Made by a program: the position numbers and the translations under genes. A stretch of 64,000 nucleotides of DNA from Eledone cirrhosa (taxonomy: Eukaryota). Of the stretch, positions 1 through 64,000 are shown piece after piece; positions within the stretch are counted from its first letter, which is position 1; every line of letters starts with the position of its first letter. The stretch is taken from positions 164,672,001 to 164,736,000 of the forward strand of contig OZ024743.1 in the NCBI GenBank assembly GCA_964016885.1, written 5' to 3'. The notes under the pieces were generated by a model, which saw only the letters and a program-made list of their open reading frames with translations, did no database searches and was not told the DNA's origin.

Positions 1-1306
1 CCTTACCATAAACTTAACCAAAACTTACATTACATACACTCACAATCCAATCACCCTAAATCTATCCTTAAAAACCTAGCATATAATATCTCACTCAGAA
101 TCTCTAACCTTTCATTTAACCAGGATGTATTCGATAAAAACGCGCCCTTTTATAACGAAGCTTTAGCTAGAAGCGGCCACAAAAAAAATTAGTCTATATA
201 CCTTGCACCAATAATACTTTAAACATACAACCCAATATTACCAACAAACACCAAATGAAAAACCCACACCTAAATGCCACTCATACTACACCCAAAAATA
301 CCAACCTAAAACGTAATTTCTCTACCTCTTCTCACATAAAATATAATGACTTTCAAAAAAACCATTCATCCTAATACTCCAATATATGTTAACAATATTA
401 CTAACAAAATTCCTGGTAATCAGACTAAAACACCTAAATCAGTTATTCTAACTAAACCTATATATAATAAATTCACTAATAGTAACTCTCTTAGTAAACA
501 TCCTGATACATCGTATAATTATAAAAAAAACAATATCGAAACCGTAATAGACGGGTTACTTGGTATAATGCTCCATTTAATCTACAAATTAAAGATAATA
601 TCCCTAAAAATATTTTTACTATCCTAGAGAAAAACTTCCCGCCAAACCATAAATACCATCAAATTTTAAATAGATCAACTGTCATTCCTACTCCACTACC
701 AAAAATATACAACAAAATATAAGTGCGTACAACGCATATAAATGTAAAAAAAAGCACAAATATACCACCAACACATCAAACCAACCATAATACTAAAATA
801 AACCGCAACAAACCACCATCTTCTTCACCTATAACAAGTCGAGTAAATTTGACTAACTCCCCTGATATAATATTCACGAATGGTTGTAACTGTAGAATCA
901 AAAGAAATTGCCCATTAAGGGAAATTGTCTTATTAATAACATAGTCTATAAATGTAAAATTAGCACTAAGGACTCCACTTATTCATATATAGGAGCTACA
1001 TCTAACCAATTTAAAGTAAGATTTAATACCCACAAACATAGTTTTAAAAATGCCGTATTAGCTAATACAAAATCCTTGGCTGAAACATTAATAATTATAG
1101 AAAGAAGAATATCGATTACAACCTGACCTGGAGTGTGTTCAAAAGGGCCAACCCTTATCAAAATAACAGATACGAGTGTAGGTTATGCTCCCAGGAACTT
1201 TTTGAAATCATGAAATCTAAGGATATCCTATTAAATAAGCGACAGGAATTAATTATATCTTGCAATCATAGAATTAGAAGAACCTTCAAATATTATAAAC
1301 CTAATT
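1..1306 (+). pseudogene. Degenerate Penelope-like element ORF (RT thumb to GIY-YIG endonuclease), family X
   Basis: Translation from base 1 gives PYHK..YIHSQSNHPKSILKN..ISLRISNLS..YNEALARSG, later GCNCRIKRNCPL / GNCLINNIVYKC..YIGATSNQFKVRFNTH and NKRQELIISCNHR. Colinear with the 8534-9733 ORF; frameshifted. Confidence 0.85.
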
Positions 1307-1729
1307 AATATACACCTTACACTTACATTTTACATATTATTATAATTATTTTTTTTTAAATTTAGTTAACCTATAATTAGTACTTTACTACAGAGAACTT
1401 CATAATTTAATTTCCTGTTATGAATCTAGATTGCTTGTAGTTTATATAAGATTGGTATTTCTCACTACTACCCTTATCCCAAAATTTTACTTTCCTTCGT
1501 TTTTAATAACATCTAGTTCTTATTTATCACATTCATATAAATTAATATAAATTTATCCCTATAAGTATACCTATCAATTAATTTAATTTCTTGTTATAGA
1601 TCTAGATTCCTTGTGGTTTAAATAAGATTGGTATTTCTCACTAATACTCTTACCCTAAAATTTTATTTTCCTTCGTTTTTAACATTATTCTTTAATAACA
1701 TCTTTAATAACATTCTTTAATAACATAAA

Positions 1730-1913
1730 GGCGGTGGATTGGCAGTATCGGTAGAGGGTCGGACGTCATGCTTTCCAGCATAGTTACGTCCCTTTACGAT
1801 CTGAGTTCAAATCCCGCCGAGGTTGACTTTGCCTTTCATCGTTACGGGGTCGATAAAATAAAGTACCAGTAATGCACTGGGTAATTGCTGGCCTTGTGCC
1901 TAAAGTAGAAACA
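1730..1913 (+). mobile_element. tRNA-derived SINE
   Basis: A-box-like TGGCAGTATCGG (1740), B-box GAGTTCAAATCC (1803), body GCCTTTCATC..GGGGTCGATAAAATAAAGTACCAG that recurs at 17291, 17895 and 54237(-). Flanked by repeated ATTATTCTTTAATAACA (TSD-like). Confidence 0.85.
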
Positions 1914-2167
1914 ATTATTCTTTAATAACATCAAATTTTCATGTACCCTTCACTGGCTTGACCACTTTTCATCTCCAAAATATTATTTTCATTCAAAGTG
2001 TTCTTTTCATTCAAGTCTGCACTCCTCTACCCCTAAATTAAATTTCTACTACCACTATTCTATCAACTTGACCTCTAACTACTTTTCTATTGCTCAATTC
2101 AAAACCTGTTCCCAAACAGACCTTTTATATTAAATCTTTGTTGTTTTTTTTCAATAAAAAAAATCTT

Positions 2168-2299
2168 ATCATTTCTGAAGACAGCATTTATATGTGAAGG
2201 TATGTATATTTCCTCTGATAATTTGTAATATTTTTACATAGATCCATATGATATACATACCAACACACATATACATCCTAGAAACGATCGTAAAATGAT
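2168..2299 (+). ncRNA. Type I hammerhead ribozyme with ~100-nt stem II
   Basis: Stem I AUCAUUU/AAAUGAU, core CUGAAGA...GAAA, palindromic stem III A-CGAUCG-U, cleavage after UA. Stem II includes GGUAUGUAUAU/AUAUACAUACC. Confidence 0.75.
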
Positions 2300-2348
2300 G
2301 AATTTTTAATATAAGGAACTTGTTCGTCAAATCCACTCCGAGCAAGAG

Positions 2349-2720
2349 CTTAGTCTACGACTTCTTTTATACCATAAACGTGGTTCTGTCTTTGCGTGTA
2401 ATTGTTTTTCACCGCTCCTATTAATGACGTAATATATTCGTTTTTTCCAGTTCTTTGCCAGTGAACGTTTCCACGAACCAAAGTATCGTCTTCCTGTCTT
2501 CCTCCGGTTGCAACGTTTTTTGAAATATCCACTTCTGCGTTTACGGATTGACTTTGTTAGTTTCAGAAGATCCCGTTAAGGGTGAAAGCAGCGATTCTTT
2601 GCTTAAACTTTAATCTGTTATTTTAATAAATATTTGCTCTACGGTTCTTATATATTTGATATATATTTATCCTTATCGAGCCCTCTTTGGATTTTAGTCT
2701 TCAAATTTATTATTATTACT
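2349..2720 (+). mobile_element. Solo 3' end (pseudo-LTR) of the PLE at 8368-11240
   Basis: Near-identical to about 10455-10825 and to 52155-52620(-); ends in a TA tract. Confidence 0.8.
2559..2609 (+). ncRNA. Hammerhead-like motif with U4A core (CAGAAGA)
   Basis: AGUUU/AAACU stem I, CAGAAGA, U-CCC-GUUAA-GGG-U stem II, GAAA, A-GCA/UGC-U stem III, UU site. Confidence 0.65.
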
Positions 2721-2915
2721 ATATGATATATATATATTTATATGATATATATAATATATATATATATATGATATATATAATATATATATGATATATATAT
2801 GATATATATATCATATATATATATATATATATCATATATATATTTATATATATCATATATATATATATCATAAATATATATCATATATATATAAATATAT
2901 ATATATTATATATAT

Positions 2916-3387
2916 CCAAAATTAAGATAAATTAAATTAAATTAAATCAAATTGAATTAAGGGTGTCATGTCAGATAGACATGCGCCATATCACCCGTAA
3001 AATATGCTCCAAGATTCAAATGAGTAGATCCGAGCATTTTATATCAACTAGAAATTGATTGACATATAATTAAACATATGAAACAATCACAGGGGATAAT
3101 TTGTAAAAGTGTGTAAGCACACATAGCTAGGTAGGTAACTAAAGTTTAGCTAGACCTTCAAAAATAGATACCTTATAATTTGATTAATCTTCCTCGTATA
3201 TATTCCATTAAAGAAATATATTTCACCAATTAATCGATTGTTAAACGGCAGTGGCCAGGTCCTGGATTTTCAACAAGGAAGAGGTCCAGCCATCTGTGTT
3301 TAAGCATCAAGTTCATATCAGCGATTGGCCAGTAACACGTGCTGTATCCACTGAAAATACACACATCATACCAGCTTCGTCCCAGTA
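2916..3387 (+). repeat. Non-coding repeat unit, family C (partial)
   Basis: Homologous to 14984-15440; begins at a TA tract. Confidence 0.75.
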
Positions 3388-5460
3388 GCTGGATGCTTTC
3401 CATTGTGCTACGTTCTAAATCAAACTTGCCCTAGTAGACCCATAAGAGGTAGACCCCCCCCCCACCACCACCACCATAACCTCAATGGCAAAAAAGACTC
3501 CCATGGGAAGGTGGATTGGGTGGACCAAAGCTATACGGACCCCCCAAAACAATAATCAGGTAAGAAAAATGGTCGCGCATGCAATAGGGGCTAGTATCAA
3601 AACTATCCTCAAGGGCCACATATTTAAGTTCAACGAGAAGATCTACACCCAAAATGAAAGAGCAGCCATTGGCGTCAGCATAGCTGGTGATGTTGCCAAC
3701 CTTTTCATGGTATGGTGGGAAAGCAGACTTAAAGATATCCTTAATGAGAGCTCCATAGACCTCATCATGTACTCTCGTTATGAAGACGATATCAATATAG
3801 TTATAAGAACATCCCCACTAGAGAGCACTAACAAGTTTGATTTAGAACGTAGCACAATCGAAAGCATCCAGCAGATAGCTAATTCCATACACCAGAGTAT
3901 AACTGTAACTATCGACTTCCCTTCCAAACACCCTAACAATAGACTACCTGTATTAGACACAGAACTCTGGATTAACACTATAGACGAGAGAGCCTAAATT
4001 CTCCACTCACACTATGCTAAACCCATGGCCTCCAAATACCTGATACTCAAAAACTCAGCAATGTCCAGTAGTGCTAAGTTTAATATTCTGATCGTAGATT
4101 TGGTACGAGTGATGAAGAATGTGTCCCGCACGTGCGACCCAACAGAAATGGAAAGACACATCCAACACTTCATCAACCGCATGCAGTTCTCTGGCTACAA
4201 CCAAAGAGACAGAGTCAGAGTATACGAAGGAGCCATGGAGAAGTATAAGACCCTCATAGAACTGGACATGAAAGGAATTTGCCCATTATACAGGAGAAAA
4301 TCATGGAATAGCTTAGATAGGGCTAAACATAAGATAGGGAAAGCCACCTCATGGTACGACAACCAGAGATACCAAAGTGTCATGTTTGTGGACGCTACCC
4401 CTGGAGGGAAATTAGCTAACCAGTGTAGAAAGGCCCTGAGAAAGACCCACTTAAAGATTAAGGTGGTAGAAAAGCCAGGAACCACCATAAAATCCCTGAT
4501 CAGCAAAGCCTACCCTTTTAAGAAAACCCACTGTACTAATAGGAAATGTATCATATGTAAGGTAAACCCCCGGATAAACTGTAAAACTAGAAACGTAGTC
4601 TATAGCATAAAATGTACAGAGGGTACTTGCAGAAACATGACAACAACATACATAGGCGAGACAGCTCGTAGCATAGGTGAAAGGATAGACCAACACTGGG
4701 GGGAACTAAAAGGACGAAAAAACGGGTCAGTACTATACGAACATGCCAGACAACAACACGACGGTAACATAGACAACATAGAAATTAGAATAATATCTAA
4801 ACATAGAAATGACCCAGCAGATAGGCAAATCAGAGAGGCCAGTGAAATAGAACTTAGAAGGCCAAGACTGAACAGAAAGAATGAATGGAATAACAACAAC
4901 ACCCAAACAAACAACACTGACCTAAGGGAAGTATAAATAAGTAAATAAAATAAATAAATAAATAAATACATACACAAGCACAATAACAACAAACACATAA
5001 ACACACATTAGTCACCCAATCACGAACACACCAAACAAAACACTATACACACACGCAAACGCATGCGCAAAGAAGACAAAATAAAATAAACAAACAAGCA
5101 AATAAATAAATAAAAATATAGACAGACTGAATAAAAATAGCGTAGCCATACAATTCAACAGGAGGAAACAATAGCACCACTGACGATGTTGTAGATGTGC
5201 AACGAAAGATTTATGATAAACTATATATATGTGTTGTGTCTATATTGTATCTGTATTATTTTTTACCGTCGGTCAGTCAATGGCAACATTGATGACCGAG
5301 TATATTAGATTACCGATATAAAAGACACAGAAGCGAAAACCAACCAAACAGTAAGTGTGTTCTGTTATTAATTCTGGCAATATTACACAAATATGACCCT
5401 CCCCAAGTATAACAATATTTGTTTCGACACACGATTTCATATAAAAAACCTCGCAAAACT
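3388..5460 (+). mobile_element. 5'-truncated PLE, family P1 (RT C-half, GIY-YIG, 3' UTR)
   Basis: ORFs 3485-3997 and 4025-4936 match 44654-47014 (YVDD mutated to YEDD, one stop). 3388-3428 is an inverted piece of 3831-3871. Confidence 0.92.
5176..5215 (+). ncRNA. Minimal hammerhead-like motif of P1 3' UTR (also 42702-42740+, 47283-47321+, 41000-41036-, 59252-59290-)
   Basis: CUGACGA-U-GUUG(C/U)A-GAUG-UGCAAC-GAAA; stems I and III are weak. Confidence 0.5.
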
Positions 5461-5477
5461 ATATATATATTATATAT

Positions 5478-5600
5478 AGAGTTATAAACTCAAATAGTCT
5501 TTACAATTAAATAGCTCAAAGAAAGGAATATTTCTGAGCCGTGTAATACAAATGAATATATGTATACTTGTATCAGTGTTTATCCCTAACATATACTCAT
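5478..5600 (+). repeat. Fragment of non-coding unit family E
   Basis: GAGTTATAAACTC..CAATTAAATAGCTCAAAG..TGAGCCGTG matches the reverse complement of 51385-51460. Confidence 0.65.
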
Positions 5601-5754
5601 TTGTATATATATATAGAGAGAGAGAGAGAGAAAATTGAGGTTGGTAATGGCACATGGAATATATAAGAGACAGAATACTTTTTTGTGACAAAACATATAA
5701 TTTTATAAGGTAAGGAAAGAATAAAGGGTATAAAAAATGACCGGTTTATATATA

Positions 5755-5975
5755 TATATCGTATACCTTCCTGCCAGATGATTGAACGTCTGAAAGTATA
5801 TACTCTCCTTATGCATATTAACGGCTGAGCAGTATGTATATATATATACATACGACTATATATACATACTACTGTACGTCTGTATACATATATGTATACG
5901 TACATACATACTTACATTTAAGTATCAGCCGTACTAAGAGTGAGAAATGAAATTTCGTTTCATTCTTTTCCATTT
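5755..5975 (-). repeat. Internally deleted copy of non-coding unit family A
   Basis: 5830-5975 is the reverse complement of the unit start at 28734 and 13620; 5758-5832 matches the unit interior in forward orientation. Confidence 0.75.
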
Positions 5976-6608
5976 ATATATATATATATACAAACATAAA
6001 TTATCGAGAATCGCATTTCGGCCCACGAAATAACGAAAATCAACCTCCGAGATGTGTGGCAAGTGCTCAATGATTCAGATGAACCAGAGCTATAACAAAC
6101 GTTAAAGGCCAAACACACTGAAACGATGGTTAAACAGTCATTCGCATAACCCCAAAAAACGATCAAGTAATTCGGGTATTGAAAATTTACCCGGACCCCT
6201 GGAAGGTTGGTAAAATCCAGTATTTGGGTTTCTGCGGCTCCTAAATCAAGTACTGTCCGCCTACATAAATAATGTTAAGCTTCTGGTAAGATGATTGAAC
6301 AAGGAAGCCACTTTTTCAACAGGTTTTAGTTCAATGTTAATACAAGGACCGACTATTGCTGCCCCCACGTGGGGATCGGCAAGGGAGGCAACCTATATAT
6401 CAGGCGAATGAATTCAGTTGTGTATATTTTTGCAAGAATGCAAAAACATCACAAATCGAATAGAGTTCTCAACAGAAGGGTTAAAAATAACAAACTATTC
6501 ATATATATATGATATATATATATATATATGATATATAAATATATATATATATATATACATATGGTATATTTATATATGATATATATATATTATATATATA
6601 TATATATA

Positions 6609-6940
6609 CTAGCAGAGGTACCCGGCGTTGCTCGGGTATTAAATAGCAGTTGTGTATACCATTTATGTCAATACTTCAGTGCTGCTTCGAAAACTATACT
6701 TTTACAAAATCATCGGCTTTTTCCAAAAGGGGGTTCCTGCCCCCAGGGGTCCCCTACTCAATATGCCAATTGTGAGAGTTCACATTCATCTGTAGGACAA
6801 ACGTAGCCCATGTGTCAAGTTTCGTGAAAATCGGTTGCAAACTCCAGAAGTTATGACGTTTTGTTGAATTGCACTGCAGTGCTTCAGTCGACTCCAAGAA
6901 AGTGGTTAAAGGGGCTATCTGCCGGGAGGCCCAATAATCA
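6609..6940 (-). mobile_element. Non-autonomous Helitron-like 3' end
   Basis: Minus strand reads CCCGAGCAACGCCGGG hairpin then CTAG|T, as at 36047-36075. Inner boundary uncertain; 6894-6941 is shared with 54566-54618(-). Confidence 0.6.
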
Positions 6941-7150
6941 ATACCAGTCGCTCTCTGACAGGTTTGCGGTCGTACTCCTGGTAGTGGAAACTTCTGGTGT
7001 CCTAGGCACCAGGGCTATCTCCTTACTCACCACCATAAGCGCCGAGCTGGCCAGCCGCAGGTGTGAGCCCCGCGAGTTGGAGTGGCTTTTCCAGCGCGTG
7101 TCCCTTGCCGTCCTCCGGTGAAACGCCTTCTCCATTCTGTCCGCCGGGGC
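6941..7150 (+). pseudogene. C-terminal restriction-like endonuclease fragment of a CRE-type non-LTR retrotransposon
   Basis: YQSL..F..L.VETSGVLG..A..LL..I...LA......E..WLFQRVSLAVLR*NA.SIL resembles the conserved C-terminus of CRE-clade ORFs. Confidence 0.65.
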
Positions 7151-7199
7151 TGTGGGTGAGCCCCATCACATACCGTTGTAGTTGTTGTATACAGATATT

Positions 7200-7572
7200 A
7201 ACTCATCAATCTCATTATTTATAACATATGTGAACATAGAGATGAGCGTCGTATGTATGTTTATTTCAAAAGGATAACCTCCTTCAAATTCGGTCAACAC
7301 ACAAGCAGGTAATACATATATCAAAAGGCAACCTTCTTAGAGAGACAGAGAGTGAAAGACACAGATTAGGAAAACTACACACACACATCTAAAGAGAGAG
7401 AGGAGATAGGAGAGAGAGAGAGAGGGAAACAGAGGGACGGGCAAACAGGTAATACATACATCTAAAATCATTTGGATACAAATATATCATAATATAATGG
7501 TTGCAGAACGAAAATACTGACAAATATAATAATGTATGTATCCCACACACCTTTTATGTCGTCGCTCGTATA

Positions 7573-7650
<78 letters not shown>

Positions 7651-7905
7651 ATACACACACACAAATACACATACTTTCACACCTGATTTCACCAACTGCC
7701 GGATAACATCAAAACAAAACACACAGACACACACATGCACATACACAACACATACACAAACACACCCACACATATCTATACTTTATATGTATGTATGTAT
7801 GTAACATCATTCCCCCTGTATAATTTAACTGCTTTACTCTCTCTGTCGCTCTTCACTCTCTATATGACAACACTGTTTTCGTTTCCGTATCTCCCTTCAA
7901 TATAT

Positions 7906-7954
<49 letters not shown>

Positions 7955-8209
7955 TTAGGAAAACTACACACACACATCTACAGAGAGAGACAGAAAAACA
8001 GAGGGAGGGGAGGAGAGAGAGATAGGCCGTTAGACAGAGAGAGATACAATTAAAGTGTTAGTTATTCAGAGAGAAAGAGAGAGGGAGAGAGAGAGAGAGA
8101 GAGAGAGAGTCGGAAGGACAATGTAACACGGGAGGGTGTGTGGTATCTTTGCAGTGGAGTGGTGGGGGCAGGTATACATAGTAGACCGCCAGCCAGACGG
8201 GCCAGCTAG
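7200..8209 (+). mobile_element. Helitron-like segment ending in a GC hairpin plus CTAG
   Basis: CCGCCAGCCAGACGGGCCAGCTAG|T at 8186-8210; interior rich in (CA)n/(GA)n; 5' end not identified. Confidence 0.4.
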
Positions 8210-8533
8210 TATATATATATCATATATATAAATATATCATATATATATATATCATATATATATATATCATACATATATATATATGATATATATATATATG
8301 ATATATATATCATATATATATATATATGATATATATATGTTATATATATATGATATATATATATATATGATCCTCCATCACTTTACCACTTCTCCTTAGA
8401 GCTATCAATTTCGCTAAAACACTCACAGTGGTTAAGGATTTCGAAGTTGATGTCATCCTCAATGCCCGAAAGTCGGTGATTAATTTCGACGACTCTATTT
8501 GGATTAAAAAATCCAATAGTACCCCCATTCGAC

Positions 8534-9733
8534 GTGAGTATGGGCGCCAGTGATTCTGCGGAGGTTACTGATCTTATCGGCTTTATCCTTCTTTTCTCTA
8601 TCAAGGACGAATTCCCCAACGCGGGCGGTTGTTTGTACGGTGACGATGGTCTTTTGACCATGACTAAGTGCGGACCTCGTGCTTGCGACAGGTTCAGAAA
8701 AGAACTCACAGCCTTCTTTAAAGGCTCCAACCTCTCTATACAGGTTGAGGCCAATCTCTCGGTCGTTAATTACCTCGACGTTACCCTCAATTTATTGAAT
8801 GGGTTGTATTACCTGTATAGAAAGCCGAATGATACGCTTAATTACATAAGTAAGCATTCCAACCATCCTGCCAGCATAACCAAGAACCTGGTAAGAAACG
8901 TTTCGTTGAGGCTTTCCCGTCTTTCCACCAACGAGCGTATTTTCAACGACCATTCCACTTATTACAATGAAGCTCTTGCTCGAAGTGGATTTGTCGATAA
9001 GGTAGCATATACAGAGTACGAAAATAGACCTAGAAGAAATAGATCCCGTCGCATTTGTTGGTATAACCCACCATATAATATGGAGGTGACCACACCATTA
9101 GCTAAGATCTTTCTTTCCCTTATTACGAAGCATTTTCCCCCTACACATAAATATAGTAAAATTTTTAATAGAAATACTATTAAAATTTCTTACTCTACGA
9201 CTCCTAACCTTGCACATAACATCACAGCTTCAAATTTAGCTAAACTACCTAGCCCTAGGAACACGTGCATCCCTGTAGTTAGTACTAACTGTAATTGTAG
9301 GAATCGGGTTGATTGCCCCCTATCCGGGAAATGCCTCTCTAGTAACATTGTCTACAAATGTAAGGTTGTAACACCCACGTCCCGTAGGGCCTACATAGGG
9401 TTAACCGCCAATAGATTCAAGCAGCGTCTTTACATGCATACTCATCATTCTTTTCGTTACCCTCTAAGAAGGAATATGACGTCACTTTCAGCTTATATCT
9501 GGAGTCTAAAAGACAACCACACCCAATATAAGTTACACTGGGAGATCCTAGCAAGGGCTAGATCGTATAACGGAAATAAAAGACCATGTGACCTCCGCGC
9601 CGCTGAGGCCCTGGAAATACTCTACGCCACAGACCACATCTTAAACAAAAAATCTGAGGCAATTTCGGTTTGTAAACATAAATTGCACAAAACTTTCCTG
9701 TATTACAGCCCCACGTTATACCCTAACGGATAG
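8534..9733 (+). pseudogene. PLE RT C-half plus GIY-YIG endonuclease (5'-truncated open frame)
   Basis: MGA.DSAEV.DL.G, LYGDDGL (RT catalytic), YLDVTL, SNHP, CNCR..CPL.GKC, IVYKC..YIGLT. Confidence 0.9.
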
Positions 9734-10663
9734 TACGATTTATACGTGGATATTTTACGTCTTGATGTGGGAGCTAAGTATGTTTTGTTTATACCATTAC
9801 TTATTTGCATAGGTAAGTATATATTACCCGTATGTTTTGTGAAGGTACGTATCCTTCTCGTACGTATATTTGATTGTTTATGTTATGGCGTATAATTTTA
9901 TATATTCTGGTACATTGGTTTGGCTATGTGTATACGGGAGTTTTGCGTCTGTGTGAGTATGCAGGTTCGTACGTATGTAGGGTGTGTGTATATGTGTACT
10001 TCATGTTTTGATTTACTTACGTCTCCGAACATTCATGTATTTACATGTAGGTATGTGTGTGCGCTTGTTATATACGTATTTATTTATTTATATACGTTTA
10101 TATAATTATTTATTTATTTGTATACACGCATACACACACATATTTATATGTGCGTGGTTTTGTATACCGATGGTAAGTGTTCTGCGTATGCTTGTGTATG
10201 TACGTATTTGTTTGCGTGTATGTATTTATTTATTTCTATTACTTCTGTATCGTATTTATTTACTTTGTTCTTAACTCTGTAGCGGAGATTCATTCGGTCT
10301 CCTACTTAGAATTTTAGGCTACGACTTCTGCTATACCATTTACGTGGTTTTGTCTTTGCGTGCTATTGTTCTCCACACTCCACATATGACGTATTATCTT
10401 CGTTTTTTTTCGTTCATTGCCAGAGAACGTCTCTATGAACCACCTAAGAGAACATTAGTCTACGACCTCTTTTATACCATAAATGTGGTTCTGTCTTTGC
10501 GCGTAATTGTTTTTCACCGCTCCTATTAATGACGTATTATATTCGTTTTTTCCCGTTCTTTGCCAGGGAACGTCACCACGAACCAAAGTATCGTCTTCCT
10601 GTCTTCCTCCGGTTGCAACGTTTTTTTAAATACCCACTTCTGCGTATACAGATTGACTTTGTT

Positions 10664-10714
10664 AGTTTCAGAAGATCCCGTTAAGGGTGAAAGCAGCGAT
10701 TCTTTGCTTAAACT
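10664..10714 (+). ncRNA. Hammerhead-like motif with CAGAAGA core (copy 2)
   Basis: Same sequence and fold as 2559-2609. Confidence 0.65.
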
Positions 10715-11240
10715 TTAATCTGTTATTTTAATAAATATTTGCTCTACGGTTCTTATATATTTGATATATATTTATCCTTATCGAGCCCTCTTTGGATTTT
10801 AGTCTTCAAATTTATTACTATTACTATTTGGCTCCCTCGGTTGAGCACTCTACTGACTTATATTCATCATGCAGAAACAACATCTGAATATTTCTACAAA
10901 GAACATACCCGTACCAAGCAGGAAAACATATCTAAAACTCCTGATACAGAAAACAGACGCGTTCATTAAAAGGTTGCGTTGGCGTGCCTTTTATTTCGAT
11001 AATCCGCGAAAAGCAGACAACAAACAGGATAAATTTGGATTTAAAACCTATAATAACCCCCGTGTAACCCAGCATTACTACCCTTCGAAAATGATGTCTT
11101 GGAACTCATTCGGAGTATCAAATTTCGGAATAAGAGCAGTTCCTTCCAGCAAGACCTGAAGTATAGAATTCGTTCTATTAAGGATTCTAATGCCGTGCGA
11201 GCCCTCTTTGGATTTTAGTCTTCAAATTTATTATTATTAC

Positions 11241-11375
11241 TATATATATATATATATATATATATGATATATATATATATGTATATATATATCATATATA
11301 TATATATATATATCATATATATATGATATATATACTGTATATATCATATATACATATATATGATATACATATATA

Positions 11376-11423
<48 letters not shown>

Positions 11424-11455
11424 TATATATATATATCATATATATATATATTTAT

Positions 11456-11510
<55 letters not shown>

Positions 11511-11559
11511 TATATATATATATATCATATATATATATATATATCATATATATATATAT

Positions 11560-11604
<45 letters not shown>
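11241..11604. repeat. (TA)n microsatellite, representative of dozens of TA/TG/GA tracts (e.g. 2720-2915, 16280-16468, 32612-32798, 38060-38470, 40280-40727, 43980-44246, 49990-50460, 57100-57655)
   Basis: Directly visible. Confidence 0.98.
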
Positions 11605-11607
<3 letters not shown>

Positions 11608-11617
11608 AACCAGTAAG

Positions 11618-11711
11618 ACCCCGACAGCTGAGCTCAAGCCGTTTCGACGGCTAATTCTGGACTAAATGAAAATTTATCCTGGTATTTAAATAGCCGATCT
11701 TCTCAAGGGGT
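11618..11711 (-). ncRNA. Hammerhead ribozyme, U3-A8 variant (inverted copy)
   Basis: Reverse complement of 13401-13494. Confidence 0.75.
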
Positions 11712-13400
11712 AATTCCATATATGGTCAAAGTGATTGTCAAAAATCAGTAGTAATTCTGTGGTTGCAAATTAGTAGGGGAGATGGTGGCTAAACCTGCCA
11801 GTAGGAGAAAGAGGGGAGGGGGTGGAGTAGACCCAATCCAGCGTTGGTAGTGCCAGCTACAGCTGGGCATGAGGTCAAAGAAGATACAGGGGAGGGGGAG
11901 GGGGAGGAAGTCGGAACGGTAGGTAGAACAATGGGGGGTAGAAATAGGAAAGAAAAAAAAAAAATACTGAGAGTGAAGAAAAGCAAATAAGTGTAAAGAA
12001 AAAGTAAAGTAAAATAAATTCTACGACCTAGGTGTCAGGCTATTGTTAGGCGAGAATAAAAAAGAAAGAAAGAAGTAAATAAATAAATAAATAAATAAAT
12101 AAGGAAATAAGTAAGAGAACTAGGTGGGACGGATAAGGCAAGGACCCTTTTAAGAGGTATAAGTACGTAAATGATACGGTGACGGGTCAACAAAAGAGGC
12201 CAAAATACTAAAGAGACTACCACGAAATAAACAATAAAAGTTTCCATCCCGGGCCAGCAACGACCCAGTGCAGCAAAGTGAACTTGTACGAGATAATAAT
12301 TCTGAGTCCCGAGAAAAATATATACTAATGCTAACTCTAAAAGATCTAAAACAAGCTACATGGAAGTTCGTACGAAATAAAGGTAGAATACGGAGAAATA
12401 AATTCAGAATCCACCCCGCCCAGAGGAAAAGCGAAGCAAGAAATACTGAAACGAAAAAATAAGGCATAAGTGCCACTAAGAAATATAGAGGGCACAGAGA
12501 ATAGTGGGAGCGGTCGGAAAAAGGGGGAAAGTATCCGGGGTCTAAGCCAACTGCTATAAAGGGCGGAGTCCGCCAAATCTATCAAAGACTAGGGGAGGGG
12601 GGGGGGGTACTAAGGCTACATGGGGCCAAAGGGCAGCCTCGGGTGGGCGAGAAAAGACGCCGACAAAGGAGAAGAGCTGGGGTAGAAGGACAAAGGAGAG
12701 AGGGGGGAAGGAAATAAAGGAAGCGATAAAAGAATACAAAGAAGATCTAACGTCTTCCTTGGCAAGCAGGGGTTACCCATTGCAAAATCGGCAACTGGGG
12801 TGTTATAGCCCTAGTCTACCCCCCCGGGTCATTATGGGGTTTGAGGGCGAGGTAAGTCCTACGCAATCTATGTTTACATGCAGTAACCAGTTCATCTTTC
12901 TTGACACTACATCTTTTGTTGACCCGTCACCGTATCATTTACGTACTTATACCTCTTAAAAGGGTCCTTGCCTTATTCGTCCCACCTAGTTCTCTTACTT
13001 ATTTCCTTATTTATTTATTTATTTATTTATTTACTTCTTTCTTTCTTTTTTATTCTCGCCTAACAATAGCCTGACACCTAGGTCGTAGAATTTATTTTAC
13101 TTTACTTTTTCTTTACACTTATTTGCTTTTCTTCACTCTCAGTATTTTTTTTTTTCTTTCCTATTTCTACCCCCCATTGTTCTACCTACCGTTCCGACTT
13201 CCCCCCCTCCCCCTCCCCCTCCCCTGTATCTTCTTTGACCTCATGCCCAGCTGTAGCTCGCACTACCAACGCTGGATTGGGTCTACTCCACCCCTCCCCT
13301 CTTTCTCCTACTGGCAGGTTTAGCCACCATCTCCCCTACTAATTTGCAACCACAGAATTACTACTGATTTTTGACAATCACTTTGACCATATATGGAATT

Positions 13401-13494
13401 ACCCCTTGAGAAGATCGGCTATTTAAATACCAGGATAAATTTTCATTTAGTCCAGAATTAGCCGTCGAAACGGCTTGAGCTCAGCTGTCGGGGT
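13401..13494 (+). ncRNA. Hammerhead ribozyme, U3-A8 variant
   Basis: ACCCC/GGGGU stem I, UUGAGAA, stem II GA.CGGCUA/UAGCCG.UC, GAAA, near-palindromic stem III ACGGCUUGAGCUCAGCUGU, GUC site. Confidence 0.78.
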
Positions 13495-13585
13495 CTTACT
13501 GGTTCCTATTACCCACTCTACTACCTCAAGTATTGAGTACTTTGGTGCGTTATGGTCCACCTGGTTCCTTACCACATTTCCTTCG

Positions 13586-13619
<34 letters not shown>

Positions 13620-13623
<4 letters not shown>

Positions 13624-14912
13624 GGAAAAAATTAAACGAAATTTCATTTCCCACACTTAGTACGGCTGTTACTTAAATATAAGTATGTACAGGTACATAC
13701 ATATATGTATACAGACGTACAGTAGTATGTATATATATATACATACATGCACACATATATATATGTACGTATTGATTCACCGAACATTTATTATAATGCT
13801 CGGTGTGTTTGTAAACAAACATCCCGTATTAAACCGTAGTGTCTAGCAACCATCGTTGCTCGTTTGTTCAACACTGACAAAGGAACGCTGTACTAGTTTC
13901 AAGCTTATTAGCTATCGTCAGCAACGTATACCTTCCTGCCAGATTGTTGAACGTACATACTTACCTTATGCATATTAACGCTGAGTAGCCCAATTTGCAT
14001 ATCGAGTGGGTTAATCGGCCGGGTGCACCGAAAACGATAAACGGAAAAAATGAAACGAAATTTCATTTCCTACTCTTAGTACGGCTGTTACTTAAATATA
14101 AGTATGTACACGTACATACATATATGTATACAGACGTACAGTAGTATGTATATATATATACATATATGCACACATATATATATGTACGTATGGATTCACC
14201 GAACATTTATTATAATGCTCGGTGCGTTTGTAAACAAACATCTTGTATTAAGCCGTAGTGTCTAGCAACCACCGTTGTTCGTTTGTTCAACACTGACAAA
14301 GGAACGCTGTACTAGTTTCAAGCTTATTAGCTATCGTCAGCAACGTATACTTTCCTGCCAGATTGTTGAACGTATATACTTACCTTATGCATATTAACGG
14401 CTGAGTAGCCCAATTAGCATATCGAGTGGGTTGATCGGCCGGGTGCACCGAAAACGATAAACGGAAAAAATGAATTTCGTTTCATTATCGTTTTAGGTAC
14501 ACCCGGCCGATTAACTCACTCGATATGCAAATTGGGCTACTCAGCCGTTAATATGCATAAGGAAAGTATATACTTTCGGACGTTCAACCATCTGGCAGAA
14601 AGGTATACGTTGCTGACGATAGCTAACAAGCTTGAAACTAGTACAGCGTTCCTTTGTCAGTGTTGAACAAACGAGCAACGGTGGTTGCTAGACACTACGG
14701 CTTAATACGGGATGTTTGTTTACAAACACACCGAGCATTATAATAAATGTTTGGTGAATCCATACGTACATATATATGTGTGCATGTATGTATATATACA
14801 TACATACTACTGTACGTCTGTATACATATATGTATGTACGTATACATACTTATATTTAAGTAAGAGCCGTACTAAGAGTGGGAAATGAAATTTCTTTTCA
14901 TTTTTTCCGTTT
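13620..14912. repeat. Family A non-coding unit array: two ~420-bp tandem copies plus one inverted copy
   Basis: Unit starts near 13620, 14039 and 14459; 14475-14912 is a reverse-complement unit; TA tracts on both sides. Confidence 0.9.
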
Positions 14913-14983
14913 ATATATGATAGATATATATATATACATATATATATATATATGATATGTAAATATATATGATATATATATAT

Positions 14984-16086
14984 CCAAAATTAAATCAAGG
15001 GTTGTCATGTCTGAGAGACATGCGCTATATCTACTGTAGAATAAGCTCAAAGATTCCAATGAATAGATCCGAGCGTTTCATATCAACTAGAAATAGATTT
15101 ACATATATATATATAAAATAAATACATGGAACAATCACAGGGAATAATTTGTAAAGAATGTAAGCACACATAGCTAGGTAGGTAACTAATTAAAGTTTAA
15201 CTAGAACTTCAAATATAGATACGTTTTAAAATGATTAATCTCCTTTGTATATATTTCTTTAAGTAAGAAATATATTTCACCAATTAATCAGTAGATCACA
15301 GCAGTCAAATCCTGGATGGCCACAAAAGGAGAAGAAATAACTATCTGCGTTTACAAAGCAAATACAAATCTGTGAATGACTCGAACCACGTGTTGCATTT
15401 TTCAAAAAATACTCACAACGCACAGCGTCATCCCAGTGGCGTGAATAGGATTATCGCCAGCTAGAAATAGCAGCCGAGTCCATTTAACTGAATTAGCTCA
15501 ACAATCAATGGGCCGTATATATAACCAAAATTAAATTAAGGGTTGTCATGATAACCGTATATATATATCCAAAGGGGCAGTATATATATCCCAAATTAAA
15601 TTAAGGGTTGTCATGACAACCCTTAATTTAATTTTGGATATATATACGGCCCCTTGAATGTTGAGCTAATTCAGTTGAATGGACTCAGCTGCTATTTCTA
15701 GCTGTCGGTAATCCTATTCACGCCACTGGGATGACGCTGTGCGATGTGTGTATTTTTTGAAAAATGCAACACGAGGTTCGAGTCATTCACAGATTTGTAT
15801 TTGCTTTGTAAACGCAGATAGTTATTTCTTCTCCTTTTGTGACCATCCAGGATTTGACTGCTGTGATCTACTGATTAATTGGTGAAATATATTTCTTACT
15901 TAAAGAAATATATACAAAGGAGATTAATCATTTTAAAAGGTATCTATATTTGAAGTTCTAGTTAAACTTTAATTACCTACCTACCTAGCTATGTGTGCTT
16001 ACATTCTTTACAAATTATTCCCTGAGATTGTTTCATGTGTTTATTTTATATATATATATATGTGTCAATCTACTTCTAGTTGATAT
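14984..16086. repeat. Family C non-coding unit (~541 bp) with short tandem restarts and fold-back inversion
   Basis: CCAAAATTAAAT.AAGGGTTGTCATG at 14984, 15525 and about 15590; perfect palindrome centred on TCATGA 15611-15616; a further inverted fragment at 16575-17135. Confidence 0.85.
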
Positions 16087-16406
16087 ATTGATATATATAT
16101 TTAATACAATAACAGAGATAGTTTAAAGCTAAACTCTGACTGGTAACCATCTCACTCAACAAACATTAGGTTATATTAAAATATAAACCCAATTTAAGTG
16201 TTTGGGGTGCTAACAATATGTATAATGTGGAAAAACCAGTTGTATTATTTTATGAGATGTAATTAAAGTTAAAGTATATATATTTTTATATATATTTATG
16301 TTTATATATATATATTTATATATATTTATTTATATTTATATTTTTATATATATTTATGTTTATATATATATATTTTTATATATATTTATGTTTATATATT
16401 TATATA

Positions 16407-16470
<64 letters not shown>

Positions 16471-16691
16471 TAGAAGGGGTATTTAATTTGTTTGAAAGTC
16501 CAACAAATATAAATGTTTGTAACTGATTTAGAGCACTTAACAGTTTACTGGAGTAAATATTCAATGATATTAAATATATTTGAAGTTCTAGTTAAACTTT
16601 AATTAGTTACCTACCTAGCTATGTGTGCTTACATTCTTTACAAATTATGTCCTGTGATTGTTTCATGTATTTATCTTATATATATATATGT

Positions 16692-17100
16692 GGCTCTAAG
16701 CCAGCAGAGTCATAACGACCAGGCTGCTCCTTGACAGTGTAATTAGGGGCTCTAACCCTAGTGCTGTTAGATCGACTCTCCATATTTCTTTTCAATGGCT
16801 GACAATACCTTACCGGCGCCACTCGAATAAGGTAGTTATTTAACCCATAAATGGAGCCCTAACAGGTACTACCACCCCGGGCCAGGGCAGACCTGGGAGT
16901 CATGACAACTAAGGGGTAACTCCATATTCCCCACATCTCCTGAACTCCCGAACTGGAAGAGGAAGACCAAGGTTAACATATGTTGATGCCCTAAGGACAG
17001 ACACTGGTCTGTTGGAGACGCAGGACATGGCAGCGATAATGAGGGACAGAGACCGCTGGAGAGAACTCGTCCATGGATCTCGGGAATTTTACCCGCCTTA
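16692..17100 (+). mobile_element. Chimeric insertion ending in the RTE LINE 3' terminus
   Basis: 16952-17100 matches 28276-28425. It interrupts a family C fragment at its internal TA tract (16575-16690 resumes at about 17110). Confidence 0.75.
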
Positions 17101-17137
17101 GATAGATATATATGTCAATCTATTTCTAGTTGATATG

Positions 17138-17220
<83 letters not shown>

Positions 17221-17227
<7 letters not shown>

Positions 17228-18210
17228 GAGTTATTAACTCATAGAGATACCCTGCAATTAATATGCTCAAAGTATAAATACTGAGCAATATAATATTAAT
17301 CCCACCGAGGTTGACTTTGCCTTTCATCCTTACGGGGTCGATAGAATAAAGTACCAGTAATGCACTGGATAATTGCTGGCCTTGTGCCTAAAGTAGAAAC
17401 AATTATAATATTAATATGTGTAGAAGTAAACACAGTAAACCCATGTCTAAAATTACGAGGGTAGATTACACCACAAATGTTATATATAATTCAACCTGAA
17501 TCATATGGGATGTTACAAGATTTCTTATAAGATTTCTCATACATACCATATCAATAACCATTTCATCTCCCGGACAGACTAAAGATTTAATCTGTTTCAC
17601 CCTGAATAAATTGTGGTTGTAACAAGTAATCCGTAGGCATTTCGTCAGCGAGAGATAAGATTAAATGATAGACCACACCTATAACGAGAAACTCACTAAA
17701 GTTTACACCTCGTCCGTTGAAAGTCATATGCGGTGCGAGTGATTATGCTAGAAATAATAGCCTATTTACACTCATTGTTATAAGCTCAACAGAGAAGGAG
17801 CCGAAATACAAATAAAATATAGAGTTATTAACTCATATAGATACCTTGCAATTAAAAAGCTCAAAGTATAAATACTGAGCATTATAATATTAATCCCACC
17901 GAGGTTGACTTTGCCTTTCATCCTTATGGGTCGATAAAATAAAGTACCAGTAATGCACTGGGTAATTGCTGGCCTTGTGCCTCAAGTAGAAACAATTATA
18001 ATATTAATGAGTAGAAGTAAACACAGTAAATCCCGTGTCTAAAATTACGAGGGTAGATTACACCACAAATGTTATATATAATTTATAAGAAATCTTGTAA
18101 CATCCCATATGATTCAGGTTAAATTATATATAACTTTTGTGGTGTAATCTACTCTCGTAATTTTAGACACGAGGTTTACTGTGTTTACTTCTACACATAT
18201 TAATATTATA
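17221..18210. repeat. Family D non-coding unit (~595 bp), 1.4 tandem copies plus short inversion, carrying a SINE fragment
   Basis: AAATATAGAGTTATTAACTC at 17221 and about 17815; SINE piece at 17291-17402 and 17895-17993; 18085-18210 is inverted. Confidence 0.85.
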
Positions 18211-18424
18211 TATATATATATAGTATTAAGGATACTATTTATGGTTATGTATATACTAAAATCTTTTATAGTTATATATATTTTATACCCTAAATAGTGA
18301 AAGACAGTAATTTATTACTATCTTATTACCAGTAAGATAAATAGCTCAATGTAACAACATCAGTTGTTTTACAGAGCAGTTATATAGAAATTACATGAAT
18401 CAAAGTTCAGTTTAAATCATTTAT

Positions 18425-18473
18425 TTGCTTACAATTGTTTCTTCCAAACCGAGTTTTGGCGTCTTCGGAGCAA
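18425..18473 (-). ncRNA. Hammerhead-like motif with CCGAAGA core
   Basis: Reverse complement of 21012-21060. Confidence 0.65.
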
Positions 18474-21011
18474 TTATTTAGTGATTTTTTACATACTTGA
18501 CCTCCTTTTCAACACAAGAGACAGTTAGAAACATATGTATATATTGACCCACAGTGGGTTGACATCCATTATAATAATATAGCATGGCAATTTACATACA
18601 AAGATTACAGTCATATTAAAGGACAAAATTAAAGTTAAAATTAAAATTAAAATAAAAAATTGGCAGTTTAAGAAGATAAAGCAAGAGGAAAGTTTGGAGT
18701 AGCCAGTGTATGCAACAGTCTCACGTGAGGCATGCACGCGTGTCCTATTTATACAAGATTATAGTGCGGCAGATTGTTACATGTAAAACAAGCAGTCAAA
18801 GCAGGCAATCAAGAGCATCATGGGGGATGTACTGGTAAAGCATTTTTCACACACACCTGTACGATATAGAAGCCCGTGTGTAGAGAAACACCAAAAATAT
18901 CAAAAATATTACAAATGAGAAGCAAAACAGCACCACTGTCTTCGCACACACCACCACTCTCACAACCCAGGAAACGCAATTTATAGACTACATGTCCATC
19001 ACACAATCCACGATGATTCAACATTGGGTGCCTGGTGAACCATGTTAGAAATCACAGCTTGTCGTTCTCTATTCGATTCTATAGATCAGGTTGTTTTTGT
19101 TGTGAGAGTTAACATCGTATTATATTCCGGAAGTGTGTGTGTGATTAAGGGGAGTTAATGCGTAAGGGGAGGTAACTAGCTGATTTTTATAGTTAAATTT
19201 ATTATCCTAAAGTACATTAATGGTGTTTCAAATGAGTTCCTATCATATAAGGTTATAAACAATTTCTAAATTTAAGTATCTTATCTATAAATTACAGTGT
19301 AGTCTATCAAGAAGTACTAAAGGTGTTCATATTAGGATGATTACCTTCTATCATAGAGTGCCACAACCGAACATTCTACATGAAGAGTCAGATCTCCAAA
19401 TCAATGATCTTTGTAAGTGTAGTCCACCCGCAGAACCTGGCAGGGTCTTATTAGAATCACTTCTATATATGATTCCTGGTAAGCTCTGGGTCATTGCATG
19501 TCTGATTGCATGACAAAGTTAAATATCACTAGGGTAGTCCAGAGATCAATTCTCACCTACAAAGACACTAATCTGACCATCAAGCCATACATGTATTTAT
19601 AACTCATACATCACCTGTACATAATTCATTGCACTCAGCATATAGATTATATAGCTCTTTTATGTTAATAAATTAATTACTTAATCTTCCATTTATCCAA
19701 TGACGGCACTCCATACACAGGACAATGTTAGCACAACCAATTCCGTGCTTAAAGTTTACATTAATTATATATTGGTGTAATGTAGTCCAAGTAATTGAAG
19801 GCCAATATACCAAAAGTAGAAGTTCATGGGGATATCTCTAGGGTAAAATGTACTAGGAGGATGTCACTATTTGCGTTAAAGTGGATTAATGGGTGTGGAG
19901 AAGGTGTGCCCGTGATGTTTGTTGCTAGATGTGGTGACGGGTTCAAGTCTGACATTGTTATATATTGGGTTTAAAGTTTTGGAAGGAGTGTCGGAAGCGG
20001 TGTTGGCAAGACGCGAACACTTCTGATTTTTTATTAAGGAGGTTATGGTTTGAGAAGATGATAGTATGGGTCTCTAGTAGAGAGAGGTTACAAAATTTAT
20101 TAGGTGGTTTGTACGATGTTGCATTACCTATCACTTCCCATTTAAGTGTATATGGTTTATTTTTAGTTTTTAGATAGTGTATGTAGCTAGATAGTGAAAT
20201 GGAGTTGGCTAGACTGTGTTTTTTGAAAGAGTGGAGGTGCGAATTGTATCTGGTTTTGAAGCAGTTAGAAGTAGAGCCGATATTGGTTTCAGAAGAGTTG
20301 CTAGTTGTGACTGTGCATGAGTATATGATATCCTTGATTAACTCTCACAACAAAAACAACCTGCTCTATAGAATCGAATAGACAACGACAAGCTGTGATT
20401 TCTAACATGGTTCACCAGGCACCCAATGTTGAATCATCGTGGATTGTGTGATGGACATGTAGTCTATAAATTGCGTTTCCTGGATTGTGAGAGTGGTGGT
20501 GTGTACGAGGACAGTGGTGCTGTTTTGCTTCTCATTTGTAATATTTTTGATATTTTTGGTGTTTCTCTACACACGGGCTTCTATATCGTACAGGTGTGTG
20601 TGAAAAATGCTTTACCAGTACATCCCCCATGATGCTCTTGATTACCTGCTTTGACTGCTTGTTTTACATGTAACAATCTGCCGCACTATAATCTTGTATA
20701 AATAGGACACGCGTGCATGCCTCACGTGAGACTGTTGCATACACTGGCTACTCCAAACTTTCCTCTTGCTTTATCTTCTTAAACTGCCAATTTTTTATTT
20801 TAATTTTAATTTTAATTTTAATTTTAATTTTAATTTTAATTTTAATTTTAACTTTAATTTTGTCCTTTAATATGACTAATCTTTGTATGTAAATTGCCAT
20901 GCTATATTATTATAATGGATGTCAACCCACTGTGGGTCAATATATACATATGTTTCTATATGTCTCTTGTGTTGAAAAGGAGGTCAAATATGTAAAAAAA
21001 TTACTAAATAA

Positions 21012-21060
21012 TTGCTCCGAAGACGCCAAAACTCGGTTTGGAAGAAACAATTGTAAGCAA
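21012..21060 (+). ncRNA. Hammerhead-like motif with U4C core (CCGAAGA)
   Basis: UUGCU/AGCAA stem I, CCAAA/UUUGG stem II, GAAA, palindromic A-CAAUUG-U, UA site. Confidence 0.65.
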
Positions 21061-21226
21061 ATAAATGATTTAAACTGAACTTTGATTCATGTAATTTCTA
21101 TATATATATATATATATATATTATTATATATGATATATATATTACTCTTTTACACTTTTACTCTTTTAGCTGTTCCAGCCATCTGGCTGAGGCCATGCTG
21201 GGGCACCGCCCTTGTTGCTACACATT

Positions 21227-24160
21227 TTATCTCCAGCCTGTATTGGTTGGCCACTGGTGTAAGAGGGAGTTTGTTGCTGCTGCCCTTAGGTTTCCCTCGT
21301 GCCTTGCTGTGGGCTCATCCGGGATCCTGGATAGCAATGTGTCCAGATGTTTCTTGAAGACATCCACCTCCACACCATGCAGATCTCTCAGATCCCTCGG
21401 CAGCTTGTTGAAGAGTTGAGGGCCCTTGAATCCCAGGCTATTGCAATATCTGCTCCTTATTCTAGATGTGGAAGACGGGACCTTTGTAACCACACAGTGA
21501 CGTCCTGTTCGACGGTTGGTCCGGCTCCCAATGCCAAAATTTGGTGCTAGTCCCTCCAGGATTTTCCACATGTAGATCATTGCGTATCGCTCCCGTCTTC
21601 GTTCCAAGGAGTAGAGGTTCAGTTCTTTTAGCCTCTTCCAGTAGCTTATCTCCTTCATCGTGGCAATCCTCTTGGTGTAGCTTCGCTGGATTGCCTCAAG
21701 CTCCGTGGTTAGTTTAGCACTATGGGGTGACCACAACTGGGAGCAATAGTCCAGGCGGCTTAGGACAAATGTCCTCCATAGTGTCAACATGGTGTCTCGG
21801 TCTCTTGTCCGGAAAGTCCTCAAGATCTAGCCAGCGAGTCGTCTGCACATTGTCGCCACTTTCATGATGTGTAAGGAAAAAGATGCATCATCGCTCATGT
21901 CTATACCCAGGTCTCGTATCGATTTGGAACGGGGATATCGGTCCCTCCTGGTCTTGCGTAACTGTGTTGTACTGTACTTGTGTTTGCAGGTTTGTATTGT
22001 AGGGCTTGGAATTTGCCAGCATTAAACTGCATGTTGTTTTCTTCTGCCCATTTGTATATGGCATCCAGATCTTGTTGTAAAAGGGCAGCGTCAGCCGGGT
22101 TTTTGATTGCCTGTGCTACCTTAGTGTCATCAGCATAGCTAGTGAGGGATGTTATTGTATGTACTACAGACGACATGTCTGAGAGAGCCACCAAAAACAG
22201 TAGTGGTCCCAGGACTGTCCCTTGGGGCACCCCAATTGTTATTGATGTTTCCTTTGAGAGGGCCCCGTTGCGACTGCTTGGCTTCTGTCCTTTAAGAAGT
22301 CATGCAGCCACTCACCTACTTTTCCAGTTATGCCGAGTCCGTGTAGTTTGTGACATATCATTCCGTGGTCGACCTTCGCAAAGTCAAGATATATCACGTC
22401 CACATGTGAGCTGTCTAGTAGTTGTTTCAGTACCCAGTCGTAGTGATTTAGCAGCTGTGTAAGGCAGCTTCTTCCTGGGCGGAAGCCATGCTGCGTGCTA
22501 GTCAGGCGGTCATTTTCCTCGAGGAAAGTGATCAGTTTTATTTCTGATGACTCGCTCCATGACCTTACTGATATGCGACGTCAGGTAGCTGGCCTATAGT
22601 TTTTGGCCTCCGCTCTGCTACCTCCTTTATGGATAGGGCATATTGTGCCTTCTTTCAGCTCCCTGGGTAGTATACCGCTAGACAAGGAGCTTCTGAAGAG
22701 CATCTTCAGTGGAGTTGCTAAGGCCCGCTTACATTTTTTTAAAGAGGACTGCTGGGAATCCATCAGGTCCAGCAGCTGAGTCTGTTCTAATTTCATCTAT
22801 GGCGTATACCACATCCTCCTCCTTTATGTCTATGTGGTTGATGGTCACCATTTCTTCATGTAGTGTTGTGGCATCAAAGAACTCCTCTGGCTTTGTTATT
22901 TGCACGTACCTCAGTGGACATGTGAACACACTTTTGTACCGTTCGTTCAGTATTTCACATATCTCTTGGGGATTCTCGGTTAATGAACCGTCTGTATGGA
23001 AGAGTGGCCCAATGTTGCAGTGTACCGTGGCAGTTACTTTTGCAAATTTAAAGAAGGCCTTAGGGCTTGTTTTAATGTTTTCTATGGCCCTGATTTCTTT
23101 CTTTGCCCTCTCATTTTCATGGGAAAGTTTGAGTGCAATCTCGGTGTCAAGTAGTGCACATTTCAAATAGGATTCCTTCTTGTTTTTGTTTTTGTTTTCT
23201 TGTTGTGCATTCAACTGGTTTGAGAGCTTGGTTCTACGTCTCACAAGGATTTTCCTATCTCTGGGAATAAGATTTTTGTGTCTGTTTGCCTTTTTCTCCG
23301 GGACAAACTTCTTGCATATAGTGTGTATCGTTGTCATGAAGTGTTGAAATTGTGTGTTGGTGTCTTGTGTGGCAGTCTTTTCGCTCCATGTTTGCTTCCG
23401 GATTTCTCTCTTGATCTTTTTCCAGTTAGCCTTGTAGAAGTTAAAGCTGGATAACGTCCCGGTGCTTCTTGATGGTTTTGTCTCTGTTGGTTCTCTCAGA
23501 CCACATATCATTACTTCTACTAAGTTATGATCCGAGAAAATTGTTGCTGTCACCTTTACATTGTGGACGAGCACTTCGTTGTTTGTAAAACAGAGGTCCA
23601 GGACATTTTCGTCATGAAAAGCCTGTGTGTGAGGGCCAGCAGAAATTTCGTCTGTCTCTGTTCTATTGACGTCATTCCAGGGAGGAGGTGGTCCTCAGGC
23701 CATTTGACCCTTTGCAGGTTGAATTCTCTCAGCAGTAGAATGTTGAGACCCTGGTCCAGTTTGTCAAGGACCTCTTCTATCCTACTGAGGGTATCCTCAA
23801 ATTTACCCTCATGACTGGGGGCATCGGGCAGCCGATATGTGACACATATTACTGTCTGTAGTTGCTTCATATGTACTATCAGTGTGTCACAGACTGAGTT
23901 TGAATGTGTCAACAGTACAATTGGTGTGACATCTTCACGGATATACAGAGTAACCCCACCACGAGTTCTCTCCTTCCTGTCCGAACGAAATACAGTATAT
24001 TTCGGTATATGTATTTCTGCATCTGCTATACTGCTTGTCAGGTGCGTTTCGGTTAGTGCCATGCATAGTGCTTGATTGCTTATGGCTAAGTCTCCCAGGT
24101 AGGAAATTTTACTCATGTTAGTGAGTTTCACCAGGCCTCTGACATTTAGCAGCAGCACTG
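21227..24160 (-). pseudogene. LINE ORF2 (AP endonuclease plus reverse transcriptase), broken into at least 5 ORF pieces
   Basis: ORFs 23556-24227, 22729-23574, 22581-22796, 21901-22230 and 21227-21823 carry the motifs in the expected order. Confidence 0.9.
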
Positions 24161-25060
24161 GTGTGACTTTTGGGGTGCCAGCAATGGCTGTCGGTATGAC
24201 ACCTGGCCTGGTGTCAGCGGCGGCCACTCTGGGTACCTTAATTGTGGCGGTCTCGAGTGCTGGTGTGGGTGACCCTGGCTCTGAAAACGATGCAGCCAGG
24301 TCAGATGTTCCACAATCTTCTCTGCCATCACTAAAAATATTTTCTGTTCTGCTGCCACCATCTGTATCTCGTCGGCATGTGCGTGCCTTCTCCTTGTTGG
24401 CGCGGCATGCGCGACATCAGCATACTTCTGGAGCGGCTTGTTTTGGCTTTGGCTGGGGCATGTTGCGTGAGTAGGATGGGCATAGTTTGTTTGGGACCAG
24501 GGGTGGGCGAATCTGCAGCCCATCTCTGTCTCTCCATGCTAGCAGGTCCCGTTCCTGAAGAACTTGCACATTACTTGGGTTTTCTTGCTCCCAGTGTCTT
24601 GGTGCTTTCTGTTCTTCCTTTGAACGGTTGTCCACTGGTCCCTCTGCGCTTGGTTCTCTTTCGGAAGGTGATTTCGCTTCTCACCTTTACCGTTTGCTTG
24701 TTGGTTGCCCGGCCTGCCCTCCCTGCCTGTGGCGGCGGGTATCTCATTTTCTTTCAGGTCCATGCTTGTGCTTTCTTCATTTTCTTTTTCCTCTCCTTTC
24801 TCTTCCTTTTTCTCCTCCCTGAGGACACGGCTTAGCATCGCCATATGTGGTGCTATGAGGACATAGGCCTTCTCGTGTTCTTTTCTTTTTCTCTTTATCT
24901 GCGCCAGGGTCCTCAGAAACCCATGGCTCTTCAGGGTCTCCGCAATCTTTTTGCTTGGTGGTTTCCCATCGGCCAGGCTCCACCCCTTGATCAAAACCGC
25001 CAGTTCCATCTGACTCCTAACTTCCCCTCCTCCCTACATGCAGTCCATTTCGCTGTGGAG
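24146..25060 (-). pseudogene. LINE ORF1 remnant with CCCH-like zinc finger
   Basis: K/E-rich segment then MCKFFRNGTC*HGETEMGCRFAHP across a single stop. Confidence 0.6.
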
Positions 25061-26184
25061 GGGGAGAAAGAGAGATAGTGGGAAGGGTAGGGTAGAGGTT
25101 AGAGAGGGAAGAGAGATATAAGTCAAGTGAGAAATTTAAGGAGCAATTTAGAGGGAAAGAGAGAGAGAGAGCTTGTGCGATCTAGAGAGAGAGAGAAAGA
25201 AAAAGAAAGAAAGGGGAGAGAGACAGAAGAGAGGAGCGAGAAAGATAGCGAGAAGAGTGGGAGGAAAGGTTAGAGAGAGAGGGAGGGAGATAGATAAGTC
25301 CGGTGAGAAATTCAAGGTGCGATTTAGAGAGAGGGGGGGGGGGGGGGTACGTGTGATCTAGAGACAGAGAAAGAGAGAGAAGAAGGAAGAACAAGAGAGA
25401 CAACGTGAGAAATAGCAATGCAGAGAGAGAGAGTAAAAAGAGCGGTCAAAGAGAACTATAAATATTAATAATTAATATCGTTCAAAGAATATTTCGCGAT
25501 TAAAACACCGAAACAAAGTGAAGAACAAACGATATCAACATGAAATATAAAAGGAGACAGAAAAAATTAAGATAAAAATAAAATAAGATAAATTTAAAAT
25601 AAATTAAATGAATGAAACCCAAATAAGTTAAAGATATAGAATTACGAAGATTTATATAAGTTGTATATAAGTTGATTTCAAATGTAGGTATCGTTTGTCT
25701 ACAAATATAAATAACGGAAACCGTATATAGTGAACCGTAGTTATTGTAATATCAATATATCAAAAACGACATTATATCAAAAACAACAACAAATACACAT
25801 GCTCACCGAGTCTAAAATAAAAATAAAATTATATTAAATTATGTTACTCAAAATAAAACAAAATAATACAAAATTTACGTAAATTAAATTAAATTAAATT
25901 AAATTATGTACTAGCTTTCTATACTCTGTATGGTAGACAAAGAAAGCACGTGTGTGTATTGTTTTTAGGAGGATATCACACAGTGAAAATAAACTCATTT
26001 AAAACGCTAACATACGTAAAATAATCACGTCAAAGTATAAATACTTATCTCTTATATATATTTTCCTTGTTTTCTTAAAAATTACAACGATACAAAGCAC
26101 TGATCTCTGTCGATTTAAAATTTAAAATCTCGACGGTCAGGGAAGCACGTCCGTACCAACAAGCTGCCAAGCCTATATACATAT

Positions 26185-28425
26185 AACACAGAACCCTACA
26201 ACTATTTCAGTACACTGGGTAGTGACCACCGGCTTGTTATCAGTGAGGTCCGGGTGAGCTTAAGAAAGAGCAAGGCTCAGCCCCGGAGAGCAATCTATGA
26301 CTGGGGAGCTTCCAAGGAAGATGATAAGCTACAGGAGAGATTCACAGTAGAAATGAGGAACAGGTTCAGTGCACTGTGTGGAGAAACAGAGGAGAGAGAG
26401 ATTGGATAGACTGAGGAGAGTGTGACGAGGAGGTACGGATACTTCACCAATGCAGTGGCGGAAGCAAGTGAGACCCTGGTACCGAGGAGAAAGAACAAAA
26501 GGAAGCACGTCAGCTCTGCAGACCCAAAAGTATGTGCAGCCAGAGAACACCTGAAAGCTGCCAAGGACCAATTCTATGCTGATCCTACGGAGGAGAAGAT
26601 GGAGACTGTGGAGGTGACGAGGGAAGAACTCTGTACCGCTTACACTGAGGCCAGAGAGGGGGCACTGATAGAGAAGATCAGACGTGTGGAGAGAGCGGTT
26701 GACAGGTCTGGATGTAAGGAGAGCTGGAAGATCATCAACGAGATCATAGGGAGGAAGAGAAGGTGTTCGAGTCAGATCCAGGGAACGGGGCCCGAGGATA
26801 GGAAGAGGAAATGGATAGACCATTTTAGGACCCTACTAGGAGAGCCGCCCTCCACAGCCCAGAACACTGGGGAGATCAGGCGACTGTTTGAAGAACTGGA
26901 TATTGAGACAGAGCCCTTCACCAGAGAGGAGCTTCAGAGAGCCAAGAAGAAGATCAAGGAGGCAAGGCTCATGGAGAAGATGGAGTGGCATCAGAGGTGA
27001 TGAAGAGGTGTGATTTTGATGATATCAAGCTGGGGTTCTTTAACCAGGCACTGGAGAAAGGAGTTGCCCGAATCAGTGGAGGATCAGTAACATCGTCCCA
27101 GTGCCAAAGAAGGGAGATCTCTCTAACACCAACAACTACAGGGGGATCTCACTGACGTCACTTGTGGCAAAGACACTCAACAGGATGATTCTTAACAGGA
27201 TCCAGCCTAAGATGGAGAAGAAGCTCAGGGACAACCAGAACGGCTTCAGAGAAGGAAGATCAACCACCAGTCACATCCTGATGCTGAGGAGGATATTAGA
27301 GGGAGCTAGAGCAAAGTACCTTCCTGCAGTCTTGGTTTTCATTGACTTTAGGAAGGCCTTTGATTCCGTGGACCGTCACTGCCTGATGAAGATCTTACAG
27401 GCTTATGGAATCCCCAAGAAGATAGTGGACCTGATATCACTGCTCTACACCAACACCAAAGCCCGAGTCATTACACCTGATGCGATGACAGAGTTCTTTG
27501 AGATACTGGCTGGAGTGCTCCAGGGAGATACATTGGCTCCCTACCTTTTTATCATCGTGGTGGACTATTGCATGTGCCTTGCACTAGAGAAACACCAGGA
27601 CTCTGGCTTTACTGTAGCACCGGCTCAGAGCAGGAGAGTTAAGGCGAAAAGATATCGGATGCTGAATTTGCCGACGACATAGTTTTGGTGACAAATACAG
27701 TGAAGGAAGCAGAGGATTTGATGCAGGAGATTGAGACTGTGTTGATGAGTGTGGGGCTGAGAATGAATGAGATTAAGACAAAATATCTGGTAGAGAATGT
27801 TGAGAAGCCAGAAGAGATTATTAATGTAGGCGGGGAGCCGCTAGAATTGGTTGAGGACTTCCTGTATTTGGGACCAAAGATTGGGAATACGGAAGATGAT
27901 GTGGTTGAGAGGAAGAGCAAGGCCTGGGCGGCGTGCCACAGCTTGAGATCGGTGTGGAAGTCGGACCTTTGTAAAGACCGGAAAATCCGCCTCTTCATTG
28001 CTGTAGTGGAGTCTGTGCTGCTGTACGGGTCTGAGACTTGGACAGTGGCCAAGAAACTCACTCAGATGGTGGATGGGTGCTACACAAGAATGCTAAGGAT
28101 GGCTCTGAACATTAATCAGTATACACTGAGGATGAAAAACTCAGAGCTTTATGGGAGCCTCCTAAAAGTCAGCTCAAAAGTGACACAGAGGAGACTGAGG
28201 TTAGCTGGACATGCTCACCGGCATTCAGAGTTGACATTGCACTCAGTGCTCCTGTGTGAGCCCCTACATGGACACACTGGAAGAGAAAGACCAAGGTTAA
28301 CGTATGTTTATGCCCTAAGGACAGACACTGGTCTGTTGGAGACGCAGGAAATGGCAGCGATAATGAGAGACAGAGACCGCTGGAGAGAACTCGTCCATGG
28401 ATCTCGGAAATTTTACCCGCCCTAA
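26185..28425 (+). mobile_element. 5'-truncated RTE-clade LINE (RT), frameshifted
   Basis: [79 protein letters not shown]; ends in a TA tract. Confidence 0.92.
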
Positions 28426-28426
28426 A

Positions 28427-29840
<1,414 letters not shown>

Positions 29841-29907
29841 ATATATATATATATATATATTAATGAAAAAGAACAAAGGAACTATTATGACATTATAACA
29901 AGTTTAT

Positions 29908-29954
29908 TGCCGACAGCCGTTTCGTCCGACCATATGGGGGGACTTTTCAAGGCA
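29908..29954 (-). ncRNA. Hammerhead ribozyme, U3-A8 variant (inverted copy)
   Basis: Near reverse complement of 32412-32458. Confidence 0.75.
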
Positions 29955-32411
29955 TATAACAGGTGATTGCAAGTTCATTATTTACATCAACGTTTCACTC
30001 AAGATTAGCAGTTTGAAATTGTGGTATACATTAGCAGCTCCGCTTGTATATTTGGGGTCTATATTCTAAGGGGGCTCTTTTATATTAGTTGTCGGAGTTG
30101 TAAAAGGGATGGGTTATGGGGAGTTAAGGGAATTTGAAAGGGGCCTAAGAGTCAGGGGTTGAAGGTTAAAAATTAGATAATTTATAATTTACGCATTAAA
30201 AGTAAAAGACTTGGGATCTCGTAGAAGCACCTTAAAAATCCCTCAATAAGTGCATAAAGCTTATAAGCCCCAATAAACCTAACAAACCAGAAGATATTAA
30301 GAGACTAAAAAAAATAATAAAATAAAAATATAAAGTTTCCTAAAAAATTCCTTCGAGAGAAAAAAATTTTTTCGAAAGAAAAAAATTTTTTCTTCCCCAG
30401 AGATCACGTTAAAAAATTTTTTTCAGAAAATTTACGAAGTTTTGATAATCCCTACTAAGTTGAAAGAAACTAATCAATTAAAGGTTAATTCAAAAAGCCT
30501 TCAAAAAATCCCTCAGAAAAGGCCCCTTTAATATTTTTAATAAGAACCTCTCCCGAGAGACCCTTCGAAGAATTAAAATTTTAGAGAGCCTTTAAGGATA
30601 TATATAAACGAATTGAGGAAAATTATAAATTAAAAGTTAAAAATTACGGGATTTGGGATATCCGGGGAATTTTTGAAGGGCTGCTTCAACAGATACAACT
30701 TAGGTATAATAGATAAAATAATTTAAGTAATTTAATTAGGGAGCAATTCAAAGAGCTTATCAAGTTGGGCAAGATTAAAGAAAATGATAAGTAAGAAAAT
30801 ACATAAGCAAAAAGACAATAATTATAAAATGTATTTTTAAGAAGGTATAAGGTAGCTTCAGTAATCTAATAATGTACTATCAAAAAATTATTATAAAATT
30901 CTTAATACAGGATTAACAAATACATAATAATATATTCCTGCCTAATTAACAAATAATCAATAAACAATTAACAGTCAAGCAAAATTAGCTCAGGGATATC
31001 CCGCGCTCGGATACTTTACACACATACAGCAACACATAGGATTAACAAAGACATAATGGTATATTCCTGCCTAATTAACAAACAATCAATAAACAATTGA
31101 TAGTCAAGAAAATGTACTCAGGGATATCCCACGCACGGATACTTTACACACATACAGCAAGATGAACAATACAGGTGACCTTGTGGGTGCGATATCCATT
31201 GTGCGTATGTAGTCATCTGCATAGCTCCAGGCACAGTTGGTCTGTTTTTAAATGTTCAGAGTTCACGAATCAACTGGGATTCACTATCAGCTGTGTGGAC
31301 TCTCTGGGAGATGTACCTGTGGATCAAATAGCTAGTGATTGCTGGGTGTGGTCCGTTCGATCTTTTAGTTTCGGGGATTGCACGCGTTTGCGATAGATCA
31401 GCCTGCCGGTTCTAAATCCAAGGTCTCGCTGCATAGGATGTATTGGTTTACATGCTATATTGGTAAAAAAAACCAGTGTGGATTTGACTGGGATGGTATA
31501 TTGCGTCTCTCGCTAATATCTCCTCCTCTCACGAACTCCAAGCACACACGCGACTGGTCAAATGCGAAGGGCTGTCCCCTCTTTGTTTGTTGTAGGGGTC
31601 GGTTCCAGCTTAGATGGTGGTCGTGTTATCCATATTCCGTCAGCCATGCATATTCAAAACAGATCAGGGTATATATTTGCGGGTATGGTCCGGCGTCTAC
31701 GCTATCCAAAGGGTCTCTCTTGTGGTATTTTCAAGTTCGCATGTCATCTCCCGGTTAAGACTGCGCATGCTTCGGTGAATCTCGTGCATGGAATCTTGGG
31801 GTATCATATTACACGGGGTGACTAGCAGAAAATATATATTCCATGCTATCGCGCACGCGCTAGCATGTGGCTACGACCGTGTCCAGTCTCGGGTAGTAGC
31901 AGACAGCAGGTAGACCAGCTAGACACACCCCTGAACGTGATCTCTGGGGAAGAAAACATTTTTTATTTCGAAAAAATGTTTTTTCTCTCGAAGGAATTTT
32001 TTAGGAAACTTTATATTTTTTTAGGAAACTTTATATTTTTATTTTTTTAATTTTTTTAAGTCTCTTAATATCTTCTGGTTTGTTAGGTTTATTGGGGCTT
32101 ATAAGCTTTATACACTTATTGAGGGATTTTTTAAGGTGCTTCTACGAGATCCCAAGTCTTTTACTTTTAATGCGTAAATTATAAATTATCTAATTTTTAA
32201 CCTTCAATCCCTGACTCTTAGGCCCCTTTCAAATTCTCTTAACTCCCCATAACCCATCCCTTTTACAACTCGGACAACTAATATAAAAGAGCCCCCTTAG
32301 AATATAGACCCCAAATATACAAGCGGAGCTGCTGATGTATACCACAATTTCAAACTGCTAATCTTGAGTGAAACGTTGATGTAAATAATGAACTTACAAT
32401 CACCTGTTATA

Positions 32412-32458
32412 TGCCTTGAAAAGTCCCACCATATGGTCGGACGAAACGGCTGTCGGCA
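32412..32458 (+). ncRNA. Hammerhead ribozyme, U3-A8 variant
   Basis: UGCC/GGCA stem I, UUGAAAA, GUCC..ACC-AUAU-GGU..GGAC stem II, GAAA, A-CGGCUG-U, GUC site. Confidence 0.8.
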
Positions 32459-32609
32459 ATAAACTTGTTATAATGTCATAATAGTTCCTTTGTTCTTTTT
32501 CATTAATAGTTCTGCTCTGCTTATACGCATAGAGCTTAACTAGCTACCGTCGCATATTTGGTAGGTCAGGCGTGATCATCGCGATTCACATACGACCTAC
32601 CATACATCT

Positions 32610-32684
<75 letters not shown>

Positions 32685-32932
32685 TATATATATATATATA
32701 TATATCATATATATATGATATACATATATATATGATATATATATATATATATATATATATGATATATATATATATATATATATGATATATATATATATAG
32801 TAGTAGCAAACTTTAGCCACGTCACTCCAGGGCGACCGGCTGGGGTTGAAGGAACAGAATAGCGGTCGCCCTCGGGTCCTCGATTTTCAGCCCCATGGAT
32901 TTTATCTATTACATTCACGTATTATATTTCGA

Positions 32933-32990
32933 ATACCTGATGATATCACCGGATTCATACGGAACCCGGTCATTGAAATGATCATAGTAT
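32933..32990 (+). ncRNA. Type I hammerhead in a ~250-bp solo insertion (32799-33045)
   Basis: AUAC/GUAU stem I, CUGAUGA, stem II with ACCGG/CCGGU, GAAA, palindromic A-UGAUCA-U, UA site. Confidence 0.78.
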
Positions 32991-33040
32991 AATAAACCTT
33001 TCAAGGATTTACACAAATCCAGTCTCCTGTCATTTCATTA

Positions 33041-33109
<69 letters not shown>

Positions 33110-34079
33110 TATATCATATATATATATATGATATATATATATATATATGATATATATATGATATATATATATATATACATTTTACGTGTGTTGTGTTGAG
33201 GAAAATAACTATGTGTATACTCTGGTAATGTATCTTACATTGCCCATTGATTGCACTGAGATACAACCGGTACTGGCATTGATAAATATGCTGGGTCCGT
33301 CAACCCTTATTATATATATATATATATATATATTTCAGAATTTCTTACTTACACATCTCTCTGCATATTATTTCCTCACTTCAATCTATATATTTTTTTA
33401 CTCACCTCAATCCGGATTCTCACTTGAAAAATTTTTTAATTTCTAATTGTTAATTTTTTAATTTTTTTATTTTTTAATTTATAATTTCTGATATTTGATT
33501 TAGGATTTTCGATTTTAAATTTTTATTTTTATTTCCAACTCTCACTCATAACTTCCAATGTGAAACCATGATACCTAGAATTAAGTATATTTTCTCTTAG
33601 GGGTTGATGGTCCATGCTTGGTGAGAGGTAGTATTATGACCTGTAAAAACTAACACTCTCCCATCCCCTCTGGCTTTCGGCTGACTGCCACAGACGGGAT
33701 GGGTAGCAGTAAACTATGGTACAGGCCTGAATGGGTCATTGTTTGGCTGAGAGGGGGAACTGACTAAGCGAATTTCGTTGAAATCTGCGGTAGCTAATGG
33801 TCAACTTCCTCTGGACCTGCGCCTGCGCAGACCGGTGGGGGTGAATTGGTACTCACAGGGAAACGGATGAAGAACGCAAAAGCACACACTTCGTCCGTTC
33901 CCATGTCGATTCAATTTGGATTGCCTCGGAAACATAACCTATTTATGTAACAAGCTGTCTGACGTTGTTGCGACACTGGCACACAGAACAGTGTGGACAC
34001 TGTCGCCATTGAAATATATATCACAGTATTATTATTAAAAGACTTGAACATCTGAAACTACTTCGCTTTTCCTTATTCG

Positions 34080-34132
<53 letters not shown>

Positions 34133-34135
<3 letters not shown>

Positions 34136-35036
34136 ACTATACAGAGCATTTGTAGTTTTTCCAAATTGAAGGATGAGTATTTTAAACTTTATTTTATTCT
34201 GAGTTAAGGCTCTATTGATTTTTCCCTGGATTTCACCAAATTCTGTGGATGAATCTATATCCTGATTCTTTTTGAATTGAGTTTGAATTATTTTCCTACA
34301 TCTTACGTTAACTATTTTTCCATTTTGACGCTATAGTCACTTATATATTATGGAATACTGTTGGCTTCTTGCTACAATAATTTCTATACTTTTCATTTAT
34401 ATTTATACTTGGATTTCTTTCCTAGAGTGTTTAAAATTATTTGTGACTAATCCCGGTCTTTTTTTTTTTTTTTTAAAAACCGCAATGATATTGCTTTTGC
34501 TGAACTCCTTATATTGTAGAGTTTTTTTCGGAATGTTTTTGACTGTTATTTCATGTAAACAGACACTCGTCTCATTCTGACGTCACCAGCCCTGTCTCTA
34601 CATGTGCGTTTTTCTTCATAATTACGCATGATGTTGAACTAGCCTGCTTTTAAATTCCCTTTTTGGCACATTATAACCAGTGGACCTTTGGTTATCGTGT
34701 CTATGAGCTCTGCTGATGATCGATTCCAACCGTGACCATCCCCACTGAAAGTTTCGTGAAATAGTCTTTTAAGACTATACAGAGCATTTGTAGTTTTTCC
34801 AAATTGAAGGATGAGTATTTTAAACTTTATTTTATTCTGAGTTAAGGCTCTATTGATTTTTCCCTGGATTTCACCAAATTCTGTGGATGAATCTATATCC
34901 TGATTCTTTTTGAATTGAGTTTGAATTATTTTCCTACATCTTACGTTAACTATTTTTCCATTATGACGCTATAGTCACTTATATATTATGGAATACTGTT
35001 GGCTTCTTGCTACATTAATTGTATACTTTTCATTTA
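34133..35036 (+). mobile_element. Retrozyme-like 638-bp non-coding unit, 1.4 tandem copies
   Basis: AAGACTATACAGAGC at 34133 and 34771; HHR at the unit junction; TA flanks. Confidence 0.75.
34707..34785 (+). ncRNA. Type I hammerhead ribozyme
   Basis: GCUCUG/CAGAGC stem I, CUGAUGA, U-CGA..UCG-U stem II, GAAA, stem III AUAGUCUU/AAGACUAU, UA site. Confidence 0.78.
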
Positions 35037-35055
35037 TATATATATATCATCATTA

Positions 35056-35374
35056 TCTATAAAAGGCAGATTTTTGTGTCTGTATGTATGTTTCAATTTT
35101 ATACATTTGCACAATTTCAAACCGTTTCGACTGAATGTCTGTAAGAATGTTGTAAATGGTCTAACTTAGGTCAACGACTATTTATTTATTTCAAACTCAC
35201 CCACAATTACGGAAATAATCGATAAAACTAAATACATGACGCTTTTCCCCTCTAATAGAATCTGCTTACCTCTCTCTACTCCCCTTAAAATTCGATAAAA
35301 CTACATACATGCTGCAACTTTCTCTTATATACGCTTAAACTTACAAACTTCCTTTAGGAACGCTGAAGAGAGGG

Positions 35375-35447
<73 letters not shown>

Positions 35448-36074
35448 TTTGTTTTTGAGTGTGGAACGGTCAAACATTTATTTACTTCAATGACAACAAA
35501 GATTATTACATTTCATACGAAACAACAATTATTCAAAAGCAACAGGTAAATTTATTCAACAACAAAAAAACAGCGATAAATCTTTGCTAGAAACAGCAGC
35601 TAACTCTCCCCCATATCTCACCCCTCCCTACTGTTTTAAATTTAGAAAACACAGATTAGACAACCATGCAGAACAACTCCATCGCAACTCTGTTGTTCGG
35701 CTGGCAATAATATACTCTATGGGTTCACTAAACCTGCTAGAAACAGCAGCTAACTCTCCCCCATATCTCACCCCTCCCTACTGTTTTAACCATGCAGAAC
35801 AACTCAATCGCAGCTCTGTTGTTCGGCTGGCATCGTCTACGCGCGTGTTGCGCAAGTACTGTGAAACAATAAATTTCAACACTTCTTTACACAGAGATAA
35901 TATCCATAGGCGAAACTACAATTGTAACTGCTGACGCAGCTCCTGCTTCGGCAGTCCAGGTCTGCAATTCATTCACCCAGTGCCTGGCAGACAAAATAGT
36001 GGTGCCATAAAATGGGTGGTGCAACCTAACTTTGGTAACTTACTGACCCCGAGCAACGCCGGGCTTTAATGCTA

Positions 36075-36075
<1 letters not shown>
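35056..36075 (+). mobile_element. Complete non-autonomous Helitron
   Basis: A|TCTATAAAA..TGTCTGTATG start; CCCGAGCAACGCCGGG hairpin then CTAG|T end; no TSD; internal ~150-bp duplication at 35585-35835. Confidence 0.8.
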
Positions 36076-36122
<47 letters not shown>

Positions 36123-36125
<3 letters not shown>

Positions 36126-37040
36126 AAATATATTACTAATAAATAATGGAATAGAAAGGGCTAAAGCAATAGGCATTGATGAATTACGGAAACAGAAACA
36201 AATTCAAGGTACGTCCAATATTCTATCATATATCTCAACACACAACCCAAGAAATGCGGAAGCTTACAACACTATTCACAATAACATCCCACTACTAAAA
36301 CAAAACCCAAGAATGAAAAAAGCCCTTGAAACACACAAAATAATCAAAAGCAAAAGTCAACCAAAATCACTGAAAACATTACCCACCAATGCCAAATTAC
36401 CTACCACAAACCCACAACCAAGTATCAAAAAATGTGGTCGCTCTAATTGTGGAACCTGCACTCACCTCATTGAAGGCAACACGTATACATTTAAATCAGG
36501 ACAAAATTTTACTGTAAAAAATCACTTCACTTGCTCATCAAAAAATCTAATTTATGCTATTAAATGTAAAGGATGCAATGAAGATTATATAGGACAAACT
36601 AAACTCACACTCAGAAACAGAATGACAGTTCACCGCCAACAATTACGAGATCCAACCACGAGACAGATACCACTAAGTGCACATCTAGACATTTGCGCAA
36701 GTAATAAGACACCCAAATTCCAAGTCTTCCCATTTTACCTTTGCGCTAACAATACAACAGAACAAATGCGAATAAATAAGGAAAATATGTTTATTCAAAA
36801 ATATAGACCAACATTAAATAAGGTTTAATATACATTATGTCAACACCACAATATGACATACACACACACACACACATAACACCTTCTACTTTAGAAAATA
36901 AAAACCCGAACTAAATAAACCTTAACATACGTTTGCACTGGCAATACAACAGCAAATACGAAAAAGTCAGGAAAATATGTTCATTCAAAAATATTCCTAC
37001 TAAAGGAATCATTTTCCTACACACACACATACACACACAC

Positions 37041-37077
<37 letters not shown>

Positions 37078-37333
37078 TCTTCATCTTAACATGCTAACCA
37101 TACTCCCACACACATAACACCCATACACACACATAACAACCCCCACACTTACAACACCCTCCCCATTTCTACTAATAAAACCACTTTCCTACACACATAT
37201 ATATATACACACACACAAAATATATATTCTCTCCATCTAACATACTCGCACACACACACATAACACCCATATACACACACACACAACTCCCTCCCCCATC
37301 TCTACTAATAGAATCATCTTCCAATACACACAT

Positions 37334-37364
<31 letters not shown>

Positions 37365-37990
37365 AGCACACAAATAAACACATATCTTCAGTCTCAATAG
37401 AAAATCTGAACTCTGACACCTGAACTCTGACAGCTGGCCATATTCACTGAACCAGAACATTTCTCCCAATCCCTTTTCCCTTGACCACTATCTCTCCATT
37501 GTCATAACATTCACTATAAAGACTACAGAATAGTTTTCCAAATAAGGGCGCAAAAATGTAATGAAAACTTGTTCACGTGACAGCCAAATTTCATTTATAA
37601 CCAACCCCAAAAAAGCCTTCGTGAGCCTCATTTTTTCAAGTAAAAAGAAATTCAAACACTCATATATGAAAAAACAACCTGTGACAACCCCCCCCCCCCC
37701 CCGCTCTTATTTGAAGAACTATTGTAACGCGAACTGGCGCGAAATTTATTATAATTATTGACAAACCAATCAAATTACTTCTCGAAAAACCTGGCTTTCG
37801 AGCCACTTTTTCCATATAAAACAAGTAACATTTAGAGACCAACCAGATGTGAGAAAAACCACAGACCCTCCATCTCAACTCACCTTTTGAAAAGCAGAAG
37901 AACTGCGAAACCGGTAAAGGAACCAAATAAATATATATATTTTTAAAAAAAATAAGACTTCAGTTGCATTTTCGATTTCATCCCTTTTTC
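36123..37990 (+). mobile_element. 5'-truncated PLE (Cys-rich linker plus GIY-YIG, Neptune-like), 3' UTR with HHR
   Basis: ORF 36313-36828: KCGRSNCGTC, FTCSSKNLIYAIKCKGC..YIGQT..L.NR..H, E..FI.KY.P.LN. Confidence 0.88.
37883..37920 (+). ncRNA. Minimal hammerhead, U3-A8 variant
   Basis: CCUU/AAGG stem I, UUGAAAA, GCAG-AAGAA-CUGC, GAAA, palindromic A-CCGG-U, UA site. Confidence 0.8.
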
Positions 37991-37992
37991 TT

Positions 37993-38030
<38 letters not shown>

Positions 38031-38211
38031 TATTTCTGCCTGTAGAGCTGTTTTTATGTGCCTGTGTATATGCGTATATTTATTGAGTACTTATTTATTT
38101 GTATGTGTATATATTTGTGTGTATGTGTGTATATGTATGTGTATGTATGTGTATGTGTATGTATATGTATGTGTACGCATGTATATGTGTATATGTATAT
38201 ATATATATATA

Positions 38212-38244
<33 letters not shown>

Positions 38245-38270
38245 GTGTGTGTTTGTGTGTATGTGTGTAT

Positions 38271-38335
<65 letters not shown>

Positions 38336-38469
38336 GGTGGGTGTGTGTATATATATGTGTGTATGTGTTTATGCGGTTCTCTCTGTGTGTGTATTTATTT
38401 ATTTATTTATTATTTATATATGTGTGTGTGTGTATATATGTGTATATATATGTGTGTGTGTGTGTATGT

Positions 38470-40280
38470 ATCAACGGCCACCCTCTCTCGGTCCGGCATG
38501 CCTTCCGCTGCACCTCCTCCAACCTAGTCTACGGACTTCGTTGCACGAGGTGCAGCGCGACTTATGTCGGACAGACGGGACGCCGCCTGGCGGACCGAGT
38601 CACGGAGCACCTCCGGGACATTCGTCTCGGGGGCAGTTCCCCCATCGCCCGCCACTTTGGTGGCCCTGGACACTCCGCACGCCATCTCACAGTCTGTGGC
38701 CTACTCCAGTGCCACGGTACACCCGCCCATCGCCTTACGGTCGAACAACGTACTATCTTCATCTTACAGACCCACACTCCCCCGGCCTGAACTCCCCACC
38801 CTTATTCCTTTAGCGTTCTACCGCCCCCCTCCCCCACTTATCCCCCACTAACACCACTAACACACCCCTCCTTTTCACCGCCCACCCCACACTAACAATA
38901 CTAACACCTCCACTCCACTCCACCCCTCATCTGACCACCCTTCCCCAACTAACATACTAAAAATCCCTTCCCTCCCCTCATCTCCTCCTCCCCCTCCTTA
39001 TCACACGCACACACTTACACCACCCACCCCACACGCAACTAACATCACTAACACCCTCCAACCCCACGCACACGTACCCACACACCCTCGTACACCACCA
39101 ACTCTACACACCCTACCCCCACTAACCCCCACTCACACCTGCATTCCACCCCTCCCCACCTCCCGTCTACTAACACCCACTAACACCTCCTCACTAAACT
39201 ACACACACACCAGTACACCACACTCCCTCCATAGAACCCACACCCCCTTCTCTCCCCACTCCACACTCACTCATCCCACTAACACCCCTACTAATACACA
39301 CACACACACACACACCCTCCTCACTCTAACTCTCACACCTACCCATCCTCGCCTCCCTACCATTCCGCTGACTGCTGCTATGCCCTTCCGACCACTGTCT
39401 CAGCACCAACTGACCACAGCACTTCCACTGCTGACCACTTCCTGTTGCGCGCGCACCCCACATCTCTCCTCTTCCGACCACCGCTTCTTGGATTACCCAC
39501 ACGCGTTTTAACTTCCAACCAAAATCTCCATACATCCGTGTAACTTACCACTTTCAACCATCGTCTTACACCATCACCTATATAACTCACCCACACACAC
39601 ATCCCAAAACAATTTTTTTTATCCACACGCCACCCACACTCACAACACGCTTAAACCACACACACGTGCTTCCCACCACATATTTACACCCTCAGCCCCC
39701 TGATTCCTCTCCCCCCACCCCCTATCCACACACGCACAGACCCTCCGACACACAAAAACACCCCCCACACACACCTTCCTGAACATGCAACCCCGTTCTT
39801 CCTCCAACCCTCACTTTCACATACACACACACACACACCTAACCACACACACGCACACCTAACCACACACACCACCTTCAGCCCTCCCCGCTCGGACACC
39901 CCGTCTCCCCCTCCCCACTCCACCCGCCACAACCTCTACTCACCCCACACCCTTCCACCACCTGTTTACCCCCCTTTTAATTTCAGTTTATTTTGATCAT
40001 GCCTTTATTTTTAAATGTTCTCATTCCTTGTATTTTGATCATGCTTTATTTTTATTTATTATTTATTATATTTTTGTCTTTATTTGTTAATTTTTCATTC
40101 GCACCGTTTCCTTTCGCTATATGTCTCTCCACCACTCCCCTACACACCTTTTGAACTCTCACCTGAAGAAGGGCTTATGCCCGAAACGTCGTCCCCCACC
40201 TACCCCCCACTCTCCTGAGCGTGAATTTAATAAACATTTGTCGTACTGCCTCTCTGTTCTGTCCCTGTTCAATTTTTCAT
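38470..40280 (+). mobile_element. 5'-truncated Neptune-like PLE (GIY-YIG plus C/A-rich 3' UTR)
   Basis: FRCTSSNLVYGLRCTRCSATYVGQTGRRLADR..EH..PIARHF..EQ..IF.LQT; homologous to 47658-49985(-). Confidence 0.9.
40161..40192 (+). ncRNA. Minimal PLE-type hammerhead
   Basis: CUGAAGA-A-GGGC-UUAU-GCCC-GAAACGUC; short stem I. Confidence 0.75.
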
Positions 40281-40348
40281 TATATATATATATATATATA
40301 TATGTGTATGTATATGTATGTATATGTGTATATGGGTATATGTGTATA

Positions 40349-40391
<43 letters not shown>

Positions 40392-40478
40392 ATATATATA
40401 TATGTATATGTGTGTGTATGTATGTATATAAGTATATATATATGTATATATATATATATATATGTATATAAGTATATA

Positions 40479-40549
<71 letters not shown>

Positions 40550-40640
40550 CTGTGTGTATGTTTGTGTGTGTGTGTATATGTATGTGTGTATATGTATATA
40601 TATATATATATATATGTGTGTATGTGTATATGTATGTGTG

Positions 40641-40727
<87 letters not shown>

Positions 40728-42947
40728 GCGGCGATGAATTAGTTTAGCGAGGTTTTTTATATGAAATCGTGTGTCGAAACAAATATTGTTATACTTGGGG
40801 AGGGTCAAATTTGTGTAATATTGCCAGAATTAATAACAGAACACACTCACTGTTTGGTTGGTTTTCGCTTCTCGCTGTCTTTTATATCTGCGATCTAACT
40901 TACTCGGTCCCAAATGTTGCCATTGACTGACCGACGGTCAAAAATAATACAGATACAATATAGACACAAACACATATATATAGTTTACATAATTTACATA
41001 AATCTTTCGTTGCACATCTGCAACATCGTCAGTGGGGTTATATTTTTCCCTCCTGTTGTGTTGTATGTCTACGCCATTTTTTATTCAGTCTGTCTATATA
41101 TTTATTTATTTATTTGCTTGTTTGTTTATTTTATTTTGTCTTCTTTACGCATGCGTTTGCGTGTGTGTATAGTGTTATGTTTGCTGTGTGACTAGTGTGT
41201 ATAGTGTTGTGTCTGCTGGGTGACTAGTGTGTGTTTATGTGCTTGTTGTTATTGTGCTCATGTATGTATTTATTTAACTTATTTTATTTTATTTAATTTA
41301 CTTATTTATACTTCTCTTAGGTCAGTGTTGTTTGTTTGGGTGTTGTTGTTGTTCCACTCATTCTTTCTGTTTAGCTTTGGTCTTCTAATTTCTATTGGAC
41401 ACATTCTTCATCACTCGTACCAACCACCCTAACAATAGACTACCTGTATTAGACACAGAACTCTGGTTTAACACTATAGACGAGAGAGCCCAAATTCTCC
41501 ACTCACACTATGCTAAACCCATGGCCTCCAAATACCTGATACTCAAAAACTCAGCAATGTCCAGTAGTGCTAAGTTTAATATTCTGATCGCAGATTTGGT
41601 ACGAGTGATGAAGAATGTGTCCAGCATGTGCGACCCAACAGAAATGGAAAGACACATCCAACACTTCATCAACCGCATGCAGTTCTCTGGCTACAACCAA
41701 AGAGACAGAGTCAGAGTATATGAAGGAGCCATGGAAAAGTATAAGACCCTCATAGAACTGGACATGAAAGGAATTTGCCCATTATACAGGAGCAAATCAT
41801 GGAATAGCTTAGATAGAGCTAGACATAAGATAGGGAAGGCCACATCATGGTACGACAACCAGAGATATCAGAGTGTCATGTTTGTGGACGCCACCCCTGG
41901 AGGGAAATTAGCCAACCAGTGTAGAAAGGCCCTGAGAAAGACCCACTTAAAAATAAAGGTGGTAGAAAAGCCAGGAACCACGATAAAATCCCTGATCAGT
42001 AAAACCTACCCTTTTAAGAAAACCCACTGTACCAATAGGAAATGTATCATATGTAAGGTGAACCCCCGGATAAACTGTAAAACTAGAAACGTAGTCTATA
42101 GCATAAGATGTACAGAGGGTACTTGCAGGAACATGACAACAACATACATAGGTGAGACAGCTCGTAGCATAGGTGAAAGGATAGACCAACACTGGGGGGA
42201 ACTAAAAGGACGAAAAAACGGGTCAGTACTATACGAACATGCTAGACAACAACATGACGGTAACATAGACAACATAGAAATTAGAATAATATCTAAACAT
42301 AGGAATGACCCAGCAGATAGGCAAATCAGAGAGGCCAGTGAAATAGAAATTAGAAGACCAAAGCTAAACAGAAAGAATGAGTGGAACAACAACAACACCC
42401 AAACAAACAACACTGACCTAAGAGAAGTATAAATAAGTAAATAAAATTAAATAAAATAAGATAAATAAATACATACACAAGCACAATAACAACAAGCACA
42501 TAAACACACACTAGTCACCCAGCAGACACAACACTATACACACTAGTCACACAGCAAACATAACACTATACACACACGCAAACGCATGCGCAAAGAAGAC
42601 AAAATAAAATAAACAAACAAGCAAATAAATAAATAAATATATAGACAGACTGAATAAAAAATGGCGTAGACATACAACACAACAGGAGGAAAAAATATAA
42701 CACCACTGACGATGTTGCAGATGTGCAACGAAAGATTTATGTAAATTATGTAAACTATATATATGTGTTTGTGTCTATATTGTATCTGTATTATTTTTGA
42801 CCGTCAGTCAGTCAATGGCAACATTGAGGACCGAGTAAGTTAGATCGCAGATATAAAAGACAGCGAGAAGCGAAAACCAACCAAACAGTGAGTGTGTTCT
42901 GTTATTAATTCTGGCAATATTACACAAATATGACCCTCCCCAAGTAT

Positions 42948-42952
<5 letters not shown>
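40728..42952 (+). mobile_element. PLE family P1: inverted 3' end plus 5'-truncated forward copy
   Basis: 40728-41395 is the reverse complement of the element 3' end; 41396-41421 is the reverse complement of 41597-41622; forward ORF 41425-42432. Confidence 0.93.
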
Positions 42953-42983
<31 letters not shown>

Positions 42984-42988
<5 letters not shown>

Positions 42989-43976
42989 CAAATAACGAAA
43001 CGAAATTAAATTTCGTTTCGTTTGTAACTCACTTTTGTATGACTGACGCTTAAACAATTAAGTTAGAAGTGTACATCCACATATGTATACTGAAATACTA
43101 GTATGCATATAAATACACACACGTATACATATGTAGATGTACCGAGTTTTTAACTGGACACTTTACTGTGAGTGTTCAGCTAGTCTGTATGTAAACACAC
43201 AGACAAACCGGTTTTTAGAGTCATACTGGTTTTCGAGGAAACACCTTTCCTCTATTCTCCAGAGGGCCAGACAGGAATATTGGACTAGTTTCGATGTTGT
43301 TACATCTCATCAGCAATATTTACCCATCCTCCGGCCCCTCTAGAGAATCGTAAAAGCACATATCGTTATATGCTTTTTCTATGAAAATTAGTAGTGGGCA
43401 GACTAATTTGCATAGAGCGTGAGTACGTACCGGTTCAGCGGAAGCGATAAAAACAAATAACGAAACGAAATTAAATTTCGTTTCGTTTGTAACTCACTTT
43501 TGTATGACTGACGCTTAAACAATTAAGTTAGAAGTGTACATCCACATATGTATACTGAAATACTAGTATGCATATAAATACACACACGTATACATATGTA
43601 GATGTACCGAGTTTTTAACTGGACACTTTACTGTGAGTGTTCAGCTAGTCTGTATGTAAACACACAGACAAACCGGTTTGTGCTTTTACGATTCTCTAGA
43701 GGGGCCGGAGGATGGGTAAATATTGCTGATGAGATGTAACAACATCGAAACTAGTCCAATACTCCTGTCTGGCCCTCTGGAGAATAGAGGAAAGGTGTTT
43801 CCTCGAAAACCAGTATGACTCTAAAAACCGGTTTGTCTGTGTGTTTACATACAGACTAGCTGAACACTCACAGTAAAGTGTCCAGTTAAAAACTCGGTAC
43901 ATCTACATATGTATACGTGTGTGTATTTATATGCATACTAGTATTTCAGTATACATATGTGGATGTACACTTCTAA

Positions 43977-43980
<4 letters not shown>
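42984..43980. repeat. Family B non-coding unit (~465 bp), 1.5 tandem copies plus inversion
   Basis: AAAACAAATAACGAAACGAAATT at about 42985 and 43450; 43678-43980 is inverted; TA flanks. Confidence 0.9.
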
Positions 43981-44039
<59 letters not shown>

Positions 44040-44140
44040 ATATATGTATGTGCATGTGTATGTGTATGTGTGTATATGTGTGTATTTATATTTGTGTGTA
44101 TATGTGTATATATATGTTTATGTATGTGTGTATGTGTGTA

Positions 44141-44227
<87 letters not shown>

Positions 44228-44246
44228 GTATATGTATATATATATA

Positions 44247-47200
44247 GCGGCGATGAATTAGTTTTGCGAGGTTTTTTATATGAAATCGTGTGTCGAAACA
44301 GACACAGCAACAGTGACCACAGTAGTAATAACGGTAACAATACGAACAACAACAACAACAATAACCACAGTGGTAATAATGGAAATAGTACATGTAGCAA
44401 CATCAACAAAAACAAGAAACATAATAATAGTAACAACCACAATGGTAGAAATAGCAGTAACAACAACAACAATAACGGTGAAGTAAACAACAATACATCT
44501 AGCAATCATAACAATAATAATATTAATGCTAATGATAGAAACAACAACAACCACCATGATAACAATAATAGCAACACACACAACTATGACGATAGAAATA
44601 ACGACAACCCCTTAGAGAAACTATTTTTCAACCCAGCTGACAAAACATATAAGATGGGTAATATCTATCCTACGAGGTTACCCTTTAATAAAAGAGTTTG
44701 CATACCACAACAAATAGATGACGAGACGGAGGCACAGTTCACCATAGCTAGAAATAAGATTAGACAAGTAGTAGACAGGTACACTATGAGACAGAGCAGA
44801 CCAGAGGCCCAACAACTTGGGATAAAACCTGTAGAAGGCTTGGTTAGCCTCAAGCAGCGCACAAGGGATGGTGAGGTAGTGTGTCTACCCACAGATAAGT
44901 CTGGTAGGATGTCAATAGATAGCATGCCGAACTACATCGAGGCAATGCAACCCCACATCACCAACACGAGCGAAGTTGCACAACTAACACACGATGGGAG
45001 AGAAAAAATCCTCAACGCTCACATGATGATGTGGACTGACATCCTAAAGCCAAGCAGACGCACTGCCAACAACTTCCAGGCGTCTAACAATGGCATACCA
45101 CCCTTGTATGGGCTCCGCAAAGACCACAAGACAGTCGACGACCCGACAACAGGACCACCAACAAGACCTGTATGCGGAGCTAATATAGCTAGCAACTACA
45201 GGATCTCCTACTTCCTCTCAATGGTTATACGCCCCATAATCAAGATGTCCCCAGATGTATGTGAAAGTACAGAGGACCTCCTCAGCAGAATCAGTGAGTG
45301 CAACAAAAACAGGAGCCTATCCAACTGCATAATAGGCAGCATGGATGTGGTGTCACTGTACCCATCCATTAACATTGATTTTGCTGTGAAAAGATGTGTG
45401 GAGATGATCATTGAGAGTGAGGTGGAGTTCTGCGACGTCGACACAGACGAACTGGGCCTCCTACTTAGACTTACCTACGACACTGACTACCTAGACAGCC
45501 ATGACCTTAGATGTTTCTGCCCTAGTAGACCTATAAGAGGTAGACCCCCCACCATAACCTCAATGGCTAAAAAGACTCCCATAGGAAGGTGGATTGGGTG
45601 GACCAAAGCTATACGGACCCCCCAAAACACTGATCAGGTAAGAAAAATGGTCGCACATGCAATAGGGGCTAGTATCAAAACTACCCTAAAGGGCCACATA
45701 TTTAAGTTCAATGAGAAAATCTACACCCAAAATGAGGGAGCAGCCATCGGCGTCAGCATAGCTGGTGATGTTGCCAACCTTTTCATGGTATGGTGGGAAA
45801 GGAGACTTAAAGATCTCCTTAATGAAAGCTCCATAGACCTCATCATGTACTCTCGTTATGTAGACGATATCAATATAGTTATAAGAACACCCCCACTAGA
45901 GAGCACTAACAAGTTTGATTTAGAACGTAGCACGATGGAAAGCATCCAGCAGATAGCTAATTCCATACACCAGAGTATAACTGTAACTATAGACTTCCCT
46001 TCCAAACACCCTAACAATAGACTACCTGTATTAGACACAGAACTCTGGATTAACACTATAGACGAGAGAGCCCAAATTCTCCACTCACACTATGCTAAAC
46101 CCATGGCCTCCAAATACCTGATACTCAAAAACTCAGCAATGTCCAGTAGTGCTAAGTTTAATATTCTGATCGCAGATTTGGTACGAGTGATGAAGAATGT
46201 GTCCAGCATGTGCGACCCAACAGAAATGGAAGGACACATCCAACACTTCATCAACCGCATGCAGTTCTCTGGCTACAACCAAAGAGACAGAGTCAGAGTA
46301 TACGAAGGAGCCATGGAAAAGTATAAGACCCTCATAGAACTGGACATGAAAGGAATTTGCCCACTATACAGGAGCAAATCATGGAATAGCTTAGATAGGG
46401 CTAGACATAAGATAGGGAAGGCGACATCATGGTACGACAACCAGAGATATCAGAGTGTCATGTTTGTGGACGCCACCCCTGGAGGGAAATTAGCTAACCA
46501 GTGTAGAAAGGCCCTGAGAAAGACCCACTTAAAAATAAAGGTGGTAGAAAAGCCAGGAACCACCATAAAATCCCTGATCAGCAAAACCTACCCTTTTAAG
46601 AAAACCCACTGTACCAATAGGAAATGTATCATATGTAAGGTGAACCCCCGGATAAACTGTAAAACTAGAAACGTAGTCTATAGCATAAGATGTACAGAGG
46701 GTACTTGCAGAAACACGACAACAACATACATAGGTGAGACAGCTCGTAGCATAGGTGAAAGGATAGACCAACACTGGGGGGAACTAAAAGGACGAAAAAA
46801 CGGGTCAGTACTATACGAACATGCTAGACAACATCATGACGGTAACATAGACAACATAGAAATTAGAATAATATCTAAACATAGGAATGACCCAGCAGAT
46901 AGGCAAATCAGAGAGGCCAGTGAAATAGAAATTAGAAGACCAAAGCTAAACAGAAAGAATGAGTGGAACAACAACAACACCCAAACAAACAACACTGACC
47001 TAAGAGAAGTATAAATAAATAAGTAAATTAAATTAAATAAAATAAGATAAATAAATACATACACAAGCACATAAACACACACTAGTCACCCAGCAGACAC
47101 AACACTATACACACTAGTCACACATCACACATAACACTATACACACACGCAAACGCATGCGCAAAGAAGACAAAATAAAATAAGATAAACAAACAAGCAA

Positions 47201-47520
47201 ATAAATAAATAAATATATAGACAGACTGAACAAAAAAAATGGCGTAGACATACAACACAACAGGAGGAACAATGAATATAACACCACTGACGATGTTGCA
47301 GATGTGCAACGAAAGATTTATGTAAACTATATATATATGTGTTTGTCTATATTGTATCTGTATTATTTTTGACCGCCGGTCAGTCAATGGCAACATTGAG
47401 GACCGAGTAAGTTAGATCGCAGATATATATATATAAAAGACAGCGAGAAGCGAAAACCAACCAAACAGTGAGTGTGTTCTGTTATTAATTCTGGCAATAT
47501 TACGCAAATATGACCCTCCC

Positions 47521-47523
<3 letters not shown>
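44247..47523 (+). mobile_element. PLE family P1, longest copy
   Basis: Short inverted 3'-end piece at 44247-44300, Asn-rich coding linker, RT-EN ORF, ~500-bp 3' UTR, TA flanks. Confidence 0.93.
44654..47014 (+). CDS. Penelope-like reverse transcriptase plus C-terminal GIY-YIG endonuclease (uninterrupted; true start probably upstream or truncated)
   Basis: [84 protein letters not shown]; 786 aa from Met 44654. Confidence 0.9.
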
Positions 47524-47566
<43 letters not shown>

Positions 47567-47626
47567 TATATATATATATATATATATGTGTGTGTATATG
47601 TGTATATGTAGGTGTATGTATGTATA

Positions 47627-47657
<31 letters not shown>

Positions 47658-47658
<1 letters not shown>

Positions 47659-48034
47659 ATGGAAAATTTGAACAGGAACAAAACAGAGAGGCAGTACAAC
47701 GAATGTTTATTAATTTCACGCTCTGGAGAGTGGGGTGGTGGTGGGGAACGACATTTCGGGCATAAGCCCTTCTTCAGGTGAAAAGTGTGTGGGAAGAGAG
47801 TTCAAAGGGTGTGTAGGGGAGTGGTGGAGAGACATATAGCGAAAAGGGGGTGGGAGGAAACGGTGCGAATGAAATTAAAAATAAAAGCATGATGAAAATA
47901 AAATAAAATTAAAATGTGGTAAAACAGGTGGTGGAAGGGTGTGGGGTGTGTAGGGGTGGTGGCGGGTGGAGTGGGGAGAGGGAGACGGGGTGTCCGAGCT
48001 GGGAGAGCTGAAGGTGGTGTGTGTGTAGGTGTAC

Positions 48035-48065
<31 letters not shown>

Positions 48066-49985
48066 CAAGGGTTGGGGGAAGAACGGGGTTGAATGTTCAG
48101 GAAGAGGTGTGTGTGGGGTGGGGTGTAGGTCGGAGTGTGTGTGCGTGTGTGGGGTGGGGTGTAGGTCGGAGTGTGTGTGCGTGTGTGGATAGAGGGGTGG
48201 GGGGAGAGGAATCCGGAGGCTGAAGGTGTAAATATGTAGTGGAAAGCACGTGTGTGTGGGGTTTAAGCGTGTTGTGGATGTAGGTGGCGTGTGGAGAAAA
48301 TTTTTTTTGGGGTGTGTGTGTGTGGGTGAGTTATAAAGGTGATTCCGTAAGAAGATGTGGTTGAAAGGTTGTAAACTCCTAGGATGGTAGTTGATTCCGC
48401 GGTCAAGCTCCACATACGAGTAATCCATGGAGAGATGGTCGGAAGAGGAGAGATGTGGTGTGCGCGCGAAACAGGAAGTGGTCAAGGCGGTAGGAGTGCT
48501 GTGTGTCTGTGTGCTGGGAGGTGGTTAGAGGGCATAGCAGCAGTAGGGTGGAATGGTAAAGGGGCGAGGATGGGTAGGTGTGAAAGTTGGAGTGAGGAGG
48601 GTGTGTGTGTGTATTAGTAGAGGTGTTAGTGGGATGAGTGAGTGTGGAGAAAGGGTGTGGGTGGAGCGGGGAGAGAAGGGAGTGTGGTGTACTGGTGTGT
48701 GTGTAGTTTGATGAAGGGGGTGTTAGTATACGGGAGGTGGAGAAAGGGTTGAATGCAGGTGTGAGTGGGGGTTAGTGGTGGTAGGGTGTGTAAAGTTGGT
48801 GGTGTACGAGGGTGGGTGGGTACGTGTGCGTGGGGTTGGGGGTGTTAGTGATGTTAGTTGCGTGTGGGGTGGGTGGTGTAAGTGAGTGCGTGTGTTCGTG
48901 TGCTTGGGGTCGGGGGGTGTTAGTGATGTTAGTTGCGGGGTGGTGGGATGGATGTGTGGGGTGAATGTGTGGGGGTGAGGGTTAGTGGTGGTAGTAGGGT
49001 GTGTGTTTAGTGTGAGCGCGTGTATATATGTGCCGGTGGGTGTGTGCGTGTGATAAGGAGGGGGGGAGAAGAAGGGAGGGATGTTAGTTGGGGAAGGGTG
49101 GTCGGATGAGGGGTGGAGTGGAGGTGTTAGTATTGTTAGTTGTGGGGTGGGCGGTGAAAAGGAGGGGTGTGTTAGTGGTGTTAGTGGGGGATATGTGTGG
49201 GGGGAGAAGGGGGGGGGGGTGAAGGCTAAAGGAATAAGGGTGGGGAGTTCAGGCCGGGGGGAGTGTGGGTCTGTAAGATGAAGATGGTTCTTTGTTCAAC
49301 TCTGAGGCGATTGGCGGGTGTTCCGTGGCATTGGAGTAGGCCACAGACTGTGAGATGGTGTGCGGAATGTCCAGGGTCGCCAAAGTGGCGGGCGATGGGG
49401 GAACTACCACCGAGACGAATATCCCGGAAGTGGTCAGTGAATCGGTCCGCCAGGCGACGTCCCGTCTGTCCGACGTAAGTCGCGCTGCACACCGTGCAGC
49501 GAAGTCCGTAGACTAGGTTGGAGGAGGTGCAGCGGAAGGCATGCCGGACAGAGAGAGAATGGCCGTTGGGACCCTGGAAGGTGGTGGTGTTGGTGATGTG
49601 GGGACAGGTGTTGCAGCGGGGCCTAGAACAGGGAAAGGAACCGGGGGGGGGGGAAGAGCGTGGGTTGGGGGGTAGGGAGCTGTGTACGAGGAGGGTGCGG
49701 AGATTGCGTGCGCGTTTGAAGGAGGGGAGTGGTGGAGTTGGGAAGATGTGGGAGGTGGAGGAGTCGGACTGGAGGCGTCGGAAGAGGCGGCAGATGGTGC
49801 GGTGGAGGGGTAAGGTGGAGGGGTGGTAGGTGATGGGGAAGGGGGGACGGTGGGTGGGTGTGCGGTGGCGTGGGGTGAGGGTGGTGGAGCGGCGGACAGC
49901 ACGGGCGCGGGTGAGAGCGGTGTGGACGAGAGAGGGGGGTAACCTCTGCCGATGAAATGGCTGACTAGGGAAAGGGCCTGGGACA
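47658..49985 (-). mobile_element. 5'-truncated Neptune-like PLE
   Basis: Minus strand encodes RGYP, ITYHP, F.RARNLR..LV, PCSRPRCNTC, LVYGLRC..YVGQT, P.GLN; C/A-rich UTR. Confidence 0.9.
47748..47779 (-). ncRNA. Minimal PLE-type hammerhead
   Basis: Minus strand CUGAAGAAGGGCUUAUGCCCGAAAUGUC. Confidence 0.7.
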
Positions 49986-50089
49986 TATATATATTTATTT
50001 ATTTATGTATACGTATGTGTGTATGTGTGTACGTATGTGTGTGTATATTTGTGTGTATGTGTATATATGTGTGTGTATGTATGTATGTG

Positions 50090-50142
<53 letters not shown>

Positions 50143-50187
50143 GTGTGTGTGTGTATATATATGTGTGTATATATATGTATGTATGTG

Positions 50188-50236
<49 letters not shown>

Positions 50237-50374
50237 ATATGTGTCTGTGTGTGTGTATATATATATATATATATCTATATATATATATATGTATGGTGTA
50301 TGTGTGTATATATATATGTGTGTGTATGTGTGTATATATGTGTGTGTGTGTATATATATATATGTATGTGTGTG

Positions 50375-50405
<31 letters not shown>

Positions 50406-50900
50406 GTATATGTGTATGTGTGTGTGTGTGTTTATGGGTGCGCGCGAGTGTGTGAGTGAGTGTGTTTGTGAATGTGTCTGTTGACTTTTGGCATATAGTT
50501 GAATAGTTTAATATAAATTTGAAGATAATTGTATGAGATGCACTCAATATTTTGAATTTGTCTATAGAATTCTCTAAACTTTTGTCACTTAAAGAATTTA
50601 GCCTTTAAAGAATCTCCCTTTCCTTTAAATCTATCAACCATGACTGACCCCCACTGATCTTATAGACACCTGTTAGCTTAAGAGAATCTTAATAATAAGG
50701 AGTGGCACCCCATCCTGAACCTGTTTATAGAATTCTTTCTGCCTTTGTTACTCTAAAAATAAAAATAAACTATAGCTTTGTAGAATTAGCTTTTAATGAA
50801 TTCCCTTTTCTATCAATCAATGACCTACACCCATCCCACTCCCCACCCTCTCCTACCACTTGAAGAGACCTATAAATACCATACTTATTTTTTGATACCC

Positions 50901-50951
50901 AGATTCCTGATGATTTCTAAAGAATGAAACAGTTCTAGTCCTGTAGAATCT
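50901..50951 (+). ncRNA. Type I hammerhead at the end of a ~490-bp non-coding insertion
   Basis: AGAUUC/GAAUCU stem I, CUGAUGA, U-UUC-UAAA-GAA-U, GAAA, A-CAG/CUG-U, UA site. Confidence 0.78.
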
Positions 50952-51180
50952 CATCTATATTAAAACTATATATATATATATATATATGCAAAAGTTCTAT
51001 TTAAATTGTTGGGATACAACAAGCAAATATTTTTATAACTGATATAAAGCACTCGACAAGTATTTGGTAACACAATGACTTACTAAGATAAACAAATCCA
51101 ATATCCTGATGTCTTCCAAAAGTAACGGTTGCATTTTGAAAGGGTATGTTAATATTTATTTATAAAACTGGTATATATTG

Positions 51181-51245
51181 TATTTTGTCTGATGAAAGCA
51201 TACCATAATTTAACATGGTATCCTTGAAATATGCATAATAAAATA
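51181..51245 (+). ncRNA. Type I hammerhead in a ~300-bp insertion
   Basis: UAUUUUGU/AUAAAAUA stem I, CUGAUGA, AAG.AUACCAU/AUGGUAU.CUU stem II, GAAA, AU-AUGC-AU, UA site. Confidence 0.75.
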
Positions 51246-51295
51246 GATATGGTTTTATAAATATAGTTTCCATTTGTTAATATCGTATATATATA

Positions 51296-51948
51296 TTATT
51301 TGAATTAGTTTATTTCATTCTAGCTAACTTCGTCTTTTACAATACAAACACTTACGTGTTTATCATATATTAATTTATATTAACTTGTATTTCACGGCTC
51401 AGAAATGCTTCTTTCTTTGAGCTAATTAATTGTAAATGACTGTTTGAGTTTAAAACTCTAAATATAATATAATATTACGGCTCCTTCGGTAGAGCTAATT
51501 TTAATCCCATATAAACGGCTGTTATTTCTAGCGCCATGAATATGAGATAGCTAGTGAGCTGGAAAAACCGAGTGCAAAACCTCGTGCGTTTTGTGCTCGT
51601 GAACCAGACCTTCAAAATTTTTTCGAGGTGAAGTAACCTAATTTTTCTGGGTACCTGTTGATAAGCACAGAGAATTGATTATTTCATTTTTTATACTATC
51701 GTTTGCGAAACTTGTTTGGATTTTGAAGTTCAGATTGATCTGCGGAAAAGGTTTGGATTTTGAAATTTAAATTTGTCCAGGTACCATTTAAATTTGCCAA
51801 TATGAGTTTGGGTCTATTGATTTATTATTTTAAATCGATACAGGCAAACTCTATTTATTTGAATTAGTTTATTTCATTCTAGCTAACTTCGTCTTTTACA
51901 ATACAAACACTTACGTGTTTATCATATATTAATTTATATTAACTTGTA
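51296..51948 (-). repeat. Family E non-coding unit (560 bp) plus partial tandem copy
   Basis: TATTTGAATTAGTTTATTTCATTCTAGC recurs with a 560-bp period; shares motifs with families C and D on the minus strand. Confidence 0.8.
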
Positions 51949-52628
51949 TATATATATATATATTGGAAAATCGGACAAAGGAAACAATGTTTTCGTCGGT
52001 CTTTCCAGTTGCTAGTACTATCTATCGGTCGCAACTCCAGGTAGAAGGAGCAACGTGAAATAAAGTGTCTTGCTCAAGTACATAATGAAACATTTGGAGA
52101 CATCAAAATGAAAATAAACTTATCTTAATGAAGTCTTCATAACAATCACTATATATAGTAATAATAATAAATTTGAAGACTAAAATCCAAAGAGGGCTTG
52201 ATAAGGATAAATATATATCAAATATATAAGAACCGTAGAGCAAATATTTATTTATATAACAGATTAAAGTTTAAGCAATGAATCGCTGCTTTCACCCTTA
52301 ACGGGATCTTCTGAAACTAAAAAAATCAATCTGTAAACGCAGAAGGAAATATTTTGAAAAACATTGCAACCGAAGGAAGACAGGAAGACGATACTTTGGT
52401 TCGTGGAAACGTTCCCTGGCAAAGAACGGAAAAAAACGAAGATAATACGTCATTATTTGGAGCGGTGAGAACAATTACACGCAAAGACAAAACTATGTTT
52501 ATAGGATAAATGAAGTCGTAGACTAATATTCTATTAGGTGGTTCGTGGAGACGTTCCCTGGCAATGAACGGAGAAAAACGAAGATAATACGATGAGAACA
52601 ATTACGCGCAAAGACAAAACCATATATA

Positions 52629-53530
52629 TCTACTTATATATATAACCAGCAATTTCTCTGTCTGTCTGTCCGACAGTGGATACACGTGCGTAGAGAGAGA
52701 GTGAGAGTGAAAGAAAGAGACAGACTACGAGAGGGGGATAGCGGGAGGGAGAGAGAGAGAGTGAATAGACGCTAAAACACGTGCTATAGAAACATTACCT
52801 TCCCCTCTCCACTGATTTTGGTCACTGAGGCCGAGAGAATCGCTGGTTGCTATAGAGACACCTTGCACAAGCCAGAAGTAACCAGTTCGAGGCGGTTCTG
52901 ATTTGACACCATGCGAAGAAGGTTGCCATTGAATTTGTGGTTGTTGCTGCTGATAATAAGGACCATTCGAAGAAGGTTGCTGCTGATGAGGTAATTTATT
53001 AATCAGATTGCGCAGTTCCATAACCTACGTTTGATTTGTTCAATTCTTTTCTTCAATTTTTTTTTTTTTTTTTTTTAAATTTCTTATTGAAAAAATATAA
53101 ATAATAAAATAAGGTTAGAAATTTAAATACAATTAAATACGATTTAATTTCCATTTCCAGCAGCCAATGTCCAGTGTTCAATTTCATGAAAAAATTGGAA
53201 ATAATTCAAAAAATTGAAGTTTAACTTTTGAACATTTGTTTTGACAATAAAAAAATATTTCCCTATTCACACCTAATGGTATGATTAAAATTTCATAGGA
53301 ATATTTTTTTCTAACCGCCAGTTATTTATTTTCTCCTTTTTCGTTTTAACATATATTTATTTCAAAGATTTCACCGTATAGATAACATATATATTTATAC
53401 ATGCATAAAAGACACACCGAGAGACGGTGAACATGGGGTGCCGAAAACATTTCTCATCCAAATCTCAACAATATCAGTATATACACTAGATTTGCTAGCA
53501 GAAAACCGCCCACGGGTGGTTTTCTGCTAG
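52629..53530 (+). mobile_element. Non-autonomous Helitron
   Basis: A|TCTACTTATATATA..CTGTCTGTCTG start; terminal hairpin and CTAG|T at 53495-53530. Confidence 0.7.
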
Positions 53531-53816
53531 TCTATATCTATAAAAATGAAAATGTCTGTCTGTGGGTGTGTGTCTGTTCCGCAGCAACTTTTGATCCGCA
53601 AGGCCGATTTTCAAAATATTTTTTGTAATCAACCATAAACTTATCAGGGCAGGTCGGCACGACATTGCGAATGATGGACTCCCCCTATGCCCAGGTAAAA
53701 AATCGATAAAACTGACTATAGGTACGACTTTGCACAGAAAAAATCTCTATATCTATAAAAATGAAAAAGAAAGAGTGAGAGTGAAAGAAACAGACAGACT
53801 AAAAGAGGGGGATAGC

Positions 53817-53878
<62 letters not shown>

Positions 53879-54040
53879 CAGACGCTGTGTTTGATACATG
53901 ACAGTGGAAGAGGGGAAGGAATGCTATAACTAATTAACATGTGTGTGTGTGTGTGTGCGCGTGTGTGTGTGTGCGTGCACGTGTGTGTGTGCGTGCGTGT
54001 GTGTGTGTGTGTTTGTGCAGCGTTCCAGTAAGAGTTAAAT
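53531..54040 (+). mobile_element. Two further Helitron 5' segments in tandem
   Basis: TCTATATCTATAAAAATGAAAA at 53531 and about 53746; 53770-53830 matches 52697-52765. Confidence 0.55.
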
Positions 54041-54236
54041 CTATTAAGCGAGGATAATACGTCGTTATATGGACCGAGAAGAACAATTTCATGCAAAGAC
54101 AAGACCAAGTTTATGGTGTAAATGGAGTCGTTAGACTAATATTCTATTTAAGATAACCGAATGATTTCCAGCCCCGGAGTTTAAGAATAATGTAAATAAA
54201 ATTGTAAACGAAAATGATAGAGGTTATTAAAATAGT

Positions 54237-54345
54237 TGTTCCTACTTTTGGCACAAGGCCAGCAATTACCCAGTACATTACTGGTACTTTATTTTATCGA
54301 TCCCGTATGGATGAAAGGCAAAGTTAACCTCGACGGGATTTTAAC
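54237..54345 (-). mobile_element. SINE 3' fragment (same family as 1730-1913)
   Basis: Reverse complement of about 1805-1913. Confidence 0.8.
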
Positions 54346-54839
54346 TTTGCCTTAAAATAGTAAAAGTAAATAGTGAAGATTTAGGCCAGTACATACGTAT
54401 GCGCCGACGAACATACCATACATATACATACGCGCACACACACACACACACACACACGGGCGCGCGCGTGTGTATAAACCTATGCATTTCTACAGTATTT
54501 TCACCAAACTTAGAACATAGGTTACTTATGTACTCCGGATGGTCATGGGCACTTTTATTTTTCCAGATATTGATTATAGGGCCTCCCGGCAGATAACCCC
54601 CTTTAACCACTTCCTTGGTCAAGTCACAGTTCTTAGCCATTTTGAATTCGTTTCTGGCGGGGATCATTTAAGAAAAATCTTCGTCCAAGTGAGTTTGTTT
54701 CCTGATGATTTCGAAACTCCTGAATTTATCCTTGATCGGATATTTCCAAAAAGCCATAGGGACCAACCCAGGCTGAGCAGACACCATGATAGCATCGAGA
54801 TTGATTCTGACACAGCCTTTATTATTTGGCCAACATCTT

Positions 54840-56094
54840 TATAACACACACACATTTTACTTTACTTGATTTTTGATTTTTGATTTCTCATTATTCATTT
54901 GTTATTTGTTTTCTGTTTTCTTCACTTTATCACCTTATATTTATATTTAAGTTGAGATTGGTTATAACACACACACATTTTATTTGATTATCCTATTTCG
55001 CTTTATTCTTTTACCATCTTGTTCCTCGTACCACTTTATCCAACATATTTCTGACCTTGAGATTGGTTATAGCACACACACATTTTATCTTATTTTATTT
55101 GAATCTTCATTTTTATTTTTCACTTTTCATTTTTCATTACTTTTTCATTAATTTTTCATTTATTCTCTATTTATTATTTATTTTCTGTTTTCTTCATTTT
55201 ATTGCCTTCTATTTCTTCATATACATGGCAGAACCCCCCCCCCCCCCCCCCCTGCCCCCACCACCACGGGAGATGGTGGCAGGAGGGATGAAGAAACACA
55301 CACACAGATACTTCTAAATTGTCAGCAGCAGCAAGACATAAGCTGACCACATCACCTACAACACTACCAAAATAAGGGTAGAAGTCAGATGTACTTAACA
55401 ATAGCAAACACAAACACTACAGGGAGCCTCACCCCAGAAAGAATTTCTATACACTTTGGACTGAGGAATGCTCTCAAAACTGACCAATAGGAAGTGACCT
55501 TACAAATCTTTATAACATTGAGATGGGTATAACACACACACACATTTTATTCAATTATTTTATTTTATTTTGTTCCTTTACCATCTTATTCCTTCTACCA
55601 CTTTATCATTTTTTTTAGCTGACTCCAACAACAACACCACTACCAACATAAGAATAGAGGTCAGATGTACCTAACAATAACACAAACAACAACTACAGAT
55701 TGGCTTGCCTCAGAACGAATTTCTATAGACTTTTGACTGAGGAATGTTCTAGCAACTGACCAATGAGAGGAGAAGAGACCCTTTGACGCTGAAATTCGTT
55801 TGTTTAAATTCATATGATTCCAGTTCCTCAGTGAAATAACAAGCCAACCAGGAACTGGGCATATCAGAGTATTGACAAAGTTATACACCTCAACAACATG
55901 TGTACTCGTCTCAACCACACTAATTCGGACTGCCTGAAGAGGTCACAGCCAAAGATGGCTGTCACCGAAAAATATATATAGCAGTAATAAACGAAGCCAA
56001 ATTTTAAACATTTGACTTATTTATTTTATTTTATTTTATTTTATGTATATATATATGTATATGTATATATATATATGTGTATATATATATATAT

Positions 56095-56125
<31 letters not shown>

Positions 56126-56665
56126 GTATATATAAATGTATATATATACATATATATATGTATATATATATAAAATAAAGTTAAATAAAAAGTCAAATGA
56201 TTAAAATTTAGCTTCGTTTATTACTGCTATATATATTTCAGTGACAGCCATCTTTGCCTGTGACCTCTTCAGGCAGTTTGAATTAGTATGGTATAGACAA
56301 GTACATATGTTGTTGAGGTGTATAATATTGTCAATACTCTGATATGCCCAGTTCCTGTTCCTCAGTGAAATAACAACCCAACCAGGAATTGGGCATATCA
56401 GAGTATTGACAATATTATACACCTCAACAACATATGTACTTGTCTATACCATACTAATTCAAACTGCCTGAAGAGGTCACAGCCAAAGATGGCTGTCACT
56501 GAAATATATATAGTAGTAATAAACGAAGCTAAATTTTAATCATTTGACTTTTTATTTAACTTTATTTTACACTACTCCGGAGTAACCAAACCAACCTGCG
56601 CACTTCGTCGAGTGCTCCAGTCTGCATACTGAGGTGTTGGTATACAACCAACATAAACTCAAAAT
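54840..56665 (+). mobile_element. PLE-type non-coding 3' region with internal repeats and three HHR copies (55929-55985+, 56223-56277-, 56463-56517+)
   Basis: ACUGC/GCAGU stem I, CUGAAGA, GGU.ACAGCCA/UGGCUGU.ACC stem II, GAAA, AU-rich palindromic stem III; repeated TTGAGATTGGTTATAACACACAC upstream. Confidence 0.75.
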
Positions 56666-56771
56666 CTATGTATATATATATATATGCATATATATATATG
56701 TGTATATATATGTATATATATATATGTATATAAATATATATGTATATATATATGGATATATATATATATAT

Positions 56772-57101
56772 GTCAACTCTGGATGTCGGTGAGCATGTCC
56801 AGCTAACCTCAGTCTCCTATGTGTCACTTTAGAGCTGACTTTTGGGAGGCTCCCATACAGCTCTGAGTTTTTCATCCTCAGTGTATACATTGCACTCATT
56901 GTATACATTGACATTGCACTCAGTGCTCCCGTGGGAGCCCCTACATGGACACACTGAAAGAGGAAGACCAAGGTTAACGTATGTTGATGCCCTAAGGACA
57001 GACACTGGTCTGTTGGAGACACAGGACATGGCAGCGATAATGAGGGACAGAGATCGCTGGAGAGAACTCCTCCATGGATCTCGAGAATTTTACCTGCCCT
57101 A
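56772..57101 (+). mobile_element. RTE 3' fragment with 5' inversion
   Basis: 56772-56888 is the reverse complement of about 28119-28235; 56908-57101 matches 28231-28425. Confidence 0.88.
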
Positions 57102-57280
57102 GAGAGATATATATATATGTATATATATATATGTATATATATATATGTATATATATGTATATATGTATATATATGTATATATGTATATATATGTATATAT
57201 ATATATATATGTATATATATGTATATATATATGCATATATATAGATATATGTATATATATATGTATATATATATATATAT

Positions 57281-57333
57281 CATGCAAGCGTGGAAGATGG
57301 ACGTTAAACGATGATGATGATGATGATGATGAT
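57281..57333 (+). mobile_element. SINE/LINE 3' tail ending in (GAT)n
   Basis: CATGCAAGCGTGGAAGATGGACGTTAAACG(ATG)n; similar to 58038-58070. Confidence 0.55.
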
Positions 57334-57448
57334 ATATGTATATATATATGTGTGTATATATATATATATATGTATATATATATGTATATATATATATATA
57401 TATATCTATATCTATATATATATATATATATATATCTCTATATATATA

Positions 57449-57656
<208 letters not shown>

Positions 57657-57689
57657 GTTTGTACATTTATATAATGCAAAAACGTAATA

Positions 57690-58072
57690 CTGGCGTTATG
57701 ACAAGACGCTCCCAATCCACCCGGTAAAGTGGTAATGCTTGTGGCACGATAAAAAGCACTTACCCCACCCTAGTGCAAGTAGTATTGCTAGTGCCTTGAT
57801 AAAATGCACTCAGTCCTCCCTCTAAAGTGACTATGCTAATGCCACGATAAAATACACCCAGTAGACTCTGTAAAGTGGTCGTGCAGGTGCAACGAAAAAA
57901 TGCCCTTCGTGCACCCTGTAAAGCAATAGGTGTTAAGAAGGGCATCTATCCCTAGAATCGATACCAAATATGGAACGTATGAGCACGACGTTGTCAACTG
58001 TCCGTTTTAGTTTCAGAACCTGACAACCAGTCAAGCCCATGCCAGCGTGGGCAGCGGTCATAACATTGATAA
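57690..58072 (+). mobile_element. Degenerate SINE 3' half with ~45-50-bp internal subrepeats
   Basis: Repeated TGCCACGATAAAA.GCAC...CTGTAAAGTGG units, then TAAGAAGGGCATC and CCCATGCCAGCGTGG tail. Confidence 0.55.
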
Positions 58073-58389
58073 TATATATATATATTCGTGAGTGAATAAC
58101 AATAATATTATATCATAATATTATTAATATTCGGTTTGTTTACAAGTAAATAGCCTCATAAACAGCACGTGGTAGATGACGACGTCCTCTTTTTATTCCA
58201 GCGGTAACTGAGAGAAAAATAATCGACAATTGACAATTGTCTCGGAGTGTCTTGCTCCTTGTCAAGATTGTGTAACTGCTGAGAATACGTAGTATTCTGA
58301 AATGTATATATCAGTTGATAAGCCACATTTGTATATTGGTCTTTGCCTGTATTTCTTGTTGTTGGATACTGGGTGGGTGGTGCTCAGGA

Positions 58390-58920
58390 AGGTAAGAATT
58401 TTTATTTAGAGAAGCTGCTGTTTTTTTAGGGCTGCGTTATAGTAAGGGCCGCCCTGTCAAAGATAGCTTTGCTAGAAGAGAGGCTGGATATCACCTTGCA
58501 GATATTTTTGATGTGGTTTTTTTTAAAGATATGTGGATAGCAAGAATCCTTCTATATGTACCTAGGTTTTTTGCTGTGCTTGTGAAACGGTCTGTGTGTG
58601 AACCATAAAAGCGGTCATGACTACGACACATTTAGAAAGAACCTAATAACCTCGTTAGCAACATAGGACTAAAAATTACCATATCTACCAACCTCGGCAC
58701 TGTTAATTTCCTAGACATAAACTTAGATCTACACGCACAGCCTAGTGAAAAAGCTAGGTACATACATACAGATTTTTGCCATATACTTATAGTCTTCAAA
58801 GACCTCATCGAAAATATCAGCCAGATGGTATTCAACCTTCTTTTCTTCTAGCAAAACTATATTTGACAGGGAAGCCCGCTACTATAACACAGTCATCAGA
58901 AACGACTTCTCTGAGAAAAT
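58390..58920. pseudogene. Two old family-X-type PLE RT fragments in opposite orientation
   Basis: Plus strand: GLKITISTNLGTVNFLDINLDL..YIH..SSKTIFD.EA.YYN. Minus strand: RPFHK..ISSLSSSKAIFDRAA..YYNAAL. Confidence 0.65.
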
Positions 58921-58995
58921 TTCTTACGCTGAACCCTTGGATATTTTATACCGACTTTTTTCTACAATATATATATATGTGTGTGTGTATATTTT

Positions 58996-59048
<53 letters not shown>

Positions 59049-59050
<2 letters not shown>

Positions 59051-60847
59051 TGTTATACTTGGGGAGGGTCATATTTGTGTAATATTGCCAGAATTAATAA
59101 CAGAACACACTCACTGTTTGGTTGGTTTTCGCTTCTGTGTCTTTTATATCGGTAATCTAATTTATTCAGTCCTCAATGTTTCCATTGACTGACCGACGGT
59201 AAAAAATAATACAGATACAATATAGACACAAACACATATATATAGTTTATCAAAGTTCTTTCGTTGCACATCTGCAACATCGTCAGTGGTGCTATTGTTT
59301 CCTCCCGTTACATTGTATGTCTACGCCATTTTTATTTAGTCTGTCTATATATTTATTTATTTATTTGTTTGTTTGTTTATTTTTTATTTTGTCTTCTTTG
59401 CGCATGCGTGTGTGTATAGTGTTTTGTTTGATGTGTGTTCGTGATTGTATTCTATGTATTCTATGTATTCTATTTTTACTAGTGTGTGTTTATATGTGTT
59501 TGTTGTTATTGTGCTTGTGTATGTATTTATTTATTTATTTATCTATTTATTTATTTATTTATTTATTTATTTATACTTCTCTTAGGTCAGTGTTGTTTGT
59601 TTGGGTGTTGTTGTTATTCCATTCATTCTTTCTGTTCAGTCTTGGCCTTCTAAGTTCTATTTCACTGGCCTCTCTGATTTGCCTATCTGCTGGGTCATTT
59701 CTATGTTTAGATATTATTCTAATTTCTATGTTGTCTATGTTACCGTCGTGTTGTTGTCTGGCATGTTCGTATAGTACTGACCCGTTTTTTCGTCCTTTTA
59801 GTTCCCCCCAGTGTTGGTCTATCCTTTCACCTATGCTACGAGCTGTCTCGCCTATGTATGTTGTTGTCATGTTTCTGCAAGTACCCTCTGTACATCTTAT
59901 GCTATAGACTACGTTTCTAGTTTTACAGTTTATCCGGGGGTTTACCTTACATATGATACATTTCCTATTAGTACAGTAGGTTTTCTTAAAAGGGTAGGTT
60001 TTGCTGATCAGGGATTTTATGGTGGTTCCTGGCTTTTCTACCACCTTAATCTTTAAGTGGGTCTTTCTCAGGGCCTTTCTACACTGGTTAGCTAATTTCC
60101 CTCCAGGGGTAGCGTCCACAAACATGACACTTTGGTATCTCTGGTTGTCGTACCATGAGGTGGCTTTCCCTATCTTATGTCTAGCCCTATCTAAGCTATT
60201 CCATGATTTTCTCCTGTATAATGGGCAAATTATACAATTCCTTTCATGTCCAGTTCTATGAGGGTCTTATACTTCTCCATGGCTCCTTCGTATACTCTGA
60301 CTCTGTCTCTTTGGTTGTAGCCAGAGAACTGCATGCGGTTGATGAAGTGTTGGATGTGTCGTTCCATTTCTGTTGGGTCGCACATGCGGGACACATTCTT
60401 CATCACTCGTACCAAATCTGCGATCAGAATATTAAACTTAGCACTACTGGATATTGCTGAGTTTTTGAGTATCAGGTATTTGGAGGCCATGGGTTTAGCA
60501 TAGTGTGAGTGGAGAATTTGGGCTCTCTCGTCTATAGTGTTAATCCAGAGTTCCGTGTCTAATACAGGTAGTCTATTGTTAGGGTGTTTGGAAGGGAAGT
60601 CGATAGTTACAGTTATACTCTGGTGTATGGAATTAGCTATCTGCTGGATGCTTTCCATTGTGCTACATTCTAAATCAAACTTGTTAGTGCTCTCTAGTGA
60701 GGATGTTCTTATAACTATATTGATATCGTCTACGTAACGAGAGTACATGATGAGGTCTATGGAGCTCTCATTAAGGAGATTTTTAAGTCTCCTTTCCCAC
60801 CATACCATGAAAAGGTTGGCAACATCACCAGCTATGCTGACGCCAAT
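59049..60847 (-). mobile_element. 5'-truncated PLE family P1
   Basis: ORFs 60230-60808 and 59571-60125 match P1 (YVDD, GIY-YIG); one frameshift; 3' UTR present. Confidence 0.93.
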
Positions 60848-61149
60848 ATATATATATATATATAATATAGTTAATACTTCACCATTTTCTTTGGTGAGAT
60901 GAGAGAAGCTCTATGCGCATTAGAGTCCTCTGTTCCCCAGGAGTACAAAGTGGACGATTAAGTAATCGACCGTTGAAATATCCTGTTTTTAATGGCGATT
61001 CCAGTAGCAGACCATTTAAAGTTCAATATTTGAAAAAAGTCAAGGATATGAAATTATTATTTATTCTTTCATTTCTACTCACGTTTCAATTGAAATATTT
61101 AGGTATATTCATGTTGCCAAAAGAAAGAAACACACGCACCCTATAATTT

Positions 61150-62800
61150 TCACTTTATCTTTATTTTTATTGTTCATTTGTTTTTTAAAGTTCTTTCGTC
61201 ACACATTCTCTGACTTCCTCAATGATTATCTGTTTTGTGCCTCCTCTTTTTCCTAATCTTAAATTTCTATTCCACCTTGTCTTTGTTTTGTGTTGCGCTT
61301 TTGTGTTTCGTGTATGCGCATGCGTTTGCGCCTGCGTCTGCGTGTGTGTATATGTTTTCGTGTTTGCCATGCCTACGTGTGTTGTATGTGTGTGAGTTTA
61401 TATCGTTTGCTGGTTTGCTGTTTGTGTCTTTTATTTTTCTCTATTCTGTCTTCAGTTGCGGACTGTTACTGCTCCACTCGTATTTTCTGTTCAGGCTCGG
61501 ACTATCTTCTAATGTTGCGTCAGTTCTCTGTGGATAGGATCTTTATTTCAATGTTGTCTATTGAGCCCTCGTGTTCTAGTTTGGTATGTTGGTATAGCAC
61601 TGATGAGCTGTTCTCCTCCTTAAGTTCTCACCAGTGTCCCTTTAATCTCTCTTCTATACTAAGGGCTGTCTCTCCTATGTATGTCGTTATCTTGTTTCTG
61701 CATCGTCCCTCTCTATATCTTTCTTCTAGTTTTACAGTTTATCTGTGGGCTTAACTTACAGACTATACAGTTTCTATCAGTAGAGGGGGTTCTCCTAAGC
61801 GGGTATGTCCTACTGATCCAGGATTTTATGATAGCTCCTGATTTCTCTACTTTAATCCTAAGGGTCATTTTTTTCTAAAGCTCTTCTAAAACGGTACGCT
61901 AGTTCGCCTCTAAGTGTAGCATCGACGAACATGACACTGGTATTTTTGGCTGTCATACCACGAGTTGGCCTTCCCTATCCTTTTCTTAGTCCAATCTATG
62001 CTGTTCCATGATTTGCTCCTGTATAGTGGACAAATCCCATTCATATCATTCTCCATAAGGGTTTTGAATTTAGCTATGGCTCCTTTGTACACGTTGATCC
62101 TGTCTGTTTGGTTATAACCAGAGAACTGCATGCGGTGGATAAAGTGCTGTATGTGTCTCTTTAACTCTGTTGGATCACACATGTAGGACACATTTCTAAT
62201 CACTCTTACCAGGTCAGCTATCAAGATATTGAACCTAGCAGTATCTGAGACAGCTGAGTTCCGGTGTATCAGGTACTTGGAGGCCATGTGTTTGGTATAA
62301 TGTGAATGGAGGATTTGGGCTTTATCATTCCTAGTTTCCATCCAGAGTTCTGTATCCAACATGAGTAATCTATTGTCGTGGTGTTTAGTAGGGTGGCCCA
62401 CTGATCTGGTATATGGAGCTAACTATTAACTGGATGCTCTCCGTGGTGCTAGCTTCTAGTTCCGATTCATGAACACTCTCTCGTGGGATAGTTTTAACTA
62501 CTCTATTAATATCGTCAACATAGTGAAAGTACATGGATTTGGCTATGGAGTTCTCAACTAAGCGTTCTTTGAGGCTCCGGTTCCACCACAATATGAACAG
62601 ATTGGCCATACTGTCAGTGACGTATGTTTTATTATTGAACTTAAACACATGGTCCTTTAGGATAGTTTTAATACTCGCTCCAACCGCATGAGCGATCATT
62701 CTTTTCACCTGGCCGTTGTTTTCTGGGGTCCGTTTGGCTCTGGTCCTCCTGCTTCATCTTTCCATGGTGGTGTTTGGGCAATGAGGTTATGGTGGGAGGT
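61150..62800 (-). mobile_element. Diverged relative of PLE family P1, degraded
   Basis: RPPTITS, AHAVGASIKTILKDH.FKFN, YVDD, LDTELW, HSHY.K.MASKYLI, MQFSGY, YIGETA.S; several frameshifts. Confidence 0.88.
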
Positions 62801-63204
62801 CTACAAATACATAAACGTATATATATATATACATAAACAAATACTCGGATATCGAGTTTTGAAACGCAAGTGTAGTAAAATGGAAAACAACTCGGCGTAT
62901 GGAAGCTGTTAAAACAGAAAAATACCGTCGAAGCGGCGTTGGGTAAAATATTACCTGGAAGGACAGAGATCAGCAGCTCGGTGTGATGAGGCGGCGGCGA
63001 CGACGGCAACAACAACCCGATTTCGAGTAATGGCATCACTTGATATTTAAACATGAGCATCACGGACCTGGTTTTTTAGTCCTGCTAGGGACTTGCCTAT
63101 GGCCAGTCATACCATCATGCACTGCACAAACTGTCACATATCAAGCGCTGTATGAGTATGTATGTATGTATGTATGTATGTATGTATGTATGTATGTATG
63201 TATG

Positions 63205-63235
<31 letters not shown>

Positions 63236-64000
63236 CCCAGGACAAAAACAAAACCTGACAAAGGGCAGAAGAACGCATAAGAGTCAACGGCCATCAAAAG
63301 TGTGTAAATATGTATATACACATGTACATATGTATGTATATGTATATGTGTATATACATGGGTGCATGTGTATGGATATGCACGGGGACATAGAAATAGT
63401 CGGACTGGACACCCGATCGCGTGGTTAAGCCACTGGGAGTGAAGGACCCCTAGCTTTTGTCAGGGCATTCTTCTAGGAGAAGGCAACTCAGGAAACTGGG
63501 ATAACTCCAATATAAAACCTGCAGCTCAGTAGTTACCGATGATGTTGATCTTTTCTTCTTTTCGGGTTATAGCTACTGTCGCTCAGAGAGTGGGATTGGC
63601 TCAGTGCACAGTCTTTCCTCACTTTAAAAAATATCTTCACGCACAGGCATTGCACGATAGAATTAATTAATAATTATTAATAATGGTATATGTGCAATGG
63701 CCATACTCGATAACGATGGGGCAGCCATCATGTATGTATTCATCCATGTATGTATGCATATATAAAGGGTGGACGAACACACGAGAGTCAATGGCCATCC
63801 AACAATGTGTATACTCTGTGGGTGTATAAATGTATATATGTGGGTATGTGTGGGATTGGTTGCATGTACGTGTGTATTTTTTATTTACTTATTTTATTAT
63901 TATTATTATTTCATTTATCTTGCTTTATGTTCATACGAGTTATCACCAAGTCACAACCAGTGACCGCAGGAGACAACAAGGCCGCCATGCTGAAGAAAGA

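What the first reader, a model, noticed from the sequence alone, without database searches (positions are those of the whole stretch)
13620..14912. Second hammerhead-less group (families A/B, 420-465 bp) with conserved motif order and an octamer ATTTGCAT
Seen: A arrays (13620, 28734, remnant 5755) and the divergent B array (42984) share AAACGAAA..TTTC.TTTC, a CTTA(A)/(T)TAAG hairpin with different loops, CATAT(AT)GTATAC, TGTAAACA.AC, AGGAA..ACTAGTTTC, AATTTGCATA (13992, 29128, 43405; one A copy mutated) and CCGG..CGATAAA at the unit end. Every full array is tandem copies followed by an inversion inside TA tracts. Established: ATTTGCAT is the POU/Oct site of snRNA distal elements, and Naiad-type PLEs lack hammerheads and favour microsatellites. 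Inference: non-coding parasites of PLEs that may carry their own promoter driving the next tandem unit.
Basis: partly seen in the sequence, partly recalled or inferred. Interest (0 to 1): 0.72.

Follow-up and report, generated by a model that had tools for sequence, protein, structure and literature searches.

The report
Hammerhead retrozymes, not hammerhead-less repeats

Summary
The arrays, their shared motif order and the octamer are real. A and B are homologous outside the TA-rich core (z 12.7 and 15.2, 0 of 300 shuffles). Both are young and high-copy (1815 and 1121 first-look candidates).

"Hammerhead-less" is wrong. The minus strand of every full unit carries a type-I hammerhead core. Rfam HH9 matches B (E 7.7e-6, below the gathering score). 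A keeps the core with a U.U pair at 10.1/11.1, and its helices covary with B's.

Of 30 multi-arm arrays, 29 are two inward-facing arms, and arms start at two fixed unit positions next to (TA)n. A coding Penelope-like element in this window inserts the same way, with a 54-nt tail at one end only. It shares no sequence with A or B.

The octamer is part of TATGCAAATT(A/G)G. That word lies at -77 to -79 in five host promoters (U6 x3, MRP, U6atac) and is followed by a TATA-like box. The word-to-box spacing is about 5 nt shorter in the repeats.

Verdict: new members of a known kind, metazoan non-LTR retrozymes. This scan had already noted such families on other DNA of this genome. No RNA data were available.

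The parts
13587..13620 (.). (TA)17 flank on the left of the A1 array
   Evidence: TRF; sequence
13618..14036 (-). A1 unit 1 (419 bp). The RNA sense is the minus strand. The left arm starts at unit position 1 (long end).
14037..14456 (-). A1 unit 2 (95.7% to unit 1). Its octamer word is changed to TATGCTAATTGG.
14489..14914 (+). A1 right arm: one inverted unit whose outer end is also at unit position 1
14912..14983 (.). (TA)n flank on the right of the A1 array
13891..13921 (-). Hammerhead core of A1 unit 1: CUGACGA, helix II, GAAAC, UAGUA. Predicted cleavage lies between 13891 and 13890. Helix I extends the motif to about 13872-13932.
   Evidence: No Rfam match at E<=10.
14310..14340 (-). Hammerhead core of A1 unit 2
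14613..14643 (+). Hammerhead core of the A1 inverted arm
13990..14001 (-). Further copies lie at 14410-14421 (-) and 14524-14535 (+).
14372..14380 (-). TATA-like AGTATATAC, 41-42 nt downstream of the word in RNA sense. A further copy lies at 14565-14573 (+). Unit 1 reads GTATGTAC at the same place.
28732..29847 (-). A2 array (about 84% to A1): two units, a part unit, and an inverted piece covering unit positions 57-195. Hammerhead cores lie at 29018-29048 (reads GGAAC in place of GAAAC) and 29462-29492. The promoter-like word lies at 29126-29137 and 29570-29581.
5760..5977 (.). Small A2-like remnant with two arms (+ positions 308-371; - positions 120-1) between TA tracts
42982..43980 (-). B array: unit 42982-43447, part unit to 43679, and an inverted arm 43679-43980 whose outer end is at unit position 78 (short end)
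43261..43331 (-). B hammerhead, with canonical CUGAUGA, G10.1-C11.1, GAAAC and C17. A second copy lies at 43708-43778 (+) in the inverted arm.
   Evidence: Rfam HH9: 31.8 bits, E 7.7e-6, and 28.4 bits, E 9.9e-5
43403..43414 (-). B copy of the word TATGCAAATTAG. The TATA-like AGCATATAA lies at 43366-43374 (-).
40729..42983 (.). Two-armed insertion of a coding-type Penelope-like element in (TA)n. The left arm is a 54-nt tail plus the inverted 3' end (to 41396). The right arm is 41420-42983 and ends without the tail.
44247..47523 (+). Penelope-like element copy with an open 921-codon frame (44249-47011; reverse transcriptase plus C-terminal GIY-YIG). An inverted 54-nt tail lies at its left end and a short end at its right, with (TA)n on both sides.

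Best explanation

Inferred steps:
1. Each unit would be transcribed from a built-in copy of the host's U6/MRP-type upstream word plus a TATA-like box, which lie just ahead of the ribozyme.
2. A transcript spanning several units would cut itself, probably as a dimer through the palindromic ACUAGU helix III. The unit-length RNA would then be closed into a circle.
3. A Penelope-type endonuclease would break a (TA)n tract, and both DNA ends would prime reverse transcription on the RNA at two fixed U/A-rich sites. The 'long' start is unit position 1. The 'short' start is position 57-61 in A and 69-78 in B.
4. The two cDNAs would run inward over one to four units and be joined at an arbitrary point.

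Shown here: the motifs, their strand, the array anatomy, the copy numbers, and the same anatomy in a coding Penelope-like element of this window.

Inferred: transcription, cleavage, circles, and which enzyme does the copying.
For: Hammerhead motif:
- Rfam HH9 matches B on the minus strand at 43261-43331 (E 7.7e-6) and on the plus strand of the inverted arm (E 9.9e-5).
- The core string is found in all 7 full or near-full units of the window.
- On 6 sequences of A1, A2 and B, 88% of cells pair in the hammerhead fold, against 30-46% with slid partners. Six pairs change on both sides, and 0 of 500 shuffles reach the covariation score.

Strand. Three independent signs agree on the minus strand: the ribozyme, the orientation of the promoter-like word and TATA-like box, and the outward-facing 3' ends.

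Anatomy:
- 48 complete arrays were found in 60 loci. 29 are '+ then -', 1 is '+-+', 0 are '- then +', and 18 have a single arm.
- In A, 28 of 41 arm starts lie at positions 1-10 and 10 of 41 at 57-61. In B, 20 of 36 lie at position 1 and 15 of 36 at 69-78.
- 14 of 15 two-armed B arrays have one long and one short start. About 47% would be expected if the two starts were independent (my arithmetic).
- None of the 77 arm starts lies at the predicted cleavage site, position 273/274. The 58 inner arm ends of the 29 two-armed arrays are scattered, with one at 275. Templates were therefore circles or uncut multimers.
- TA repeat adjoins 60 of 77 arm starts.

Penelope-like element in the window. It has an open 921-codon frame. 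Its C-terminus aligns to a Pfam-confirmed GIY-YIG (E 3e-5). A distant relative has the RVT_1 plus GIY-YIG architecture. Its copies sit in (TA)n as inverted plus direct arms, with a 54-nt tail at only one end. Craig et al. 2021 (PMC8557442, passages read) describe such tandem/inverted insertions, one-sided tails and (TA)n targets. They report the (TA)n preference for Naiads.

Promoter:
- TATG[CG][AT]AAT[TG]AG lies at -77 to -79 and TATA[TA]A at -30 in 5 host promoters: two single U6 genes, the U6 cluster, MRP and U6atac.
- The pattern, allowing A or G at position 11, occurs 5 times in 168,373 background bases on both strands.
- A and B carry the word in RNA sense, 80-101 nt before CUGANGA.

Literature. 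Retrozymes and their proposed mobilisation by PLEs: PMC7229834 (passages) and Li et al. 2026 preprint (abstract and section 14).
Against: - A's hammerhead has U.U at 10.1/11.1 in the family majority, where G-C is highly conserved (PMC4209133 passage). Rfam gives no hammerhead match for A at E<=10.
- B's Rfam match is below the gathering score (31.8 against 52 bits), and the whole window has no match at gathering scores.
- No sequence likeness links A or B to the window's PLE. Of 12 local-alignment tests, the best is reached by 1 of 100 shuffles. The PLE has no Rfam match at E<=1 and no hammerhead by my descriptor.
- The long/short pairing is not significant in A (7 of 14).
- The word-to-TATA spacing is 41-42 nt in the repeats and 46-48 nt in host genes.
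- 7SK and RNase P use another upstream word.
- The octamer word also forms one arm of a predicted RNA hairpin, which could explain its conservation.
- At 63% identity, about 1.5 invariant runs of 10 nt are expected by chance (my estimate).
- T5-T6 runs at the RNA-sense unit end would stop RNA polymerase III before a second ribozyme is reached.
Confidence: 0.8

Rival explanations
1. One reading: truly hammerhead-less non-coding parasites of Naiad-type Penelope-like elements, in which the conserved blocks serve only for recognition and as a promoter.
For: Rfam finds no ribozyme in A at E<=10 and none in the window at gathering scores. A has U.U at 10.1/11.1, so its ribozyme may be weak or dead. 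Naiads target (TA)n and lack hammerheads (PMC8557442 passages).
Against: B has a canonical core and an HH9 match at E 7.7e-6. A keeps every core letter at the homologous place, and its helices I and II covary with B's. The PLE copies seen in the window have a C-terminal endonuclease, not the N-terminal one of Naiads.
Confidence: 0.05
2. The conserved octamer block is kept for an RNA hairpin of the circular or rod-like RNA, not as a promoter. Transcription would come from elsewhere, by read-through or from another internal signal.
For: In the minimum-energy fold of the A monomer the word pairs with the downstream UUAAUAUGCAUA. By eye, B pairs 13 of 14 positions with ACUAAUUUUCAUAG. The TATA spacing differs from host genes by about 5 nt. 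Block conservation alone is weak evidence. Earlier notes of this scan disagree with one another on the promoter.
Against: The match to the host word extends beyond the octamer: 12 of 12 letters in A2 and B match one of the two single U6 genes (L062). It has the right orientation, lies just ahead of the ribozyme, and is followed by a TATA-like box that matches the host RGTATATA. The pattern is rare in background DNA, with 5 hits in 168 kb.
Confidence: 0.35
3. A foldback-type or TA-targeting DNA transposon (MITE) whose long inverted ends are made of tandem units.
For: Arrays look like long inverted repeats flanked by TA.
Against: 18 of 48 complete arrays have one arm only. Arm lengths and inner junctions vary freely. 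The outer ends fall at two different unit positions, so the two ends of one array are usually not mirror images. A ribozyme and a promoter-like word sit on one strand only.
Confidence: 0.03
4. Satellite DNA that grew locally by slippage or recombination in TA microsatellites, without an RNA step.
For: Tandem units next to simple repeats.
Against: More than a thousand first-look candidates for each family lie on many chromosomes. Copies match the majority base at 97.8-98.8% of positions. Arrays are short and have fixed outer ends.
Confidence: 0.02

Closest known systems
Metazoan non-LTR retrozymes (Cervera and de la Pena 2020, PMC7229834; passages read)
   Same: Short non-coding tandem units of low G+C, one type-I hammerhead per unit, many dispersed copies, no LTRs seen, and coexistence with Penelope-like elements. 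The monomer RNA is predicted to be highly self-paired (-133.4 kcal/mol, z -6.2).
   Different: The units are 419-465 bp, above the 170-400 nt quoted there. A has U.U at 10.1/11.1. The two-armed arrays with two fixed starts in (TA)n are not described in the passages I read. Expression and circles are not shown here.
Penelope-like element insertions (Craig et al. 2021, PMC8557442; passages read)
   Same: Partial tandems plus an inverted 5'-truncated copy with 3' ends outward, an extension ('tail') at one end only, and a (TA)n target. The window's own coding PLE shows all three.
   Different: A and B code for nothing. Their tails are 56-78 nt and the window PLE's is 54 nt, against the 30-40 bp quoted there. 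No sequence is shared with the window's PLE, unlike the Xenopus retrozymes, which resemble pLTRs (Li et al. 2026 preprint, section 14 read).
Newt satellite 2 with an snRNA-type promoter (Coats, Zhang and Epstein 1994). Seen only as cited in PMC2220036; the paper itself is not held.
   Same: A hammerhead-bearing tandem repeat with an internal promoter of the small-nuclear-RNA kind.
   Different: Here the likeness is to the host's U6/U6atac/MRP upstream word and is purely computational. The PMC2220036 passage ascribes the newt case to RNA polymerase II.
Metazoan type-I hammerheads with a short palindromic helix III (Cervera and de la Pena 2014, PMC4209133; passages read)
   Same: Helix I of 6-7 bp, helix II of 4-5 bp, and helix III of 2 bp with a 2-nt loop inside the palindrome ACUAGU, which points to action as a dimer in tandem transcripts.
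   Different: A lacks the G10.1-C11.1 pair that the paper lists as highly conserved.

Membership tests
Hammerhead ribozyme, type I | Conserved core CUGANGA ... GAAA and H17 in the right order | tested here: met
   B reads CUGAUGA..GAAAC..GUC. A reads CUGACGA..GAAAC..GUA. The core is present in all 7 full or near-full units of the window, though A2 unit 1 reads GGAAC.
Hammerhead ribozyme, type I | Helices I and II supported by compensatory changes | tested here: met
   88% of cells pair, against 30-46% with slid partners. Six pairs change on both sides, and 0 of 500 shuffles reach the covariation score. Only 6 sequences from 3 families were used.
Hammerhead ribozyme, type I | Match to a curated Rfam model at its gathering score | tested here: not met
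   B matches HH9 at 31.8 bits against a gathering score of 52, E 7.7e-6. A has no match at E<=10. The window has none at gathering scores.
Hammerhead ribozyme, type I | G10.1-C11.1 pair | tested here: inconclusive
   Met in B. In A it is U.U, and this is the family majority among 47 units.
Hammerhead ribozyme, type I | Self-cleavage | not testable with these tools
   Needs in vitro transcription of monomer and dimer constructs.
Metazoan non-LTR retrozymes | Tandem non-coding units, each with a type-I hammerhead, of low G+C and without LTRs | tested here: met
   G+C is about 37%. Arrays abut (TA)n directly.
Metazoan non-LTR retrozymes | Unit length of about 170-400 nt | tested here: not met
   A is 419-447 bp and B is 465 bp, somewhat above the quoted range.
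Metazoan non-LTR retrozymes | Expressed as linear and circular unit-length RNAs | not testable with these tools
   No RNA run is listed. The runs laid are contigs of unknown kind.
Elements inserted by Penelope-like machinery | Tandem plus inverted 5'-truncated arms with 3' ends outward | tested here: met
   29 of 30 multi-arm arrays have one polarity and none the opposite. Inner ends are scattered.
Elements inserted by Penelope-like machinery | Tail at one end only | tested here: inconclusive
   Long plus short pairing is seen in 14 of 15 B arrays but only 7 of 14 A arrays. The A1 array of this finding is long plus long.
Elements inserted by Penelope-like machinery | (TA)n target | tested here: met
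   TA repeat adjoins 60 of 77 arm starts.
Elements inserted by Penelope-like machinery | Terminal sequence shared with an autonomous partner | tested here: not met
   No significant likeness to the window's PLE was found. Other PLE families of the genome were not searched.
Host U6/MRP-type upstream promoter | Upstream word TATG[CG][AT]AAT[TG]AG in sense orientation | tested here: met
   A2 and B have TATGCAAATTAG. A1 has TATGCAAATTGG.
Host U6/MRP-type upstream promoter | TATA box at the host spacing | tested here: inconclusive
   G(T/C)ATATA lies 41-42 nt after the start of the word, against 46-48 nt in 5 host promoters.
Host U6/MRP-type upstream promoter | Transcription start about 78 nt after the word | not testable with these tools
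   No RNA data are available.

The most novel reading that the evidence does not exclude
Cephalopod retrozymes have captured the host's U6/MRP-type upstream promoter word and TATA box, so each unit transcribes into the next. Both arms of an insertion are copied from one small RNA circle by a Penelope-type enzyme that starts at two fixed sites. The same long-end/short-end rule produces the unexplained one-sided 'tail' of Penelope-like elements themselves.
Probability: 0.4. Interest if true: 0.7.

Novelty: new member of a known kind. Interest (0 to 1): 0.45.

Why it matters
How animal retrozymes get transcribed, and which enzyme copies them, are open questions. PMC7229834 names PLEs only as candidates, and Craig et al. 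2021 call the PLE integration steps undefined.

These families give three concrete handles:
- Two fixed cDNA start sites next to (TA)n.
- A coding PLE in the same window that obeys the same long/short-end rule.
- A 12-nt word shared with the host's own U6, U6atac and MRP promoters.

Each can be tested with standard RNA mapping and reporter assays. As an element class it is not new, and the reason given for interest, the absence of a hammerhead, does not hold.

Tried and rejected
- Rfam at gathering scores on the whole window gave no match.
- Rfam at E<=10 on 13500-15000 gave only microRNA-like and other chance matches to the TA palindromes, and no ribozyme.
- Local alignment of whole A and B units is dominated by the TA-rich core, so it was replaced by tests outside that core.
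- The window's PLE was compared with A and B in both strands and nothing significant was found.
- The PLE was searched for a hammerhead by Rfam at E<=1 and by a simple descriptor of my own, and none was found. The descriptor also misses A, because of its U.U pair.
- The sequencing-run search listed no RNA holder.
- I laid contigs of four coded runs of unknown kind. They give no strand, level or ends of an RNA. The best holder may be the sample the genome came from. Its contigs show TA-repeat loose ends just before 14037 (52) and 14096 (30), the same two start points as in the genome. Two other coded organisms each hold at least one contig across a unit junction, with 3 and 9 other letters. I draw no conclusion on species spread.
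- Look-ups of earlier notes by sequence and by place found nothing.
- Coats et al. 1994 is not held.
- Paper searches for 'retrozyme' with 'octopus' and 'hammerhead ribozyme' with 'cephalopod' listed no paper on cephalopod retrozymes, judged by titles and abstract starts only.
- Helitron and Tc1-like readings were considered and dropped. The unit ends do not resemble them by recall, and the array anatomy speaks against them.
- The idea that T-runs mark the 3' end of the copied RNA was dropped, because 28 of 41 A arm starts include the 8 nt beyond the T6 run.

Full report
**What is there.** The window lies in a 3.0-Gb animal genome. The closest named relatives of one of its proteins are from Octopus.

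The A1 array of the finding is (TA)17, then two direct units (13618-14036 and 14037-14456, 95.7% alike), an 18-nt start of a third unit followed by a small deletion (14457-14488), one inverted unit (14914-14489, 92.8%), and then (TA)n. The A2 array (28732-29847), a small remnant (5760-5977) and the B array (42982-43980) are built in the same way.

Outside the TA-rich core, B aligns with A1 and A2 far better than shuffled controls: z 12.7 and 15.2, with 0 of 300 shuffles reaching the score. The reverse complement aligns no better than chance, at z 0.4 and 0.6. A and B are 63% identical over 406 aligned columns. Only four blocks of 7 nt or more are invariant: TATGCAAATT, GAAACTAGT, GTATACATAT and AATTTCGTTTC, written in RNA sense.

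Both families are abundant and young. There are 1815 and 1121 first-look candidates, of which 40 each were scored. In the fetched loci, 47 A and 48 B full units match the majority base at 97.8% and 98.8% of positions. That sample is biased towards the best matches.

**The families are not hammerhead-less.** Notes of this scan on other parts of the same genome describe hammerhead repeats of 418-422 and 466-468 bp. They prompted me to read the other strand.

On the minus strand B reads: helix I AAUAUUG, CUGAUGA, helix II G-AUGU(AACA)ACAU-C, GAA, AC(UA)GU, C, then CAAUAUU. Rfam's HH9 model matches it at 43261-43331 (31.8 bits, E 7.7e-6) and matches the plus strand of the inverted arm (E 9.9e-5). 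Both scores are below the gathering score of 52.

A keeps the same core at the homologous place: CUGACGA, U-AGCU(AAUA)AGCU-U, GAAAC, UAGUA. It has U.U where G10.1-C11.1 is usual. Rfam does not report it at E<=10.

I aligned six sequences of A1, A2 and B. In the hammerhead fold 88% of cells pair, against 30-46% when partners are slid. Six pairs change on both sides, and no shuffle of 500 reaches the covariation score.

Helix III is 2 bp with a 2-nt loop inside the palindrome ACUAGU. This is the short palindromic form that Cervera and de la Pena 2014 (PMC4209133, passages) describe as acting in dimers in tandem transcripts.

**Array anatomy.** The 60 fetched loci hold 54 arrays, of which 48 lie wholly inside a locus. 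Of these, 29 are a plus arm followed by a minus arm, 1 is plus-minus-plus, none is minus then plus, and 18 have a single arm.

Each arm starts at its outer end at a fixed unit position and runs inward for 0.1 to 3.9 units. The inner ends are scattered. In A, 28 of 41 arm starts are at positions 1-10 and 10 at positions 57-61. In B, 20 of 36 are at position 1 and 15 at positions 69-78. TA repeat adjoins 60 of the 77 starts.

In B, 14 of 15 two-armed arrays pair one long start with one short start. About 47% would be expected if the two starts were independent, so the two arms look coupled. In A the figure is 7 of 14, which is not significant, and the A1 array of this finding is long plus long.

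The new DNA strand primed by the flanking (TA)n reads as the plus unit, so the copied RNA is the minus strand. That is the same strand as the ribozyme.

None of the 77 arm starts is at the predicted cleavage site (unit position 273/274), and arms run through it. The template was therefore a circle or an uncut multimer, not a cleaved linear monomer.

**A coding Penelope-like element in the same window behaves alike.** The stretch 44249-47011 is an open 921-codon frame. It has a weak RVT_1 match. By eye it has a Cx4CxxC linker and a GIY-YIG-like C-terminus, and that C-terminus aligns to the Pfam-confirmed GIY-YIG of the ORF at 36076-36825 (E 3e-5). A distant relative has the RVT_1 plus GIY-YIG architecture.

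Four copies lie in the window. All four end in or next to (TA)n:
- The insertion at 40729-42983 is an inverted 5'-truncated arm plus a direct arm. A 54-nt extra tail is present at the left outer end only.
- The copy at 44247-47523 has just the inverted tail at its left end and a short right end.
- The copy at 3427-5461 has the long end.
- The copy at 59050-60847 has the short end.

This is the tandem/inverted layout with a one-sided tail and (TA)n preference that Craig et al. 2021 describe (passages). It parallels the 56-78-nt difference between the long and short starts of A and B.

However, A and B share no detectable sequence with this element. The element shows no hammerhead by Rfam at E<=1 or by my simple descriptor. 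The partner is therefore not identified.

**The octamer.** In RNA sense the octamer is part of TATGCAAATTGG (A1) or TATGCAAATTAG (A2 and B). I fetched this genome's own small-RNA genes to compare.

TATG[CG][AT]AAT[TG]AG lies at -77 to -79, and TATA[TA]A at -30, in two single U6 genes, the U6 tandem cluster, RNase MRP and U6atac. None of 16 distinct U1 and U2 upstream regions has it. Fifteen of those 16 carry [AG]TCAGT at -57 to -59, as do 7SK at about -62 (by eye) and RNase P at -67.

The pattern occurs 5 times in 168,373 background bases on both strands.

In A and B a TATA-like G(T/C)ATATA follows the word. In A it matches the host RGTATATA. The box lies 41-42 nt after the start of the word, against 46-48 nt in host genes. 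The hammerhead core follows 80-101 nt after the start of the word. A start site predicted from the host spacing falls at or just ahead of helix I.

There are three caveats. The spacing differs by about 5 nt. The word is also one arm of a predicted RNA hairpin. And block conservation at 63% identity is weak evidence by itself. On the RNA-sense strand, the first T4+ run after the predicted start lies within 15 nt of the unit end in the A1 units, A2 unit 2 and B. A2 unit 1 also has a T5 in mid-unit. If RNA polymerase III is used, these runs must be read through to give unit-length RNA.

The precedent is newt satellite 2 and its snRNA-type promoter. I saw it only as cited in PMC2220036.

**Verdict.** A and B are new families of a known kind, metazoan non-LTR retrozymes (PMC7229834, passages; Li et al. 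2026 preprint, abstract and section 14). They insert with Penelope-type footprints.

The label 'hammerhead-less' does not. The idea of a PLE parasite with its own promoter is partly supported.

No RNA evidence was available. Two paper searches listed nothing on cephalopod retrozymes. This scan had already reported such families, their two-armed form and the octamer on other DNA of this genome.

Noticed in passing
window 3427-5461, 40729-42983, 44247-47523, 59050-60847: Four copies of one Penelope-like element family, 91.5-95.5% alike pairwise. One has an open 921-codon frame. All end in or next to (TA)n. A 54-nt tail is present at only one outer end, so the 'tail' of PLE insertions can be read here as a long versus a short cDNA start.
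   Followed up: partly
window 55849-56569: A palindromic pair of another repeat, with a hammerhead-like string (CCTGAAGAG, a 10-bp helix II, CGAAA) at about 55933 and 56467 (+) and 56272 (-), beside a (TA)n tract. My descriptor finds it; Rfam at gathering scores does not.
   Followed up: no
window 11603-12197 and 13509-12912: A 600-bp inverted repeat, 98.5% alike, lies between (TA)175 and the (TA)17 that starts the A1 array. Its end ...GGTTCCTTACCACA.TTCCTTCGTTA(TA)n recurs next to TA tracts in loci L002 and L125. It looks like another two-armed, TA-associated element family.
   Followed up: no
window 36076-36825: An ORF with a Pfam GIY-YIG domain (E 9.5e-7) starts right after (TA)24. It is probably a 5'-truncated copy of a second PLE family.
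   Followed up: no
window 38472-40409 and 49568-47526: Large C-rich/G-rich inverted repeats, 76-88% alike, bracket the cluster of PLE copies and the B array.
   Followed up: no
window 27044-28422: A reverse-transcriptase ORF (RVT_1, E 3e-24) of a different, LINE-like kind.
   Followed up: no
host loci L061-L129 (G000): Two classes of upstream element occur in this genome's small-RNA genes. TATGCAAATKAG at -78 is found in U6, U6atac and MRP. [AG]TCAGT, at about -58 in U1 and U2 and at -62 to -67 in 7SK and RNase P, marks the other class. Most genes of both classes have a TATA-like box near -30.
   Followed up: partly
L042/L046 and L091 (G000 C2, about 180.971-180.974 Mb): A B-family array lies less than 1 kb from the first gene of a U1 tandem cluster.
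   Followed up: no

Follow-up and report, generated by a model that had tools for sequence, protein, structure and literature searches.

The window, by which we mean the whole stretch of 64,000 nucleotides that was analysed, contains non-coding repeat units of three families (C, D and E) and coding PLEs, one of which neighbours the C and D units. The features are given below with their coordinates and strand.

2916..3389, minus strand: diverged C-type unit with a U3-A8 core (3273-3267) and compensated helix I.
5461..5560, minus strand: E-type tail fragment with the short hairpin and hairpin 2.
8368..11240, plus strand: second coding PLE with a Hydra-type linker, a hammerhead-like motif at 10669, hairpin 2 near 10741-10786, an end site near 10827 and hairpin 1 at 10830-10847, followed by the 5' start of the next ORF.
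14984..15526, RNA strand minus: probable family C retrozyme unit, 543 bp, bordering on (TA)n at 14984 with its outer end (site A).
15044..15074, minus strand: C hairpin 2, GCUC…GAGCU in RNA sense, with site B about 5 nt upstream (RNA sense), near 15080.
15240..15331, minus strand: putative hammerhead of the first C copy, core GUGGCCA (15323-15317), G3-C8 with A6G, AUA triplet.
15460..15475, minus strand: C 16-bp motif, GGCU-NN-UAUUUCUAGC.
15495..15515, minus strand: C hairpin 1, with a C·A mismatch in family C.
15617..16086, plus strand: inverted C copy ending at site B, putative hammerhead 15831-15922, core GUGACCA (G3-C8).
16575..17133, plus strand: orphan C fragment ending at site B, its internal TA run split by an insert (16693-17106).
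17221..17815, minus strand: probable family D retrozyme unit, long form, 595 bp.
17298..17403, plus strand: captured SINE-like repeat fragment in D.
17565..17656, minus strand: putative D hammerhead, helix I AUCUCUCG/CGGGAGAU, core CUGACGA (17648-17642), GAAA, 10-bp helix III, GUC (17575-17573).
17747..17803, minus strand: D hairpin 1 (17783-17803) and 16-bp motif (17747-17762).
17816..18210, no strand given: partial second D unit, hairpin 2 (17858-17880) and an inverted piece ending in (TA)n.
18222..20337, minus strand: 5'-truncated coding PLE, predicted Hydra clade, with a GIY-YIG fragment ORF (19958-20344), a 3' UTR of about 1.6 kb and a tail ending at site A (18222).
18343..18377, minus strand: hairpin 2 of this coding PLE, with site B near 18381.
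18425..18473, minus strand: hammerhead-like variant of this coding PLE, core CCGAAGA (18468-18462), palindromic minimal helix III, GUA.
20338..21104, plus strand: inverted 3' piece of the 18222-20337 PLE, ending at site B.
51296..51949, RNA strand plus: probable family E retrozyme, 1.17 units, putative hammerhead 51650-51785, core UUGAUAA (U3-A8), GUC.
51397-51423 and 51478-51496, in the plus-strand unit 51296..51949: E hairpins, with the E motif at 51517-51532.

The C, D and E units of the window measure 543, 595 and 560 bp, and their pairwise global identity of 52-54%, compared to about 50% for shuffled E, indicates that only motifs are common to them, as the original prediction had described for units of about 540-595 bp. 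The ordered motifs were recovered, with GCTAGAAATA-NN-AGCC at 15460, 17747, 51532 (minus strand) and 15702 (minus strand), the short hairpins GAGTT/AACTC and CATGTC/GACATG in their places, and AGCTC-loop-G(A/G)GC hairpins at 15495, 15044, 17783, 17858, 51496 (minus), 51423 (minus), 5513 and 18343; the last of these, which had been read as a further non-coding unit hairpin (18338-18380), lies in the coding PLE. Searching the 3.0-Gb genome gave 2,567 first-look candidates for C, 2,067 for D and 3,377 for E, of which 40 per family were scored, and the composite pattern GCTAGAAATA-NN-AGCC-N14-30-AGCTC had 2,233 genome matches (1204+1029; reversed control 0), with many subfamilies of periods of about 450-600 bp among the loci sampled. 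The tandem and inverted architecture is real, with 1.0-2.0 units running colinearly in most of the 90 loci mapped (30 best full-length hits per family, pieces near the main hit being counted) and an adjacent inverted piece in 44/90. No unit contained an ORF of at least 150 aa, and the units are, like non-LTR retrozymes, both tandem and non-coding. The SINE-like fragment in the D unit of the window (about 105-115 bp from 17298) is missing in most D copies; this repeat also occurs upstream of U6 at another locus (L252), in a longer copy that has a tRNA-like head. The insert in the orphan C fragment matches, in its right part, the final (3') portion of the LINE ORF at 27643-28425.

The units had been described as hammerhead-less; on the reverse of the strand originally read, all three have a type I hammerhead topology. 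A strict descriptor (without G3-C8, C4 or an offset helix II) matched 64/135 units; in the window it found D (at 17648) and E (at 51658). With a relaxed finder, run with controls, the topology was present in 110 of 132 distinct units (those from loci L001-L140 with the exact motif present and 330 nt downstream) compared to 13 on the opposite strand and 8 after shuffling, about 5 of the 110 placements being AT-rich false ones. By family, it was found in 18/21 C units (17 with G3-C8), 22/24 D units (20 with C3-G8) and 28/29 E units (24 with U3-A8), with an intact core in 15, 19 and 24 units respectively, and the core 3-8 pair was Watson-Crick in 101/110 (U-A 43, C-G 40, G-C 18). Among 16 representatives, one of which is misaligned, 93.7% of cells pair (74.8% shuffled, 27-46% slid), and two-sided changes affect 12 of the 13 pairs, among them every one of the 8 in helix I; as the rows were hand-picked after the structure search, the comparison leans towards structure. 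The minimum-energy folds contain helices I and III (z -2.7 for D, -3.9 for E and -3.6 for C). Rfam returned no hammerhead at gathering score in the window, nor at E<=10 on 14900-21200 and 51250-52000, the only matches being miRNA-like inverted-repeat ones, and this miss is likely explained by the long inserts of the helix II (32-90 nt) and helix III (19-65 nt) regions. Fits to the consensus of HDV-like, twister, pistol and hairpin ribozymes were considered by eye and dropped.

In family C, G3-C8 occurs together with an AUA triplet and a U·U at the helix II base, and its hammerheads may cut poorly; judging by its A6G, that of the first C copy in the window is likely inactive. Among published hammerheads, those of PLEs include forms with a U3-A8 core, with an extra base between A9 and helix II and, in some PLEs, with a large helix III (PMC4209133); an axolotl retrozyme has a U·U at the helix II base (PMC7229834), and the C3G/G8C double mutant gave partial rescue (PMC11167929). 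A natural G3-C8 hammerhead family was not found in the literature covered, large hammerhead surveys lying outside its scope, and a high-copy family such as C was not found described among the PLE hammerhead variants in the available portion of PMC4209133.

In target-primed retroelements the fixed end of an insertion is the 3' side of the RNA. Across the 90 loci, C, D and E pieces showed one fixed class of ends, which for 120 of the 134 pieces lay at one of two sites, A or B (C 45/48, D 35/39, E 40/47), and the opposite ends scattered; the RNA of C, D and E is therefore the reverse of the orientation originally assumed. These counts are biased, as best full-length hits were selected and the C query started at site A and the E query at site B, and the site not used as the query start was still frequent (15 ends at site B for C, 20 at site A for E). 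At both sites the sequence either continues into the hairpin or enters (TA)n at an AT 3-6 nt before GCTC. A pile-up of RNA-5' ends at the predicted hammerhead cut was also looked for among the C, D and E pieces, and ends within 5 nt of it were seen in 2/134, suggesting that cleaved linear monomers are not the template; cDNA runs past the predicted cut, and the template would be an uncut multimer or a ligated circle.

The hairpin pattern by itself is not clearly above chance in the window (18 occurrences, shuffle mean 7.6, maximum 20). The order of hammerhead, site B, hairpin 2, site A and hairpin 1 is the same in C, D and E and in the coding PLE. Hairpin 1 has a stem of at least 4 bp in 20/23 representatives, and E subfamilies have exactly the same hairpin 1 loops as two coding families (L101 as L183, and L088 as 10830 in the window). 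Covariation, which had been proposed as a check, was found for helix I of the hammerhead and is lacking within this genome for the hairpin stems, which are nearly invariant with loops of 5 to about 30 nt.

The coding PLE at 18222-21104 has 5,187 candidates in the genome, with intact copies elsewhere and open frames of about 830 aa in many matches; a single ORF of 819-827 aa with an RT and, at its C-terminal end, a GIY-YIG was present in 8/8 copies chosen for long frames. Pfam assigned no family to the EN fragment of the window, and RT and GIY-YIG motifs were compared by eye with published ones. The protein of one copy (L258) has HADKTNN, CNCRANRTC, CNLC and CQH, which correspond to the Hydra DKT, CxCX5C linker, CxxC and CxH, has no CCHH, and reads RWR where the Hydra clade has RWK, and we assign the element to the Hydra clade by its predicted protein, which has all diagnostic motifs except RWK. 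The family has the same two end sites as C, D and E (query 1952-1957 and 2116), its site A ends lie in (TA)n in 19/19, and in full-length copies site B and hairpin 2 follow the 3' UTR, after which about 160 nt lead to site A and hairpin 1, the ATG coming about 20 nt later. At 30 coding PLE 5' ends, hairpin 1 lies about 20 nt before the ATG in 20/30 and hairpin 2 is present in 17/30; most of the remaining ends are truncated or inverted or carry point mutations. Of 39 coding PLE 3' ends, 19 have a hammerhead-like variant about 50 nt before site B, with CCGAAGA as its core; it was missed by stricter descriptors, is not the minimum-energy fold and is less well supported than the hammerheads of C, D and E. 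The second coding PLE family (8368-11240) has the same layout. Other PLE families also sit in (TA)n within the window.

The original prediction had named a match to an autonomous element as counting against it, and such a match was found in part: the hairpins match the tail or 5' leader of autonomous elements and the unit bodies do not. Compared to the coding PLE L183, these bodies gave nothing beyond AT-rich noise, and since they lack homology to the coding PLE examined, the direct parent of C, D and E was not identified.

Hairpins of this kind are also visible by eye in 4/6 of the published Hydra consensi (PMC8557442 supplement). Hydra-1_Ajap has two before the ATG, Hydra-2_Ajap and Hydra-2_Amil each have one after the hammerhead, and Hydra-1_Crog has a GCCC/GGGC version, a two-sided change, before the ATG; none was visible by eye in Hydra-1_Obim, and the Hydra-1_Amil consensus is incomplete. 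The word 'hairpin' has 0 occurrences in the main text of PMC8557442. Three octopus Naiad consensi carry a similar hairpin (GCTCC/GCTTC…GAGCC) before the ORF, so the signal may reach beyond Hydra. By its repeat sequences, the host of the window may be an octopod.

The remaining common element is the 16-bp motif, GGCT-NN-TATTTCTAGC, which lies 14-30 nt after hairpin 1 in the C, D and E units, is strongly conserved across these otherwise unrelated units and is missing from the coding PLE 5' ends (0/30). A related 18-nt pattern has 3,303 matches, including unrelated repeats without hairpins, and most of the 25 loci inspected were an old short repeat or another hairpin-less family. Our best guess is that the motif is a promoter or factor-binding site; it may resemble a MEF2 site. 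As a U6 promoter element it was rejected, with 0/12 U6 loci having it within 500 bp at up to 3 mismatches (10 of the 12 belonging to one array). If read as the remnant of an ORF start (I-S-x-K-N-I-P), its third codon positions are invariant, and its conservation is not at the protein level.

Together, the motifs, covariation, end positions, common hairpins and intact partner ORFs observed here lead us to regard C, D and E as probable retrozymes, non-coding tandems with type I hammerhead motifs and two hairpins common to Hydra PLEs, that would be copied by the Hydra RT-endonuclease. The superfamily envisaged in the original prediction, non-autonomous, PLE-associated and retrozyme-like, holds under this reading, and its alternative that the hairpins dock an RT is supported by the end mapping and by their sharing with coding Hydra PLEs. 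Its other proposal, a new non-hammerhead ribozyme formed by the GCUAGAAAUA motif and the doubled hairpins, came from reading the motifs on the antisense strand, and we now judge it very improbable: the strong conservation of the 16-bp motif across unrelated units and its absence from coding PLE 5' ends would fit such a ribozyme, yet the units already carry a hammerhead, the hairpins are accounted for by the insertion ends and are common to coding PLEs, and the motif occurs without hairpins in unrelated repeats (by the related pattern) with only a 3-bp stem drawable around it. As each unit has a hammerhead, a new ribozyme class is therefore not needed. Helitron-like rolling-circle DNA transposons or satellites, which tandem copies, terminal hairpins and TA targets might suggest, are scarcely conceivable given ends that are fixed on one side and scattered on the other, the inversions, hammerheads that covary, an RT-coding element with identical architecture and arrays of just 1-2 units.

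The hairpins might instead act as DNA, with the endonuclease recognising or resolving sequence-specific sites in the element or in a cDNA intermediate and so fixing both ends. GCTC/GAGC is invariant rather than covarying, the Penelope endonuclease needed tail sequence in plasmid DNA, as recounted in PMC11167929, and the tail has been ascribed to EN-mediated resolution (PMC8557442). We nevertheless think a DNA role unlikely, as stems persist while loops vary so widely in length, as the change in Hydra-1_Crog preserves pairing from both sides, and as the PLE tested in PMC11167929 initiates on RNA at the tail boundaries. Mobilisation by another (TA)n-targeting PLE clade (of Naiad, Neptune or Poseidon type), with the hairpin a general PLE feature, would accord with the Naiad hairpins and with the (TA)n insertions of other PLE families in the window; it appears very unlikely, since Hydra-type families alone have both hairpins aligned with the two ends and carrying identical loops. 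Two short Naiad-derived patterns also gave 0 genome matches, which are weak negatives, the second pattern being very degenerate.

By the criteria that sequence can address, C, D and E belong with the non-LTR retrozymes (PMC7229834; bioRxiv 10.64898/2026.07.22.740005), being non-coding, low-GC tandems with one type I hammerhead per unit that co-occur with PLEs. Their units of about 450-600 bp exceed the 150-450 bp typical of non-LTR retrozymes (PMC7229834) and fall within the 51-972 bp range of bioRxiv 10.64898/2026.07.22.740005. Unlike typical non-LTR retrozymes, they have long helix II and III regions, three forms of the 3-8 pair in one superfamily, dispersed insertions of 1-2 units with inversions, and an identified partner clade and cis signal. 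The coding PLE shares with the published Hydra clade (PMC8557442) the targeting of (TA)n, a hammerhead-like motif close to its 3' end and the occurrence of inversions and partial tandem copies, and differs in being about 4.3 kb, with a 3' UTR of 1.5-1.7 kb, compared to less than 3 kb for published Hydra elements. Poseidon_Ac initiates RT internally in vitro at two sites bounding its tail (PMC11167929), and the C, D and E insertions resemble it in two internal starts bounding an optional tail, AT-rich targets and an uncleaved RNA template, which here are deduced from the genome. The Poseidon_Ac starts are within the ORF, in an AC-rich stem-loop and without homology to the target, and its tail is 30-40 long (PMC11167929). 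The starts proposed here belong to a non-coding leader, where an AU precedes the conserved GCUC/GAGC hairpins; TA microhomology amounts to 2-8 nt and the tail to 80-160 nt.

We infer transcription, cleavage, circles, protein binding and priming of C, D and E from sequence, as follows. A multimeric transcript, or a hammerhead-cut and ligated circle, would be bound by the Hydra protein at either hairpin, and the GIY-YIG domain would nick (TA)n. Reverse transcription would then prime internally at the AU 3-6 nt 5' of the hairpin and run for 1-2 units, and priming by the second target strand, at the other or the same site, would give the inverted piece. The two hairpins would define an optional 'tail', of about 80-97 nt in the retrozymes and about 160 nt in the coding element, with the use of hairpin 1 or hairpin 2 producing insertions with or without it. 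Beyond this, we somewhat favour the view that the GCUC…GAGC pair is a clade-wide docking and priming signal of the Hydra PLE RT, from corals and sea cucumbers to this genome, that makes the 'tail' and is all the licence required by a large superfamily of hitchhiking retrozymes; one of its families would have spread with a flipped G3-C8 core, and all would have an extra 16-bp module, perhaps a promoter, from other repeats.

The ribozyme class itself is known, and what is new here is a concrete cis signal tying retrozymes to a named PLE clade. Within the available literature, PLEs have so far been proposed as retrozyme mobilisers from co-occurrence and pLTR similarity only, and the literature covered, Repbase and Dfam names lying outside the comparison, held no paper describing families of this kind, non-autonomous Hydra elements or the hairpin pair. 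The miss by Rfam and by tight descriptors of hammerheads with long inserts suggests that retrozymes are likely undercounted, and in the C, D and E elements the 3-8 core pair varies as a natural series. A portable hairpin steering RT cargo insertion into (TA)n would be of interest for RNA-templated insertion tools. The question addressed is which autonomous element moves animal retrozymes and by which cis signal, and a named clade with young, intact partner ORFs, two mapped start sites and a small common hairpin make the proposed answer testable with an existing in vitro assay.

Besides the non-coding PLE-associated retrozyme families C, D and E, which combine a predicted type I hammerhead with two GCTC…GAGC hairpins, the window was found to hold the following elements:

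29858-32612: element sharing the design of C, D and E
13618-14946, 28701-29700 and 5758-6001, hammerhead on the minus strand: tandem retrozyme with a unit of 419-444 bp
42982-43980: additional unit with a predicted hammerhead, CUGAUGA…GAAAC-UA-GUC
3427-5461, 40740-42983, 44600-47560 and 59047-60847: several copies of a separate PLE family

The element at 29858-32612 has 550-bp ends that are inverted relative to each other, with a predicted hammerhead of the U3-A8 form (its core 3-8 pair) near 32418-32455. Its end site falls at about 32508, its GCTC…GAGC hairpin occupies 32516-32535, and the stretch between the inverted ends showed no coding ORF. The 419-444 bp retrozyme, arranged in both tandem and inverted copies, is predicted to form a canonical short type I hammerhead on the minus strand (CUGACGA core, GUA) and is without the GCTC hairpins of C, D and E. 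The unit at 42982-43980 has copies with 99-100% identity and is therefore very young. The separate PLE family codes for RT with GIY-YIG at the C terminus, carries a CUGACGA…GAAAG half-core close to its 3' end and also ends in (TA)n. From 6608 onward, a TA tract is followed by an element beginning TACTAGCAGAGGTACCCGGCGTTGCTCGGG, a start that resembles a Helitron-like end.

The 16-bp motif conserved near hairpin 1 of C, D and E units was also, independently of the hairpins, better conserved than any other part in a short repeat that is old and in at least one younger family (loci L191-L215, contig C1 of the searched genome, G000), its conservation across these loci being inflated by their selection with the search pattern itself. 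On contig C19 (31.78-31.84 Mb; L248-L257), at least 30 U6-like genes recur about every 1.8 kb in a tandem array, and in some units a tRNA-like SINE lies about 25 bp upstream, inserted between promoter and gene.

Among the genome matches listed, the probable partner of C, D and E, a coding Hydra-type PLE, is represented by dozens of equal-score copies whose open frames are 832 aa long, a sign of a very recent burst. At L149/L178 (contig C320), a junction of retrozyme E runs directly into the coding PLE's 3' UTR, as if the RT had switched template between the retrozyme and its partner PLE.
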